From positions 352,001 through 416,000 of the forward strand of contig CP000071.1 of NCBI GenBank assembly GCA_000002445.1: 64,000 nt of DNA. Direction: 5' to 3'. The stretch comes from Trypanosoma brucei. Taxonomy: Eukaryota. Below are positions 1-64,000 of this stretch, one piece after another. The translations under genes were made by a program, and so were the position numbers. A model generated the notes under the pieces. It made no database searches. It saw only the letters and a list, made by a program, of their open reading frames with translations, and was not told where the DNA came from. Each line of letters opens with the position of its first letter. Positions within the stretch are counted from its first letter, which is position 1.

Positions 1-2324
1 CGTGGCGGTAGCGGCAAATCCTCTTTTGTTGAGGCAACACGAAACATAACGCACAACTGCTCTTCTGCCATATGTTGCCACGGCACTTCTCCTGTTGCAA
101 GTTCCATAGCCACACAACCAGCGGCCCACACATCGCTGGGCGCGCCTATCCGACTTTTGTCCAGACGGATCACCTCTGGGGCAACGTAAAGCGCAGTGCC
201 ACGGGGCTCCGCAGTTAGTTCATCATCAACCAACGTGGGATACATAACGGAATCTCCACCGCTTACGCAATTGCAGCTTCCACTCCCGTGAATCCCCGCG
301 GCCCCAGCCGTCGCGTCGCCACTCTCGGACATCGATGCCACCGGTGGTGTTGAGAGATTATGACGTGTTGGGTCGGAAGGGGCAATGGAACCAGAAAAAG
401 CAGCCGCATGCGGAGTGCCATCTAAAAGACCCGACGGCCACACAGCGTGACTATGCCCCACACAAGTATGCAGCGAGGTGGGACCCTGCCGTAAGCGCCC
501 GCAACATCCAAAGTCTGCGAGACGCACGTCACCATCCGCCGTGACAAGAATATTGGCAGTCTTCACATCTAAGTGCGCATAACCATTGGAATGAAGAAAA
601 TGAAGTGCCTCAACTGTTTGTCGCATAAACCGCTGAATCTCTCTGATGGGAAGCGCAAGTGGGTTGGACCAGGGGCGCTCGGCATTGGCGCGCTGCCTGC
701 AATCAGAAGAGTAAGGGGAAACTTGGGGAAGTGGAGGAAGAATTCCTCCATCAGTTTCTTCCCTCAAAGAACCTTCTACGGGTCGGTGATTACTCGTCCC
801 CCCTGCACCTTTTTCCACACACGACGACTGGCAGTACAAATCGTCCCTTCGATGGGGCAGTGGAGAACCACCCCGCTCACTGACGATCTCGGCGCCACAT
901 CTCGAAGTCAAACGCCGCGCTGCCGCGACGTGCTGCGTCAGGTAGTCAAGCAGCGAACCACGAGCACAGTACTCCATAAAGAGTAAAACGGAAGAACCAC
1001 GTCTCTCCACCCCACGGAATCCAACAATCCACGGCACGCGGCAACGATTCGCCAACCTCAGCACATCCAGTTCGAGTCGCAACTCGCCTACACGTTGCCG
1101 CACTTTCGGGTCATTATCGTCAAAAATAAGCTGTTTTACTGCCAAAACCTCACCTGTCTCGGGGTTACAGCACTGGAAAACTTTTCCCCACCTCCCTCTT
1201 CCGAGGAAGCGGCCTATCCGCATTTCACCATGACGCACGGTAGCACCTTGGATCCATGGTCCAGAGGGCGGATGGGCGGTGCCGGCTTTAGCTTCGACGT
1301 CATCAGTTTGCTTAGCAACCGAGGCGTGACCACATGAAAACGACGGGGGATTAAGCGGGGGCACAGTGGTGTACTGGTTTGTAGAGTAACTGCTCCTCAA
1401 CAGGTGTTGTGCTACTGCATCCGCGTGGAGGGCACCAGTTATTCCTGCTGCGCTGTTATCCCCTACTCTCACCACCAACTCGCAGTGTGTGTCCGAAGTT
1501 TCATCCATTACTTTTACATCCGCTTGTGCTACCGGTCGCTGCTGCGTCCCGCAACGTGTGTGCATTCCATCTGCCTCACTGGAAATCAAACGCGATCGCA
1601 GTAAAAGTAGTTGTGATGATGGAAAAGAAAATGTCCAACGATTTCTGAGGAAATTCAGGTTAGGGATCTCACATCTAACGAAGCGAGGCACAGCATCAAC
1701 AACCAATGACATGATCGCAACTGCTCTTGGCCACAACACGTCACTGAGGAGGTTCATACCTTGAGCTATCGCGTGGGCCATCAAGCCTTGACTGGCATTC
1801 TTGCGTTTGTTATGCCGCACCATTCCATTACGCCTTCCACCACGGCAGATGGGTGCGTGCATGTAGAGGATAGGAATGTGCGCGGAAGAAAACAAGGAAC
1901 TTGAGGGGCTAACTTCAACGCACAGAGGGGTGGTGCCCCGCGGTAACAGCACTGCCGACGACGTTGCGGTCACCACTCCCGACCCACCGGCGCATCGTGT
2001 GCCCTCATCGGTGCTGTCAATGTCCCACAACGTACTGGTGGTGGTGCTCTCTCCCGTCGCAACATTTATCTGGGTTGCGCCGAGTTTCACACGCCGTGGA
2101 GCATTACGATTGGCATGACCGAAAAGACCTGGTGCACCCTTCCACCGAGGCGAACTGGAACAAATGTAAGTGAAAAAGGCTGTGCATACGACCGCCGAGC
2201 CGACGGCAACGGGCAACAGTGAGTTTTGTGCGGCCAACCGAGTTCCCGTCGCGTAGACGAACTTCAGCAAGAAGGGGCCAGTTTGTCGCAACGTACACCC
2301 ACCCGCTGCGCTGTCCTCACTCAT
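1..2324 (-). CDS. Ser/Thr protein kinase, STE11/MAP3K-like, with long N-terminal extension and large kinase-domain inserts. The C-terminus is truncated by the left window edge.
   Basis: Hand translation of the minus strand gives an open frame from ATG at 2324 to position 1 with no stop. The track does not list it because the stop lies outside the window. It contains a Gly-loop LGRGRWGKVF, the lysine in LAVKQL, a catalytic loop HLDVKTANIL (STE-like HRDIKGANIL pattern but non-RD), DFG, GTALYVAPEV, and DVWAAGCVAMEL. Confidence 0.7.
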   Translation of the reverse strand, partial: MSEDSAAGGCTLRQTGPFLLKFVYATGTRLAAQNSLLPVAVGSAVVCTAFFTYICSSSPRWKGAPGLFGHANRNAPRRVKLGATQINVATGESTTTSTLWDIDSTDEGTRCAGGSGVVTATSSAVLLPRGTTPLCVEVSPSSSLFSSAHIPILYMHAPICRGGRRNGMVRHNKRKNASQGLMAHAIAQGMNLLSDVLWPRAVAIMSLVVDAVPRFVRCEIPNLNFLRNRWTFSFPSSQLLLLRSRLISSEADGMHTRCGTQQRPVAQADVKVMDETSDTHCELVVRVGDNSAAGITGALHADAVAQHLLRSSYSTNQYTTVPPLNPPSFSCGHASVAKQTDDVEAKAGTAHPPSGPWIQGATVRHGEMRIGRFLGRGRWGKVFQCCNPETGEVLAVKQLIFDDNDPKVRQRVGELRLELDVLRLANRCRVPWIVGFRGVERRGSSVLLFMEYCARGSLLDYLTQHVAAARRLTSRCGAEIVSERGGSPLPHRRDDLYCQSSCVEKGAGGTSNHRPVEGSLREETDGGILPPLPQVSPYSSDCRQRANAERPWSNPLALPIREIQRFMRQTVEALHFLHSNGYAHLDVKTANILVTADGDVRLADFGCCGRLRQGPTSLHTCVGHSHAVWPSGLLDGTPHAAAFSGSIAPSDPTRHNLSTPPVASMSESGDATAGAAGIHGSGSCNCVSGGDSVMYPTLVDDELTAEPRGTALYVAPEVIRLDKSRIGAPSDVWAAGCVAMELATGEVPWQHMAEEQLCVMFRVASTKEDLPLPP

Positions 2325-2398
2325 CCTTGACGAAGCGCAAGCAAAGCAGTAACGCACAGGCGTGAGATCTCACCTCTGTCGCAAACTCTTCCCCGTTA

Positions 2399-2408
2399 CT
2401 TATATACG

Positions 2409-2439
<31 letters not shown>
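2399..2439. repeat. (TA)n microsatellite, interrupted
   Basis: Direct reading: tatatacgtatatatataaatatatatatatatatatatt. Confidence 0.9.
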
Positions 2440-2814
2440 TCTGTTCCTCACTTGTTAGAAGAGCAACCTCCCAGCACACCCTGATTTGTTTCCGAATTCC
2501 CCTGATTTCTCCTCCCTTCCAGACCTGAACTTCAAAAAACACCAAAGCAGGAACCCTTTGCTTTCTTCTACGAAGTAACCCCGAGCTGCCTGTTTTTCAG
2601 TCCACTTCCTCTCTCCAACCAACAGACACAGCGGTGGGAAACAAGAGAGCCCTTTGCTTTTTTTTGGTATTTCGTGCAAGCACGAGCACCCAAAACGCAG
2701 CTCGCAAGCTGATGAATGAGTGAAAGGAAAGTGGGGACCTTTCCGCGCTTAGTCTGAGCCAACTATCCCCCTCCCTTTGGAGAATAAACCCGAGAATACA
2801 CACAGACGCAGACG

Positions 2815-2841
2815 AGCACACACACACACACACACACACAC
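2815..2841. repeat. (CA)n microsatellite
   Basis: Direct reading: cacacacacacacacacacacacg. Confidence 0.9.
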
Positions 2842-3679
2842 GTAAGGAATATTTGCGGAATGCACCAACAAAGGCCTAAAAGCCACCCTTACACACTTTC
2901 TGTGCACCGTCGCCCACCTTTCCCTGTATACCCTTTTCTCTCCTTTTTATTTGCAGCTGCCGTATATCCTCGTGTAGAAGTATGTTTTTTTTTTCTTTCT
3001 CCGTAAATGGGTAAACTGATGTGCAGTGCCTTCCACTTGAATCACCGTCTAAAACACAAAGCACGCACCGTTTGACTACTTTACAGCAATCTCACGGTGT
3101 AGTTTGGGCACGTCCCTTTCCCTTTTGCTTGGGCGTAAACACCAAACCTTCCCCAATTACTACAGCAATGATGTGGAAGGAAAGAAAAGGGGGAAAGCAT
3201 GAAAATTAACACAGCTACGGCGAGATGGAAATAAAACGACTAACAAAACAAGAGAGACAGGCGGTGTTAGCGCCCTTCGCAAGGCTCCCGGGGAAATTTC
3301 AACAGTAAAAAAAAAAAGAAGCACAAGAAACGTGCACAAAAAATGGGGAAGGCACCCAAAAATTATAAAGTGGCTGCATCACCGCTACTACTGCCTCACA
3401 CGCCAATAGCATCATACCTGACTTACTCTTGCCCGACGTGCTTTCGGTTATTCTTTCACTCTTCAGTTGGTCCAAGTGCACTCACTCGCCCCATCACCTC
3501 CACTTTGTTGCCCACCTTTTCACCCCTGTGGCCGCCTCTTTGTAAAAGAAAAAAGCAGACAAGCAAATGGGGGAAAGGCGCAAGTTCACATAATGGGATT
3601 CCGATGGCATGCGAGTCCAACTTGTCGCCCAAACGCGTCACGTCTTCTCTCTGTCAAGCGCCATATGACCCCTTGGTGC

Positions 3680-4252
3680 TTACTCGTCATCATCACCACC
3701 ACCGCTACCCTTCTTCGCAGCGTTCCTTTTCACACGCTTCACGCGACCTGGGCGACCATTGCCGAATGGCGACGCATCCGCAAAGGCGATGTGGTGCTCA
3801 GAGCTCACGCGCACGATAAAGGAAGGAATCGTAACGATTTGCTTAGCAACAGCAATGTGCCGCTGTTGGATAAGAACACGGGAGTGGTGAACTGACTTTG
3901 CGAGGCCATGCTTGAAGACGACCGTTTGAAGGCGGCGCTCGAGAATGTCGGGAACGGTGAGAGAAAGCACATAATCGAGTTTGTCCTTATCTTCGTCGAG
4001 GAAACCATATCCGTGGCAGCGGCGCATAATCGCAGAGCCCTCAAGAAGGCGGCGCGGGTGGTTCTCCGGAAGCGTCAGCAAAAGGCGAGCAGTGCGACGC
4101 ATCTTTGAGAGTGTCATGTTGACGCGCCAAATCTCGCGCTTGCAGCGCAGGCCGTACTGCCCGCAGAGCTTCATCTCACGGTCGAGACGCTCCTTCTCGA
4201 AGGGTCGCCGTGGGGCCTTCCACACGCGGTTGAAGTTGTTGTAGTTGCGCAT
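3680..4252 (-). CDS. RPS9: 40S ribosomal protein S9 (uS4 family)
   Basis: The 190-aa ORF begins [44 protein letters not shown], which is the characteristic eukaryotic RPS9 N-terminus with an S4-like RNA-binding domain. The ATG was verified at 4250-4252. Confidence 0.9.
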
Positions 4253-4578
4253 GGGCGTGCCGATCTGTTACTCTGCAAATAATGCACGGACGCGATGATT
4301 GCCCTTTATTTTTGATTGTGGTTGTTATATTGTTGTTGTTATTGTTGTTTTAAGTTTGCGAGGCATCGGCGGCCACATTTGTTTGTTTGCGAACAAAAGG
4401 CACAGCGGTTCGCAACGAAGTGAGAAACACCAAGAAAAACAAAGGGAAAGGGACGGGGAGATAAAGGAGTTCCATGAGTTGCCTTCAAGTATATACCAGC
4501 AGGAATGACATAGAGAGAGAGAGCGGTGACGTCATTTGGGCATTATAACTATGAGTCGAAGGCGTGCAAACGGAAGGG

Positions 4579-4596
4579 CACACACACACACACACA
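4579..4596. repeat. (CA)n microsatellite
   Basis: Direct reading. Confidence 0.85.
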
Positions 4597-5126
4597 TGAG
4601 TGTGGCAGTGGCTATAGTATGAAAGACGGAGAGAAAAAAAAAGGAAATACCGCCGTCAAACAAACACCCACCACCGGCATCCCAGACTCCAAAAGCAGGG
4701 ATGAAATCACGGGGAGACCGAAGCAAAACAAACAAAAGAGGGATAAATTATGGGCACGAAGAGGGAGGGACGGAAAGCATCATGTTCACATAAAATCACG
4801 ACTCAAAACGCGCAAACAGACACATTTATAGATGATAAAGGGGACATATTGGCGGCACCACAAGGATGGAATTCCTGCCCGTGCGCAATAAAGTTTTGTA
4901 CAACCGAGAAGTTATGCGACACCATTCCCCTCTCATCACGCCTGCGCACACCGAAACATCAACCTTTCTCACTGCTTTCATTCTCTACGTCCTGTGTCAC
5001 TGCCCATCCCTTCTTTCAACGATTTCCTTTTTTTTTTCTTTCTCTACCTTTCCCACTTGTTTGTCCCTACCTCCTTTACACGAGGTTATGTACCCAATAC
5101 CTTCACTGATCAGCCTCTCCGGCGAG

Positions 5127-5498
5127 CTAAACTTTCCCCAGAAACTTCCTGTAGAAGAGGTATACGTCCAATACGAAGAGCAAAGTTAAGACAAGACCCT
5201 TGATAACCCACTCCTTGTACACACGCAGGCGAATATCTCGAATAATCCTACGCGCTTCGCGCAGTTCTCCTCGCGTTTCCCCCACGTGTTCCACAGAGTT
5301 TGTAATTGTTTCCTTTTGCCTACTTAGCTCTTGCATGGTGGCATATCCGGCCTCGTTCGTGGAGGTGTTTGTCCGCAACGCACGCAACAAATTCTCATTC
5401 GCCTCTCGCATCATTTGTTCGGTACTTTTAGTTTTAGCAACGCCACCTGTTGCCCCATCCCGTTTCGAGCCGTAAACTCCAACGCCGTCCCCGCTCAT
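5127..5498 (-). CDS. Small tail-anchored SNARE-like protein (Bet1/Sft1-like Q-SNARE candidate)
   Basis: The track ORF 5127..5540 starts at TTG, and the first in-frame ATG is at 5498 (MSGDGVGVYG...). The roughly 123-aa product has a heptad-patterned segment (TMQELSRQKETITNSVEHVGETRGELREARRIIRDIRLR) directly followed by a single C-terminal hydrophobic helix (WVIKGLVLTLLFVLDVYLFY) and a short basic tail. Confidence 0.4.
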   Translation of the reverse strand: MSGDGVGVYGSKRDGATGGVAKTKSTEQMMREANENLLRALRTNTSTNEAGYATMQELSRQKETITNSVEHVGETRGELREARRIIRDIRLRVYKEWVIKGLVLTLLFVLDVYLFYRKFLGKV

Positions 5499-7789
5499 TC
5501 GACTACACAACACGTAAACAAACAAACAAACAATTTCCAATGCTGGTGCTGGTGTTACCGTTTCCTTCCCTTCCCCTTTCTGGCAACGAGCTAGTGAAAT
5601 ATAAGAAGAAAATGAAAATGAAAATGAAAAAATAAATACAAAGGGACGCCAACATATTCACCAAAGTGGCAAATGCATTTCAGAAACAAAATAAAGAAAA
5701 GAGAAGGTGATCAGGAAATGAGGTGCCGCACGGATGGGTTTCCACACTCGTTTACTTGAACTGACCGTGTCATTTGCTTTTTTCTTTCTTTCCTTTTCCC
5801 CTTTCTTGCCTCTGACACCCTTTTTTTAACGGCATTTGCGGGATCATACGCTCCCACACCGTTATTTACGGGTGCGGCGGCAAGTTTCCCCATGCAAACA
5901 TTCATTTAGTCCTTCCGGTCACACATCAAAATACAAAAAGCCATAGCAAAACGCAAACATGCGCAGCACAGTCGCAATTGATACATATTAACGGAAGAAA
6001 AATAAAAAGAAAAAAAAATCGAATTGGGAAGCAGAAACGAAGAAGTATCGACCCTGCAGAATAGACAAAAATTACGAATATAGAAAAAACGAAAAAAACG
6101 AAAACAAGTAAAAAATGAAAGGGAATAGTGAAAAACAAGGTTCAACACGAATTTGAAACATCAGAAACGACACGAAACATATGACTTCAAGACACTGACA
6201 CTTCTATTCCAATTTTTCATGCAGCCCCTCTTCTCCCTTTCCTTGCTCACCTTCATACCCTCGCACATTTGCTTTTATTTATTTATTATTGTTATTTTTC
6301 TCGCTTCTAACCGCTTTATTTATTTATTTCCACTTTCGTTTTCACCTTATTTCGTTTGGGTGCTTGTTTCTTTTTTCTTTTTTTTTTTGATAACTGTCTG
6401 TTTTTTTTCCTTTTCCGAAGTCCAACATCAAATATATTCCACACCGTTACCCCCTTTTCCATCCCCCCGGTTGTCTGCACGTCAGTTGTTAATTCGCATT
6501 TTCTTCACTTGCATCAAATTGATTTAAAAGGCAAACGAAAAAAAAAAAATGACGGCACTCAGCTGCACGCACCTCAACAGCGAATGAAATAAGCGACGAT
6601 GAATATAATAATAGTAGTAATAAACAATATTATTATTACTGTTATATGGCCTTTTATAAATCGTGGAACTACTTTTATGATTAAAACGACGACTAGAAAA
6701 GCAGTAAAATCAATAAAAAGCGGCATTGAAATATCATTGTAGTTGCCACCCAAACACAACGTAACCACTCACGTAATATATTCGAAACCAGTGGAAGGAA
6801 GAAGAAGGGGGAAAAAACAAAGTAAACAAATATCTAATTGAAAAAAGTAGAAAAAGGTGATGCAAATGAAGGAACGATATTGAATATTTGTCATCGGTTA
6901 TTCAAAATATCTCATTTGATCTCTCTTTTTTATATTTTTTTTATATACTGCCTTTCGTGCTTTCAACGTGAGTAATTTAAACAATAAACAAAAAAGTAGA
7001 CGACTCTACCTAACCGTAACCACGCATAAAATCAAATATACATATATTGAAATCTTTGCATCTTATACATTTTTTTCATTAATTTTAACGCACCTTATGT
7101 TTTAAATATAAACAAGACAGATATAACCATTTGCTTCGATCACTTCACATATGATCGAATGGAGCGAGAAGCTAAACATGATGATAAAAAAAAAACAACG
7201 GAAAAAACTAAGTTATAATCATAAAGTTGGAAAATAAAATAATATGGAAGTACAAAAAGATGAGAATAGACCGCTTTTTTTTTTTCAATATACCGTACCT
7301 TATATAAATAAGTTGACATAAATATGTCCTCGATACTTTACTTTGGTATAACACAATATTGCCCATTGCGTTCACCAACTGCCTCCAACGTTGCACCTCC
7401 TCGCTTCACTTTAGTTCCCCTTCACCCCGCCTTTTGCTTCCAACATTGTCAATGCCCTTCATATTTTATTTATTACTTGATCACTCGTTCATCCCTGCGC
7501 GGGTGCTGAAGGAGGGAGTAGGAGACCACAAAAGGGCGAAAAAACAAAAAAATAAGGTAATAGTGTTGGAAAGTACTGATATGATTGTTTCTAACGCAGG
7601 CAATAGCAATCAGTATGCAACTCTGTTTATTAAATGTCGCTCACATCGCAGCTCTTCTTTTCGTTCAGATTTATAAACTTTTGACCGTTTGTCTGTTCCC
7701 TCTACGGCACTGACAAACAGTTCTGTCTTCGCATCCAATTACTCACACCGTAGAGTTGCTGTTTATTTCGTCGTAAGTGATCCCACTGT

Positions 7790-10700
7790 TTAACCAGAAT
7801 GGTCACCGTCACCTCCAAGCAGCGTACTAGATAAGGAGAAATTGTCCCGGCATGTCGATCTCCCCGTTGCATTGGCTGCAAGCGACTCTGAAGTTGGTAC
7901 CATCTCGCCGTACGGAGCTTGTGGAGGAATGGGAGAAGGAGACCCCTCCCGTACCGACCCGGAGGTGTGGTCACTGCTTAAGGGGGACGAGAATCCGGTT
8001 CGCTGTCGCGCGCGATCGCGGTTTAGATGCCCGCGACATGACCGTAGGGCTCGTCTGTGCAGCGGTGACTGCTGTTCAGAACCGATTCGCGGTAACGGTG
8101 ACTGCTGTTCAGAACGATACCTTAGGAGCGGGGACTGCTGTTCTGAATTGAATCGTGATGGCGCGGCGTGCGGGCTTCGCGCGACGCAGCTTATTGGTAA
8201 TCGCTCCTGTTTTGCACACCGAGGGAGCATGGTTCGGGGTAATCGGCGTCGCCTCCTGCCCTCCCGCCGCGCAAAAGCATCCTCCCGCCCATCTGCCTGC
8301 ACAGGTGGCACTGCGGACGGTCGCTCAGCTCGTGTCTCGGCATCAGCAGATCCCACAGCGGTAGCAACGGCTGCCGTGTCCTCCGACGGCACGCACTGAT
8401 CTAAACACCACAACGGACACAGTTTTAGCGCGCCCACTTTAGAAGTATCTCCACTGTTGCAACTGCCAGACTCTCCGAAGTTGGTGGTCCATTCTTTACA
8501 GCCACTTTCAGCGACGTGATCGTCATAATGGCATGAGTGCTCGCCGTGCGAAATAGATACGGTAGAGAAGAATGTAACAAACTGGTCTCTCGTGAGGTAA
8601 TCTGCTTGAGCATTTTTTACGCCGATGTTGTTCACAACACTTTTGAGTAACGCCACTTGGCACCTCAGGGACGACGCCCTCGACAATGCCCTGCTCAACA
8701 CCCCCAAGGACTCTGACAAACTACAACACTCCGCCGATCCAAGAAGGTGTTGCCCCACGTCGCGTATTAGACAAAATATAATTTGCTGCTCTTGACGTGT
8801 TGGCGGATCCAGCATGCATCGACCAATGTGATTAAAAGTAACGGCAAATTGATCAAATGTCAGTTTCCCATCGTGCGTGTTGTTGAGTGCCTTAAAGTGT
8901 TGCAGGGTTGATCGGATGGTATCACAGGCAAACCTCTCGTGCAAATGCAGCAAGACAGGATATACTCTCATGCAATCCAAGTCGCTCATAGTGGCACTTA
9001 CGGATTGTCGGCTCCACAACACGGATGACGAGTGCGTTGAAGATTCCTCATCTGAGTCCACAGCCATTTCGACATGCGCCGGCGTATAAGAAGCTAGCGC
9101 TGTACTGCTAGCTGAGTTTGCTGGAGTCCAATCGTCGCAGTACTCTCCTGCTTTGGATACCGGGGAAGGCATGGGAATGACAGCGTCTGCGGACACACCG
9201 CTAGGCTCGTCACACAACACTGTTGTTCCGGCTGCTGGCTTCTCATCAGAGCCTCTCTGGGGGAAAAAATCGATGTCAAACGACCCGGTGAGGTCCAAAA
9301 CCACAGATTCATCAGAATCCTCGACACCGACACTATCAACAACGTCAACGATGTCACCCACTGCCGCATGTCCACACGCATCCTTGTCAAAGATTTGAAA
9401 TAGAGTGAATATAGTGTTGTCCTCCATCATCCCACCGGCACGTGAAATGGAGCGGAGCGCTGAAACCAGAGAGTTGAAACTCAACCTTATTTTCCGCCAA
9501 GAGTCATCCCTCTGGTTGCCTCCTCCGCAACATCCGCCCGACGGTAGGACGGAAGATCCCCCCATTGTATTCGGGATTCCCCTACATCCGTCACCTGTTC
9601 TTTCAGCCAAATTCAACATTAAACCACTGGGGGAGAGAGTTACTCCGCTCCCGATGAATTTGCCATTATCATCTGTGATCGGCTGCTCTTCGGCAAAATG
9701 GTCCGTTGTAATGCATGACAAGAGGTCACCAGGCATGTCAACATCACGAAAAACGTGACGCAGCAACGCCGTTTGGAAACGAGCTGAGAACAGTGACGTG
9801 AAGCATGGGTTGAACCTGCGAAGAAAGGTCACATACCGTATATATGGCGATCCCTCTTCATAAGACGACCCAACAAGGTACGGAGCTAGAAAGTACCACG
9901 GTATGTCCATGTTTAGGACCTTCCGCATGATATCACACCATTCGACCTTGTGGATGGTGCCATTCTTCCCACTATCCGCTCTGACAAATGAGGAAAGTAA
10001 GGAGTACCGGCTGCTATAGATAATTCCGACGAGGACATCAAGCATGCGTGCCCTTGCCAGCATCCGCTCCCTTGTATCGTCCACGCACCGCACCAACTCA
10101 ATTGGTGAATGGACTGGGCCAGCCTTTCTGGAACTATCAACAGTCTTGGCGCGTGGACTCTCATGATGTGAGGGAGATTCCCCATCCTTAACACTCGAAA
10201 CTCCCCCCATGGCTTTGGTGTCGCCGGAACCGTTGCCGTCTTGCCCAACCGGCGACTCTTCAGCATCCACACCGCGTGAAAAGTCGGTGAGTCCCTCCAG
10301 CAGATCACTCATAACAACGTCCCTCACCACCGTTTCGGCATCTCGCAAAAACCATGTGTGAAAGGTCGGCTGCACAGAACCCTTTTCCAACACTGCGATG
10401 GCTCCACGATTGTTGGAAACACCAGTGTAGTTTGATGCGCTAAAAACCGTACAGTTACTACGCCCATGAACAAACTGAAACCCTGCCTGCACCATCTGAT
10501 GGGAACGGACAACGAGTTTCAGTTTATTTAACCGCAGAAAATTCTCAGTGATGGGTTCAAGATACTCCACACCAACGCCCCGCACGCTGCTCCGCCAATT
10601 CGCACCTTGATGCCTCACCCCTATCCTACGGGAAAGATAAGTATCCACAGGATCATTCCACAGGAGCTCTGAGGCCAACCGCTCGCCGTCTGTTCGCGGC

Positions 10701-12082
10701 TCCAGAGCCGAAAACTTCGTCACGCGACCCACAGCCTCAATTTCAGCCACCGTAGCGCCGTTCCGTGGAACCCCACCATGCACCACAATCACATCCTCAT
10801 CCACAAGAGTAGCCCACGCCATGACGTCGTAACTCGCCGAGAACAAGTCAAGGAGTTGTTTAGCCTCCCAGTAGGTGTACTTGCTAAACACTTCCGCTTG
10901 AAAACCATACTCAGCATTCACACGAGAGTCTTCGTGGTTGCCACGATTGATGAACACATAATCGGGAAAGAGACACTGTAAAAGTAAAACGTGCAGAAGC
11001 ACACCCACACCGTTGGAACCGCGGTCAACATAATCACCGTTGAAGACATAATACCTCCTAGGTGAAGGAAGGCCGCAGAGACGGTTTAGCACTAACGCAA
11101 GGTCCTTCAACTGTCCATGCAAATCTCCCACAACAACGGCGTCACCACCATCAGGAATATTCACGCGCAGCACAGCCGAGCGCTTGGACATAATGGCAAT
11201 GGCATTGGTCAATATTCGCACGGCTATCTTAAAGCACACAACTCCTCCTGAAAGGATCGACTCGCTGATGTCAACGTATTCTTCCATAGTTATGGAGTAA
11301 TCCGCCGGTTCGGCCGTGTTGGGAGAGGATGGCCGTTGCCTGGGGGAGTGAGACCGTGACCTTGTGGAGATGCAGCCACCGAGTTCGGGTGGTCCTCGGG
11401 AAACGCGGCGGAACTCAATGCCATTCCACACCTGCTTAAACGCTGTGTCCAGCATTCGCTCGTAGATGGAAGCACTGCGCCACATCCTTTGAAGGCGTGT
11501 CAGGGGGTTCCTATTTCGCTCAGGAAAATCCAACTTGATCCGCGAGAATTTTGAAAACGGTGCCAGAGGGGGCTCATCCCACAGTTTCTCATGATGTGAG
11601 GTTGCCGCACCCTCAGTTGAAGCATGTTTGTTGCCTTTACCAATGTTAGGGCTCGAACGAGCCCTGCTACTAATTTCATTGTTCATTCTGACCTTACTTG
11701 GGCAACACTCAATCAGGCGGGCGGGCACTCTCTCGCCGCAATACACGCACTGGTGCAACAGGCACTTCTGCTTATGTTGCCGATAGTCTGACTCCTTTAT
11801 GCGCAAACGACAGTTTGGGCACTGTACCAACTGAACATCAGTGGCGCATTTGAGTAAATGTGCCCCACGTTGGGACTGTGGGACAAAAGCCCGACACCAG
11901 TCGTTCTTGCAAGTTACAAAATTATCCTCTCCACCCCTGTACGCCTGGATTAAACCCAAAAGGTAAGAAAAGGGATCTGTCGGCCGGACTCGCGCAACTT
12001 CTTCAGTCCACTCCTCCATGAGCCAATTGAAACGAAAGCGGGCGAGATATTCTTCACCAGAGCCACTGAATTCATGGCTCAT
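7790..12082 (-). CDS. PPP-family serine/threonine protein phosphatase, giant (about 1431 aa), with N-terminal Cys/His cluster and long low-complexity C-terminal extension
   Basis: The track start at 12163 is GTG, and the first in-frame ATG is at 12082 (MSHEFSGSGEE...). The PPP catalytic motifs occur in order: GDLHGQ, GDYVDRG, GNHE, VHGG, and RG...H...SASNY. Upstream of the catalytic domain lies a Cys/His cluster, CPNCRLRIKESDYRQHKQKCLLHQCVYCGERVPARLIECCP. The C-terminus carries 3 SEQQSPL repeats. Confidence 0.75.
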   Translation of the reverse strand: MSHEFSGSGEEYLARFRFNWLMEEWTEEVARVRPTDPFSYLLGLIQAYRGGEDNFVTCKNDWCRAFVPQSQRGAHLLKCATDVQLVQCPNCRLRIKESDYRQHKQKCLLHQCVYCGERVPARLIECCPSKVRMNNEISSRARSSPNIGKGNKHASTEGAATSHHEKLWDEPPLAPFSKFSRIKLDFPERNRNPLTRLQRMWRSASIYERMLDTAFKQVWNGIEFRRVSRGPPELGGCISTRSRSHSPRQRPSSPNTAEPADYSITMEEYVDISESILSGGVVCFKIAVRILTNAIAIMSKRSAVLRVNIPDGGDAVVVGDLHGQLKDLALVLNRLCGLPSPRRYYVFNGDYVDRGSNGVGVLLHVLLLQCLFPDYVFINRGNHEDSRVNAEYGFQAEVFSKYTYWEAKQLLDLFSASYDVMAWATLVDEDVIVVHGGVPRNGATVAEIEAVGRVTKFSALEPRTDGERLASELLWNDPVDTYLSRRIGVRHQGANWRSSVRGVGVEYLEPITENFLRLNKLKLVVRSHQMVQAGFQFVHGRSNCTVFSASNYTGVSNNRGAIAVLEKGSVQPTFHTWFLRDAETVVRDVVMSDLLEGLTDFSRGVDAEESPVGQDGNGSGDTKAMGGVSSVKDGESPSHHESPRAKTVDSSRKAGPVHSPIELVRCVDDTRERMLARARMLDVLVGIIYSSRYSLLSSFVRADSGKNGTIHKVEWCDIMRKVLNMDIPWYFLAPYLVGSSYEEGSPYIRYVTFLRRFNPCFTSLFSARFQTALLRHVFRDVDMPGDLLSCITTDHFAEEQPITDDNGKFIGSGVTLSPSGLMLNLAERTGDGCRGIPNTMGGSSVLPSGGCCGGGNQRDDSWRKIRLSFNSLVSALRSISRAGGMMEDNTIFTLFQIFDKDACGHAAVGDIVDVVDSVGVEDSDESVVLDLTGSFDIDFFPQRGSDEKPAAGTTVLCDEPSGVSADAVIPMPSPVSKAGEYCDDWTPANSASSTALASYTPAHVEMAVDSDEESSTHSSSVLWSRQSVSATMSDLDCMRVYPVLLHLHERFACDTIRSTLQHFKALNNTHDGKLTFDQFAVTFNHIGRCMLDPPTRQEQQIIFCLIRDVGQHLLGSAECCSLSESLGVLSRALSRASSLRCQVALLKSVVNNIGVKNAQADYLTRDQFVTFFSTVSISHGEHSCHYDDHVAESGCKEWTTNFGESGSCNSGDTSKVGALKLCPLWCLDQCVPSEDTAAVATAVGSADAETRAERPSAVPPVQADGREDAFARREGRRRRRLPRTMLPRCAKQERLPISCVARSPHAAPSRFNSEQQSPLLRYRSEQQSPLPRIGSEQQSPLHRRALRSCRGHLNRDRARQRTGFSSPLSSDHTSGSVREGSPSPIPPQAPYGEMVPTSESLAANATGRSTCRDNFSLSSTLLGGDGDHSG
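8040..8165 (-). repeat. Short in-frame coding repeats (3 SEQQSPL units) near the phosphatase C-terminus
   Basis: The nucleotide motif gactgctgttcagaac recurs three times, and the protein reads FNSEQQSPLLRYRSEQQSPLPRIGSEQQSPLHRR. Confidence 0.8.
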
Positions 12083-13166
12083 CGCCCTCACCTCAGCAAT
12101 GTTTCGCTTCACCGCTGCTGTTAAATCGCTTCCTCTTTCCCTTTCAAAGTATCGCAACAACACCTCCGATACAAATTAGGAGGGACTGAGGTTCCCAGCA
12201 CGGTCAATTTACTTAAATCTTCCTTAATGCAAGTGTAAAAGGCGCCAATTTCACCTCTCTTAGGTCACTCGCGAAAAAATGGAGGAGAAACGTGCACACC
12301 ACCCTCCAGCTCCTTTTTGTTTCTACTCAACTAGCAGTTCCTTCACCGCCCTTAGCAACTTCCAATTGTCTCCAAAAGGCAGCACTAAAAGATGCCCTCC
12401 AGTGGTATCAATATTCTGTGTGCCGACGTCTCGTAACGTGAAGAGATATGTTTCCGTTTAGTCACCTTCACTTCAGTGCTTCACAAATGCCCTTTCTCCC
12501 CCTGCCCCACGGATCATACAAGACAAGAAAAGATAAAAAGAAGGCGCCACACTCACCAAGGGCGATGTCGAAGGTATCCCTTCAGATGTCCCTTATTTAT
12601 TTGTTAAAATTGCGCCCAGAAAGACGCGACGACAATGATGACAGCGGAATACTCAACCAAACGGAAAGATATGAGCCGTTTAACCTACAAGGACAGTCGA
12701 AAGAAATCACCACACCGCTACGAGTACTTTTAGAAAATTGTTGAGGCAAACAGGTGGGGGAAAATGAACAAGGAAACAAGTATGAAAAGATAAAAAGTAC
12801 ACGTAACGACACACAAGGAATGCGACAGCCACGCGGCGGTTATAAAAGGGAGCGAAACAACAAGAAATTCAGAGAGGCAAATAGTAGCACGGAAGCGATT
12901 CAACGAAAACGTGAAAAACAGAAAGGTAACAAGTGATGGGTGATAAACAAAAACGGAAGGTGATCCACAGTACACATGGATAAAATAGTGAGAAGCGAGA
13001 CAAACCAAGCACCGAAAAGGAATGCAACCGTTACTCGCGCATTTAAGTGACCTCACGAACTGTCAATACATTATGTACAGTTCTTCAAGGGGATACGAGG
13101 CGTCATCACCAATAATATATATATGTGTGTGTGTTTTTTTGGCACAAGAAATGCGAATATGTAGCT

Positions 13167-14222
13167 TTAGTGCCCACCACAGTGTCCGCAACACGGGCAG
13201 AAGTTAAGCACCTGATTCTCCCTCGATGTTGCCTCATCCCACTTAACATCCTCACCACTAATGAATCCCTTTAGTGGCACTAGCTCCAATCCCAGCCCAA
13301 TCCCCAGAGATGACGAAATGATCTGCACATCCTCCATCGGTTTCCCCTTCTGGTGATGATCTCCTACAAAAACAACTGGTGGCGCCGTCAACTGGGGGCC
13401 GGAGCCGCTTCCCACAGACGAGGTATCGCTGAGGCGCCTTAGCGTAGACACAAGCTCGGCAGCAGTTGAACCGACAAAGTGCACATCAACAGCGCACGAG
13501 GAGCCACTCTTCACAAAGTCACGTGCACAGAGAGTGAGATGTTCAGCTAAAAAGTCCAAACCCTCCTGCACGATGGGGTTCTTTTTCTCGCAGCCAACGA
13601 TACAATCATACGGCAACCGCACTACCACATGTTTTATTCGGTTAAACACCCCACGAAGCGAGGCATAGGCGGCCAGCCACGCCACCTCAACAGCAATCTT
13701 GGTGGCTGCTTCCTCCAGCAGAATGTACGAGACGTCTAACACAACCACCTCCCCAAAATTCACGTCCTTCGAGAGTCGGAACTGAATTAGTTCGGGTGGG
13801 AAGTAATGTGTAACAACAACTGGTGTCTGAGATGAGGTACGCGATGTTAGTTGAGTATATCCTGTCGAGCCCAGGTTTTGATCCGACTGCCTACCAGCGC
13901 TGAAACTGGAAGAAAAGAAGGTGGTGGTTACGTTTGCCTTCGGAGGAAAGATACACAAATCGTCATATACTATGTCGTACATGTTCCAGATCTCCCTCCA
14001 CACGGCACTGCACAACTGCGCGTTCACCTCCGCATTATTGTCAACATCAGGAACCTGAACACCCACATGGAAGTGAGAGAAAATCATAGGTTGGGTTTTA
14101 CCGCTCAGTGTGAAGTCCACCGCGGGTGGACGTGTGTTTGTAAGGCGAAAGCCCCGCAGATGAACCAGTAGCGCCTGCGAATTCTCTGGCGAGGCGCCAT
14201 TGCCGCGAACGCGAAGAAACAT
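13167..14222 (-). CDS. Hypothetical protein, 351 aa, with C-terminal Cys/His cluster CPCCGHCGGH
   Basis: A long ORF with a verified ATG at 14220-14222. Its amino-acid composition is not low-complexity and it shares orientation with the neighbouring genes. I recognise no family. Confidence 0.45.
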   Translation of the reverse strand: MFLRVRGNGASPENSQALLVHLRGFRLTNTRPPAVDFTLSGKTQPMIFSHFHVGVQVPDVDNNAEVNAQLCSAVWREIWNMYDIVYDDLCIFPPKANVTTTFFSSSFSAGRQSDQNLGSTGYTQLTSRTSSQTPVVVTHYFPPELIQFRLSKDVNFGEVVVLDVSYILLEEAATKIAVEVAWLAAYASLRGVFNRIKHVVVRLPYDCIVGCEKKNPIVQEGLDFLAEHLTLCARDFVKSGSSCAVDVHFVGSTAAELVSTLRRLSDTSSVGSGSGPQLTAPPVVFVGDHHQKGKPMEDVQIISSSLGIGLGLELVPLKGFISGEDVKWDEATSRENQVLNFCPCCGHCGGH

Positions 14223-14427
14223 TAATGCCCCTGTTCGTTGTCAACCTCTCTTTTTTTTTTTTCGCCCTCAGGTCTTTCTTGGTTTGTACAAATGTTCACC
14301 TTTCCATCCCCAATGAGCAAAAAAAAAAAAGGAAAAATAAAAGGAAAAAGAGTAAACAAAAGAAAAGGTAAGAGGTGTTAACTACAACACCGATAGGAAG
14401 CGTCACAACGGAGCAACGCTCAGAGAG

Positions 14428-14446
14428 AGAGAGAGAATCGAGCAAT
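14428..14446. repeat. (GA)n microsatellite
   Basis: Direct reading: agagagagagagagaa. Confidence 0.8.
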
Positions 14447-15459
14447 GAAGACAGCGGGTAACAACAGAAAAACGCAGAACAGTCCCTTATCATGAACTGA
14501 AAAAAGCAGAATGGAAAGAAATGAACGAATAGGGGAAACAAACGGAATATAGAACATAACCCATACCTTCCTCCCTTCCACTTTTGGAAACAACTATCGC
14601 ACCACACTTCAACCCCGTGTCCCCCTTCTCTAACATTTCTTATTGATACTACCGCTCCTTTTTCCTGTAATTTACTCCCTTCCAATCTAATTTAACTTTA
14701 GTACCCTTCTCTCCACTCCTCATGTCTTATCACTCATCCACCAACGCCAGGAATTTGGTAGGGAGGGGGGATCAAAAAAAAAAAAATGTTATTTCCCCCT
14801 TTTTTAAAGAAAATTAAAAAAAAGGGGGCGAAAACCTTCCCCACATACGTCCACGTCCCATCCCGGTTCCCAATTCTAAAACCTTCCACTCCAAAGCAAA
14901 TATATGCACTGTTTACCCGAGAGAAAATGCTCGGGACGGTGAAGATGTTTTACCTCCTTTGTTGTGTCGCGTGAGTGACAGGATGGCGGGAGTACATGCC
15001 CGTCTTTGCATGAGTGGAGTATGAACCGCTAACACTTAAACACACACACACACACAATTCGGTAATCACCAAAATATAAAAAATAAAAAAACAAGAAAGG
15101 ATCTAGAAAGAGAAGTGTATAAAAAAAAAAAAGCATGCCCGTAAATGCACCCCCGTGACGAAGGACCATCCCCACAGACACATCTGTCACTGCCGGACAA
15201 TCCGCGCCGTCACGCCACCGAGTTGAAAGCAACGATAAACAGTTAAAATGGAAGAAGGGCGGGGTGTAAAAGAAGGCACACAAAATGTACGCTCCCTCCA
15301 ATCTAAGTTTGAAAAAAGGGGGGGAAGGAGGGAGGGAGCGGTGAAAAAAAATAATAATGTGTGGTCATCTCATCTCTAAGTGCCGTGTCCCCAAGAAAAT
15401 GTAGCATGTAGACAAAACAGTAGCTGCCGTTCGATAATCTGAAATGCCGGCGAGAAGGT

Positions 15460-16488
15460 TCAGATGTTCGTGGAGTCTCGAAGCAACTCATGCTTCCTCC
15501 CCGCCACCCTTTTGGTATCTGCGTACGAAAACGCCCTCTGAGAGGCTGCGCCCCGGATTTTGACAATGTTCTCTGAGTCCCCACTTACTAAGGACTGTGA
15601 TGTCGCCCGCGATACGGGAGCGGAATGGAAATGTTGTGACACACCCTGTCCTGTGGATCCGCTGCCATTGGTGCTACGGCGGCGGTTGGCCACAGTGTTT
15701 CTACCGGTCTCTAATTCATTGGAAAAGCGATTCCCCCCTGTGGAGTTGTTGTTCTTAAAACACGAACGGATCTGCCGCGTCGGGAGACACGATGACTTGT
15801 TAATGGCGATAAACTGTTGCTCCTTCCGGTTTGCTTCCAACGGTTCGAAAGCCTGTGTGTGGACCGCCGCTACGGTTGGGCGTTGCGAAGGGGGTTGTGG
15901 CGTCCCCCGACGGCTCCTTAGGAGACCCTGCGATTCCTGTTGTAAATCCTCCCGGCGCGCAATCCGTTCCTGCTCCAACTTCTTCGTCATCTCTGCCAGC
16001 TCCGTTTCTAGCGTTTCTACCTCCTTCCGGCGCTCCTTTCTCGCCTGCTTCAGAGTAGTGTTATGAGTTGAAACGGAAGCAATGAGTTGCCGCTCACGGT
16101 CTGCCCACGTAGTGTTCTCTTCTTCTAACACAGCCTCAAAGTCCGTCCGGTCTTGTAGTCGTTTATCTCCCTCTTTGATGAAAGTTACCGTGTCGCTCAT
16201 TTTCACGTACCGTTTAACAGCCTCGTCGTGTTCTTTCTTTAGCCACTCTCTGCGCGACCGAACTTCTTCAAACTCTCGTACAGACCTATTGATTTTTGCC
16301 TCCTGCTCCTCCACGATACCGAGCAGTTCCGCCCTTTCCTTTTCCACTCTCTTGAGGTCATCATCGATTGTTTTCCTAAGTTCAATTCGGTGCTTCCTGG
16401 CGGTTTCAAGGTCGCGCTTGATCAACTCTCTCGTCTCCTCCAACTTGCCAGCGCAACTCGAAAAGGACCGCGTAAGAACCGAGGACAT
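15460..16488 (-). CDS. Coiled-coil protein (E/K/R-rich, heptad-like), hypothetical
   Basis: The track start at 16518 is TTG, and the first ATG is at 16488 (MSSVLTRSFSS...). The central 200 aa are a strongly charged alpha-helical, coiled-coil-like sequence (KLEETRELIKRDLETARKHRIELRK...). Confidence 0.5.
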   Translation of the reverse strand: MSSVLTRSFSSCAGKLEETRELIKRDLETARKHRIELRKTIDDDLKRVEKERAELLGIVEEQEAKINRSVREFEEVRSRREWLKKEHDEAVKRYVKMSDTVTFIKEGDKRLQDRTDFEAVLEEENTTWADRERQLIASVSTHNTTLKQARKERRKEVETLETELAEMTKKLEQERIARREDLQQESQGLLRSRRGTPQPPSQRPTVAAVHTQAFEPLEANRKEQQFIAINKSSCLPTRQIRSCFKNNNSTGGNRFSNELETGRNTVANRRRSTNGSGSTGQGVSQHFHSAPVSRATSQSLVSGDSENIVKIRGAASQRAFSYADTKRVAGRKHELLRDSTNI

Positions 16489-17464
16489 AATATAGAAGTA
16501 AAACACGTAGGTCACCAACGTAACGAAGGAACAGTGCCCGGCCCTGCTCCTGTGGCACCCCGTATATTTAAGCGAAAAAAATCTTGCTCTTCCACCTGCT
16601 TACTTTGTCAGTGGAAACGCTACAACCTAATTTAAGAAGAAGGAGTTGTTGTTGGGACGAATAAAAGTAGCAGGTTTAGAGAAAATTGGTAGCATACGCA
16701 CTGTCTCTAACCATATCTCTCTTAATGGTCTGAAGCGACCGTGTATACACCGCCGAACCGCTGACCCCTACACACGTGCGCCAATGTTGTCCTCACATGC
16801 TTTCATGCATGAAGGTCGCGGCGATGGTGAGGGAAGGAAAAGAAAGGAAAGGATTGAGTTAAAAGATGTGTCCCGCAACCGTCTAAATGCCACAAGAAAA
16901 CCCCACGGCGGAAAATGTAGGAAAAGGCAACCCTTCCTTTCAGTGCGGGTCAACGGCACATGAGAAGTCGACAAAAGTGATACAAAGAATGGTGTTTCCC
17001 AAGAATGCAAAGGCACAACAAAAGTATTTTTAATACTAGCAAGGAACAAGGGTAACAGTAAAGGAACATGTCGCAGGTTCACAGGGTCCATGATCACTAA
17101 AGTCCACAATCAACAACAGAACGAGAGTTGTAGGAAAACAAAAATTGGTCAAAAGTTTTACTCACATTATCATTATAGCATGCAGAGTCCCCAAAGGGTA
17201 AAGGAAACAGAAAAACTATATGAACCAATACTCACCCCGCACCTACCCACTGCATAACACTTACATCAAATACCAAAGTGCTCACACATTTACGTAAGTG
17301 CAAATTCCCTTCTTTCATGCCTCCGTGCAACCGAAAAAAAAAACCTCCATCACACGCAGGTTTCGTTTGCAACCACGTATATGAATTATCAACCCCCCCC
17401 TCCCCTCCGCATCCCTACACTCCCTCCTCACTCTCTTCTCTTCTCTTCTCAAACATTTCCTACA

Positions 17465-20400
17465 TCATCTAATACGTTCCTCGCACCAAGCGCTCATACG
17501 TCTCCATCCTCGCTCCCGAGGATGACTATGCCTCGACCACCAAAACTGGCTAACGCCCCGCATTGTTACATGTTCTCTCACCCTCTGCCATTGTGCCCTC
17601 GCCACCAGGCGCTGTCCAAAACGCATATAACTTCCCACATTATTCGAAGCAGAAGAATGATGCTCAACATCCTCAGCTAACTTCACGGCAATGCGACGCG
17701 CCCCCGGTTCCATGTCCTCCAGTTCAGCACCCTTTTCAAATGAGGGTTCCGACACCGGAATCAGGCGGGAAACAGAAACAAATACAAGTGTCAGCGATGC
17801 AATCAGAATCGATGCAATCCACTGTTCTGCTCTCAACGGTACACACGACATAAACTCTTTTAAGACCTCCACGGCCAAAACCTGAAAACCCACACAACAA
17901 ACCACGATAACCAAAAATGACTTTGAACGAATAAAAAGCCCTTCAAATACATTAACTTCATCATACACTTTGCGGGCATTAAACATATTAAATATGGTAA
18001 AGAAAATAAAAACGTTAAAAACAACAGTTGGAAGTTCCTTCCCCTTCGCCTTTAACCACTTACCACCATATTGGGTTAATAAAAGAACGCTAACAACCTG
18101 AACTACAGTAGCAGTCAGTATTGTCAACCACATTCGACGTGAGACAAGGGGAGCTCGGGGGGAAGACGGACCACGATTTAAGCAATCCTCTGTCGGTTGC
18201 TCCGTTGCGAGAGCGAGGGCCGCAAGTGTGTCCATAAGAAGATTTACCCATAACAGCTGTACAGTCGTTAACGGTGACATATCATGAGCAGACAAAAAAG
18301 AACCAACAAAAACAACAACAATAGAAGCAATATTAATAGAAAGTTGTAACTGCAGGAACTTGCGGATGTTGTCATTCACAGTCCGTCCCCAAACAACGGC
18401 ACGCTGGACAGAACGGAAGTTGTCGTCTAAAAGCACAATATCACCGGACTTCACCGCTATATCCGTGCCACTGCGCATCACAAAACCCACATTTGCAAGA
18501 CGCAGCGCAGGGGCGTCATTTGTCCCATCACCAGTCACAGCAACGACCTCACCACGGAGCATCAGCATCAGTACGAGCAGTTGCTTGTCCAGAGGCTGCG
18601 AACGCCCCATCACCATCATCCGGTCAAGAACAGGCCAGAACTTCTCCATGTTCGCCTCGTCACCATAAGTGTCATACACAAGGTTGCGGAAGTCCTTCCC
18701 AGTGAGCGCAAGATCACCACGCAGTCGATTGTAAATTCCACATTGCCGAGAAATTGCAACGGCTGTGTCGAGATTGTCACCCGTACACATCCTCACTGTC
18801 ACTCCCGCACGCTGGCACATTCGCACAGCATCCACAACCTCTGGACGAAGCGGGTCCTGGATGCCTAATAGTGCAAGCCACACAAATGGTCCCTCGGGTT
18901 CCTCCTCGGGAACCGCACCGTCCGTACCGATACGCCCGTATGCCACGCCGATTGTGCGATTTGCGTCCCCCGCTATTGACCGTATCTGCGCAGTGATCAT
19001 CTCAGTTACCTCCTCCGTCAGCGGCTCCTCACGACCCTCTGACGACAAGTATCGGTTGCACATGCCAAGCACACGATCAGAGCCCCCTTTCACGTACTGC
19101 ATCACAACTCCATCCGCACCTGCAACCACAGCAGTCATAAACTTCCGTTCGCTCGTAAAAGGAAAGATGGCAAAGCCACGGCTGCGGTTTGTCATGCGTA
19201 ACTTCTGGTGTGGAAGCTCCTTGTCATTACAACTACCCGGTACCGATATCAACACGCGATCCACAAAATCCAATATCGCTTGGTCAGTTTTGTTGCCCTT
19301 GTCGGTACGCCACGTCCATCGAGACAGTAAGTCAGACTCAGCTCCCACATTACCTGGTAAAAGCTCCTTCTCACTCGAACTATTCAGTGCAAGACCAAGC
19401 ATTAGTAACGACTGTGCATCACTAGACACACCCTCCAGATTAACCGTGGACGAGGGATCTCCGGGATTCGAGACACGGAACCGCCGCATCCCAATGTAAC
19501 CTTGTACCACAGTCATACGATTCTGAGTCAGCGTCCCAGTTTTATCACTACAAATCTGTGTTGCATTGCCCATTGTCTCACAAGCACACAAACGCCTCAC
19601 CTGATTATTGTCCTTCTGCATCTGGCTCTGTGAGTACGCAAGAGCAATCGTCACCGCCAACGGCAAGCCCTCTGGCACTGCGACGACAACAATCGTCACA
19701 CAAAGTAAAAAAATATCAAGAAACTTTTTTGCGCGTAACTCTTCTTTACCACGAAGAACGAGAAGGATGTAAAACAAAGAAAGCAGAGACATAAGTATCA
19801 CTGCCGCTCCAATTCCTATCCGACCAATAAACCCAGCTAATTCGTCCAATCGCTCCTGCAAGGGAGTCGCCCTCGGTTCACCGTCGAGACGAGATTCCAT
19901 TAGCAGCTTTCCACCAAAAGAAGACTCACCGACGGCGCACGCAAGAATGTAAGCATCCTCAGCCGTACTCACAACAGTCCCAGAAAGTAAGATTGGATGT
20001 TCGGCGCCTTTCTTTTTCAGATCATTCTCGCCAGTCACACTCGACTCATCAACAACAACACTCAAACCACGTACGTATAAACCATCTACAGGGATAACAA
20101 GACCCGGTGACAAGGACACAAGATCACCCACAACAATTTCTGTCACATCCACCGTAACCTTGTGACCATCACGAATGACGGAGATTGGCTGAGCAGAGTT
20201 CTCCTCCACAAGAGCACGGAATTTCAACTCCTTGCGGTAATCCTGAATAGACGATGCTGAGGTTACTGCAATCACGGCCATAAGAATGGCGGTGCCCTCT
20301 ATCCAACCTGTCTTATAGTCAACCTTCTCGTGTCCGGGTTCCGGCACAGTTAACCCGAGGATAAGCGACACACATGCGGCAAGGGTCAAAAGTATGATCA

Positions 20401-20773
20401 TGCGGTCACTCCATGCAGCTTTAAAAATCTTCCAGAATGTCAGCGGAGCCTCCTCAGGAAGCTCATTCCTCCCATACACAGCACGCCGATTCTCTACAGA
20501 AAAAGAGTCGATGCCATCTGTTATACTCGTGCCAAGTCGTTCGGCAATACCCTCAACGCCGCCAAGTTCCTCGTATAGGGGCTTAGCGTCACCGACGCAA
20601 CTGAACAAGGTGTGAAGCTCTCCCTTAATCCCTATGCCGATACGATCTTCGAGCTCCACCTCCACTGCAACGGACCCATCACTTCTGGTAAGGCCAGTGG
20701 ATAAAAACGCTTGCCTCTCTCGACCGCGGCCGGCAAGTGTACCGTAGTTCGAAGTGTCTTTTGGGGAAATCAT
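17465..20773 (-). CDS. Plasma-membrane-type (PMCA-like) Ca2+-transporting P-type ATPase, paralogue A, which has the private C-terminal half
   Basis: P-type ATPase motifs are present: the phosphorylation site ICSDKTGTLTQN, the TGES-region SVTGEN, the hinge VAVTGDGTNDAPAL, and the TM4 motif VPEGLPLAVT. The track start is GTG at 20776, and the ATG is at 20773 (MISPKD...). The last 320 aa, the two patches shown in Finding 1 and the 3' flank all differ from copies B and C. Confidence 0.9.
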   Translation of the reverse strand: MISPKDTSNYGTLAGRGRERQAFLSTGLTRSDGSVAVEVELEDRIGIGIKGELHTLFSCVGDAKPLYEELGGVEGIAERLGTSITDGIDSFSVENRRAVYGRNELPEEAPLTFWKIFKAAWSDRMIILLTLAACVSLILGLTVPEPGHEKVDYKTGWIEGTAILMAVIAVTSASSIQDYRKELKFRALVEENSAQPISVIRDGHKVTVDVTEIVVGDLVSLSPGLVIPVDGLYVRGLSVVVDESSVTGENDLKKKGAEHPILLSGTVVSTAEDAYILACAVGESSFGGKLLMESRLDGEPRATPLQERLDELAGFIGRIGIGAAVILMSLLSLFYILLVLRGKEELRAKKFLDIFLLCVTIVVVAVPEGLPLAVTIALAYSQSQMQKDNNQVRRLCACETMGNATQICSDKTGTLTQNRMTVVQGYIGMRRFRVSNPGDPSSTVNLEGVSSDAQSLLMLGLALNSSSEKELLPGNVGAESDLLSRWTWRTDKGNKTDQAILDFVDRVLISVPGSCNDKELPHQKLRMTNRSRGFAIFPFTSERKFMTAVVAGADGVVMQYVKGGSDRVLGMCNRYLSSEGREEPLTEEVTEMITAQIRSIAGDANRTIGVAYGRIGTDGAVPEEEPEGPFVWLALLGIQDPLRPEVVDAVRMCQRAGVTVRMCTGDNLDTAVAISRQCGIYNRLRGDLALTGKDFRNLVYDTYGDEANMEKFWPVLDRMMVMGRSQPLDKQLLVLMLMLRGEVVAVTGDGTNDAPALRLANVGFVMRSGTDIAVKSGDIVLLDDNFRSVQRAVVWGRTVNDNIRKFLQLQLSINIASIVVVFVGSFLSAHDMSPLTTVQLLWVNLLMDTLAALALATEQPTEDCLNRGPSSPRAPLVSRRMWLTILTATVVQVVSVLLLTQYGGKWLKAKGKELPTVVFNVFIFFTIFNMFNARKVYDEVNVFEGLFIRSKSFLVIVVCCVGFQVLAVEVLKEFMSCVPLRAEQWIASILIASLTLVFVSVSRLIPVSEPSFEKGAELEDMEPGARRIAVKLAEDVEHHSSASNNVGSYMRFGQRLVARAQWQRVREHVTMRGVSQFWWSRHSHPRERGWRRMSAWCEERIR

Positions 20774-20960
20774 CACTCCCTCAAAACTTTCCCTCCCACT
20801 CGGTCACACTTCGCGCAACCAAACGTTACTTTATCCTGTACTCGCTTTGGGCCACTCAACAACAATCCAGAAATATCACCTACCTGTATCGCAAATGACA
20901 CCTAACGTTATTCTCATTATTTTTCAAAATTGCATTTGATATAATTGTTACAAGTCAATG

Positions 20961-20998
20961 AAGGGAAAGAAAGAGACAGGGAAAGGGAGTGACAGAAG
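20961..20998 (-). promoter_or_regulatory. Polypyrimidine tract (on the minus strand) with downstream AG dinucleotides, a candidate trans-splice acceptor region for ATPase paralogue A
   Basis: The plus strand reads aagggaaagaaagagacagggaaagggagtgacagaag, which is a CT-rich tract on the minus strand about 190 nt upstream of the ATG. AG dinucleotides follow. An identical element occurs upstream of paralogue B. Confidence 0.4.
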
Positions 20999-21425
20999 TG
21001 TTCCTAAGTGGTTAATTGAACATGACTTTTGAGTCACGTAAGGAAAGAAAGGTGAACACAAAAGCATCCACTGGTCTTCCCCCTCCCTTTCTACACCTAA
21101 TATTCCCTAATCGGCCTCTTCCGTTAATATTACCTGCGCGTCACCGAAAGTACAGAAGGGTGAAGTGGGGCCCCTTGCACAGACGTATGCGAACTGCCGG
21201 TTCACAGGCACACCATGAAACCATTAACCTTATCCTGTTTCTTACTTCACACAACAATTTCTCTTACGCTTACTTTCAGTCCGGCTGCTTCATCCTCATG
21301 AAGAAGCAGTTATGCACTTCCGCATTACTTGGTAATATTTGGTTGTTGTTATTGCTCCCCTTCGCTTTCATTTATCACCAATGACCACAGGCTGTTCACT
21401 GTAGAGTTGCTTCTCAGGTACATAC

Positions 21426-22421
21426 CTACAGGTCACGTAGGAGTGATGAAATGAGAAGGGTACCATCGCACAGAGCCTCTAGATGCTGAGCCTGTTCCCT
21501 AAGTTGCACCAGTGCCAACATTGTGTCCACTCCACGTGCGGGGGGTACATTGTTTTCATCTCGCTGGTTTCTGGAAGTTTCCCGACTGAGTTTGCCCTCC
21601 AAATCACTTAAGTTTCGCTGTACAGACTCAAGGAGGGCAACCTTGTAATCAGCCATAGAATCAGAGTGATGTACTGTACTGTTGCTTGGCAACGGTGCGA
21701 TATCAATGCCGTTTAGGCAAAAAAGTTGATAAGCATCCACCTCCACCTCCACCTTCACCTCGCGAAGCACACCTTGCTTGGGGACCGAACACGCACGCAG
21801 AAGCCGTGCTTCTTCCTGCATCCCACTCTTCTTGTCAGTCTTTTTGGTTTTTTTGTTCTTTCTGGAAAAGTCGAGAAATGCATCCGTCGGCACGAACGCA
21901 CGAAGGTACAACTTACCCATTAGGCCGGTACGGAAGGGGTCGTAGACAAGAAGCACACTTGGGTGACCGTCAATTGCCAAGTTCGCCAACCGATCAGCTG
22001 TCACAACCGAGTAGGGATCATTCACACAAGCACTGGAAACAATGAAGTAACCTACGCTATAACTGTCTAGGCACTCCTTACGCAGCATCTCCTTTACTTT
22101 CTCGTACATCTTCTGCTGCTGTTTACTCTCGGCCGTGTCATCCCGCTCATCCTCTGCGTCACCAGAAGCTCCCAGGCTGGGAAGAACACTCGTGATGAGA
22201 ATCGTATCCCCTTGTTGAACTCCACAAAGACGTCCGCCGACGGCACTGTGGCACGTGGCATCCTGCGAGAAGCTGCCGAGATGTGTGAGGGCGGGAAATG
22301 ATATGCGAACTTTCTTCGCTGGCGGCAGTTCCACGTGAGAATCACTATCCTTCGCGAATATCGATTCGCCAGTGGGGGCGTCGTCGGAAACGACCTGAAC
22401 CTGCGGAAAACCGTGAAACAT
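21426..22421 (-). CDS. MPN-domain protein resembling eIF3 subunit h (copy 1 of 2 identical copies)
   Basis: The 331-aa product has a verified ATG. The segment HPSVLLVYDPFRTGLMGKLYLRAFVPT matches the conserved eIF3h/MPN block (human [25 protein letters not shown]). There is an upstream MPN-like core (KKVRISFPALTHLGSFS...GGRLCGVQQGDTILITSVLP and SVGYFIVS). No JAMM His/Asp metal site is present, as expected for eIF3h. Confidence 0.55.
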   Translation of the reverse strand: MFHGFPQVQVVSDDAPTGESIFAKDSDSHVELPPAKKVRISFPALTHLGSFSQDATCHSAVGGRLCGVQQGDTILITSVLPSLGASGDAEDERDDTAESKQQQKMYEKVKEMLRKECLDSYSVGYFIVSSACVNDPYSVVTADRLANLAIDGHPSVLLVYDPFRTGLMGKLYLRAFVPTDAFLDFSRKNKKTKKTDKKSGMQEEARLLRACSVPKQGVLREVKVEVEVDAYQLFCLNGIDIAPLPSNSTVHHSDSMADYKVALLESVQRNLSDLEGKLSRETSRNQRDENNVPPARGVDTMLALVQLREQAQHLEALCDGTLLISSLLRDL

Positions 22422-23581
22422 TTTCGAGCAAGCGGCTCAAACGTGAAGCGATGGACCCTATCGGTGCTTATTTTAATACCTTAAAACCTGGAAGCCAATG
22501 AAGCAGTTTGTGTCCACATGGGGCGACGGCAGATAATAGCAACATTGAAATTGACAAGAAGAATAGGATGAAAGGAAATTTGTAACAATGAGCAAGACAG
22601 AAGAGAAGCTGCGGCATGCACAACTACGACGGTGGACCCATACACCAGCACACGAATCTCTGATAAATCTTGATCAATTTATAATACTCCGTAAACATTT
22701 TCCGCTCCCGAAGCTTCCCGGAGGTTTCGATAATGGCATACCTTAACGTGTCCTGTGCCCTTTCCTTCACCCCTCCGGAGGGTAAGAAAATAAAGCATCA
22801 AACACCAACCATCAAACCTAAAAAGAATAGTAAAATGATGACAAGAGGGGGGATAGTGTTAGGACATTTAAGATTTACACAAGAAGATGAAAACGCTGGT
22901 TGCTGTGAACAGAAAAAAAACAGAAAACGTATAAAATGGGACGAGTGAGCGGAAGCTAAAACAGTCGCTACGCAGCCCCTTCAATTTAAAAAGAGGAGTA
23001 CGCAGAAGAATATGTAAGTGCGAAGCCCATTAGGAGCGTATGATACATAACATATTATGTATGCAAAAAGTAAAATAGCGAAAAATAACTTCTTTTCTCC
23101 TAAAAAAGGGAAAAAGAAAGCCAATGAAAAGAGAGAAGAGAAAAATGAACGGTGTCGTACACATTTTTTGTATCATTTTCTTTTTGATATTCTCTGTTGC
23201 CCCTCCTCGATGTCACGCGGAGCAAAGGGCCCACCATTCTTATGCATCCTCAGCCATCCACTCCAGTCCCTCACATCAACTGTCATACCACCGCAAAACA
23301 GGGACGAAACGCTTCAAATAAAAGATCTGAGAAATAACGAAATGGGGGGGGTGGAAATGATGCGGTAGGGCAGCAACGGTGGTGTTACCAAAAAATGACC
23401 GTGTGGAAGGAATCCACGCCAAGCTTCCGCACCGCAATTTATTATTAGAAAGAACGCAAAATAACAATAAAAGAGCTTACGAACGGGACTGGAGAACTCT
23501 TCATCCGATCCAAACAAATCATTTAGGAGGAAAAAGTTATTAAAAGATGAGGGGTAAGGTCAGGGTATAAAAGACAAACAT

Positions 23582-26500
23582 TCATACCATCCTTAATGTG
23601 TCATAAAGTTGTCGGGTGGAGCCCCGTTTCATATCGCGATCCGTCCATGCGCGGCGGAATGCATTAACAACACGAGGTTTCTTCACATGCTCTGCCTGAA
23701 GTCTACGCCACCGCGACTGCGCACGCAACCGACCCGCAAGAAGCGAAGAGGCGTCACTTGTCCCGTCCGTCTCCCGCTGCCTCTGCTCCGCAGCCACCGA
23801 AACATCTTTGATGAGGCGAGAGGCACTACCGTCGACATTTCTACTATCTGGTATCAGTGCAAACACAGGTTCCCTGATGCTCACCACCCGGCTCAAAATA
23901 CCCACAACAAGTGAAATGGCAGCAATACCGATACTTACACCCCATTGCTTGATCGAAAGGGGACGGACACCCATAAAGTCGTTAAAGGTGCAGATGGCCA
24001 ACACTTGAAACGCAATGCACGAACCGACGACAACAATAAAAAATACCGACCGACCCATCCCTTCAAACACATTAAGTTCTCGGTACAATTTGCGACAATT
24101 TAACATGTGGAATATAGTGCCGAAAACAAAAACGTTGAATAGAAATGTTCGGTGCAAATGCTTGCCATTCTCATCCTCCCCAAAATACTTTCCACCAAAC
24201 GTGAGCACAGAAAAGAAAGCAGTTAGCTGAACTGTGGCAACGGAAAAAATTGTGAACCACATTCGACGTGAGACAAGGGGAGCTCGGGGGGAAGACGGAC
24301 CACGATTTAAGCAATCCTCTGTCGGTTGCTCCGTTGCGAGAGCAGGGGCCGCAAGTGTGTCCATAAGAAGATTTACCCATAACAGCTGTACAGTCGTTAA
24401 CGGTGAAGACTTACCCTCCCTCACGAGGGTACCTACGACGGTTAATGAAAAACACACCAAATTCACCGTGAACTGTAACTGCAGGAACTTGCGGATGTTG
24501 TCATTCACAGTCCGCCCCCAAACAACGGCACGCTGGACGGAACGGAAGTTGTCGTCTAAAAGCACAATATCACCGGACTTCACCGCTATATCCGTGCCAC
24601 TGCGCATCACAAAACCCACATTTGCAAGACGCAGCGCAGGGGCGTCATTTGTCCCATCACCAGTCACAGCAACGACCTCACCACGGAGCATCAGCATCAG
24701 TACGAGCAGTTGCTTGTCCAGAGGCTGCGAACGCCCCATCACCATCATCCGGTCAAGAACAGGCCAGAACTTCTCCATGTTCGCCTCGTCACCATAAGTG
24801 TCATACACAAGGTTGCGGAAGTCCTTCCCAGTGAGCGCAAGATCACCACGCAGTCGATTGTAAATTCCACATTGCCGAGAAATTGCAACGGCTGTGTCGA
24901 GATTGTCACCCGTACACATCCTCACTGTCACTCCCGCACGCTGGCACATTCGCACAGCATCCACAACCTCTGGACGAAGCGGGTCCTGGATGCCTAATAG
25001 TGCAAGCCACACAAATGGTCCCTCGGGTTCCTCCTCGGGAACCGCACCGTCCGTACCGATACGCCCGTATGCCACGCCGATTGTGCGATTTGCGTCCCCC
25101 GCTATTGACCGTATCTGCTCAGTGATCATCTCAGTTACCTCCTCCGTCAGCGGCTCCTCACGACCCTCTGACGACAAGTATCGGTTGCACATGCCAAGCA
25201 CACGATCAGAGCCCCCTTTCACGTACTGCATCACAACTCCATCCGCACCTGCAACCACAGCAGTCATAAACTTCCGTTCGCTCGTAAAAGGAAAGATGGC
25301 AAAGCCACGGCTGCAGTTTGTCATGCGTAACTTCTGGTGTGGAAGCTCCTTGTCATTACAACTACCCGGTACCGATATCAACACGCGATCCACAAAATCC
25401 AATATCGCTTGGTCAGTTTTGTTGCCCTTGTCGGTACGCCACGTCCATCGAGACAGTAAGTCAGACTCAGCTCCCACATTACCTGGTAAAAGCTCCTTCT
25501 CACTCGAACTATTCAGTGCAAGACCAAGCATTAGTAACGACTGTGCATCACTAGACACACCCTCCAGATTAACCGTGGACGAGGGATCTCCGGGATTCGA
25601 GACACGGAACCGCCGCATCCCAATGTAACCTTGTACCACAGTCATACGATTCTGAGTCAGCGTCCCAGTTTTATCACTGCAAATCTGTGTTGCATTGCCC
25701 ATTGTCTCACAAGCACACAAACGCCTCACCTGATTATTGTCCTTCTGCATCTGGCTCTGTGAGTACGCAAGAGCAATCGTCACCACCAATGGCAAGCCCT
25801 CTGGCACTGCAATAACAACAATCGTCACACAAAGTAGGAGAAAGTTCAGGAACTTCTTCGGGTAAAATTGTTGTTTGTTTGTAGCAATTCGCTCAATTTC
25901 GATGATACAAAGTACTATGAAAAAAAGAACGGCGGATATAATTGCAACTCGAGCGATGAAGCTAACTAAGTTTTGCGACCGCTCCTGCAAGGGAGTCGCC
26001 CTCGGTTCACCGTCGAGACGAGATTCCATTAGCAGCTTTCCACCAAAAGAAGACTCACCGACGGCGCACGCAAGAATGTAAGCATCCTCAGCCGTACTCA
26101 CAACAGTCCCAGAAAGTAAGATTGGATGTTCGGCGCCTTTCTTTTTCAGATCATTCTCGCCAGTCACACTCGACTCATCAACAACAACACTCAAACCACG
26201 TACGTATAAACCATCTACAGGGATAACAAGACCCGGTGACAAGGACACAAGATCACCCACAACAATTTCTGTCACATCCACCGTAACCTTGTGACCATCA
26301 CGAATGACGGAGATTGGCTGAGCAGAGTTCTCCTCCACAAGAGCACGGAATTTCAACTCCTTGCGGTAATCCTGAATAGACGATGCTGAGGTTACTGCAA
26401 TCACGGCCATAAGAATGGCGGTGCCCTCTATCCAACCTGTCTTATAGTCAACCTTCTCGTGTCCGGGTTCCGGCACAGTTAACCCGAGGATAAGCGACAC

Positions 26501-26902
26501 ACATGCGGCAAGGGTCAAAAGTATGATCATGCGGTCACTCCATGCAGTTTTAAAAATCTTCCAGAATGTCAGCGGAGCCTCCTCAGGAAGCTCATTCCTC
26601 CCATACACAGCACGCCGATTCTCTACAGAAAAAGAGTCGATGCCATCTGTTATACTCGTGCCAAGTCGTTCGGCAATACCCTCAACGCCGCCAAGTTCCT
26701 CGTATAGGGGCTTAGCGTCACCGACGCAACTGAACAAGGTGTGAAGCTCTCCCTTAATCCCTATGCCGATACGATCTTCGAGCTCCACCTCCACTGCAAC
26801 GGACCCATCACTTCTGGTAAGGCCAGTGGATAAAAACGCTTGCTTCTCTCGACCGCGGCCGGCAAGTGTACCGTAGTTCGAAGTGTCTTTTGGGGAAATC
26901 AT
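23582..26902 (-). CDS. PMCA-like Ca2+-transporting P-type ATPase, paralogue B
   Basis: Same motifs as paralogue A. Its N-terminus is identical to A and its C-terminal half is identical to C. It has private substitutions: KIFKTAW, LAAPALATEQ and RMTNCSRGF. The ATG is at 26902 after a GTG. Confidence 0.9.
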   Translation of the reverse strand: MISPKDTSNYGTLAGRGREKQAFLSTGLTRSDGSVAVEVELEDRIGIGIKGELHTLFSCVGDAKPLYEELGGVEGIAERLGTSITDGIDSFSVENRRAVYGRNELPEEAPLTFWKIFKTAWSDRMIILLTLAACVSLILGLTVPEPGHEKVDYKTGWIEGTAILMAVIAVTSASSIQDYRKELKFRALVEENSAQPISVIRDGHKVTVDVTEIVVGDLVSLSPGLVIPVDGLYVRGLSVVVDESSVTGENDLKKKGAEHPILLSGTVVSTAEDAYILACAVGESSFGGKLLMESRLDGEPRATPLQERSQNLVSFIARVAIISAVLFFIVLCIIEIERIATNKQQFYPKKFLNFLLLCVTIVVIAVPEGLPLVVTIALAYSQSQMQKDNNQVRRLCACETMGNATQICSDKTGTLTQNRMTVVQGYIGMRRFRVSNPGDPSSTVNLEGVSSDAQSLLMLGLALNSSSEKELLPGNVGAESDLLSRWTWRTDKGNKTDQAILDFVDRVLISVPGSCNDKELPHQKLRMTNCSRGFAIFPFTSERKFMTAVVAGADGVVMQYVKGGSDRVLGMCNRYLSSEGREEPLTEEVTEMITEQIRSIAGDANRTIGVAYGRIGTDGAVPEEEPEGPFVWLALLGIQDPLRPEVVDAVRMCQRAGVTVRMCTGDNLDTAVAISRQCGIYNRLRGDLALTGKDFRNLVYDTYGDEANMEKFWPVLDRMMVMGRSQPLDKQLLVLMLMLRGEVVAVTGDGTNDAPALRLANVGFVMRSGTDIAVKSGDIVLLDDNFRSVQRAVVWGRTVNDNIRKFLQLQFTVNLVCFSLTVVGTLVREGKSSPLTTVQLLWVNLLMDTLAAPALATEQPTEDCLNRGPSSPRAPLVSRRMWFTIFSVATVQLTAFFSVLTFGGKYFGEDENGKHLHRTFLFNVFVFGTIFHMLNCRKLYRELNVFEGMGRSVFFIVVVGSCIAFQVLAICTFNDFMGVRPLSIKQWGVSIGIAAISLVVGILSRVVSIREPVFALIPDSRNVDGSASRLIKDVSVAAEQRQRETDGTSDASSLLAGRLRAQSRWRRLQAEHVKKPRVVNAFRRAWTDRDMKRGSTRQLYDTLRMV

Positions 26903-27089
26903 CACTCCCTCAAAACTTTCCCTCCCACTCGGTCACACTTCGCGCAACCAAACGTTACTTTATCCTGTACTCGCTTTGGGCCACTCAACAACAATCCAGA
27001 AATATCACCTACCTGTATCGCAAATGACACCTAACGTTATTCTCATTATTTTTCAAAACTGCATTTGATATAATTGTTACAAGTCAATG

Positions 27090-27127
27090 AAGGGAAAGAA
27101 AGAGACAGGGAAAGGGAGTGACAGAAG
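27090..27127 (-). promoter_or_regulatory. Polypyrimidine tract and AG acceptor candidate upstream of ATPase paralogue B
   Basis: Identical sequence to 20961..20998, a consequence of the tandem duplication. Confidence 0.4.
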
Positions 27128-27554
27128 TGTTCCTAAGTGGTTAATTGAACATGACTTTTGAGTCACGTAAGGAAAGAAAGGTGAACACAAAAGCATCCAC
27201 TGGTCTTCCCCCTCCCTTTCTACACCTAATATTCCCTAATCGGCCTCTTCCGTTAATATTACCTGCGCGTCACCGAAAGTACAGAAGGGTGAAGTGGGGC
27301 CCCTTGCACAGACGTATGCGAACTGCCGGTTCACAGGCACACCATGAAACCATTAACCTTATCCTGTTTCTTACTTCACACAACAATTTCTCTTACGCTT
27401 ACTTTCAGTCCGGCTGCTTCATCCTCATGAAGAAGCAGTTATGCACTTCCGCATTACTTGGTAATATTTGGTTGTTGTTATTGCTCCCCTTCGCTTTCAT
27501 TTATCACCAATGACCACAGGCTGTTCACTGTAGAGTTGCTTCTCAGGTACATAC

Positions 27555-28550
27555 CTACAGGTCACGTAGGAGTGATGAAATGAGAAGGGTACCATCGCAC
27601 AGAGCCTCTAGATGCTGAGCCTGTTCCCTAAGTTGCACCAGTGCCAACATTGTGTCCACTCCACGTGCGGGGGGTACATTGTTTTCATCTCGCTGGTTTC
27701 TGGAAGTTTCCCGACTGAGTTTGCCCTCCAAATCACTTAAGTTTCGCTGTACAGACTCAAGGAGGGCAACCTTGTAATCAGCCATAGAATCAGAGTGATG
27801 TACTGTACTGTTGCTTGGCAACGGTGCGATATCAATGCCGTTTAGGCAAAAAAGTTGATAAGCATCCACCTCCACCTCCACCTTCACCTCGCGAAGCACA
27901 CCTTGCTTGGGGACCGAACACGCACGCAGAAGCCGTGCTTCTTCCTGCATCCCACTCTTCTTGTCAGTCTTTTTGGTTTTTTTGTTCTTTCTGGAAAAGT
28001 CGAGAAATGCATCCGTCGGCACGAACGCACGAAGGTACAACTTACCCATTAGGCCGGTACGGAAGGGGTCGTAGACAAGAAGCACACTTGGGTGACCGTC
28101 AATTGCCAAGTTCGCCAACCGATCAGCTGTCACAACCGAGTAGGGATCATTCACACAAGCACTGGAAACAATGAAGTAACCTACGCTATAACTGTCTAGG
28201 CACTCCTTACGCAGCATCTCCTTTACTTTCTCGTACATCTTCTGCTGCTGTTTACTCTCGGCCGTGTCATCCCGCTCATCCTCTGCGTCACCAGAAGCTC
28301 CCAGGCTGGGAAGAACACTCGTGATGAGAATCGTATCCCCTTGTTGAACTCCACAAAGACGTCCGCCGACGGCACTGTGGCACGTGGCATCCTGCGAGAA
28401 GCTGCCGAGATGTGTGAGGGCGGGAAATGATATGCGAACTTTCTTCGCTGGCGGCAGTTCCACGTGAGAATCACTATCCTTCGCGAATATCGATTCGCCA
28501 GTGGGGGCGTCGTCGGAAACGACCTGAACCTGCGGAAAACCGTGAAACAT
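27555..28550 (-). CDS. MPN-domain protein resembling eIF3 subunit h (copy 2, identical to copy 1)
   Basis: The translation is identical to that of 21426..22421. Confidence 0.55.
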   Translation of the reverse strand: MFHGFPQVQVVSDDAPTGESIFAKDSDSHVELPPAKKVRISFPALTHLGSFSQDATCHSAVGGRLCGVQQGDTILITSVLPSLGASGDAEDERDDTAESKQQQKMYEKVKEMLRKECLDSYSVGYFIVSSACVNDPYSVVTADRLANLAIDGHPSVLLVYDPFRTGLMGKLYLRAFVPTDAFLDFSRKNKKTKKTDKKSGMQEEARLLRACSVPKQGVLREVKVEVEVDAYQLFCLNGIDIAPLPSNSTVHHSDSMADYKVALLESVQRNLSDLEGKLSRETSRNQRDENNVPPARGVDTMLALVQLREQAQHLEALCDGTLLISSLLRDL

Positions 28551-29715
28551 TTTCGAGCAAGCGGCTCAAACGTGAAGCGATGGACCCTATCGGTGCTTCT
28601 CTCAACATACGCACCTAAAACCCGGAAGCCAATGAAGCAGTTTGTGTCCACATGGGGCGACGGCAGATAATAGCAACATTGAAATTGACAAGAAGAATAG
28701 GATGAAAGGAAATTTGTAACAATGAGCAAGACAGAAGAGAAGCTGCGGCATGCACAACTACGACGGTGGACCCATACACCAGCACACGAATCTCTGATAA
28801 ATCTTGATCAATTTATCATACTCCGTAAACATTTTCCGCTCCCGAAGCTTCCCGGAGGTTTCGATAATGGCATACCTTAACGTGTCCTGTGCCCTTTCCT
28901 TCACCCCTCCGGAGGGTAAGAAAATAAAGCATCAAACACCAACCATCAAACCTAAAAAGAATAGTAAAATGATGACAAGAGGGGGGATAGTGTTAGGACA
29001 TTTAAGATTTACACAAGAAGATGAAAACGCTGGTTGCTGTGAACAGAAAAAAAACAGAAAACGTATAAAATGGGACGAGTGAGCGGAAGCTAAAACAGTC
29101 GCTACGCAGCCCCTTCAATTTAAAAAGAGGAGTACGCAGAAGAATATGTAAGTGCGAAGCCCATTAGGAGCGTATGATACATAACATATTATGTATGCAA
29201 AAAGTAAAATAGCGAAAAATAACTTCTTTTCTCCTAAAAAAGGGAAAAAGAAAGCCAATGAAAAGAGAGAAGAGAAAAATGAACGGTGTCGTACACATTT
29301 TTTGTATCATTTTCTTTTTGATATTCTCTGTTGCCCCTCCTCGATGTCACGCGGAGCAAAGGGCCCACCATTCTTATGCATCCTCAGCCATCCACTCCAG
29401 TCCCTCACATCAACTGTCATACCACCGCAAAACAGGGACGAAACGCTTCAAATAAAAGATCTGAGAAATAACGAAATGGGGGGGGTGGAAATGATGCGGT
29501 AGGGCAGCAACGGTGGTGTTACCAAAAAATGACCGTGTGGAAGGAATCCACGCCAAGCTTCCGCACCGCAATTTATTATTAGAAAGAACGCAAAATAACA
29601 ATAAAAGAGCTTACGAACGGGACTGGAGAACTCTTCATCCGATCCAAACAAATCATTTAGGAGGAAAAAGTTATTAAAAGATGAGGGGTAAGGTCAGGGT
29701 ATAAAAGACAAACAT

Positions 29716-32700
29716 TCATACCATCCTTAATGTGTCATAAAGTTGTCGGGTGGAGCCCCGTTTCATATCGCGATCCGTCCATGCGCGGCGGAATGCATTA
29801 ACAACACGAGGTTTCTTCACATGCTCTGCCTGAAGTCTACGCCACCGCGACTGCGCACGCAACCGACCCGCAAGAAGCGAAGAGGCGTCACTTGTCCCGT
29901 CCGTCTCCCGCTGCCTCTGCTCCGCAGCCACCGAAACATCTTTGATGAGGCGAGAGGCACTACCGTCGACATTTCTACTATCTGGTATCAGTGCAAACAC
30001 AGGTTCCCTGATGCTCACCACCCGGCTCAAAATACCCACAACAAGTGAAATGGCAGCAATACCGATACTTACACCCCATTGCTTGATCGAAAGGGGACGG
30101 ACACCCATAAAGTCGTTAAAGGTGCAGATGGCCAACACTTGAAACGCAATGCACGAACCGACGACAACAATAAAAAATACCGACCGACCCATCCCTTCAA
30201 ACACATTAAGTTCTCGGTACAATTTGCGACAATTTAACATGTGGAATATAGTGCCGAAAACAAAAACGTTGAATAGAAATGTTCGGTGCAAATGCTTGCC
30301 ATTCTCATCCTCCCCAAAATACTTTCCACCAAACGTGAGCACAGAAAAGAAAGCAGTTAGCTGAACTGTGGCAACGGAAAAAATTGTGAACCACATTCGA
30401 CGTGAGACAAGGGGAGCTCGGGGGGAAGACGGACCACGATTTAAGCAATCCTCTGTCGGTTGCTCCGTTGCGAGAGCGAGCGCCGCAAGTGTGTCCATAA
30501 GAAGATTTACCCATAACAGCTGTACAGTCGTTAACGGTGAAGACTTACCCTCCCTCACGAGGGTACCTACAACAGTTACTAGAAAAGAAACAACGTTCAC
30601 GGTTAATTGCAGCTGCAGGAACTTGCGGATGTTGTCATTCACAGTCCGCCCCCAAACAACGGCACGCTGGACAGAACGGAAGTTGTCGTCTAAAAGCACA
30701 ATATCACCGGACTTCACCGCTATATCCGTGCCACTGCGCATCACAAAACCCACATTTGCAAGACGCAGCGCAGGGGCGTCATTTGTCCCATCACCAGTCA
30801 CAGCAACGACCTCACCACGGAGCATCAGCATCAGTACGAGCAGTTGCTTGTCCAGAGGCTGCGAACGCCCCATCACCATCATCCGGTCAAGAACAGGCCA
30901 GAACTTCTCCATGTTCGCCTCGTCACCATAAGTGTCATACACAAGGTTGCGGAAGTCCTTCCCAGTGAGCGCAAGATCACCACGCAGTCGATTGTAAATT
31001 CCACATTGCCGAGAAATTGCAACGGCTGTGTCGAGATTGTCACCCGTACACATCCTCACTGTCACTCCCGCACGCTGGCACATTCGCACAGCATCCACAA
31101 CCTCTGGACGAAGCGGGTCCTGGATGCCTAATAGTGCAAGCCACACAAATGGTCCCTCGGGTTCCTCCTCGGGAACCGCACCGTCCGTACCGATACGCCC
31201 GTATGCCACGCCGATTGTGCGATTTGCGTCCCCCGCTATTGACCGTATCTGCTCAGTGATCATCTCAGTTACCTCCTCCGTCAGCGGCTCCTCACGACCC
31301 TCTGACGACAAGTATCGGTTGCACATGCCAAGCACACGATCAGAGCCCCCTTTCACGTACTGCATCACAACTCCATCCGCACCTGCAACCACAGCAGTCA
31401 TAAACTTCCGTTCGCTCGTAAAAGGAAAGATGGCAAAGCCACGGCTGCGGTTTGTCATGCGTAACTTCTGGTGTGGAAGCTCCTTGTCATTACAACTACC
31501 CGGTACCGATATCAACACGCGATCCACAAAATCCAATATCGCTTGGTCAGTTTTGTTGCCCTTGTCGGTACGCCACGTCCATCGAGACAGTAAGTCAGAC
31601 TCAGCTCCCACATTACCTGGTAAAAGCTCCTTCTCACTCGAACTATTCAGTGCAAGACCAAGCATTAGTAACGACTGTGCATCACTAGACACACCCTCCA
31701 GATTAACCGTGGACGAGGGATCTCCGGGATTCGAGACACGGAACCGCCGCATCCCAATGTAACCTTGTACCACAGTCATACGATTCTGAGTCAGCGTCCC
31801 AGTTTTATCACTGCAAATCTGTGTTGCATTGCCCATTGTCTCACAAGCACACAAACGCCTCACCTGATTATTGTCCTTCTGCATCTGGTTCTGTGAGTAC
31901 GCAAGAGCAATCGTCACCGCCAACGGCAAGCCCTCTGGCACTGCGACGACAACAATCGTCACACAAAGTAGGAGAAAGTTCAGGAACTTCTTCGGGTAAA
32001 ATTGTTGTTTGTTTGTAGCAATTCGCTCAATTTCGATGATACAAAGTACTATGAAAAGCAGAACGGCGGATATAATTGCAACTCGACCAATAAAAGCGGC
32101 CAGCTCATCCAACCGCTCCTGCAAGGGAGTCGCCCTCGGTTCACCGTCGAGACGAGATTCCATTAGCAGCTTTCCACCAAAAGAAGACTCACCGACGGCG
32201 CACGCAAGAATGTAAGCATCCTCAGCCGTACTCACAACAGTCCCAGAAAGTAAGATTGGATGTTCGGCGCCTTTCTTTTTCAGATCATTCTCGCCAGTCA
32301 CACTCGACTCATCAACAACAACACTCAAACCACGTACGTATAAACCATCTACAGGGATAACAAGACCCGGTGACAAGGACACAAGATCACCCACAACAAT
32401 TTCTGTCACATCCACCGTAACCTTGTGACCATCACGAATGACGGAGATTGGCTGAGCAGAGTTCTCCTCCACAAGAGCACGGAATTTCAACTCCTTGCGG
32501 TAATCCTGAATAGACGATGCTGAGGTTACTGCAATCACGGCCATAAGAATGGCGGTGCCCTCTATCCAACCTGTCTTATAGTCAACCTTCTCGTGTCCGG
32601 GTTCCGGCACAGTTAACCCGAGGATAAGCGACACACATGCGGCAAGGGTCAAAAGTATGATCATGCGGTCACTCCATGCAGCTTTTAAAATCTTCCAGAA

Positions 32701-32958
32701 TGTCAGCGGAGCCTCCTCAGGAAGCTCATTCCTCCCATACACAGCACGCCGATTCTCTACAGAAAAAGAGTCGATGCCATCTGTTATACTCGTGCCAAGT
32801 CGTTCGGCAATACCCTCAACGCCGCCAAGTTCCTCGTATAGGGGCTTTGGATCTTCATTGCAAGTAAATAACTTTTGCAGGACGCTTTTTGTTTCATTGC
32901 CATTGTTCTCCGGTGATACTTGTGTCTTATGTTCCTGCGGTGACTCAAGTGGATGCAT
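29716..32958 (-). CDS. PMCA-like Ca2+-transporting P-type ATPase, paralogue C, which has the private N-terminus
   Basis: The ATG was verified at 32956-32958. The first 38 aa (MHPLESPQEHKTQVSPENNGNETKSVLQKLFTCNEDP) and the 5' flank are unrelated to A and B. The nucleotide breakpoint is at about 32847. The rest of the gene is near-identical to B, with A-like patches such as LDELAAFIGR. Confidence 0.9.
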   Translation of the reverse strand: MHPLESPQEHKTQVSPENNGNETKSVLQKLFTCNEDPKPLYEELGGVEGIAERLGTSITDGIDSFSVENRRAVYGRNELPEEAPLTFWKILKAAWSDRMIILLTLAACVSLILGLTVPEPGHEKVDYKTGWIEGTAILMAVIAVTSASSIQDYRKELKFRALVEENSAQPISVIRDGHKVTVDVTEIVVGDLVSLSPGLVIPVDGLYVRGLSVVVDESSVTGENDLKKKGAEHPILLSGTVVSTAEDAYILACAVGESSFGGKLLMESRLDGEPRATPLQERLDELAAFIGRVAIISAVLLFIVLCIIEIERIATNKQQFYPKKFLNFLLLCVTIVVVAVPEGLPLAVTIALAYSQNQMQKDNNQVRRLCACETMGNATQICSDKTGTLTQNRMTVVQGYIGMRRFRVSNPGDPSSTVNLEGVSSDAQSLLMLGLALNSSSEKELLPGNVGAESDLLSRWTWRTDKGNKTDQAILDFVDRVLISVPGSCNDKELPHQKLRMTNRSRGFAIFPFTSERKFMTAVVAGADGVVMQYVKGGSDRVLGMCNRYLSSEGREEPLTEEVTEMITEQIRSIAGDANRTIGVAYGRIGTDGAVPEEEPEGPFVWLALLGIQDPLRPEVVDAVRMCQRAGVTVRMCTGDNLDTAVAISRQCGIYNRLRGDLALTGKDFRNLVYDTYGDEANMEKFWPVLDRMMVMGRSQPLDKQLLVLMLMLRGEVVAVTGDGTNDAPALRLANVGFVMRSGTDIAVKSGDIVLLDDNFRSVQRAVVWGRTVNDNIRKFLQLQLTVNVVSFLVTVVGTLVREGKSSPLTTVQLLWVNLLMDTLAALALATEQPTEDCLNRGPSSPRAPLVSRRMWFTIFSVATVQLTAFFSVLTFGGKYFGEDENGKHLHRTFLFNVFVFGTIFHMLNCRKLYRELNVFEGMGRSVFFIVVVGSCIAFQVLAICTFNDFMGVRPLSIKQWGVSIGIAAISLVVGILSRVVSIREPVFALIPDSRNVDGSASRLIKDVSVAAEQRQRETDGTSDASSLLAGRLRAQSRWRRLQAEHVKKPRVVNAFRRAWTDRDMKRGSTRQLYDTLRMV

Positions 32959-33804
32959 GTCTTTCCTAGTTTGATAGTATGCGAACTGATCTGTATATCT
33001 TTATGAAAATACTTCAGATATTTCTGAGACCCTTCCTTTTCGTAATGTCTTTGCTGAATTTAATCTCTCTGAAGTGATTTCGTCGATTTTTTTGTAATTT
33101 TTTTTTCGAGAATCGTGTTTGCCGCTTTTGTTTCCTTTTTTCTTTTTTTTTTTTGTGCAAAGTTCTCTGTTGCTTTACAACAAGTGAATGGCACCACGCG
33201 CCCACTGCTCTGAATGTGTATATTTAGATGCTGCTTCGTATGTGCTGTATAGACGGAAGCTACAAATATGCGGTCTAGTGGCCACGTAATACAAAAAATT
33301 TAGATAGAAGCAACTAAATCAACAAAAAGAGACCAGTGGAGTCAAATATTAACTGGAGGATTCGCAAGCGATCCGTTCCTCTCGGCTCCGCCAACCCTCC
33401 TGCTTTTTGTTTTCTTTCTCCCTTCTTTCGTCTCCGGGCTTCCTATCTTTAAGGTTTCTTTGACCTTTTCGGGTGTACTCTTTCCCTCAATCTTGGAGTT
33501 TAACCGAAAAACAGAATGAATAAAAGGAGTGTAAACCAATAAGTGGAAAAGGCGGGCAACGAAAGGTGAACAAGGGGAGACATAAAGGGAGACGATGTAG
33601 CGCGTCAGGCAAGTAGATAGAAGTGCCACCTGAAAAAACTTATGAATGTAAAAGCAAAGTGCGCACAACCAGGATATCCATAGTAACAGGAACGATATTG
33701 TTAATCCAGTAAAGAGCAGGGCTTCAATAAATATATGCAGACGCACAATAAAAACAGGTTAAACACTTTCCCAACGGGGATGACTTCAACACTTCACAAT
33801 CCAC

Positions 33805-35865
33805 TTAGGCAACGCCGCACTTACCCAGCGCTTGAAGTTCCACAACACGGCGCTTCAGTTTTACACATTCACCAGCCACGTTTAAAAGTTCCGACTGCAA
33901 GTTAGCCATAGACGCACGAAAAACTTGTATCACCTTGCAAAATATTTCATCCCTGCGGTTTCCCTCAGCATGCCATCCGTCAAGAGAGGAAACAAGCACC
34001 GTTTCCTGCTTATCAGATTGTGACAACGCTGCACCAACAGCGTCCATCCACTCAACCACTTTAGAAGTAAGAGGCAAAGATGCAGAGTTGCCACACGCCA
34101 CACCCTCAGCAACTTCATCATGGCTTCGCTGAGCCTCAGCCAATTGTGCCTTCAGTTGCTCCACCTCTTGCTGTAAGGCATGCATGGCCTCCTCCCTAGA
34201 CTCCATAACTTCACGACATTTTACCTCACTAGCCACAGCAACTTCATCATGGCTTCGCTGAGCCTCAGCCAATTGTGCCTTCAGTTGCTCCACTTCTTGC
34301 TGTAAGGCATGCATGGCCTCCTCCCTAGACTCCATAACTTCACGACATTTTACCTCACTAGCCACAGCAACTTCATCATGGCTTCGCTGAGCCTCAGCCA
34401 ATTGTGCCTTCAGTTGCTCCACCTCTTGCTGTAAGGCATGCATGGCCTCCTCCCTAGACTCCATAACTTCACGACATTTTACCTCACTAGCCACAGCAAC
34501 TTCATCATGGCTTCGCTGAGCCTCAGCCAATTGTGCCTTCAGTTGCTCCACTTCTTGCTGTAAGGCATGCATGGCCTCCTCCCTAGACTCCATAACTTCA
34601 CGACATTTTACCTCACTAGCCACAGCAACTTCATCATGGCTTCGCTGAGCCTCAGCCAATTGTGCCTTCAGTTGCTCCACCTCTTGCTGTAAGGCATGCA
34701 TGGCCTCCTCCCTAGACTCCATAACTTCACGACATTTTACCTCACTAGCCACAGCAACTTCATCATGGCTTCGCTGAGCCTCAGCCAATTGTGCCTTCAG
34801 TTGCTCCACCTCTTGCTGTAAGGCATGCATGGCCTCCTCCCTAGACTCCATAACTTCACGACATTTTACCTCACTAGCCACAGCAACTTCATCATGGCTT
34901 CGCTGAGCCTCAGCCAATTGTGCCTTCAGTTGCTCCACTTCTTGCTGTAAGGCATGCATGGCCTCCTCCCTAGACTCCATAACTTCACGACATTTTACCT
35001 CACTAGCCACAGCAACTTCATCATGGCTTCGCTGAGCCTCAGCCAATTGTGCCTTCAGTTGCTCCACTTCTTGCTGTAAGGCATGCATGGCCTCCTCCCT
35101 AGACTGGGTCTCCAGGTCCGAGTCTTGATACCGGGAAAGTTCATTCCGCAGATCCTGAATTGTTTTTCTGTCTTGCTCCACCACAGTTCGCACTCGATCC
35201 TGCCACTGCTCGACCTTTTCCTTCACTTCACGATCTATGCTTTCCCTTATGGCTTCGGCACTTGGACCTCCAGAACTTGCAGTGTATTGTTGCGCGGTTA
35301 TTTGCTGACTTTCTCGGAGGCGCTGAAGTTCGTTTTCCAGTTGATTAATACGGTTTTTATGGTTTTCACGCTCGAGTCTGTCATACTCTCTCAACTCCCT
35401 TACTCTCTCCTGAACAGAGGCCTCTAGCACCTTGGCTTGTGCGGCGACGATTCCATCCGACTGTGTGAGCACTGTGCTTCCTGTTTCCCTTAGCGTCTGA
35501 AACTCTCTTGTCTTTTCCTCCAACTGCTCACGTAAAGCCGTTATTAATTCCTCACTTCGACTCATATCCTGAGCAAATGTCACGCGCTCCTGCTCTATCT
35601 CTTGCTGCAATTGCAACAAGGAGTGTTGGAGCTGCGACACCTCAGTCGTTGTTACTTCGCCTGAATCCACGGCGGCTGCTGGGCACACCTTTTCATTAGA
35701 CGATTGATTGGTGATGTCCTTCACAAGCTCCTCCAGGTGGGCAATATACTGGGTTTTCTCACGGTTTGTTATGCTTTGTTTCTTGGCAAGTTCAATGAGT
35801 TCTTCCCTCGTCATCAATTCCAAGTCGACAGTGCGAGTGCGACGCGGTGCAAGAGGCGCAGACAT
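33805..35865 (-). CDS. Coiled-coil protein with internal 43-aa tandem repeats (SREEAMHALQQEVEQLKAQLAEAQRSHDEVAVASEVKCREVME, about 7.7 copies)
   Basis: The 686-aa ORF has a verified ATG at 35863-35865. The N-terminal 254 aa are unique coiled-coil sequence, followed by the repeats and then a unique roughly 80-aa C-terminus. Confidence 0.65.
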   Translation of the reverse strand: MSAPLAPRRTRTVDLELMTREELIELAKKQSITNREKTQYIAHLEELVKDITNQSSNEKVCPAAAVDSGEVTTTEVSQLQHSLLQLQQEIEQERVTFAQDMSRSEELITALREQLEEKTREFQTLRETGSTVLTQSDGIVAAQAKVLEASVQERVRELREYDRLERENHKNRINQLENELQRLRESQQITAQQYTASSGGPSAEAIRESIDREVKEKVEQWQDRVRTVVEQDRKTIQDLRNELSRYQDSDLETQSREEAMHALQQEVEQLKAQLAEAQRSHDEVAVASEVKCREVMESREEAMHALQQEVEQLKAQLAEAQRSHDEVAVASEVKCREVMESREEAMHALQQEVEQLKAQLAEAQRSHDEVAVASEVKCREVMESREEAMHALQQEVEQLKAQLAEAQRSHDEVAVASEVKCREVMESREEAMHALQQEVEQLKAQLAEAQRSHDEVAVASEVKCREVMESREEAMHALQQEVEQLKAQLAEAQRSHDEVAVASEVKCREVMESREEAMHALQQEVEQLKAQLAEAQRSHDEVAVASEVKCREVMESREEAMHALQQEVEQLKAQLAEAQRSHDEVAEGVACGNSASLPLTSKVVEWMDAVGAALSQSDKQETVLVSSLDGWHAEGNRRDEIFCKVIQVFRASMANLQSELLNVAGECVKLKRRVVELQALGKCGVA
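34106..35105 (-). repeat. 129-bp near-perfect tandem repeat (about 7.7 copies) inside the coiled-coil CDS
   Basis: The period was measured from recurring caattgtgcc at 34141, 34270, 34399 and onward. The only visible polymorphism is synonymous: ccacCtcttg versus ccacTtcttg (gag/gaa Glu). Confidence 0.9.
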
Positions 35866-37675
35866 TCGTGCAAGCAGTTATTTGAGGGGGAAAAAAACAG
35901 CAAAATGAAACGTAAAGATCTCTTTGCTAATGCCTTTGGAATGAAAGAACGCGTGGAACCTTTACCAAGCACCGGTACAACTTTAAACACAATCTTTATT
36001 GCTAAGGGTTTTCGAGCCTTTAACTGTGCTCGCGAGTGCGTAATCCATTTTACATTACGTCGGACCAGCGGCGGGCGAGAAGCGACGATAACAAATGGGA
36101 AAATGCATGCTCTGAGTAGTCCACTTAAAGTGCAGAGGTGTCAACAGGTTCAGTCTCTTCAGGCATTCGGGGGGAAGGAAAGGGAAATTACTCATTAGAA
36201 CTCAGCAGTCTGTGAAGTACGAAAAAAAAGGGGGCCTTCCTCATCTTTTCTGTGCTTTGCCTCAGCGTTTTCTCGGCAATTAATGCCTAGAAAGTAATTA
36301 ATGTGGCGTCACACTGTACCACAACCCTAAGACCGTACCACCACTGCCACTGCGCCCTCTCTTAGAGGACCAAGGGTGAAACCACACCCATCACCGTCGC
36401 CAATACGCTGCGGTTGGCAGCAGCTGAAGTATTATTACCCTTATCCTTGCGTATGTTGTCCCGGGTTGCATGTACATCACCCTTCCCGGCTGGGATTGCG
36501 ACAAGAGAGAAACTAACTCTCTCCATTTGCAGCCGGAGGTCGAGCTTCACGAAGGCAGTAAGTGGTCTGCTACCGGGACGAGGACTCGTCGTAACTTCCC
36601 TCTGCCCATCATCGGGTAGAGCCAACTGCCGACTGTCACTGACGCGTGACCGCTTATTGGAACGGTACTCCGCACCATCCATGGACTGATGCCCCCCCCA
36701 AGGCGACAGCCGCCACAGTGAAGACTCGAGCCTCGGAGTCCAGTTCACCGCCGACGTGCGCCTGTAATAAAACAACAACCCCGTCCCTGGTGTTGCCATC
36801 GATGTTGTCGCTACGAGGACCACCACGAAGACTGAAATGGGCACCAGTTAACTGCAATGTTGTGCTCCCAACAGGGTATGACACCTCCACCTTCTTGGAG
36901 TGGGCGGCACATTCTGTAGGCGGGGAAGAGAGCTTATTCTTATTCGATGTATCCTTCTTAGATTCGGTGTGACCGGATGCGAAAATATTCTGTGGGGAGG
37001 CAATCGTTAACCGTGCCACGACAGTTCGCACCATCCAAACCGTGAAGGAAAACAAAGTGATCAAAGGAAGAACGGAATAGTCACAAGTCTCCGGTACTTC
37101 CTCCTCTTTCCCTAACAGTCTTTCTCTCTTTTGCACTTTCAACTTAATCCCTTTCCTCTTTTCTGTCGTCCGTCTACCCTCTCACACTTCAAGCGCCTTC
37201 CCTACTCTTGACCCACTATTCTCGTGGAAAGGCAGTAGATAATGGCAGCAGAAGCAGTAGCAAAGGTACGAAATTTGTACGGTGTTCGAATCAAAAGGTA
37301 AACACAAGAGGTGAAAATGCAACAGGAGGGCGTCAATGACCTGTACGTACCCCAGCTGGGCCCGGTGCCGGCTAGCTGCACCCTCAGTTATAAAATGTAG
37401 ACTCATCCTTTTACCTCACTTAGCCAAGACAAAAACGCACCTCTTATACTTAAATTTTCACGTCATGAATCCCTCCCCCACGGCACATCATACATAAACA
37501 CATGCCACCCGCGTTAGCCAACGTTCAGAATAACCTAATCCGTCACAGTATGGGCAAAAAAAGAAAAGGAAGCGGGAGCCGTCAATCACAGCACCTCTGG
37601 GAGAAGTGAAAGGGGGAACACGGTGGAGGAGCAGCGCTCCACTATCCGACATACCCACATGACTATTAGCGCGGG

Positions 37676-38227
37676 TTAATTTCCCTTCCCTTTCTTCTCC
37701 GCGTCGATGCGGCTCCTTTTATTGCCTCCATCGTTACCGTTTGCCTTCCCCTTTGAACTCTTGGGTTTCCCACCGTCTCCTTTGGGTTTCTCTCCCCCTC
37801 TTGACCGCCGCGATGCCATCTCCATGCCGTCACTGGAATCCTCTTCCTCCTCATCCCTATCCTCATCGCTGGAGTCTCCCTTGTCGGCGTTATATCGGTC
37901 TTCATCACTCTCGAAATACCCAGTTAGGTGGACCGTAGGACCTTCACCACTACAACCCACAGTTGAAGAGGGAACAAGAGTAAAGGAAACCTTCCGCGAG
38001 AAAATGTGATGCAGGGGAACGTAATATAATTCTCTGTCCGCGGAAAGGGTGCAAAGGGCTAACCGAGTCGGTAAATCATGGCTCTGCGCGTACAGTGTGA
38101 CGGCACCTGGCACAATGCTTGTGAGTGAACAGTGCGTCAACACCAAAGAGCTATCTGGTGGCATCGGTGGGGAAATGGCAACCTGGTCGGGCCGGAGCTC
38201 CAAGCCAAAGAAGCAGTGAAGCGACAT
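37676..38227 (-). CDS. Hypothetical protein, 183 aa, with an acidic DE/S-rich stretch followed by a basic K/G-rich tail
   Basis: The ATG was verified at 38225-38227. Just upstream lie a minus-strand polypyrimidine run (ttttgtttttgtttgtcac) and AG dinucleotides. The composition is partly low-complexity, so this call is tentative. Confidence 0.35.
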   Translation of the reverse strand: MSLHCFFGLELRPDQVAISPPMPPDSSLVLTHCSLTSIVPGAVTLYAQSHDLPTRLALCTLSADRELYYVPLHHIFSRKVSFTLVPSSTVGCSGEGPTVHLTGYFESDEDRYNADKGDSSDEDRDEEEEDSSDGMEMASRRSRGGEKPKGDGGKPKSSKGKANGNDGGNKRSRIDAEKKGKGN

Positions 38228-39385
38228 GAACTATCTGTGGATGCCTCTGGATCTAAATTTGTGACAAACAAAAACAAAAGCAAACGTTTTCGTAAATATA
38301 TTTTTTCTTCTTATATTTACTCCACACTATTATCCTCCAGTGCTTTGACGCGCCCTCGTAGACGATGTAATCTGCGTTGCCACCCACAGGCAATATTTTC
38401 AGCGCGTGGTGGTGTTAAACGACAACGGTTGCAAAGAAGCTCTAAGGATTTCGTAGTCACTATCAGCATCATTATTATTTTTAACAATAAAAGGCGGATA
38501 AAAAAGAAAAAGCGAAAAGGGGAAAGGGGGAAGAAAAGAAAAATGACATGGCGTCTGATGGTAGAAGCAGACAAACCAAAAGAAGGTACACCGCAGCTTC
38601 CAACGGCAGGTTTACATGGCAACGATACAAGCAAAAGTAGCGAAAAGTGCGAGGACTGCAAAGATAGATAACAGTTACTGATACAGCCACAAAAAAAAAA
38701 AGCCCTACACTTTCCATCACACACACGAAAACTCCAATTGCATCGATACGCCCTCAAACAGGTGTAAGCAAATGGTAGGCAGTTAACGATAGTAACAATA
38801 ACAACGATGAATGTTATGACGCCACAGGAGCCATTTCACTGAGCACCATGCACAAAAGCCAGTTCTCCCCCAGTTACAACAACTGGCTCAACACAGTTCA
38901 AACGGCACCGGTGAAATGGAACGTGCATACATACATACACATTCCGATAGCGTGAAAGGGAGGTGGAAATGAAGCACACGCGCAAGATGAACAGAAAAAA
39001 GTAAAAAAGCTACTTTGCAGGACGGTAAAAGTAGAAACGAACTGTAAGAAGTAAAAAGTAAGCGGACAGCAAAAGATCGAGCAGACGGGTTATGTCATAT
39101 GTCTGTAGCGTGAATCAAAAAAAAATAATCAAAAAATAAATAGAAATCGCCCCACACATACACACAGTTAAGAACGCTTTCACATTGTTTGGAGTCCACC
39201 TATTTGTTTCTCAGTTCACCTCTTGCTGGACGGTATTGGTTAATAGGGACTCAATAAAACTACCAGGCAGAAATGAATAAAAAAGCAAACATGGAGAAGT
39301 CGAGGGAGGGAAACAGTACAGACGGCACTGTATTACCAGTTGCATAGGCGCGGTCAGGGAGGAATACGCAAGCAAATGAAGATTC

Positions 39386-41080
39386 TCACATTTGTGAGTT
39401 ATAGTTGGGACCACCACCGCCCTCGGGCACCGTCCAGTCGATATTCTGCGTGGGATCCTTGATGTCACACGCTTTGCAGTGTAAACAGTTCTGTGCGTTG
39501 ATTACCAGCTTTCCGTCCACAAATTCATACACTTTGGCGGGGCAGTACTTCCCCTCTGGGCCATCATAAAGAGAAAGGTTGACGTCAATTGGTACAGAGG
39601 CATCATGAAGTTGCAGATGCGCTGGTTGGTCAGCGTTGTGGTCCGTTCCACTCAAGTTGAGATTTGTCAAGAGGTCAAAAGTAATCTCGCCATCAGGCTT
39701 GGGGTACTCAATTTGCACGCACGAAGCCGCGGGTTTCAGGCTTTTGTGGTCAGGCTGGTGATGTCGCAGTGTCCACGGCTCCGCGCCGCGTGTGAGAAGG
39801 GTTGTTACGCCTGTATACAGCACGCCCAACAGGAAGTGACGGGCGAACGTCTGCCGCACGTTGCGCACCTGATACAACTCTTCGTATAACCAACTTTCCC
39901 TAAACCTCTCTTGGTAACTTTTGCAATCGACATGCACTAATTTCTCCCTGCCAGACACAAAAGCGTCGGCGTACACGGCCTCCGCGGCCAACATCCCAGA
40001 CTTCATGGCCGTGTGCGTGCCTTTTATCTTTGGTAAGTTAAGGAAACCTGCACAGTCGCCAACGAGCACACCGCCAGGAAAGTGTAACTGCGGCAGCGAA
40101 ACCAAGCCACCTTCAACAAGTGTTCGAGCACCGTAATGAAGCGGCCGACCGCCACGCAGTTGCGATGTTACCAACTCGTGAGTCTTCCACTTCTGAAACT
40201 CCATGTAGGGACGAATGTGAGGATTTTTGTAGTCCAAGCCTACAACAAACCCAAGGGAGACCAAACCATCGCCGTAGTGGTAGAGAAAGGACCCACCGTA
40301 CGTGTTGTCGTGGCCCTTATCTGTGAGTGGCCAACCTATTGTGTGCGAAACAGAACCAGGGCGATGGTTGCCCTCTGGAACCTCCCACACCTCTTTCACT
40401 CCAAGACCGTACGTTTGGAAATTCTGCTTCCCACGGAGGTTGAATATTTTCTCTAACTGCTTGGTGCAAGAACCACGGCATCCTTCTGCGAACACGGTTT
40501 GCTTGGCCCTAAAAATCATGCCAGGATCGTACCGTTCGGTTTTCTCACCCTTCTTATTGATTCCGACATCGTTAAGCTGTACACCTTCCACTGCCGTCAT
40601 AGTGCTGTTAAGCACAGGCCGGGCGGCGGCAAACCCCGAATACACCTCCACACCTAACTCCGTTGCTCGTTCAGACAGCCACCTGCACAGTGACCCAAGC
40701 GACATGATACGCGCATTGTGGTTTTGCAGTGTGGGTGGTATTATGGGGGACCTAAAGCTGCGTTTCTGGTCACGCAAATAATAAAAGTTGTCGCTCGTTA
40801 CGGTTGTCAGCGTCGGAAGATCAGTAGCGACTTCCCAATCAGGGATGAGCTCATCCAGCGACCGCATGTTTACGCAGGCACCAGAAATCGTATGCGCCCC
40901 AATTTCACTCCCCTTCTCAACAAGAGCGACACGAAAATCATCCCCTGCGACCCCACCGAGTTGCTTTAGTCGAATGGCTGTGGCCAGTCCCGCTGGGCCG
41001 CCTCCAACAACAACAACGTCGAACTCCTCAATCACTCGCTCCGCCACGGCGCAAAAACAACAACTTGTTCGACGAAGCAT
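39386..41080 (-). CDS. ETFDH: Electron-transfer flavoprotein:ubiquinone oxidoreductase (ETF-QO)
   Basis: The 564-aa product has a verified ATG. It has an FAD-binding Rossmann motif DVVVVGGGPAGLATA. The C-terminal 4Fe-4S ferredoxin-like region reads CPAKVYEF...NCLHCKACDIKDP. Length and architecture are typical of ETF-QO. Confidence 0.9.
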   Translation of the reverse strand: MLRRTSCCFCAVAERVIEEFDVVVVGGGPAGLATAIRLKQLGGVAGDDFRVALVEKGSEIGAHTISGACVNMRSLDELIPDWEVATDLPTLTTVTSDNFYYLRDQKRSFRSPIIPPTLQNHNARIMSLGSLCRWLSERATELGVEVYSGFAAARPVLNSTMTAVEGVQLNDVGINKKGEKTERYDPGMIFRAKQTVFAEGCRGSCTKQLEKIFNLRGKQNFQTYGLGVKEVWEVPEGNHRPGSVSHTIGWPLTDKGHDNTYGGSFLYHYGDGLVSLGFVVGLDYKNPHIRPYMEFQKWKTHELVTSQLRGGRPLHYGARTLVEGGLVSLPQLHFPGGVLVGDCAGFLNLPKIKGTHTAMKSGMLAAEAVYADAFVSGREKLVHVDCKSYQERFRESWLYEELYQVRNVRQTFARHFLLGVLYTGVTTLLTRGAEPWTLRHHQPDHKSLKPAASCVQIEYPKPDGEITFDLLTNLNLSGTDHNADQPAHLQLHDASVPIDVNLSLYDGPEGKYCPAKVYEFVDGKLVINAQNCLHCKACDIKDPTQNIDWTVPEGGGGPNYNSQM

Positions 41081-41862
41081 CGGAAAAATATGGTAGCGGC
41101 AAAACTACAATGCAAGGAACAGTTAAGGTTACAAAAACAAAGCACCTACACGCAAATATGTTTGCGTGTGTTTGATATTAGCCCAATTAGGGTACCTTCG
41201 TTCCCGCCTCCCTTGCCTGAATCTCAACTACCGTTCGTTCACGTCCCTCCAACCCTATTTCTCTCCTTGTCTGCAGTGAGTGCGTACAGAGGGAGGAGAA
41301 ATAAAGAGGTGGGAAAATTCCAGTTGCACTACGGTCCAATCTTCACCCTTGGCGTTTCCCTGTGGCGAATATGCCGCACAACGCTTACTTGATCTTTTTT
41401 TTTTTCAATTTCCCTCCTCCGCAGTATTCTTTGTATGTATAAACTCCTTTCTTTCAAACCTCAAATCTGCTTGACAGGAAGAAAGAGGCACGTTACAGGC
41501 AGGGACAGGAGCTCCAAACGAGTTACCTCTTCAGCACCACATAGAAAAGCGCATACATACAAGCACACACAGCGTCGAACTAAGCGAACAAATGCTGAGT
41601 CACATGAATGAATAAGTGGAAAAATATTCGACATGTACAGCAAAAACAGTTAGGAAAAGGCGTATATCCAAGCAACAACAAAGAAAAAACAATACACCAG
41701 CAGAATGATGCAAAGAAGACGAGTATCCGCGGAGCATTGCCGTAGCTTCCACGCGGTAACGGTACAACCTACAGTAGGGAGGGCGCCTGATGACATCAAA
41801 AGGTGAATATGTGCAAGGAAATGCCCCGCACAATGTAACACTTAAAAAATGTAAATCCCACG

Positions 41863-41885
41863 CACACACACACACACACACACAC
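41863..41885. repeat. (CA)n microsatellite
   Basis: Direct reading. Confidence 0.85.
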
Positions 41886-42307
41886 TCCTCTAACCATCCA
41901 CTTCGGTAAGACGCCAAGCTACCACTTCAAACAAGAAAGAGAGGAAGAAGATTTCAAAAATACCGCTCGAAATTCTTTGGGAAAAAAACGAATAAACACA
42001 TATATGGATACTTGTACATTCCAACCTCCCCCGCACACGTGGCATCATTTCCGCGTTGGCGCGCACAGTCTCTTACCGCACCACCACACCACCGCTACCG
42101 TCGGCAGCACCAACGATGACACGCCATATTAAACTTACCCGGACACCTTTTACTCTTGATTTCACTTTGGTGTTCGCTTTAACATATTCAGTGTCGTCAT
42201 TTATTTCCATACTCGCATCTTTTGGCTTCCACTTCGTTCACCCGCTGCTAACACCACCCAGTCCTATGAATATGTGTAAACACGGCAGCGAAAACAGCAG
42301 TTGGTCC

Positions 42308-44719
42308 TCATGCACCGTGATGCCTTAGTAGTAGGCACATGAACAACAGCGTCGCACAAAACACAAGAACGCAGTCATCCCACTTCCACCCACCCGCGCT
42401 TTTGAGGGTTATTTCCGCATGTAACTCCCCTCGCAGTGCCAGTCCCTCCGTGGAAGCACCTTCAACATCCGCAACTCGCATAACATCGTCGTTGTACTTC
42501 GCGTTCGGCATCGGTAGCCGCAGCAAGCTGCTCAGTCCGTACGGCTGCCGGCAGAAATATAGCCACCACCACTGGAAGTTCAGTGACAGGCGTGCGAACC
42601 ACACCGCATAAAAGCCCAAGCCACCATCTACATCTCTAACGTGGTCGTAGAAACGTTTCGCCAAGTACAAACGCCTCTCTAGCATAATGAGAGGATCTGT
42701 TGCAAGTCCCTTGAGCTCTTGAGGGTCCACCGAGTCGTCGGGGTCAAGTGCCGTGTTGGTAATTATGCTCACAAACGCATCCCACACCCCCACAGGTTTA
42801 CGAATGTTGCCGCCCACACCAAGGCCCAACTGATACATGAAGCCCGCACTAAAGAGTGCCTCAGAGTGGCCGGAGCCCGCCGCCGCCTCGTAATGAAGCA
42901 GTGCCTTCGCCATATCTACACCAATGAAACGACTTTCACCATTGTAATAAAAATTTCCAAGCTGCAACTCAGAGTCGAAGTTGCCAGAGAGAGCGCTTAG
43001 TTGCAAAAGTCGTAACTTCAGCATATTGTATGCTTCCCTTTGCGAGAGGAGCATTTTTCGCTGGGTGTGGCCACCCCCTCTACCAATTTCTCTCATCGAC
43101 GGTGCGGAACCACGAGCTGTGCCTCGTTGTCGCCTTCCACTTGGATCACGGTACCACTGTAAGTACACCTTTCCTTTCACCTGTTGCTGAACCGCGCGCT
43201 CCGGTGGTCGACCGTCCTTTGCAAAGATGCCGTTGAGCAGCTGCCCTTCTTCCTCCTCTTCAATAATCTCGTCACTCAGCATCCGTACGGCTCGGCGCCT
43301 AGAGTCGGAGTGGCCGGTCTCAGCAAATGCAAGCCGCTCCAGCAACTGTACGAGTGTACTGTCAGTCGTGGGAGTGAAAGGGGTCTCTTCACCGCGTGGG
43401 AAGTACGGTCCATCACTATGCTCGTTAAACATGGAGCCGTGTGCCACCACGCGACTGTAAAGAAGCACAGCCTGCTGGCAGTCACCTTGCATTTGGGCGT
43501 GACGGGCGAGTTGCCAGAGCGAAAGGACACTTCCACGCAGCGCCGCAACCTTAAACAATCTAATCGCTACAGCAGGATCTTGTGGCACGCCGCGGCCGTG
43601 TAATTTCAAAACACCCAAATTGTACATAGCCTCCGTGTTTCCACGATTCGCACCCTTCCTGAAATACTTCGCCGCGGTTTTAAAATCCGGTTGACGTTTG
43701 GCGCCTGCATCCGTTACAGGTTTGTCGTTTTGGTAATAGCCAATCGCGTGCATGTACCCCATACCATTGAGCGAGGTTGGCTCACCCTTCACTGCTCCCT
43801 TTGAAAAATACGAAGCGGCAACGGCAAGATCCCGTGCAACACCCTGCTCCACAGCACGATCCCCAGTGGCATACAATTGACCGAGCGCACCATACGCAGC
43901 GTCGTCTCCCTTCTCCAATGCTCTAAGAAAGCAACTGCGGGCCCGAAGTCTATCGCGACGCTGTCCATTTCGTCCCTTAAGGTACATGTAGCCAAGCGCA
44001 ATAATTTTGTCAGTGGCGCCGCCATCTGCTCCATACATCAGCGCATGGACGGTCTCCTCATCGGTGGAAACGTGCCACTTACCTCCAAAAAGCATACGCA
44101 ACCGTGTTTCACCTATGGAACCAGGCAGCTCACCATACGTCATAGCCACCGCGTCCGCCGCCTCACGGAAATGTGAAACGGCCAGCTGGCAGTTGCGGGG
44201 AGCCCCAACACCGTCACGGTACCGGGAGCCAAGAGCCATGTGAGCCTCTGGAATGCTTTCAAGAGCTGCAAACTTGTAGTGCATAATCGCATGGGCATCC
44301 GACTGCGGCACTCCAACACCGCTTGCATACATGACCCCCAGCAACCAGTGCAAGCGTCCGTGCCCCATCGCCGCGCCTTTCTTGATCCATGTCAGCGCCT
44401 CCGTGAGATTGCTTTCGTCGTAAAGGGCCCGAAGGGCACGGTGGTATATTTTGGAGAGTTCCACACGACTTGCTGGACGTGATGCGTACATGGCGAGGTC
44501 AAAAGTTAAATACGTTCCATTAACGGGTTCAATACCTTCCACAGTTTGCTTTGGGTCCGTATCACCCTCCGCCGTGAGGGGTGGCTCAGAAAATTCAGTT
44601 AATGAGGAAACGTCGGAGGCGCAGGTACAAAATAGCAGCACCAACAACGCTACCAGCGGATCACACCGTATCCAGCGTCTGACGACCCGTGAAGACAAAT
44701 CACGCAATGGGCGTCGCAT
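42308..44719 (-). CDS. Sel1-repeat protein (SEL1L/Hrd3-like) with N-terminal signal peptide and C-terminal transmembrane anchor
   Basis: The track start at 45031 is TTG, and the first ATG is at 44719 (MRRPLRDL...). That ATG is followed by a hydrophobic signal-like segment, LVALLVLLFCTCASDVSS. Multiple Sel1-type repeats are present (GYMYLKGRNG, LGVLKLHGRGVPQDPAVAIRLFKVAALRG, MGYMHAIGYYQND). A C-terminal TM reads VLVFCATLLFMCLLL. Confidence 0.7.
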   Translation of the reverse strand: MRRPLRDLSSRVVRRWIRCDPLVALLVLLFCTCASDVSSLTEFSEPPLTAEGDTDPKQTVEGIEPVNGTYLTFDLAMYASRPASRVELSKIYHRALRALYDESNLTEALTWIKKGAAMGHGRLHWLLGVMYASGVGVPQSDAHAIMHYKFAALESIPEAHMALGSRYRDGVGAPRNCQLAVSHFREAADAVAMTYGELPGSIGETRLRMLFGGKWHVSTDEETVHALMYGADGGATDKIIALGYMYLKGRNGQRRDRLRARSCFLRALEKGDDAAYGALGQLYATGDRAVEQGVARDLAVAASYFSKGAVKGEPTSLNGMGYMHAIGYYQNDKPVTDAGAKRQPDFKTAAKYFRKGANRGNTEAMYNLGVLKLHGRGVPQDPAVAIRLFKVAALRGSVLSLWQLARHAQMQGDCQQAVLLYSRVVAHGSMFNEHSDGPYFPRGEETPFTPTTDSTLVQLLERLAFAETGHSDSRRRAVRMLSDEIIEEEEEGQLLNGIFAKDGRPPERAVQQQVKGKVYLQWYRDPSGRRQRGTARGSAPSMREIGRGGGHTQRKMLLSQREAYNMLKLRLLQLSALSGNFDSELQLGNFYYNGESRFIGVDMAKALLHYEAAAGSGHSEALFSAGFMYQLGLGVGGNIRKPVGVWDAFVSIITNTALDPDDSVDPQELKGLATDPLIMLERRLYLAKRFYDHVRDVDGGLGFYAVWFARLSLNFQWWWLYFCRQPYGLSSLLRLPMPNAKYNDDVMRVADVEGASTEGLALRGELHAEITLKSAGGWKWDDCVLVFCATLLFMCLLLRHHGA

Positions 44720-45387
44720 GGCATAGAGTGATAAAAAAAAAAATTGCAAATCAGGGATAACACAAACAATGCTTTCAAATGCCTGTGGGTCCGTCCTTCT
44801 CCTGGAAATATAACGAGTAACGATGTCTCCCTGTTTTTTTTGGGGGGGGAACAAGAAATCTAGAGAGGTTGAAATAGCGAGATGAAGGCCGTGTTCTCGC
44901 ACTTTTCTTCGTAAAACTTGAAGTTGATAGAGGCAAAGGGAACGGAAGAAAAGATAGACGAAAACCAAAAAAAGAGTTAACGAAAAAGTGTCAAAGGAGC
45001 CTAGACGCTGCAAAAGCCGCGAGTGATTCAAACAAAGTTATGGAGAGGTCGACATCACCACTCCCCCATCCCCTCCTAATCTCCTTGGGAAGGGGAGTAG
45101 AAAGCGAAAACTGTATAGGTGACGAAGCACGTTCCCTGTAGAAATCACGGTACTCACCACCCATTAGCCCATCCATCACCTTCTCATCTACCTCATTCCT
45201 CTGAAGTAGTTAACCGACATTAATCATTACCGCCTGTCGTTACCTAGTCCCCACACATCACATTTCCGGGAATATGCCTGTTTCCACGCAAAACCTGTGC
45301 ACACTATTCTCCACAGTAAGACTCGTCCATTGCTAAGCAGTCCAGTTGCCTAAGCACGCCCTATCAGTTTGCCGTCCAGCAGCACCT

Positions 45388-48300
45388 TCAAAAGAGCGCC
45401 TCCACAGCGGCAGTTTCAGATCGGTCGGCCAGCGTGCACGCCAGTGAAATGCAGACCCTCTTCCCCTCGCCGGATACTGACAGCATTTTATGCACGTCGT
45501 CACGACCAACTGGTAAGCGGATTCTTATTTTTCCCGATGAACGCATGTCCGCCTCGTTACTCTCCACAATACCAAAGCAGGTGATGGGAAATCCATCCGG
45601 CAAATCCACAAGAGAACGGCAATTTGGGTAGTGAAATGCTTGAGCATCGCAGTTAGTCAACGACTCTGTTTTATGGGAAACCGCCACACCCTGAGCAGGT
45701 GAAGAAGAAATAACTCTTATGGAGAAGGCTACGACACTGTGCGCCAACGCAGCACAGACAAAGTCAACCGTTAGATCAGAGGCGTCCGCCACATCCGTAA
45801 ACACCAACGACTCAAAATGACTCAACTCCCCTGTAAACAACGTCGTCGTTCGCCGCCCGCCCACTATGATTGGTTCCTCCCCCTTGTAAAGTTCCGAAAC
45901 TTGTTGCTTCACATGTCTCAACCTAGTGGCTTCGTAATACTCAAAGATAGGCGCCAAGTATCGCCCCCACATACCCCTACGAATTGCGGACGCCTTTGGC
46001 TGCATGCTTTTCCGTAACAATCCTTCGTCCCTAACCACCTGAACGGTGTGAACCGTACCACTCCACTTGGGCAATGAAGAAGACTTTGTTGCCTCAGCCG
46101 AGGTGCTGCTGCGCTTCGGCCGAAAATCATGAGCATGTGGAAGGAGACCAAGGATTCTACTACTCGGCAGGCTGTCCGCGCCGGCAGCACCGCAGGCAAT
46201 GCCGTCTTGCTTGTGCACAAGAAACCTCTTATTCACGACACTGGCATTGAGGCCTTTGATAGGATCCACTAACTCCGTGGCAAATCGTGCCCACTGCTCC
46301 TCCTGCCTCTTTGCAAGGTGAATGATGTGTGTGGGTTGCAGCCGCCGCACCGCCTCAACAGTCATGCGTCTTCCGGTGCTTAAGACCCAACCATGTGTAT
46401 TAACGATGATAGGGTACCGCTTCCGCAACTGTTCGGCGACGCCGCAAATACGCGTCAGCGCTGTAGCGCCAGCGACCGGACAGCGAAGCCGCGTACCACC
46501 AACGTAATACCCCCTCACAAAATCAACACCATCACTTTCGTGGGGTGCTAGAAGGGGTTTGCTAACACAATAGAGCGACAGAACACCAGGTGGTCCAAAC
46601 TCCGGCTGCCCGATGTCGAGCTCAAGCCAATAACAAACACCGTGCTGTGATAGAAGCGCGTTCGCGAGAAAACGACAAAGTGTTGACTTACCGATACCCT
46701 TCGATCCAAGAACGACGACAGCTCCTGAACCGTGCCTCACTACAGCCGGCACCACATCAGGAAGCAGCGCTGCGTCAACGCCCGGAACAGGTTGTCGAGC
46801 GAGAAAGAGTGGGACTTCAACAAATGAATCAGAGTGAAGTTTCCCCCTGTGCCTACCTCCTCCATTTTCCCGCTTGCTAGAACTTGTGTCTCTTGGCACA
46901 AGATAGCGGCGCCGAGTTGGTGCCTTCTCGTGGGATTTGTAGGGCTGAACAACGAGCACAACACAGGAGTTATCGGCAGCATGACGGCCTTCTTGCACTC
47001 TTGCGACGCTCGCCTCGACCCAATCCCAGTCAACTGTGCCGAACATTTCTAAGTCATCTGCTTCACAATCCCTTTCGGAAGCAGTATCACCAGCTGCTGT
47101 CGGCTCTCCGATGCCCATAAACCGACAAAAAGACGCTGACGCTGGTGGGGCAACCACAACGCAGTCATCGGCCGCCGGCAGATGCAGCTGCCGCTTAGGA
47201 ACCGGTAGCGACTCCGATGCAGCACTTTTGCTCTTGAGAGGCCGTACGGGCATCACGACAACCTTTTGTGAATCACTCAGAAGAGTAATATGCTTCCTAC
47301 CCAAGAAGAAGCCCCCCACGGTGATCTCGCCGATCCCAAACCCGATGATACAACATGGTCCTTGAACAGTTATAGAGTTCCTCACGTGCAGAAGTGTGTG
47401 GTGACACGGTGCAGCAGCAGCCCGATTAATATGCATCTCAAACAGCACTCCACCGTAGCGCTGGCAGCGGCCTGTGGATACGGCAGCCCCAGCGGCAGTT
47501 TCATTACCAACGCCAATTTCTGTGCCCTCATCTGCAATGTGCTGGTTCCCTGGAGATCGTGCACCTTCCTGCAGGCGCCGCTGCTGTTGGAAACCAAAGC
47601 CCCGCTTCACCGACATAACTTTTACCGTTCCCCCGTTCGCCTCAGCACAACAGTCGCCGAAATTGACCCCTGAATCGGCAATCTTCCTTTCCTCTTCGGA
47701 TTCTTCGGATTCTTCGTATTCCTCGGATTCTTCAGTCTCTTCATCAAGAAGACCACTCACAGGTGGAAGATCCTCGCTATCGTACCCGGAGAAGTGCCGG
47801 TCGATATTCCGTATCTCTCTCGCGGCAGATGCGCTGCGCCCAACAGCATTACCGGTGAGAGTACGGCAACCTTCATCATCAAACGATGACGTCTCGGAGG
47901 GGTTTGAATCGCTGCTGTCACTTCCCACGGAACCAAAACGAATGACGTCTCCGCCGTCGGCAAACAAACCAAGCGGTCCGCTTGTGCTGGTCATATTCTT
48001 CACATTGCGCTGCGCACGCCGTAACTGCTGTCGTTGCTCCGCTGTGTGACGTGGGAGTCGGCCCACCGAAATCAAAGGTTTTTTGACTCCACTGAAGTCC
48101 CGTTCATCAGCAACCTCTGTGCAATACTTGAGTGCGGAAAACTTTCGCCGCCTGATCACGTCAGTGGCATCGTCCCCCACAGCAGGGTTCTGCTGCTCGG
48201 CAACGTTATCCCTCGCCAGCGCGGCCTGAGCCTCAATGCGGGCAAGCGCCTTGTCCGGTATCTTAAAGCGTTTTAACGGCGGCCCCACATCCGCTTCGTC

Positions 48301-48492
48301 ACCGACGTCACGTCTGTCGCCTTTTCCTTCGTGTTGGTTTCCCAAGTCTGCTGCTATGGCGTCGGCAGAAACACTCCAAGAGCATATATTAACAGCTGGA
48401 AAATCGGTGCCATCGCGGGCCTTTTTTTCTTCCCCCTCCCCAACATCAACCTCCGTGATGCCTGCTGTTAACGGTTGTCGCCTTCGTCGCAT
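45388..48492 (-). CDS. Clp1/Grc3/NOL9-family polynucleotide 5'-kinase-like protein with a long acidic N-terminal extension
   Basis: The 1034-aa product has a verified ATG. The P-loop is VVVLGSKGIGKSTLCRFLAN. Downstream is IIVNTHGWV, which is the NTxGW motif typical of Clp1/Grc3. The N-terminal roughly 450 aa are D/E/S-rich low complexity (EETEESEEYEESEESEEE). Confidence 0.55.
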   Translation of the reverse strand: MRRRRQPLTAGITEVDVGEGEEKKARDGTDFPAVNICSWSVSADAIAADLGNQHEGKGDRRDVGDEADVGPPLKRFKIPDKALARIEAQAALARDNVAEQQNPAVGDDATDVIRRRKFSALKYCTEVADERDFSGVKKPLISVGRLPRHTAEQRQQLRRAQRNVKNMTSTSGPLGLFADGGDVIRFGSVGSDSSDSNPSETSSFDDEGCRTLTGNAVGRSASAAREIRNIDRHFSGYDSEDLPPVSGLLDEETEESEEYEESEESEEERKIADSGVNFGDCCAEANGGTVKVMSVKRGFGFQQQRRLQEGARSPGNQHIADEGTEIGVGNETAAGAAVSTGRCQRYGGVLFEMHINRAAAAPCHHTLLHVRNSITVQGPCCIIGFGIGEITVGGFFLGRKHITLLSDSQKVVVMPVRPLKSKSAASESLPVPKRQLHLPAADDCVVVAPPASASFCRFMGIGEPTAAGDTASERDCEADDLEMFGTVDWDWVEASVARVQEGRHAADNSCVVLVVQPYKSHEKAPTRRRYLVPRDTSSSKRENGGGRHRGKLHSDSFVEVPLFLARQPVPGVDAALLPDVVPAVVRHGSGAVVVLGSKGIGKSTLCRFLANALLSQHGVCYWLELDIGQPEFGPPGVLSLYCVSKPLLAPHESDGVDFVRGYYVGGTRLRCPVAGATALTRICGVAEQLRKRYPIIVNTHGWVLSTGRRMTVEAVRRLQPTHIIHLAKRQEEQWARFATELVDPIKGLNASVVNKRFLVHKQDGIACGAAGADSLPSSRILGLLPHAHDFRPKRSSTSAEATKSSSLPKWSGTVHTVQVVRDEGLLRKSMQPKASAIRRGMWGRYLAPIFEYYEATRLRHVKQQVSELYKGEEPIIVGGRRTTTLFTGELSHFESLVFTDVADASDLTVDFVCAALAHSVVAFSIRVISSSPAQGVAVSHKTESLTNCDAQAFHYPNCRSLVDLPDGFPITCFGIVESNEADMRSSGKIRIRLPVGRDDVHKMLSVSGEGKRVCISLACTLADRSETAAVEALF

Positions 48493-49509
48493 ATGACAAA
48501 CTGCGTGGGGGCTGCGGGTCCTTTGAAAAGTAGATTACGAAGGTAAAGCAAAAAATTGAAGAAAGATGAAGAACAAAGTGCCAGCCACCTGTTGCGTAGT
48601 GCATCACGGGCTGATTTGCATCCCTCTCCTGCGTGAAGCGAGCAAATCATATGCATGAAAAGGGTTCACATCGGCATGTTTATTTGCAAATGTATGTGGA
48701 CGTGACTTTCTCACCTCTCCCCCATTGAAGAGGCTATACGATCGCAGGGGTCTGAGGGCGGGGGGAAAGCGAGGGTGAAAAGATCCTAAACGATCTCATT
48801 CAACTCCACCAATATTCCTAGAAAAACCAAACCGAATACGACAAAAGTGCCATGTTCACCTCCGATCGTTCACTATTTTTTTTCATATTCCGTCCCCAAT
48901 AGCCCCCCCCCACTGCCCACAAGCTTCCACTACCTTCACAATTATCTTAGCTTCCCGTGCTTGTTATTCGCGTTAAACTTTTTACCATTTATTATTGTAC
49001 TTCCTCAGTTCGGACTAGCGTCTGCGCCACTCTCAGGGAGGTTTAAGTATATAAAGGGTGAACAAAAAGAGGCAAGCGAAGAGGAGGCCGCTTCCCCGTC
49101 TAATAACCTCGCCGGTGCGGCCTTCACTGGCACAACCCACCTGGTTTTCTCCATCCATACTCGCCGCCCTTAGCAACGCCTTTTCAGTCCTCCTTTTTCC
49201 AATAGGCCGCTCGCCGCCTTCATTTGGAATGTACGCCACCCTACGCTAGTTCGTAAAGGGGTATCTTCACTCTCTGTATGCACTTCAACTACCAGAAGTG
49301 AAGCCCCCATGGAGCTTTCATACGGGTACTTCACACAACATGCCGGCGCTGGCCCACCGTCACCTTTTGATTGAGTTATCACCGTGTCTCTTCCCCTTCA
49401 ACAATGGAAGCGAATCAAATAAGAAAGTAGCAGGGGAAGCACACGGTGGTACCCTTCCCCCTCTACACGCTTCTCGTGTCTTTCGCCTGAAGTTTGACAG
49501 TGCGTAGCG

Positions 49510-50970
49510 CTACTCCTCAGCAGACCCCTTTGATTCAGCGAAGGTTACTCGCTTTCCACCACTTTGCCTTCCCTTTGCACCACACCTTCCATCCGACTTC
49601 CCGCCAGCTGCCACCGCAGTCGCGACAGCAGTTCTCTCAGCTCGTGCAATCAACTGGCGCTTTTGCTCCTCAAGTACGCGGGCAAAAGAGTCCCGTGTCT
49701 TCTTTGATTGTGTTTCCCGTCGGTTTTGGCGGTTTACCATCCGTTGAAGCATCCGCTGTTGTGTTGCTTTGGCTTGCGCAACGCGCTCTCTCAGCGTTGC
49801 TTTGGCGGCCCTTCCCGCTGCTTTTGCCAGCTCGAGAGCCTTCTTCTGCTCCTCTTCAAGAGCACTGTCAGGTCCCTTCCGCTTCTTCTTCACGATGTTA
49901 TTGTTACTGATTTGCTCTTCCCGCTGCGATGGCCGCTGCTGCTGCAACTTACCAGCCTTCTGCAGAGGACTGGTCTCAACTACTTCACGTGCCCTCTTTG
50001 TACACCTCCCCTCCCTATTGCGTGCGCCCTCCGCCTTCCCCTTCTCTCCAGCTGTCTCATCGGCTCCGTCATCTTCCACGTCCTCTGCTTGTTGTCGGAC
50101 TTCTCGCTTTTTTCCACCAGAGACTCGAAGGGCATTATTCTCATCAATCTTTCGTCTCTTGTCATCCCCATCCGCATCCTTTAGCTCACCGTTGCCAAGC
50201 AACGCTCTCCTGCTCCGTACCTTCAGTTCTCCATCTTCACCCATACGAAACCGTAGTGTCTTTTGCTTTTGTATGGACTCCAACATCGCATCCCGCTCCT
50301 GTCGAAGAGATGATGGTATTTCACCAACAATAGGGAGAACGCACCGAAGGACACCACAATCAAACTCATACTCTGCCTGCGCCGGGTCTACGCATATTCC
50401 CTCTGGCATGGGAAGCACAAGACGATACTTCTTGGTGTGCTTACAGGTGTCCACAACAAGGGCCGTAGCGGTCGTCCCACTCACGTCAATATGCTGCGGT
50501 GGCACGTGATGAAGGGCTACACCCACAAGAAACTGCTTTCTTTTGTGATGCACCTCCACGCTATGTGCTGGCTCCTCCACGCGGGATGAAGAAGATAGCA
50601 ACGGCTTCTGCCGACTTACGGCGGCGGCATTAGAAAGTTGGCTAGAGGTGATAGCAGTGTCCCGCTTCGCCCCGCCGTTCTCTGGGGCCGCGGCGCCACT
50701 CTCAATCCGTGTGTCACTGAGCAAACGCTGCCGGACTTCTGCAGCCTCCTCTGGGAGAATAATGGCACCCTGACGTTTCACTGAGTGGCCACCAGTAACC
50801 GGCTTGGATGAAATGTTCTCTCTGTCAGTACCATCCGTCTGTTGCCTCTTCTTCCCCTTCAGCTTCAGCCGCCGCTCCTTTGCAGCAACCTCTTTACGAG
50901 CCGTGCGCGCCTGCTTGGCAATTTTGCGTAGCTCCGCCTCCTCCTTCTTAGCCTTTGATGTGACGGCCAT
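49510..50970 (-). CDS. Hypothetical K/E/R-rich protein with a central CS/PIH1-like beta-sandwich motif
   Basis: The track start at 51198 is an ATG, but the first 76 codons look non-coding. The in-frame ATG at 50970 (MAVTSKAKKEEAELRK...) is preceded on the minus strand by a polypyrimidine tract (tcttccccttttcattcc) and AG. The segment YRLVLPMPEGICVDPAQAEYEFDCGVLRCVLPI resembles CS/PIH1-C domains. The charged K/E/R-rich flanks are typical of nucleolar proteins. Confidence 0.4.
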   Translation of the reverse strand: MAVTSKAKKEEAELRKIAKQARTARKEVAAKERRLKLKGKKRQQTDGTDRENISSKPVTGGHSVKRQGAIILPEEAAEVRQRLLSDTRIESGAAAPENGGAKRDTAITSSQLSNAAAVSRQKPLLSSSSRVEEPAHSVEVHHKRKQFLVGVALHHVPPQHIDVSGTTATALVVDTCKHTKKYRLVLPMPEGICVDPAQAEYEFDCGVLRCVLPIVGEIPSSLRQERDAMLESIQKQKTLRFRMGEDGELKVRSRRALLGNGELKDADGDDKRRKIDENNALRVSGGKKREVRQQAEDVEDDGADETAGEKGKAEGARNREGRCTKRAREVVETSPLQKAGKLQQQRPSQREEQISNNNIVKKKRKGPDSALEEEQKKALELAKAAGRAAKATLRERVAQAKATQQRMLQRMVNRQNRRETQSKKTRDSFARVLEEQKRQLIARAERTAVATAVAAGGKSDGRCGAKGRQSGGKRVTFAESKGSAEE

Positions 50971-53196
50971 TTCCGGTACACCGCTACGTCTTCCCTTGAG
51001 TTCAACTTCGGAATGAAAAGGGGAAGATATCTCTAACATCAGATATAATAGAACGAACAACAATTTACCGTGCAAACCTTTACAGTCGGTTAGTGAAATG
51101 TTTGAGCAACGTGGTAGTACACTCAAATGGAATACAAGGGCAACGGTGGGTCCAAAAGGGAAGAAAAATGAAAGTTCACTGTCGCATTCTAAAACCATTA
51201 ACTTGAACCACCCAAATCTCTCTCCACTTCAGGAGTCGGACTGCGGCTATGCTGCCGACATTCTCACTTGCGCTCACATGAATGCGTATCGAGTGGTAAG
51301 AAAATGCAGACGCGTTAACGGCCGGAGTAAGCAACAAGAACAACCAACTGCGTCCATGTGTGTATGCAAATGAAAAGAGAGGAGGAAAAAAAAAAAGCAA
51401 AGTGAGAAGCAATTGACGGTAATGATGATCGCACAGCGGCGAAGGAAATATATACTTTCATACATACATATACAAGGTGACTCTGCTCGAAACCGACAGC
51501 CGAGTCAAAGAGGCACCAAAAGGGTCCCCACAACATGCACACGAAGGCAAATACAGTGAGAAGAAAAAAGAAAGAAAGAAAGTATGGAACGCAAAGCAGC
51601 TGCCGTCGGGCCGACAAGGATAGGAAGGGGAAAGATGGAAGCAAAAGAAAGCAAGATGCAAAAAAACAAAGGGAGTATCATATGTTTATTCATTCCCTTA
51701 CACTTTCTCTCTTTTAGATATCTTTCCCAAACGTTCCTACGTTTCCCCCAACCTTCAACGTCGTTGTTTTCGTTTCTGTTGCTTTCATTTCTGTTTTGTG
51801 TGTGTCTGTGTGTTACATGGGTTCCACAATCTCACACGTTGAACCAACAACGCAGTGAAAGTCTAAAAGAAGGCAGTTTTAAACCCATGTACTTTCTCTC
51901 TACACTCTGTCATAAAAGTCAGAATACTCCCTTTATGTGAGCGGAGCAAAAAAAAAAAAGAGAAAAGGGTTAGAGGGGCACATAGAACCACTTAGTTTCT
52001 GAATAAACAATAACCGATCCCAGAAACGAGCAGCAACCAAAACAAAAACAGGAGGGTCCGGTGTGGAAAAGGGAGTGGGCACGGCTTCACATACAAATAT
52101 ACATCAAAACATATACCAACACATCATATACAGCGCATGGTCGACTGTCTGTCCTCGATGTCCAAAGAAACGACAGCCACCAACAATGTTAAAGAAAATT
52201 AACGTTTAGTTCGATCACCACGCCACGTGCACACATACATATCCCTTTCCACTCCCCTCCTCCGTTACTTCCTTTTTTTTTCTCCCTTCCGTTGTCTCCA
52301 CGAGTACTTAACAGGAACACCAACACTAAGCCTCCAGGGGGTGATTCGTCCTCTCCAAACGCACACACAATGAAATTGCCTCTTCCGAGTTAATCAGGAC
52401 AAAAAGAGGTGATCAAGTTAAAGAAGAAGCAATAATTACAAAAAAAAAAAAGAGAAGACAGTAAAATAACTAAAGGAAAAAAGGAATGAACGGAAGTTAG
52501 CAAGTCGCTAATCACAGCACATCCCCATACCTCACCGTTGTCAGGAGTACACTAACGCGCTTCACCGAAGGGTCGATATTTCGTTAGCAAACTCTTCTGC
52601 TAAAGCTTTCTCCTTAACCAAAACACTATTTTGTTCTTTTCGAGTGGCTCAGAGGGAAAATGGCGACGAAGCACCTCAAAATGAAACTACACAAACAAAA
52701 AAGTGCAGCACACAAAAAAAAAAAAGAAAGAAAGAAAGAAAGAAAGGGGAAAAGGCACACCCGTCCAGATAGAGTGAGAATTATCCTCCGTACTCAACGT
52801 TCACCACCCTGTCACTCCTCTTTCTTACACCACATCACCAACAGTACCAACATCCAATATTACAGCTACGGAATTTTACAAATCGCACTTTCTTGTCTAA
52901 AGTTTTCTTGACTTTTCTTTTCCTGCCTTTCCTCTTTCTTTGCTTTCTTTTTTTTTTAAAAAAAATCACTCTGCTTGTCTTCCCAAAACCTCCCAGTCTA
53001 TCACCCCTTCCCCTCTCCACAACCGCAAGAGTCAAAAATACTGCACTTGACAAACGGAGAGCCATAGAATGAGCCAAACGTGAAAAGAAGCAAAGTGCAA
53101 AAAAAAAAAAGAAAAGTGACGGAGAGCGAGTAAAAAAGAAGGAAATAAAGAAAACCACAGACAAAGTGAAGGTGGCGGGCCGTCACCAGGAAAAAA

Positions 53197-56100
53197 CTAG
53201 AGAGTCCACGGCACAATATTTCTTCCTAAGTGAAGGTCTTTCGGCTGAATACTATTGTGGTCGACATGCGGCGACCGCGGCTGCGGGTCGTAACGGTGGA
53301 AACCGCGGCTACTCCGCTGCACACACATCCCGAGAGTTGTGATGGGCGACAGGTGACGGAGATCAAACGCGGCGACTTGCCTGGACCGTCTAATCAACGC
53401 AACGGTGCGCCGCTCGTAGTACTCGCTGTTTCCGGTGACGTACCACTGTGACTCATGCAAGGCCCGTGGGACGCCACTCTCCCCACCGTGGGAAGTCTCC
53501 TGGAAGTGAACTTGAAACTGGACTGTATTCTGAAACGCCCTTCGCATTTGCTCCACAACTTGCGCCTGCCTGGCACCGACGACAGCGGCAAGTGGTGAAA
53601 TCATAAACTGTTTGTCTACACCGTACCGACTTGCCCAATGGCCGCCTGCGCCACTCCTCTCGGGAGACAAGGAGTGTCCAATGTCTGCTACAGGAGAGTG
53701 AAGGTCAACAGACACTGATGATAAACCCAGTGTAGAGGCGCCATTGCCATTTGTCCCCCACGGTGTATCATACGGTTTGGAGGCGCCCGCCTTCAAGCCA
53801 CTCGACTTCCTCTGTTCGTTGCGGCGCATGTGCAAACTAACGAGTTCCCGCCGAACATTACGCACCGTCAGGTCCTGAGGGAGATCAGCAAATCCACCTT
53901 GTCGCCTAGCACGACGCCGAGAAACGCTTGCGCTGGAGAATCCACACTGTGGGCCCTTCCTCCAAAAGTGGTCCCAGTGGTTTGAACGGCTCTCCGTGCG
54001 GGCGGTGTTTGAGAAATAGGGAGCATTACCACCAACTGAAGAGCGAAGACGTGATTCAGACACGTAACCCTCCGATGGATGTGCGGTGTGTAGATCAGAA
54101 CACATTCTAGAAGATGGACGACCGGTCGATGGCGTTTCGAGATGTGTTCGGCGCCGTTCCTGTCGGCGGCGCTCCCTGCTCGGTAGCCGAATCAAAGGGG
54201 TGGAAACACGAGATGTCCCTTGTTCTTTGGCGCACCGCCCTGTCAAAAGCACTGTGCTCTCGCATGGAGTCCGATCGGAAGTCTCGGATTGCGTGCTAAG
54301 CAAGCTTCTTTTCACCTTTTCAGCGGTGGTATTGTCCGATTGACTCGCATTGCTTGACGACGCGGGTGCGGCGCTTCCGCACCGCTTTGGGGCCATCACT
54401 AATGAACTCTCATTTAACGGAAAAGTCACGAGCCCGGGCTTTTCCTGTTGAGGAGGAGCTTCACCACCTGTCTTTGAACACCCTGGAAGGCGAGCATTCA
54501 TCTGTTCCTCAACTTCAGCTTGCATCGCAGCCTGCATTTCCTTCTCTTCCCTCAACATCTTTTGGTACTGTTCCATGAACAATCTGCGGTTGTCCACGCC
54601 GGTGACGAGATAATACAGCTCCCCCCTCACACGGACTATAGTACCAAGCACTACATCCCGCACCTTTTCAATTGTCTTTCCGAGTAAATTTTCGTCATAA
54701 GTCACCTGTGTCATACTCGGAAAGGTCCGTTGAACCAAACCCGAGAGGGCGATCTTCTCCAGTTGTACTTCCGTAAAGCTACCCGCTCCCATCAAAGTAA
54801 CCCAAGATTTACCGGTAGGACCAACCGCCACCCGCTCTGTGGCATACTCGATTGCTGTCTCACACACCACAATAGCAGCCCAGCTAAGAATCATCTCGCG
54901 ATATGTGTGGAGAAAAAACGACCGCATGCCAGCCGGCTCAAAAGATGTGTCAATGATGGACTGGAAAAAATCTTCGTAGCTCTCCACTACATCCATAAGG
55001 AGATCTAGCACAATAGGTAAACTATTGTGTGTTGCATCGTCGATGTAGATATTACGATTCTGCCGCACGCTGGAGTAAATCGTTTGCATAACGGAATAGA
55101 GGGGAAGCAACGAGGGTTCCGGGTGCAAAAAGTCATCCGGAGACAAGAAGGTTGCGAGGTACGCGTCTTGATCCGCCTCAGTCATATTGTTCATGTTCGC
55201 CAGGTGACGCCGATAACCCTGTCCCTCCTCACAGTCCACCTCTTTTTCTACCGTCATTCCAACCCCTGACGAATCGGGGACACTGAATGGTGCCACACCG
55301 TACCCACCATGTGCAAGGATAAGCAACGGTGCAATAGTTTTGGGGCGGCCACCATTTTTCCCTACCACCTCGTCCCTAAGTATTGCACTGCTTTCTGCGT
55401 GCAAGCTACCTTCAAAAAGACGAGCCTCCGCTTCAAGATGGCACGTGGTCTTAGTTAGTTTGGAGGATGTCGCAGTAGTGAGGGCCGTATCGGCAAATGG
55501 GTCTTTCGTAGTGTCGGTGGCGTTAAAAGTTGCACCACCATCACCACCACCACCCAACGGTTCCCTACACGGCGGTCGCTGCCACATGGCAATGTCACGC
55601 GCTGTGCGAAGAGGAAGACCACAAGCATGAAACGGCGGCCTCTGCAGCATGCGCTCCGTAGAGGAGAGCCAATAACCATGGCGTAACGCAACGCTTTGCA
55701 ACACCTGCTGGCACGTCGAGGTGTCCCGATGTAGGAAATAACGGTCATCTCGCTGCTCTCCATCATCCGATGATCCTACAGAATTTGCAGTTGAGAGTAG
55801 ACTACAACTTTTCCCGGACTTCTTCGATGATGATGAAAACCGCAAACGCGTCAGTCTAGGCGATGCCTTGCGGGGCGGAAGGGGCACCTTCTCACTCGAC
55901 GACATTCTTGAGTCAATTTTGGGGCCCGGTGAGGATCGGTTCTTCACAGCATTGTGAACGCGTCGTCGCAGCACACAATAATCCTCTGGGTCGCCCGTAA
56001 AAAGTTCCTCAGGTAGCGACCGCATAAGCACATACGTAACAAATCGGGCCGCCGCCTCCGAGCATTTCTGCAGCCCAGGATGACAAGAAAGAATTCCTGC

Positions 56101-57378
56101 CAGTTTAATCAAATCCCCATGAGGTGCCGAGTCTATTCGCTTGTCGAGCGTTATATCCCACAACCCGCCGAAAACGGAATGACAGCTGGGGGAAAAACTG
56201 GATTGAAGACCCGCCGGGCCGTCGTGAGAATGAGGACCGGGAGAAGACTTTCTACAATGCCCAGGATTACTCAACCGCTTCAAGGTCAGCTTGACAAGCC
56301 GTTTCACAGACTCCGTTCGCTGCTCCCGCTCCGCCGCTAGTCGCTTCTCTGATGCCCCGTCCTCTTTCGGTGATGCCCTATCAGGTGAAGAGAACCCGGT
56401 GGCCGTAGAATCACCCATGGTGCCTCTGGTTAAAGAGGCTTCGGGATTGGTAAACGCCGCTGAAAAAAATGGAGCGGAAGCATTAACGCCCTCATTCGCC
56501 TTTGTTTTCGTCTCTTGTAGAAACGGGAATTTAAATACACCAGATAAAGCATTTGCATTCCCAATGAGACTTCCCATAGTCGTTGTGAGCTGTTCCCTAT
56601 TCTTTTCCCCCTCATCCTTCATGTTAAAATCATGGACTGTTGAAGAACCCGTTGAAAACGAAGGGGACTCCACCTTCTCAGTGCTAACACGAGGTTGCCT
56701 ACCGTAGCGCTGCTCGTAGTCAGTCACAAACGTGTGTAGCGCATCATACACACACTTCTCAAGGTTATCACCCACCGCCAGAGAAGCTTTTCCCCATGGA
56801 TCCCCATCCGTGAGCGTCGTGCTTGTGCCCCCTTCTATACATGGCAAGTTGTTGCTTCCTGTTGTAGAGGTCGTGAATGACGTCCGCAGCACTGATGTTC
56901 CCCGTGATGAATCACACAGGGGTGCGGCCCGCCGGGCATCCTCTTCTTGCTTTTGCTGCAGCATCTTCTTCGCCATGTGGTACGCAAAGAGACGTTCACG
57001 CCTGCATCTCAATGTCGGCCGTATGTAACGCACAAGCGCACCGGAAGGTGGTCTCCGCCCCCCCACAACCGCGGTAGTGGTATTCGTGTCATTAGGAGCT
57101 GGTGAAGATGGAATATTCCGCCTCTCTCTTGGGGAGTGCGACCGGCTACGCTCCATTTCTTGAATTCTTTTCTGCTCCAACCGCTCCGTTTCCTCAGCCA
57201 TCACCTCTGCCAACATCGCGGCAATCGTCCCAACATCTTCTAGTGCACCTGATACAGGGGTTGGCTCGCCATAACATAAAAAATTTTTACCACATCCCTT
57301 CTTTTTCTTGCTCCTCTCTGTTATTCGCATCTCCCGCTCTGCGCTGTGTTCCATACATAGTATCTTTTCATATGACAT
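53197..57378 (-). CDS. Large hypothetical protein (1393 aa), S/T/P-rich with a structured central region
   Basis: The ORF is uninterrupted, with a verified ATG at 57376-57378. I recognise no family. One segment (KSWVTLMGAGSFTEVQLEKIALSGLVQRTF...VLGTIVRVRGELYYLVTGVD) looks like a globular alpha/beta module. Confidence 0.5.
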   Translation of the reverse strand: MSYEKILCMEHSAEREMRITERSKKKKGCGKNFLCYGEPTPVSGALEDVGTIAAMLAEVMAEETERLEQKRIQEMERSRSHSPRERRNIPSSPAPNDTNTTTAVVGGRRPPSGALVRYIRPTLRCRRERLFAYHMAKKMLQQKQEEDARRAAPLCDSSRGTSVLRTSFTTSTTGSNNLPCIEGGTSTTLTDGDPWGKASLAVGDNLEKCVYDALHTFVTDYEQRYGRQPRVSTEKVESPSFSTGSSTVHDFNMKDEGEKNREQLTTTMGSLIGNANALSGVFKFPFLQETKTKANEGVNASAPFFSAAFTNPEASLTRGTMGDSTATGFSSPDRASPKEDGASEKRLAAEREQRTESVKRLVKLTLKRLSNPGHCRKSSPGPHSHDGPAGLQSSFSPSCHSVFGGLWDITLDKRIDSAPHGDLIKLAGILSCHPGLQKCSEAAARFVTYVLMRSLPEELFTGDPEDYCVLRRRVHNAVKNRSSPGPKIDSRMSSSEKVPLPPRKASPRLTRLRFSSSSKKSGKSCSLLSTANSVGSSDDGEQRDDRYFLHRDTSTCQQVLQSVALRHGYWLSSTERMLQRPPFHACGLPLRTARDIAMWQRPPCREPLGGGGDGGATFNATDTTKDPFADTALTTATSSKLTKTTCHLEAEARLFEGSLHAESSAILRDEVVGKNGGRPKTIAPLLILAHGGYGVAPFSVPDSSGVGMTVEKEVDCEEGQGYRRHLANMNNMTEADQDAYLATFLSPDDFLHPEPSLLPLYSVMQTIYSSVRQNRNIYIDDATHNSLPIVLDLLMDVVESYEDFFQSIIDTSFEPAGMRSFFLHTYREMILSWAAIVVCETAIEYATERVAVGPTGKSWVTLMGAGSFTEVQLEKIALSGLVQRTFPSMTQVTYDENLLGKTIEKVRDVVLGTIVRVRGELYYLVTGVDNRRLFMEQYQKMLREEKEMQAAMQAEVEEQMNARLPGCSKTGGEAPPQQEKPGLVTFPLNESSLVMAPKRCGSAAPASSSNASQSDNTTAEKVKRSLLSTQSETSDRTPCESTVLLTGRCAKEQGTSRVSTPLIRLPSRERRRQERRRTHLETPSTGRPSSRMCSDLHTAHPSEGYVSESRLRSSVGGNAPYFSNTARTESRSNHWDHFWRKGPQCGFSSASVSRRRARRQGGFADLPQDLTVRNVRRELVSLHMRRNEQRKSSGLKAGASKPYDTPWGTNGNGASTLGLSSVSVDLHSPVADIGHSLSPERSGAGGHWASRYGVDKQFMISPLAAVVGARQAQVVEQMRRAFQNTVQFQVHFQETSHGGESGVPRALHESQWYVTGNSEYYERRTVALIRRSRQVAAFDLRHLSPITTLGMCVQRSSRGFHRYDPQPRSPHVDHNSIQPKDLHLGRNIVPWTL

Positions 57379-57608
57379 TGTCCCTCACTCTCTTGGGGCT
57401 TTACTTTTCCCGCCGTCTCCCTCTCTGAGACGGCAAAAGCGATGTGAATTTATCAACTAAGTCCTTCCCGAATATATCCAATCAAGCTCATACAAGACGC
57501 ACGGTTCTGCCACCCGCTGGAGGAGAGAAACTCGCTCCCTTATTTCTTCACCAAATCGCCCCACGCGTGTAAAATCACCACCTTGCCTTGTTTTTATCTC
57601 TCGCCTAT

Positions 57609-57634
57609 TTTATATATATATATATATATATATG
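57609..57634. repeat. (TA)n microsatellite
   Basis: Direct reading. Confidence 0.85.
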
Positions 57635-60600
57635 TAAGGGAGGGCTGACAGAACCCACCTTTATTTATGTATTTTTCTGTATTTTTATTTTATTTTATTT
57701 TTTTGGTTTTTGTTCCCTTCTCCTCCTGTGCTTCCTCTTGACTATAAGGGGCCTACTACCGTTACTGTGATGCAACTAAAATGAACTTAAGTAATATGTC
57801 TCGTGTATTTGTGTATGCTTTTTGTGTATTTATGTGCGTTTTCCTGAAAGAGGGAAAGCAGTTCCAAGTCCTTAGTTCCAACTATTTTACCCTCTATCAC
57901 CCCCCTACCCTTGTTAGCGATTGGAAAAATGGATAAAGTACAAAAAGAAAAAAGAAACAAAATAATAATCGTTTATTTCAGTTTGACACTATTCATATGT
58001 TTTTTCACCAGCCCTCGCCCACATAGGAAGAGCACTAGCAGTAGCAAAGTATGGTGAAAAGAGGGCCGGGGATATTAAAAGATTGGATGGGAAATAGCAA
58101 CAGGAGAATTTTAAAAAAAAAAAGAAACAAAAAAACAAAGAAAAAGGGGGAAAAAAACAACAAAATGACCCACAAAATCGCACACTGCGATTAGAGACCT
58201 GGATAGGGAAGAGGTAGAGAAGGAACGACAACAAAAAGAGCAGCGAAAAACAAAACAAAACGCAAACAACAGAAAGAGGGGGGATCTTGACAGACAAGCG
58301 TGTTTCCTTCACATCCGCGTTGCACTATACAATCATTATGATGATGATGATAATAATAATAATAATAATTGAAATGACAAATTTTAAAAGAATTTAACAG
58401 AAAAGAAAAAAAAGAAGAAGAGAGGAGAGAAAGCGGTAAAGCGCCGCCCAGACACACGCGCATGCGTTAGCCAAACACTGAAGTTAATTATATCAACAAG
58501 AATAGTCGCGGGATTGACAGAAACGCATGTACGCAAAAAAAAAAAAAAGGAAGCCGCCGTTTTTGTTCCTTTTTCTTTGGTCTTTTTTTTTTGTTGTTGT
58601 TTGTTTATTTGTTGGTTTGGTTTGGTTTGGTTGCTTCTCTATCCTTTATTCTTTTCTTTTTTAAAAAAAAAATCCTCTTTCGTATTTATCCCTCTTCTGT
58701 TTGGGTTCGCGGGGGGGAAGGGGGTTGGAGACGCCATGTGTTTCTTCATCCTCCACGCACCAAAAATATTTAAAAAAGAAAAAGAAAAATATGTAGATAC
58801 CAAAAATGAAAACGAAGTACATCCTCGCCAAAATAAAAAAAAAAGTGAAAACAAAAAGATAATAATAATAATAATAACGAATGAATGAATGATGCGCTGC
58901 AGCTGCAGAGGGGTAAACAGGGCCGCGTAACGGATGTCCGGTTTGGAAAAAAGAGAAAAGAGGAGATTTGATATTGATTATTTTTGCATTTTGTTTTGAT
59001 ACTACTTCAAATAAAATGGTGGTGGATAGTAAGAATCAGGAAGTAAAACAGAAAAAAGAGAACGGTACGAAAATAAATGAAGAAAGAAAAAAAAAAGTAA
59101 AACGAGGGAAAAACGCTCCCGTCAAACATCACCGACGTCATTAATAACAACAGCAACTTCAAATTTAAAATCCTTTAGTTTTCTCACGTTTACTTCCTCC
59201 TATTTAATTAATTTGACTTCCTTTAGTTTTCTGTTATTGTTGTTATTATTGTTTTTCCTATCTTCTCTCTCCCTTCTCGTGTTGTGATGACTAAATGGGC
59301 CCACCAGTACCAACAACAGCGGGGGGGAAATGAAAAAATCAACAACCATAAATAAAAAGGAGCAACAAACACAAATGCGACGCACAAAGCAACAACAACA
59401 ACAACAACAGAAAAAAATTAAAGTAAACAAAACACACACACACACACAAGAGGTACGGTTTTAAATTCATTTAATTTACATTCAAGCCTCCCCGGTTGTC
59501 CGGGGTCTGATTTCATGTGGTATTTCAGCGCTACTTCCATTCCCCTTTTTTTAAAAAAAAAAGATTTGTTCTCCTTTAACTTTATGCACCCGCCTCCTCT
59601 ATTTCACGCACAATGTCATACTTGCCAACTTCACATTCCGTTGTGGCACTACCATTGTTTCATTGTTGTTACCTTTTTTTTTCATTTTTTTCCTTTTTTT
59701 CGTTTTTGTAAGCCCGGCTTTACTTTCTCCGTCATTCAGATCTAAGTAATAATAATAATAATAAGTTGATTCGGCTCCCGTTTGTTCAATTTGGTTTTTC
59801 CCTCATTAATTCGCCCTTTTATCCCCTCCTTTCTTTTTGTTTTATTTTTTTTTTAAAGTCCCTTCTCCTCCGTTCGGCACCCCTTCCACAACAACAAAAA
59901 GGAAACACGAAAAAAAAAACTAAAAACAAAAACACGCCCTGCTTCAGAAGTGAAAAAAAAAAAGGTACGGGTCTATGAGTAAATACTCAATCAAATAGTT
60001 CATAGAAAACACACACACACACAACAAAACAAATATATAATCGTATACTTATTCGTATTTATATAACAAAAACAACCGACCAAAAAAAAAGAGAGCTACA
60101 ACGATCCGAAGGACATTCAACTACGGCAAATTGCACTCTTTTTCCGTTTTCGCTCTTCGAGTCATTACGTAACACATGTGGAAGTAAATCAAAAGAAAAA
60201 AAAACTAAACTAAACTAAAAATGGCGCAAATCAGGAAATGCGGCAGAGAAAAGGAAGAAGAAAAGAAAATCACTAAAAAGAGTTCATACAACAATGCCAT
60301 CATTTTCACCCCACCCGCCTGTCACTACAAACACATATTGGCAGAAGCGAAAAGATAATGGGGCGGCAAAAACGAATATGAAAATGAACTTAAGTCCAAT
60401 GGATGCATCAACACGGAAGCAGGCACAACGTAGAAACTTCAAAACAAGAAAGAAAACGAAAAAGGAAGAAGAGAACTTGTAAATCACTCCGGAACTTTTT
60501 TGTCATATCCCTTTTTTCTTTTTGTTTTCGTTTGCCCGCAAGGGGATGATGGGGAATAACATAAAAATAAAAGAAGAAAGTGTTTCCCACATATGTATAT

Positions 60601-62143
60601 GTATATATATATATATATCTACCCGCATCTCAAATGGCTCGGAAGCAACCCACTCACTGAAAGTAAGTACAAGGGATGAAAAGAACCACAAGGTAGATAA
60701 AAGAAAACAAACCGGATTTGGACGTATGAGGCACCGGTACCAGCAGCAAGACACAAATATCCGTTATTTTTTTTTTCAAAAAAAAAGGTAAAAGAAAGAA
60801 AGGTATATTGGGAAGGAAAAAAAAAAGACGAATTAAGACGAATGAAAATCTGGCGGAGGGGTTTCAGGGGAAACTGCAGGGTTAAACCCATTTTTCATTT
60901 CAGAAAAGAAAAGCAACCAGTCAATTGAGTGGGTCACCCTTCAGCTAGAAGAAGAATAGAGAAATCGACTAAAATCGAAAAGTAGGGAAGGAACATAAAC
61001 ACAACGAGATGCCCATCACCTTGCATCTCCGCACATCATAGGGAAGAAAAATGACGAGATCGCAACTAACAACGACAAGAAAACAAAACGCACACAGATA
61101 CAGGCGAATGAAAATGTATAAAAATGACATGAAAAGTTGCAAAAAAAAATGGGTAGAGCCCAGCAGAAATCAAATCCCCTTCGCCCGCGCCTCTTCCTTC
61201 GCCCTTCCTTCGCCTTAAACACCGTATAAATATGCACACAGACACATCCATCCATCCATCTATTCATACATACATACATACATGCACCTATACTATTATA
61301 TATTATATAATCGTGTGTATTTATCTTCCTCTTCCTCTTTTAGTGGTGGTTTTCGCTAACTTTATCTCATATCCAAATTATTCCTATCACCCTTTTCCCA
61401 TTCCACAGTCCCTTCACCCCTCCCCCTTGGACCCAATTAGCACATCAGCTTTCCTTCTCTACAAACATGCAACATTCGTGGGCCCTGCAGCAAATACTTG
61501 GCCATATCGCCCAGCTAAATTAGATTTTACTACTCTCCATTTATTGGTTTTAGCTCGTTCCTTCTTTCCCTCATTCCTCATCGCGCCTCCTCTTTTGTAT
61601 CCTTTCCTCTCCCCTCTATTTTATTATTTAGCCTTCGAGGGGATTCATCCATTTCGTTTCCGCCCACCCCTTCCTTCACACTTACTCCATCTATGTCGCA
61701 TCCTTCCCACTGATGCAAAGAGGTACAGGCGTTTATTCAAATGTTTTACTCACCTCCGAAACATAGCCGAGCAGGTAAACATATTCGTCCTATTGCACGC
61801 ACAAGCATATATATATATATATATATACATACACATGTACATATGTAGATGACTGCGTTTGGATGCGCACAAAACGTGAATACGGCCCACAGATTGCACG
61901 GTCATCTCGCTTTCCATCATGCGACATCCGTACATTGTTGGGGTCCTCAGAACCTCTATAACCTTGTGTTTTTTTTTCGCCTCTTTTTGTTCTTATTACA
62001 AGTGGTAGTTCCCTCCTCATCTATATTTGACCTCTTTCTCTCCTGTGCGAGCCTATCCTCAATCCGCCATCCTAACCTGTCCTCTGTGTCTCTTGCTCCA
62101 ACCGGATACTGGCGGAGCCGAGTCTCCTTATAATGCTACTCAC

Positions 62144-64000
62144 TCAGCCGTAGAGAAATACGACAACGAGGTAAGCAACAGCAACCGACGCCAACAATGC
62201 CAAAAGGTAAGCGTTACGACGTAGGCGGTCCACCTGCGAAAAACGAGCGAGCCGCCATAGAAATCTACGGTAGCGACTGCCACGCCGCTGCGTCGTGACT
62301 ACAGGTGCCGGGGTGACCGTCATCAGGGACCATGGTTGTGCGACAACTGCTGGGGCCTTTCGCTTCCTCTTCGGCGAGGTCGATCTATGTAAATCACGGG
62401 TTGTTTCAGTCACAGGTGGAGCCACGCGATCGGCCTTCATTGGACGCTCGGTCTTAGCCGGCCTTTCAGCTTTAACCGGCCGCTCAACCTTTGCTGGGCG
62501 CTCGGAACTTGCCTCAAGTCCTTTCCCCTCACTTCTGGTGGTGGCATCATGAGTTTTCAAAGGCTCGGCTTGCCCTTCGTGAGCTCTGCCGTTGCTACCG
62601 CCGTTCAAAAGTGGTTTGCCATTGGATAGCCGTAAGGGTTTCTCCGTAGAAGCTGCGCCTCGTGGTCCCTTATGAGACAAATGCTCGTCCTCATGCCTTT
62701 CCACGCCGTTGGACTCTTGGCTCTCTGCGCTTCTCTGGCTTTCAAGCACGATTGCGATAGACACTGCCCAGTCTACTATCAGCTTTGAGCGCTTTCGCTC
62801 CTCGTCCCTCTTCGTGGCCACTCGCGCATCCAAACATGGCACCAGAATGTCCTTATACAGTTTCACAACAAGCTGCATCTGCTCAAGTTGCGCGGCGCAC
62901 CACACCTCCGCTTTACGTAATTTATCGCTCACCGTCATTACGCTTTGCTCGGCCACCTCATAGTCTCCCTTCTTGAAACGAAGCAACGTCAGAATGTCCC
63001 CGCTCCTAGAGAGTCCGGAGGGAGCGCCAATACCAAATAACTCAGTCCGATGGCTTTGCTCTGGGTTTAGTGCTTTAATTGCAGGGTAGAATAAATTAGG
63101 AGTTTCAACCTTCGCCTTTCGCTCCCCTTTTGGTGTCAAGATGCCGCTAAGTGTCTTGCGTATATCCTTTTGTGTGCGTTGCACCTCCAGCGCAGTGGCG
63201 CGTAGATCTTGGTCTAGTTTCTGTATCATATCAAAAGCTTCCTTGGCGCATTCGTCAACACTGCCATAATCTTCTTCACACTGTTTCGCGCCGCCCAAAA
63301 GACGCGCAGCAAACCGAAGCACTTCCTCAGAGATACTCCCATGAGGCCGCATAGATGCTCCAATGAGTCCCTCCACCAAATGTACAGCGTCCGAATCTTC
63401 CTCAGGGGCCCCCGCATCAACCGCCTTTTGGCCATTTCTACCGCCGCGACCCTTCTTCCGCTTGTCGGCTCCGTCAGTTGTCACGCAGTGCTGGAGCGAT
63501 ATACTAGCAAATTGTTCGCCCAAACGCTCCAATTGTTGGGCCAGATTGGCTGTTCTCCGCCTACTCAAACCGATGCTGTCAGCCCACTCCAGTATCATCT
63601 GCCTACTGTCAGACAAATCCATCACCTCATTATCATCCTGTGGCGATGCACTAACAGCCGATGTCTCCTCCGCCTGTGGTGGCACTTTGACTGATACATC
63701 ATCTGGAGTCTCCGCTGCCCATGGCGCCCACGGCGCCTCCGACGCACCGCTCCTCAATGATCCTGATTTACCTCCCCTCCGTGATCCCGAACTTTCTCCC
63801 CTCCACGAACATGACAACCCGGGTGTGACATTTTTCCACGAAGAGACCCCCGTCCACGACGATCTCACCACATCCCGTACCTCTGAAGTCTCTGCGGCCC
63901 CTGCAGATGCCGTTCTCCCTTTCCGCAGTGCGAAGCTGGGAGTCCACGGAAAACACTGGAATGTCCCGCACAGAGCCGGATTAAATGTGAATGGTCTGCC
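62144..64000 (-). CDS. Hypothetical protein with C-terminal transmembrane anchor. The N-terminus lies beyond the right window edge.
   Basis: The track start at 63871 is GTG. Hand translation shows the frame stays open through position 64000, so the true start is outside the window. The C-terminus reads RNAYLLALLASVAVAYLVVVFLYG, a tail-anchor-like helix. Confidence 0.5.
   Translation of the reverse strand, partial: GRPFTFNPALCGTFQCFPWTPSFALRKGRTASAGAAETSEVRDVVRSSWTGVSSWKNVTPGLSCSWRGESSGSRRGGKSGSLRSGASEAPWAPWAAETPDDVSVKVPPQAEETSAVSASPQDDNEVMDLSDSRQMILEWADSIGLSRRRTANLAQQLERLGEQFASISLQHCVTTDGADKRKKGRGGRNGQKAVDAGAPEEDSDAVHLVEGLIGASMRPHGSISEEVLRFAARLLGGAKQCEEDYGSVDECAKEAFDMIQKLDQDLRATALEVQRTQKDIRKTLSGILTPKGERKAKVETPNLFYPAIKALNPEQSHRTELFGIGAPSGLSRSGDILTLLRFKKGDYEVAEQSVMTVSDKLRKAEVWCAAQLEQMQLVVKLYKDILVPCLDARVATKRDEERKRSKLIVDWAVSIAIVLESQRSAESQESNGVERHEDEHLSHKGPRGAASTEKPLRLSNGKPLLNGGSNGRAHEGQAEPLKTHDATTRSEGKGLEASSERPAKVERPVKAERPAKTERPMKADRVAPPVTETTRDLHRSTSPKRKRKAPAVVAQPWSLMTVTPAPVVTTQRRGSRYRRFLWRLARFSQVDRLRRNAYLLALLASVAVAYLVVVFLYG

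Follow-up and report, generated by a model that had tools for sequence, protein, structure and literature searches.

The window analysed here, a stretch of 64,000 nucleotides from Trypanosoma brucei (contig CP000071.1), contains three Ca2+-ATPase genes in tandem. They raise the question how members of a single array came to combine almost identical cores with private ends, and what these ends may mean for the two localisations reported for their products.

Arrangement of the Ca2+-ATPase/eIF3h array

The genes belong to a PMCA-type Ca2+-ATPase/eIF3h array on chromosome 8 of T. brucei TREU927 (Tb927.8.1160 to Tb927.8.1200) with the order C (TbPMC2), eIF3h, B (TbPMC1), eIF3h and A. All five genes lie on the minus strand. 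The three pump ORFs (A 17465..20776, B 23582..26905, C 29716..32958) each carried the full P-type ATPase Pfam architecture, and together they encode proteins identical to XP_846953, XP_846955 and XP_846957 of TREU927. Copy C (Tb927.8.1200; 29716..32958) encodes 1080 aa (XP_846957), copy B (Tb927.8.1180; 23582..26902) 1106 aa (identical to XP_846955) and copy A (Tb927.8.1160, TB4b; 17465..20773) 1102 aa as annotated. The passenger gene of the repeat unit is present at 21426..22421 (Tb927.8.1170) and at 27555..28550 (Tb927.8.1190), both copies encoding the same protein of 331 aa. Tb927.8.1170 showed a weak JAB/MPN match and has been identified as eIF3h (PMC4320536). Self-BLAST revealed a repeat unit of 6129 bp (19851..26713 vs 25980..32847, 99.2% identity), and the two inter-ATPase segments differed in 14 alignment columns in ~2.8 kb.

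At its 3' end copy A has lost one unit of GAGCGAG GAGCGAG. This 7-nt deletion on the minus strand at ~17507/17508 (within 17500..17515) led to a frameshift of the last ~15 codons. The shifted end was also found in T. equiperdum OVI (P0125), and the unshifted end is intact in DAL972 and T. b. equiperdum (P0121).

In assemblies that are older or built from short reads the locus is indeed collapsed: DAL972 carries one fused gene (5' end of C, 3' end of A) without eIF3h, the contig of T. equiperdum OVI begins inside the array, and a fused gene of T. vivax Y486 (P0133; type 2 N-terminus, type 1 tail in the nomenclature given below) is resolved into two genes by a newer assembly. That the mosaics of the reference are themselves artefacts of collapsed or mis-joined repeats is nevertheless barely tenable and already largely refuted, since SQNLVSFIAR, VVIAV..LVV and AAPALATEQ, all specific for B, are present in Q8I920 and Q7Z1N8, which were cloned independently, in Lister 427 all three genes are annotated with these lengths (1080, 1106 and 1102 aa), and the block architecture recurs in five other species and assemblies. 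In passages of the supplement of Jackson 2007 (PMC1855330) the array is listed as array 65 with a two-gene unit of 996 + 3243 nt.

Block structure of the three copies

Blocks were delimited by three-way alignment of A, B and C, with hydropathy used for the transmembrane (TM) patches. Differences between the copies were strongly clustered (0/10,000 permutations). The longest identical run between A and C was 603 nt compared to a simulated maximum of 101 (0/10,000 permutations), and the variance/mean ratio of differences per 50-nt bin was 17 vs ~0.85 expected. Synonymous divergence (dS) ranged from 0 to 0.02 within the core but exceeded 1 in the N-terminus, in the patches of TM3 and TM5, and in the part comprising TM7-10 and the tail. 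Alignment and permutation are in agreement with the initial annotation, which had described block mosaics with sharp breakpoints; a core dS of ~0 beside blocks of saturated dS likewise bears out its proposal of gene conversion and unequal crossing-over instead of simple divergence.

The two kinds of ends are here named type 1 and type 2. Upstream from C 32848 (= B 26714 = A 20585) copy C could not be aligned with A and B, which places the breakpoint exactly at 32847 as first proposed. The type 2 private block of C (32848..33804) comprises codons 1-37 and the 5' flank, with an identity of 27-45% to A/B and no alignment. The private N-terminus of C is real but has a length of 37 aa and not 38, compared to 63 aa in A and B. 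The type 1 block, which consists of codons 1-63 and the spacer between eIF3h and ATPase, was 99-100% identical between A (20585..21425, including SNYGTL) and B (26714..27554).

Next to it lies the first part of a homogenised core (A 19851..20584 = B 25980..26713 = C 32114..32847) with a pairwise dS of 0. It is followed by the TM3/loop patch (A 19708..19850 = B 25837..25979 = C 31971..32113), where dS of A vs B and C is saturated. This private patch of A in TM3/4 had been recognised before with the slightly different limits 19707..19855. Its first 30 nt differ three ways and encode SQNLVSFIAR in B. A patch in the same place was found in T. melophagium. The second part of the core (A 18350..19707 = B 24479..25836 = C 30613..31970) covers TM4 and the P and N domains with a dS of 0.006-0.019.

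Copy A had been described as different over most of its last 320 codons. The region really consists of a 24-codon patch, a 51-codon island of identity and 220 private codons. The first of these is the TM5 patch (A 18278..18349 = B 24407..24478 = C 30541..30612), which is private to A; B differs from C here as well (dS 0.73). The TM6 island (A 18126..18277 = B 24255..24406 = C 30389..30540) encodes SPLTTVQLLWVNLLMDTLAALALATEQ...LVSRRMW. Its existence was correctly noted, but it is near-identical only, with 2 differences vs B and 1 vs C, and it matches B 24255..24406 rather than 24276..24409. The type 1 private TM7-TM10 and cytosolic tail of A span 17465..18125, and divergence runs on through the 3' flank to ~16565. 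The type 2 TM7-TM10, tail and 3' flank of C (28551..30388) are 100% identical to B 22422..24254 and contain a W..F 1-18 calmodulin-binding motif, WRRLQAEHVKKPRVVNAF; this motif has been described in PMC7040492.

Copy B matches A upstream of 26714, whereas its TM3 patch, tail and 3' flank are those of C. In addition, it carries private micro-patches, at 25953..25977 with SQNLVSFIA in place of the conserved LDELA(G/A)FIG, and at 25785..25814 (flank PEGLP, TM4), 24437..24473 (TM5) and 24344..24345 (L to P, TM6). An A-like LDELA segment in C, formerly taken as a sign of recombination, holds on the protein level, but the synonymous sites differ from A, the odd copy being B. This segment is not a recombination junction.

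Two pump types in other trypanosomatids

Comparison with the orthologous loci of other trypanosomatids revealed two pump types around eIF3h. A cassette of a short-N type 2 pump, eIF3h and a long-N type 1 pump is present in T. vivax, T. melophagium, L. donovani and other Leishmaniinae. In the three named species the order is syntenic and the within-species core is ~100% identical on the nucleotide level, with divergent ends. The 3' junction is located at one residue in seven species, directly after LVSRRMWxTI at the start of TM7 (aa 885/886 of T. brucei A), and the 5' junction at aa 47-62 (same numbering, cross-species comparison). In Bodo saltans eIF3h comes after just one pump gene, and T. 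cruzi retained type 1 alone. Both types and a chimera are present in T. congolense, in whose DNA only the segment eIF3h–chimera–eIF3h was seen.

Bootstrapped NJ trees were calculated for core and tail separately. In the core tree, within-species clades had 100% support in five species; in the tail tree they had 0-3%. There, Trypanosoma type 1 (82%), A with T. congolense type 1 (96%), Leishmaniinae type 1 (98%) and Leishmaniinae type 2 (96%) were recovered, and the B/C tail grouped with the type 2 tails of T. vivax, T. congolense and T. rangeli, never with A (0%). This grouping of the core by species and the tail by type also fits the conversion mechanism. Across Trypanosoma and Leishmaniinae neither type 1 nor type 2 was united in the tail tree (1-3% support), with Trypanosoma as one clade at 61%, so that the proposal of a single duplication before their split is based on synteny and the N-terminal motif. 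The duplications may instead have been independent, or the tails may have been converted along the stem lineages.

As judged from these sequences, copy C represents type 2 completely: its N-terminus is short, and TM7-10 and the tail are of type 2. Copy A is a complete representative of type 1, having a long N-terminus with the YGT motif and a type 1 tail. The ends of both belong to two old paralogue types. Copy B is a chimera, type 1 in its N-terminus and 5' flank and type 2 in the TM3 patch, the tail and the 3' flank. Consequently, neither the N-terminus nor the 5' flank of C is new, contrary to what had been supposed, since C is the short-N pump with counterparts in other trypanosomatids.

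A recent triplication in T. brucei, after which novel sequence replaced the N-terminus and 5' flank of C and the C-terminal half of A, would be in line with the ~100% identity of the core among A, B and C. It would also suit the N-terminus of C, which showed no significant sequence similarity to the type 2 N-termini of other species, position and shortness alone being conserved. We regard such an origin as highly improbable. The N-terminus of A is clearly orthologous to that of T. congolense type 1 (P0003; z = 11.3), and the tails of A and of B/C group with the respective types of other species as given above. Furthermore, dS is saturated in the private blocks, and synteny of the two-type cassette extends to T. 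vivax, T. melophagium and L. donovani.

Putative determinants of localisation

By sequence assignment, TbPMC1 is copy B and TbPMC2 copy C, for which localisation to the acidocalcisome and to the plasma membrane, respectively, has been reported. Private termini and UTRs had been put forward as targeting candidates. This is sustained for the N-terminus and 5' flank of B vs C but not for the tail of A, since TbPMC1 and TbPMC2 share the C-terminal half and the 3' flank and the private tail of A cannot explain their difference. Plausibly, the localisation of B vs C is explicable only by N-terminus and 5' flank, plus 19 scattered residues. Since B and C differ essentially only at the N-terminus, we would propose the type 1 N-terminus, with its YxxPhi-like motif YGT(L/I/F), as the likely determinant of acidocalcisome sorting. 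All type 1 N-termini have a YGT motif, whereas the type 2 N-termini lack it; beyond the salivarian species the sequences (YGSC, YGTC, YGTY, YGTS) do not fit a YxxPhi reading.

Alternatively, the localisation could be set by the B-private substitutions from TM3 to TM6 or by effects of expression level or UTRs. The genome copies of B and C differ in 19 residues after aa 70, clustered in TM3, TM4, TM5 and TM6, and their 5' flanks are wholly different. However, the deposited TbPMC1 and TbPMC2 differ in just 2 residues after aa 70, yet their reported localisations differ, and the N-terminal type with YGT motif is conserved across the family. A cause outside the N-terminus is therefore considered unlikely.

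If the type 1 N-terminus sorts to the acidocalcisome, copy A should be acidocalcisomal too. At this location it would differ in its membrane support domain and 3'UTR and have a variant spacing for calmodulin binding. Tb927.8.1160 is contained in the acidocalcisome proteome (score 0.99, 9 peptides), and the paper on acidocalcisome proteomics (PMC4263762) states that bloodstream as well as procyclic forms require TbPMC1 for growth. Tca1 of T. cruzi has been reported in acidocalcisomes and plasma membrane.

Origin of copy B and history of the locus

Based on the structural composition of the locus we favour, with good confidence, an ancient pump pair whose core is kept identical by gene conversion, whose ends stayed distinct, and in which a crossover between both members made the hybrid TbPMC1. 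The ancestral trypanosomatid locus would have consisted of a type 2 pump, short at the N-terminus and with TM7-10 and tail of its own type, then eIF3h, and then a type 1 pump, with TM7-10 and tail of type 1 and a long N-terminus carrying a YGT motif. Recurrent conversion between the tandem copies would keep the central ~820 codons, which begin shortly ahead of the Cation_ATPase_N domain and end where TM7 starts, essentially identical in each species. N-termini, TM7-TM10 with the cytosolic tail and the flanking UTR regions would have remained unconverted since before the Trypanosoma species diverged. The junctions are inherited; they may be self-maintaining, since a heteroduplex would stop at diverged sequence, and possibly they are reinforced by selection for distinct ends. 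In T. brucei conversion appears to have been patchy, leaving old type-specific TM3 and TM5 segments with a converted TM6 island in between. Copy B and the second eIF3h would result from unequal crossing-over of a type 1 with a type 2 gene inside the homogenised core. In the literature searched this locus-level picture was not found; the genetic mechanism itself is already known.

In T. congolense a chimera (P0130) with type 1 N-terminus and type 2 remainder is located between two eIF3h copies (contig L011). Due to this same middle chimera, the event that formed B probably predates the brucei/congolense split. The alternative, an independent and recent origin in both species by the same mechanism, is possible but doubtful. 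Where a core is 100% identical, repeated unequal crossover is to be expected, and B shares 99-100% identity with A or C in its flanks. In T. b. equiperdum IVM-t1 the array showed C, eIF3h and A alone; there, copy number may be polymorphic or the assembly collapsed. Moreover, the inferred crossover intervals are not the same (aa 64-308 in T. brucei, aa 53-108 in T. congolense) and overlap only if one C-private site is ignored. On the other hand, both species share the type 1 N-terminus on a type 2 body and its middle place between two eIF3h copies, and age signals in the flanks are erasable by ongoing conversion anyway. The dense private micro-patches of B, which match neither A nor C, show a dS of 0.23-0.73 vs C and are older than the flanks suggest. 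A common origin of both chimeras before the split is retained as the more probable; the micro-patches do not fit a simple single-crossover history.

Comparison with known systems

The phosphoglycerate kinases A/B/C of T. brucei form a tandem array with a cytosolic PGKB and a glycosomal PGKC. Their near-identical cores are attributed to gene conversion, and a private terminus, the C-terminal extension, determines the compartment. The pump array resembles it in its near-identical tandem cores and in a private terminus tied to the compartment, which for the pumps is a candidate. It differs in that this terminus is N-terminal, in the eIF3h passenger within the unit and in one crossover chimera.

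Fusion genes of the Lepore/anti-Lepore type are products of unequal crossing-over in the human globin and opsin arrays. As in copy B, the 5' part derives from one paralogue and the 3' part from the other, and the segment in between is duplicated. In contrast to these, the hybrid B is fixed, functional and apparently conserved in a second species.

The T. brucei tandem arrays of Jackson 2007 (BMC Evol Biol 7:54; PMC1855330) share with the pump array head-to-tail paralogues in one polycistron, conflicting phylogenies from different parts of the array, and the coexistence of homogenisation and differentiation where structural heterogeneity separates duplicates. The main text and supplement passages considered contain no block map of the pump array and mention neither two ancient pump types nor junctions conserved across genera nor chimerism of TbPMC1. 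The H+-ATPase pairs LDH1A/LDH1B of L. donovani and TcHA1/TcHA2 of T. cruzi (cited in Meade 2019, PMC6884021) are likewise tandem P-type ATPase isoforms with differential expression or localisation and differences concentrated at the ends. However, they belong to another subfamily (P3A) and have no intervening gene, and conservation of conversion junctions across genera is not shown for them.

Among solved structures the best match was to PMCA P2B Ca2+-ATPases (E = 6.6e-178). Human PMCA1 (6A69) and plant ACA8 (8QMP), both P2B, share the domain architecture, the catalytic motifs and the calmodulin-binding helix of the tail. Whereas the termini of vertebrate PMCA are diversified by alternative splicing, in T. 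brucei this is achieved by tandem genes with cores kept by conversion.

Gene content of the array

Three long ORFs on the minus strand, here referred to as copies A (17465..20776), B (23582..26905) and C (29716..32958), encode proteins which agree residue-for-residue with XP_846953 (Tb927.8.1160, 1102 aa), XP_846955 (Tb927.8.1180, 'Ca2+-ATPase 1', 1106 aa) and XP_846957 (Tb927.8.1200, 'Ca2+-ATPase 2', 1080 aa), respectively. The identity to these TREU927 proteins was fixed via cluster members. Two identical copies of a small gene of 331 aa are located between the pump ORFs (21426..22421 and 27555..28550). This gene is eIF3 subunit h (eIF3h; Tb927.8.1170/1190, PMC4320536). In the literature, TbPMC1 of the acidocalcisome is Tb927.8.1180, and TbPMC2 of the plasma membrane is the protein of 1080 aa. 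Both have been reported to complement yeast mutants of the vacuolar Ca2+ pump. The 1102-aa protein TB4b (copy A) is uncharacterised in the literature. In the supplement of Jackson 2007 (PMC1855330) the pump/eIF3h array is listed as array 65.

Each of the three copies carried all five of the Pfam families Cation_ATPase_N, E1-E2_ATPase, Cation_ATPase, Hydrolase and Cation_ATPase_C above the cut-offs. The catalytic motifs CSDKTGTLTQN, MCTGDNLDTA and TGDGTNDAPAL as well as the ion-site motifs VPEGLPL (PEGLP, TM4) and WVNLLMDT (N..D, TM6) were present in all translations. Top PDB matches were human PMCA1 (6.6e-178), PMCA2 and plant ACA8, whereas the match to SERCA was far weaker (~1e-81). Judged by domains, motifs and closest structures, A, B and C are thus classified as P2B (PMCA-type) Ca2+-ATPases.

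Upstream of copy C, the ORF 33805..35865 (minus strand) encodes a coiled-coil protein with 7.7 copies of a 129-nt (43-aa) tandem repeat of 99% identity (34107..35105). The protein has 686 aa in the window and 557 aa in the gambiense orthologue, which carries fewer repeats. Markedly low G+C contents (0.36-0.39) were found at 6001..8000 and 58001..62000, compared to ~0.5 elsewhere in the window.

Block structure of the three copies

Self-BLAST revealed a repeated unit of 6129 bp with 99.2% identity (19851..26713 vs 25980..32847), and the body of A also aligned to B and C down to 18120. The blocks were defined from a three-way MAFFT alignment in which each variable column was listed, and transmembrane segments were assigned by hydropathy. 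Upstream of C 32848 (corresponding to B 26714 and A 20585) the N-terminal block and 5' flank of C were unrelated to A and B. From this boundary to A 19851 all three copies were the same. A first divergent patch in TM3 (A 19708..19850) was followed by a second stretch identical in all copies down to A 18350, a patch in TM5 (A 18278..18349) and an island at TM6 (A 18126..18277). From 18125 through the 3' flank, including TM7-10 and the tail, A was private and B and C were 100% identical.

The initial annotation had proposed block structure with sharp breakpoints, and self-BLAST, MAFFT and permutation bear this out. A and C shared an identical run of up to 603 nt, compared to a simulated maximum of 101 (0/10,000 permutations), and the differences per 50 nt had a variance/mean ratio of 17 where 0.85 was expected. 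The clustering of differences far exceeds chance, and the breakpoints could be located to within a few nucleotides. Most of the coordinates proposed initially agree with ours to within a few bases, with the exception of those of the TM6 island in B, which were wrong. The island itself, described as identical, is only near-identical in the alignment, and the divergence of A over its last 320 codons resolves into a 24-codon patch, the 51-codon island and 220 private codons.

By the Nei-Gojobori method, dS within the core was 0-0.02. For A against C, the TM3 and TM5 patches as well as the tail gave values that were above 1 or saturated. Purifying selection alone is ruled out as the cause of core identity, because the synonymous sites of the core are identical as well.

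The eIF3h-containing segments differed in 14 alignment columns in ~2.8 kb. Twelve of these fell within ~20 nt (22470..22489 vs 28599..28623), 50-70 nt upstream of the eIF3h start codons, and were mostly T/C changes plus a 5-nt indel; the remainder was nearly identical.

Two ancient pump types and a concertedly evolving core

Trypanosomatid orthologues, gathered by a search with copy A, could be divided into two types. In type 1 the N-terminus is long and always contains the motif (S/T/I)YG(T/S), and the tail is A-like. Type 2 has a short N-terminus lacking this motif and a tail resembling that of B and C. The gene order type 2, eIF3h, type 1 was common to the loci of T. vivax, L. donovani and T. 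melophagium, and in three assemblies of T. cruzi only eIF3h and the type 1 gene were retained. In Bodo saltans (10001-15108 of the fetched locus L012) a lone pump of this group is directly followed by the eIF3h orthologue (E = 1.3e-28). Therefore the linkage is older than the trypanosomatids, and the downstream type 1 copy came later.

Within T. vivax, L. donovani and T. melophagium the two pumps of each species were ~100% identical in nucleotides over the core and diverged at both ends, with a divergent patch kept in T. melophagium at the position of the T. brucei TM3 patch. Placed on one shared alignment, the homogenised core stopped at residue 885/886 of copy A (LVSRRMWxTI|, start of TM7) in T. 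brucei, T. congolense, T. vivax, T. melophagium, L. donovani, Leptomonas and Porcisia. On its 5' side it was bounded at residues 47-62 of copy A.

The neighbour-joining (NJ) tree of the core grouped the copies by species with 100% bootstrap in five species, and in the NJ tree of the tails such within-species clades received 0-3%. Instead, A was joined with T. congolense type 1 (96%) within a Trypanosoma type 1 clade (82%), and the two types of the Leishmaniinae were separate (96-98%). Tail types of Trypanosoma and Leishmaniinae were not united in this tree (bootstraps of 1-3%), so orthology of the tail types across genera is considered probable on the basis of synteny and the N-terminal motif. 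The N-terminus of C had no significant similarity to other type 2 N-termini (z below 1), and for this segment we would claim positional conservation alone. Trees of the N-terminus and of the TM3 patch were discarded, since these segments were too short and noisy.

Taken together, copies cluster by species in the core and by orthology outside it, dS is low inside and old outside, and the breakpoints are sharp. The locus thus holds an ancient paralogue pair whose concerted evolution is restricted to the core. The private ends, initially regarded as novelties of this array, belong to two ancient paralogue types with counterparts in other trypanosomatids. Conversion tracts would end where homology ends, so that diverged ends would make the junctions self-maintaining, and selection for distinct ends may strengthen them further.

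Strain-specific mosaics were found in T. equiperdum OVI (P0125) and in the TbPMC2 deposit Q8I919, for which assembly collapse, PCR or clone chimerism are also possible sources. GC3 was much higher in the core than in the private ends of T. vivax (0.78 vs 0.44-0.53) and T. melophagium (0.68 vs 0.44-0.61), and the effect was marginal in T. brucei and L. donovani. This rise is compatible with GC-biased gene conversion, but suggestive only. The upstream (type 2) pump of T. melophagium was called as two ORFs (3894-7187 of the fetched locus L007), with an in-frame stop and a locally disturbed reading frame precisely in the region of the TM5 patch; this reflects a pseudogene or an error of the assembly.

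Copy B as a probable crossover chimera

According to this classification, C is a complete type 2 pump and A a complete type 1 pump. Copy B equals A over the 840-nt 5' flank (the spacer between eIF3h and ATPase) and the N-terminus of 63 aa. It agrees with C in the TM3 patch, in most of the TM5 patch, and in TM7-10, tail and 3' flank throughout. Since its 5' part and flank are those of A, its 3' part and flank those of C, and the eIF3h segment is duplicated, B matches the product that would be expected of unequal crossing-over within the identical core.

The same three forms were found in T. congolense, namely type 2 (P0131), type 1 (P0003) and a protein with a type 1 N-terminus and a type 2 remainder (P0130). 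The contig of this chimera (L011) carried eIF3h on both sides, and its two ends were 98.2% identical to each other, which places the chimera as the middle gene there as well. A single origin of the chimera before the split of brucei and congolense is the parsimonious explanation. Recurrent formation in both lineages is a possible alternative; the exchange within the core proposed for B would apply to either course.

Dense micro-patches private to B match neither A nor C (dS vs C 0.23-0.73). These are the stretch SQNLVSFIAR in place of the conserved LDELAxFIGR, substitutions beside PEGLP in TM4, a part of TM5 and an L-to-P change in TM6. The patches are real, because they were found in independent clones too. 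The LDELA segment of C had been taken as A-like. Its synonymous sites do not all agree with those of A, and the deviating copy is B.

In the type 2 and chimeric proteins of T. congolense conserved motifs were altered (ISCDKTGM or ISCDMTGM for ICSDKTGT, TGDD for TGDN, IIMKDGSLSS for IILLDDNFRS), while the type 1 copy was canonical. This may represent functional divergence or decay.

Fused pump genes in other assemblies

The TREU927 arrangement is backed by independent clones, the Lister 427 annotation and the architecture found across species. Several other assemblies contained fused single genes structured exactly like a collapsed array. In T. b. gambiense DAL972 (FN554971.1; 10001-13234 of the fetched locus L001) the sole annotated pump, C9ZUN6 (1077 aa), combines the 5' end of C with the 3' end of A. 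Its C-like part extends to the equivalent of A 19550, and its A-like part starts at that of A 18990. The gene is shaped as expected for the reciprocal (deletion) product of the crossover, yet the eIF3h gene was absent from the DAL972 pump locus, which points to a collapsed assembly more than to a genuine allele. A pump of T. vivax Y486 (P0133) was fused likewise, and a more contiguous T. vivax assembly carries two genes.

For T. b. gambiense the reported 'single PMCA' is probably a chimera of a collapsed assembly, and the same holds for the older T. vivax Y486 assembly. If DAL972 is collapsed, published claims that T. b. gambiense possesses only one pump of this group are likely an assembly artefact.

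The deposit Q8I919 joins the N-terminus of C to a B-like body including SQNLVSFIAR and AAPALATEQ. With the TbPMC1 deposit Q8I920 it shares an aberrant stretch (VKGDG...SGHGYSGEVRC) which is absent from the genome. These oddities suggest composite clones or shared sequence.

Tails and a candidate calmodulin-binding segment

The tail of B and C contains W..F at 1-18 spacing, WRRLQAEHVKKPRVVNAF, the same as the motif of the T. equiperdum pump (PMC7040492). In the tail of A the spacing is 1-16, WQRVREHVTMRGVSQF. An amphipathic W...F segment, a candidate calmodulin-binding motif, thus appears to be kept in both tail types.

At ~17507/17508 copy A lacks 7 nt compared to T. b. gambiense, one unit of a GAGCGAG GAGCGAG repeat. 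The loss shifts the final ~15 codons, resulting in the ending ...RERGWRRMSAWCEERIR, and the conserved ending ...ARMETYERLVRGTY is readable in another frame (stop 17469..17471). The shifted end was found also in T. equiperdum OVI, and the intact one in DAL972, T. b. equiperdum IVM-t1 and T. congolense. With both forms distributed among strains, this looks like a real polymorphism.

Sorting of TbPMC1 and TbPMC2

T. brucei has two reference Ca2+ pumps, TbPMC1 for the acidocalcisome and TbPMC2 for the plasma membrane, and how they are sorted can be tested directly. From codon 64 (B) and 38 (C) onward the two are alike except for 19 residues, and the deposits Q8I920 and Q8I919 differ in only 2 residues after aa 70. 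Since B and C share nearly everything after it, we infer that the N-terminus is the only substantial candidate for the sorting difference. Differential targeting by the private ends had been proposed for N-terminus and tail alike. The former remains a candidate, and the private tail of A cannot contribute, as B and C share a tail.

Type 1 N-termini of salivarian trypanosomes have YGTL, YGTI or YGTF, resembling a YxxPhi motif. As TbPMC1 represents a type 1 N-terminus on a TbPMC2 body, the putative determinant is narrowed to ~63 residues and the conserved YGT motif. T. cruzi, which has type 1 only, and whose Tca1 is reported from acidocalcisomes and plasma membrane, fits this idea. So does the detection of Tb927.8.1160 (copy A) with 9 peptides in the acidocalcisome proteome. 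We would predict this uncharacterised third pump to be the ancestral pump of the acidocalcisome type. TrypTag localisations given separately for A, B and C were not found in the supplements searched.

Relation to known systems

Neither the pump genes nor the array nor the general mechanism is new. In the literature searched, no description was found of the block map, of a conserved pair of pump types with fixed junctions or of TbPMC1 as a crossover chimera. The locus offers a clean case of core-restricted concerted evolution with junctions conserved across genera.

On a wider and rather doubtful reading, the array could be a modular system with a catalytic core locked by conversion and two end modules protected from exchange, of which the N-terminus would serve sorting and TM7-10 with the tail would serve regulation. 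Its junctions would have been fixed since the trypanosomatid ancestor, and crossover in the core would shuffle the ends into isoforms, at least one of which (TbPMC1 and its T. congolense counterpart) was kept as acidocalcisome pump. The termini of vertebrate PMCAs are diversified by alternative splicing. If the modular reading is true, the T. brucei array would be a genomic substitute for this source of end diversity.

Follow-up and report, generated by a model that had tools for sequence, protein, structure and literature searches.

The window analysed here is a 64,000 nt stretch of Trypanosoma brucei DNA. Its minus strand carries a gene whose 686 aa product (Table 1) was identified by exact-sequence look-up as XP_846958.1 (UniProt Q57VN3) of T. 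brucei brucei TREU927, annotated as "hypothetical protein, conserved". The neighbouring genes suggest that its gene number is Tb927.8.1210: the nearby Ca-ATPases are Tb927.8.1160/1180/1200, the eIF3h genes (331 aa) are Tb927.8.1170/1190, Tb927.8.1220 carries a pseudogene annotation, and the qPCR primers of Tb927.8.1230 map to positions 37880-38139 of the window. The order of genes at the locus (nucleoplasmin-like gene, small hypothetical gene, repeat gene, Ca-ATPase) is maintained across the species compared, namely T. b. gambiense, T. congolense, T. cruzi, T. theileri, T. rangeli and T. melophagium. No mention of Tb927.8.1210, its protein accessions or the guessed identifiers of Leishmania orthologues was found in the searched literature, and the searched supplements of the TrypTag paper also lacked the identifiers of the neighbouring genes.

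Table 1. The repeat gene and its features, in window coordinates.
Feature	Position	Strand	Details
Gene, 686-aa acidic all-helical protein	33805..35865	(-)	ORF + exact-sequence look-up
N-terminal helix, residues ~8-55	35701..35844	(-)	RTRxVDLxxMxREELIEIAKKQxxxIREKxxxIxxLEELVxxxT
Two copies of a ~40-aa motif, residues ~146-185 and ~205-245	35131..35430	(-)	V[LI]ExAVxxKVxxWxxRVxxxxxxDxxxIxxLxxxL
Tandem array, in-frame, head-to-tail	34107..35105	(-)	7.74 x 129 bp; residues 254-586, 49% of coding sequence
Variable site, 8 copies	34165 + k x 129, k = 0..7 (34165..35068)	(-)	Third base, Glu codon 12 of unit, GAA/GAG
C-terminal tail, ~100 aa	33808..34106	(-)	Conserved terminal helix E[CN]xxLxRRVxEL

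The central part of the gene is a tandem array with a period of 129 bp, or 43 codons, and it runs through the reading frame without a stop or frameshift. Tandem Repeats Finder reports a period of 129, 7.7 copies, 99% matches, 0% indels and a score of 1970, and a scan of the whole window found this to be the sole large array. The 43 aa unit is SREEAMHALQQEVEQLKAQLAEAQRSHDEVAVASEVKCREVME, and the final, partial unit consists of its first 32 aa. When the units were compared base by base on the plus strand, units 1-7 differed only at unit position 59, and the partial eighth unit agreed with the others over 96 bases. Because position 59 corresponds to the third base of a Glu codon, its GAA/GAG variation is synonymous; followed along the gene from its 5′ end, the units carry A,A,G,G,A,G,A,G on the coding strand. 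All seven complete units are identical as protein. An array this near to perfect is beyond the reach of chance. An earlier note on this DNA had described about 7.7 identical 129 bp coding repeats with a single synonymous C/T site in the pattern C,T,C,T,C,C,T,T, and both the repeat analysis and the base-by-base comparison agree with it, the latter exactly. Its end coordinate for the array (35105) is also correct, while its start (34106) lies one base too early.

The assemblies of TREU927 and T. b. gambiense DAL972 give 7.74 units (686 aa) and 4.74 units (557 aa), respectively, counts that are subject to consensus polishing and collapse, which can inflate homogeneity or alter copy number. The DAL972 protein equals that of TREU927 minus exactly three units, and both lengths fit 385 + n x 43 aa. 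The two arrays also differ in their synonymous variants. Site 2 of the unit is T in all eight TREU927 units but C in four of the five DAL972 units, the first unit retaining T, and the A variant at the GAA/GAG site (site 35) is found in 4/8 TREU927 units versus 0/5 in DAL972. Across both arrays there are four variable sites, every one a third-position synonymous transition, although synonymous sites make up only 26 of the 129 positions of the unit. Since all four are synonymous, purifying selection appears to act on the amino acid sequence of the unit in T. brucei.

Searches for homologues with the whole protein were swamped by the repeat, and orthologues were recovered with the N-terminal part and a de-repeated profile. 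The T. brucei, T. cruzi, T. rangeli and T. theileri/T. melophagium lineages share a syntenic array of 129 bp period, with 7.4 copies in T. cruzi CL Brener, 4.4 in T. cruzi BCY84, 2.4 in T. cruzi marinkellei, 7.4 in T. melophagium and at least 1.9 in T. rangeli. Complete T. cruzi alleles from six assemblies are 515, 516, 559, 644, 731 and 774 aa long, equivalent to 472/473 + n x 43 with n = 1, 1, 2, 4, 6 and 7 full units at the assembly level. Two lengths occur within single T. cruzi strains, 559 and 731 aa in Berenice and 516 and 774 aa in the CL lineage. T. congolense has the terminal partial unit alone, with no tandem repeat and without the 11 aa 'b' part of the unit. Across strains and haplotypes, the number of full units ranges from 0 to 7.

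Five draft assemblies are broken or gapped inside the array. The T. equiperdum contig begins within it, the T. rangeli contig terminates in it, T. theileri has a gap of 1250 N there, and in two T. cruzi assemblies the repeat gene is split into partial genes. Several orthologues have been deposited split or truncated at the array, so gene models at this place are unreliable in draft assemblies. If five drafts fail here, then counts elsewhere could also be wrong, and the differences in copy number might be artefacts of a fixed array that was collapsed or mis-joined to varying extents. We consider this very unlikely. At only 611 bp the DAL972 array is short, and synonymous markers that distinguish its units should allow it to be resolved. 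The T. cruzi alleles, each complete and in frame, are separated in length by exact multiples of 43 aa. Differing lengths inside the Berenice and CL strains also argue against it, as does T. congolense, where collapse would have kept at least one full unit, including the 'b' part.

Units within an array are 96-100% identical, compared to 29-37% between T. brucei arrays and those of T. cruzi or T. melophagium, yet the period is still 43 aa. In T. cruzi, strain-specific residues occur in every unit of one array, TLTREVQ in CL Brener and ERAFGAT in BCY84. These array-wide residues, together with the identity values and the opposite states of site 2 in the two T. brucei arrays, bear out the claim of the earlier note that the repeats undergo ongoing concerted evolution. 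Its expectation that copy number varies between strains was likewise upheld at assembly level, by the TREU927 and DAL972 counts and by the 43 aa steps of T. cruzi, and its caution that short-read assemblies might misrepresent the array was justified by the five broken drafts.

Judged from these sequences, homogenisation appears to be recent but the array itself ancient, rather than a recent expansion. An alternative is that one ancestral segment expanded independently in separate lineages, T. congolense representing the ancestral state, so that there was no ancient, concertedly evolving array. The single partial unit of T. congolense fits such a history, as do the Leishmaniinae orthologues, in which no more than one or two diverged copies occur, spaced 50 or 78 aa apart and not 43, and the array edges, which are offset by about 5-6 residues in T. 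brucei relative to T. cruzi. It would, however, require near-identical breakpoints to have been chosen three or more times, and at least three deep Trypanosoma lineages carry gapless, same-register units of exactly 129 bp in the same segment of the protein. Independent expansion is therefore improbable, and an old array that is continually homogenised is the preferred reading.

Misaligned homologous recombination between units probably both alters copy number and homogenises the units. The possible routes include unequal exchange between sister chromatids or alleles, gene conversion, single-strand annealing and replication slippage. Such events could reduce an array of the form a(ba)n to one 'a' alone, as T. 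congolense has.

Outside the array, conservation across the family is highest in the N-terminal helix, which has invariant columns in an alignment of 11 trypanosomatid orthologues. It also has the highest AlphaFold2 confidence in the protein (pLDDT blocks of 87-90), and it is a candidate partner-binding or targeting head. The pair of ~40 aa motifs upstream of the young array is an older, diverged internal repeat. Its two copies match each other in T. cruzi marinkellei (pairwise BLASTP, E = 2e-9) and more weakly, with a gap, in T. brucei (E = 5e-4).

Pfam searches with the whole protein, with its parts outside the repeat and with the orthologues returned only short matches fitting coiled-coil composition (including HU-CCDC81_bac_2, Pox_A_type_inc, FliK, CENP-F_leu_zip and Filament), and no family was assigned. 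The few matches above the cut-off owe this only to multiplication of the score by the repeat, and no individual domain stretch is significant. Two precomputed assignments, PF28337 NNF2_middle and PF18175, are both flagged 'faint' and were rejected. A profile search of the PDB gave only generic coiled coils, BICD2, SMC, M protein and myosin among them, and a Foldseek search of the PDB with the AlphaFold2 model found no match with E <= 0.001, the best being helical hairpins of Vipp1/PspA (E ~0.09). Some Leishmania orthologues are named 'Kinetoplast-associated protein-like' in UniRef, but this is an automatic name only. Kinetoplast-associated proteins are small, strongly basic, Lys/Ala-rich and DNA-binding, a description that does not fit a protein with a length of 686 aa, a pI of 4.87 and 138 acidic versus 85 basic residues.

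The array is predicted to be helical. AlphaFold2 places helices at residues 203-364 and 375-579, although the model is a low-confidence monomer (pLDDT 68, pTM 0.21), and a count of residues shows neither Gly nor Pro in the 333 aa of the array. Heptad scoring, by a crude in-house scheme and not a calibrated predictor such as COILS or MARCOIL, found the array to be heptad-rich. Since 43 = 6 x 7 + 1, each unit moves the heptad register on by one, and the best register across successive units is 0,1,2,3,4,5,6,0. The scores are weak over about 15 residues in every unit (HDEVAVASEVKCREV), where the register shifts. The earlier note had called the unit a complete coiled-coil module, the number of which would set the length of the rod; the helical prediction and the richness in heptads support this in part, but completeness does not hold, as an uninterrupted coiled coil calls for a whole number of heptads and 43 residues do not divide by 7. 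Taken together, the array is very probably an in-frame coding minisatellite in a kinetoplastid-specific, acidic, all-α-helical protein of coiled-coil type.

If the helix were continuous, each unit would add 43 helical residues, or about 6.4 nm, which would give the central helical segment a length of around 49 nm in TREU927, compared with 30 nm in DAL972 and 5 nm in T. congolense. It would be flanked by the conserved N-terminal head and the conserved C-terminal helix. Each unit could instead form a discrete helical hairpin or small bundle, like beads on a string, in which case copy number would set the count of domains and not the length. The weak-heptad stretch with its register shift in each unit is compatible with this, as is the one hairpin break inside the array in the AlphaFold2 model. 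That break (residues 365-374) is one which identical units should not show selectively, and it is best read as the monomer folding onto itself. The modelled helix is unbroken across about seven of the eight unit junctions, and the lack of Gly and Pro also speaks against hairpins, to which we give little credence. A continuous or nearly continuous helical rod is the more plausible form of the segment.

The number of units varies so widely within and between species that the rod is probably a spacer, the length of which is tolerated rather than precisely set, a reading taken from the variation alone. A more specific proposal is that the 43-residue period (six heptads plus a skip) is a structural requirement kept across Trypanosoma, and that the array acts as a modular molecular ruler in a kinetoplastid-specific tether or cytoskeletal linker, with unit number (0-7) altering cellular spacing between strains. 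The heptad register is restored after seven units (7 x 43 = 301 = 43 heptads), and the largest arrays of three lineages all end at 7.4-7.7 units, both of which fit a ruler. The proposal is nonetheless highly speculative, with a very low probability of being correct.

T. theileri and T. melophagium, which are regarded as non-pathogenic, carry the array too. This is a difficulty for the suggestion that the repeats are kept mainly as a multivalent B-cell epitope, with unit number reflecting host immunity and not mechanics. The protein is acidic and helical, with no signal peptide or surface feature found in XP_846958.1, and serological data on it were not found in the searched literature. A role as a tandem-repeat antigen nevertheless draws on the very high Tandem Repeats Finder score and on a precedent, since such antigens are a class described for trypanosomatids and reports such as PMC3808341 and PMC4363025 describe trypanosome tandem-repeat proteins, for example GM6, as serodiagnostic antigens. 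It is unlikely as the main reason for the repeats, but would be compatible with a coding minisatellite in a helical protein, which we continue to prefer.

The locus offers a length marker for T. brucei typing that can be sized by PCR, and the orthologue could serve the same purpose in T. cruzi. It also provides a natural allelic series, from 0 to 7 modules in a conserved helical protein, usable for testing whether rod length matters. General concepts are unchanged, as both hypervariable coding minisatellites and coding repeats that evolve in concert are already well known in trypanosomes.

Among these known systems, MS42, CRAM and 292 are hypervariable coding minisatellites used for T. brucei strain typing (MacLeod et al. 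1999, via PMC2481433); according to the latter, parental stocks are heterozygous for all three, and allele sizes are read from PCR products on agarose gels. The present array resembles them in being a tandem array within a T. brucei gene that varies in length between stocks or strains, and no match to it was found among these typing markers in the searched literature. It differs in its long unit (129 bp), in its genus-wide conservation and in that its copy-number polymorphism is documented here by assembly comparison alone.

Long, near-perfect, in-frame repeats in intracellular and largely helical or structural proteins are shared with GM6, MARP and the repetitive antigens of T. cruzi, and arrays of the GM6/MARP class are likewise troublesome in genome assembly. 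Their units are of other lengths, 68 aa in GM6 and 38 aa in MARP, compared to 43 aa here. Long coiled-coil rods with skip residues, such as the myosin II rod, are similar in having a heptad helix with regular +1 register shifts. In the array, unlike the myosin II rod, a skip comes once in every 43 residues as a consequence of the repetition of the entire module. Profile matches to myosin, SMC and BICD2 are weak and compositional, with marginal E-values, and homology to these coiled coils is not detectable. The closest parallel in evolutionary behaviour is the concerted evolution of tandem coding repeats generally, where identity within arrays also far exceeds that between species, variants become fixed by lineage, and an edge unit can escape homogenisation, as did the first unit of DAL972. 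The mechanism is no different, and the array is a textbook case.

Tandem Repeats Finder detected a single large array in the window, with a period of 129 bp, no indels and a score of 1970. Base-by-base comparison showed that units 1–7 differ only at unit position 59 (+ strand), and that the eighth has 96 matching bases before it diverges. From unit to unit, position 59 reads C,T,C,T,C,C,T,T, exactly as in the earlier note, which had described near-identical units with one C/T site. The array lies in the coding strand of a 686-aa ORF, of which it makes up 49%. The unit is in frame and corresponds to 43 codons: SREEAMHALQQEVEQLKAQLAEAQRSHDEVAVASEVKCREVME. Its one variable site falls at the third position of Glu codon 12 (GAA/GAG) and is synonymous, so the protein sequence is identical in all complete units.

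By exact-sequence look-up, the protein is T. brucei brucei TREU927 XP_846958.1 / Q57VN3 ('hypothetical protein, conserved'), and its gene is carried by a 2.48-Mb chromosome. The window has its large ORFs exclusively on the minus strand, the arrangement one expects of a trypanosome polycistron. Neighbouring genes include an ETF-ubiquinone oxidoreductase, a nucleoplasmin-like gene (published Tb927.8.1230 qPCR primers map inside it), the annotated pseudogene Tb927.8.1220, which is a frameshifted ORF pair, and three tandem PMCA-type Ca-ATPases (Tb927.8.1160/1180/1200 in the literature) with interleaved 331-aa genes (Tb927.8.1170/1190, eIF3h, in the literature). Since the neighbours are assigned to Tb927.8.1200,.1220 and.1230, the repeat gene should be Tb927.8.1210, by elimination rather than direct look-up.

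Positions of features (window coordinates unless another locus is named) and sizes of 129-bp arrays
Feature	Position	Strand	Units	Unit-to-unit match
AT-rich stretch	6001..8000			
Ca-ATPase/eIF3h triplication	17465..32958	minus		
ORF of repeat gene	33805..35865	minus		
Array, TREU927	34107..35105	minus (coding)	7.7	99%
Older internal repeat, V[LI]ExAVxxK[LV]xxW[KQ]ERVKxxxxxDxxxIxxLxxxL	35131..35430	minus		
Same motif, T. cruzi marinkellei protein (P0006)	residues about 176-220, 258-300			
Tb927.8.1220 ORF pair	36362..37142	minus		
TREU927 frameshift in Tb927.8.1220	near 36694-36701			
Nucleoplasmin-like gene	37676..38227			
AT-rich stretch	58001..62000			
Array, T. cruzi CL Brener	L007 3534..4493		7.4	99%
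Array, T. melophagium	L008 3563..4510		7.4	97%
Array, T. cruzi BCY84			4.4	99%
Array, T. cruzi marinkellei			2.4	99%
Array, T. rangeli			at least 1.9	96%
Start of T. equiperdum contig CZPT02001285.1	L003 1..60			

The triplicated Ca-ATPase/eIF3h unit has start-to-start spacings of 6129 and 6134 bp, with some stretches 99–100% identical between copies, and is a second, larger-scale homogenised tandem duplication adjoining the repeat gene. Tb927.8.1220 is flanked by the repeat gene and the nucleoplasmin-like gene. Its counterpart in T. b. gambiense is an intact 223-aa ORF, and intact orthologues occur in T. congolense and T. cruzi marinkellei; the TREU927 frameshift is either a strain-specific pseudogene or a sequencing error in the reference. 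The two AT-rich stretches (GC 0.36–0.39 versus about 0.50 elsewhere) lack any large ORF; they represent long intergenic DNA in the minus-strand polycistron.

The earlier note expected copy number to vary between strains, and at the assembly level it does. T. b. gambiense DAL972 DNA carries 4.74 units at the same position, compared with 7.7 in TREU927, and its orthologue, at 557 aa, is shorter by exactly three units (129 aa). The length of either protein equals 385 + n × 43, where n is the number of full units. The T. cruzi alleles (strains and haplotypes) are 515, 516, 559, 644, 731 and 774 aa, or 472/473 + n × 43 with n = 1, 1, 2, 4, 6 and 7. The TREU927 and DAL972 arrays together show four variable sites, all third-position synonymous transitions, and only 26 of the 129 sites in the unit are synonymous. 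In the flanking coding sequence (1056 nt) five codons differ, four of them non-synonymously. Purifying selection therefore appears to act on the amino-acid sequence of the unit, perhaps more strongly than on the flanks, the numbers being small. Site 2 is T in all eight TREU927 units and C in four of five DAL972 units, the remaining T being confined to the first, edge unit, and the A variant at site 35 occurs in 4/8 TREU927 units versus none in DAL972. This distribution is the signature of homogenisation after the lineages split. Likewise, the Arg in TLTREVQ is fixed in every unit of CL Brener, and the Phe in ERAFGAT in every unit of BCY84, in keeping with the ongoing concerted evolution suggested previously.

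A profile combining the T. congolense orthologue with the T. brucei ends, stripped of repeats, picked up orthologues throughout the trypanosomatids, with synteny to the nucleoplasmin-like gene and Ca-ATPase kept. The 43-aa spacing is also present in T. theileri, and the Trypanosoma units align gap-free with their register unchanged. Identity is 96–100% within arrays. Between arrays it is 29–37% for T. brucei versus T. cruzi or T. melophagium and 43–46% for T. cruzi versus T. melophagium, about the same divergence as in the rest of the protein (33% identity, T. brucei versus T. cruzi marinkellei). The T. congolense IL3000 orthologue has no tandem repeat, only one 32-aa segment equivalent to the T. 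brucei terminal partial unit, which is what an array a(ba)n (a, 32 aa; b, 11 aa) leaves when recombined down to 'a'. In Leishmaniinae orthologues the one or two copies are diverged and spaced differently. Most economically, the array would already have existed before the main Trypanosoma lineages separated, been kept uniform and changed in size ever since by misaligned recombination, and been lost in T. congolense. Independent lineage-specific expansions sharing one period are unlikely, as near-identical breakpoints would be required repeatedly.

The expectation that draft assemblies mishandle the array was borne out. The T. equiperdum contig with the 3′ end of the gene (1347 bp) begins inside the last partial unit, its first base directly following the A/G variable site, as would be expected from assembly-graph branching at the sole inter-unit difference. 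In T. theileri a 1250-N gap has matching repeat sequence at both edges, and annotation divides the gene into two partial ones. The T. rangeli contig stops within the array, and split partial genes ending or beginning in the repeat occur in two assemblies of T. cruzi, TcCL non-Esmeraldo and TcG.

The protein is acidic (pI 4.9), and Pro and Gly are absent from the 333-aa array. An AlphaFold2 monomer, run with 11 orthologues, was almost all helix (203–364 and 375–579) at low global confidence (pLDDT 68, pTM 0.21); the lone break at 365–374 most likely reflects the monomer folded back on itself. By our heptad scoring, each unit has about 28 residues with a strong a/d pattern followed by about 15 that are weaker, and the best register moves +1 per unit (0,1,...,6,0) because 43 = 6 × 7 + 1. 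The earlier description of a complete coiled-coil module thus holds for the predicted helical, heptad-rich character, but the unit lacks a whole number of heptads and has a built-in skip. As for the related proposal that repeat number sets rod length, a continuous helix would gain about 6.4 nm per unit, giving array lengths of roughly 49 nm (TREU927), 30 nm (DAL972) and 5 nm (T. congolense). The register is back at its start after exactly seven units (301 residues = 43 heptads), and the largest arrays in three lineages (TREU927, CL Brener and T. melophagium) have 7.4–7.7 units; this shared maximum may reflect chance, a limit of about 1 kb imposed by assembly, or constraint.

Conservation in the family peaks in the N-terminal helix (residues about 8–55). 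Pfam, PDB sequence and Foldseek searches gave no family assignment, matching only compositional coiled-coils or helical hairpins. Upstream of the young array, a diverged and older motif of about 40 aa occurs in two or three copies (pair E = 2e-9 in T. cruzi marinkellei, weaker in T. brucei), so internal duplication has enlarged the protein more than once. In UniRef, some entries call the Leishmania orthologues (P0025, P0027, P0029) 'Kinetoplast-associated protein-like protein'. Kinetoplast-associated proteins are small and basic, unlike this acidic, 686-aa, all-helical protein, so the label looks automatically transferred.

Overall, the earlier observation was correct and its interpretation largely right; comparison adds the great age and genus-wide occurrence of the array, its range of 0 to 7 full units and the heptad skip inside the 43-aa module. 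Its importance is modest, chiefly as a typing marker, a caveat for gene annotation and a natural length series for later functional study. The literature searched gave no function or localisation data for the gene, and no prior description of a hypervariable coding minisatellite in it. The array belongs to a known kind, the hypervariable coding minisatellites of T. brucei such as MS42, CRAM and 292, markers in long use, as cited in PMC2481433.
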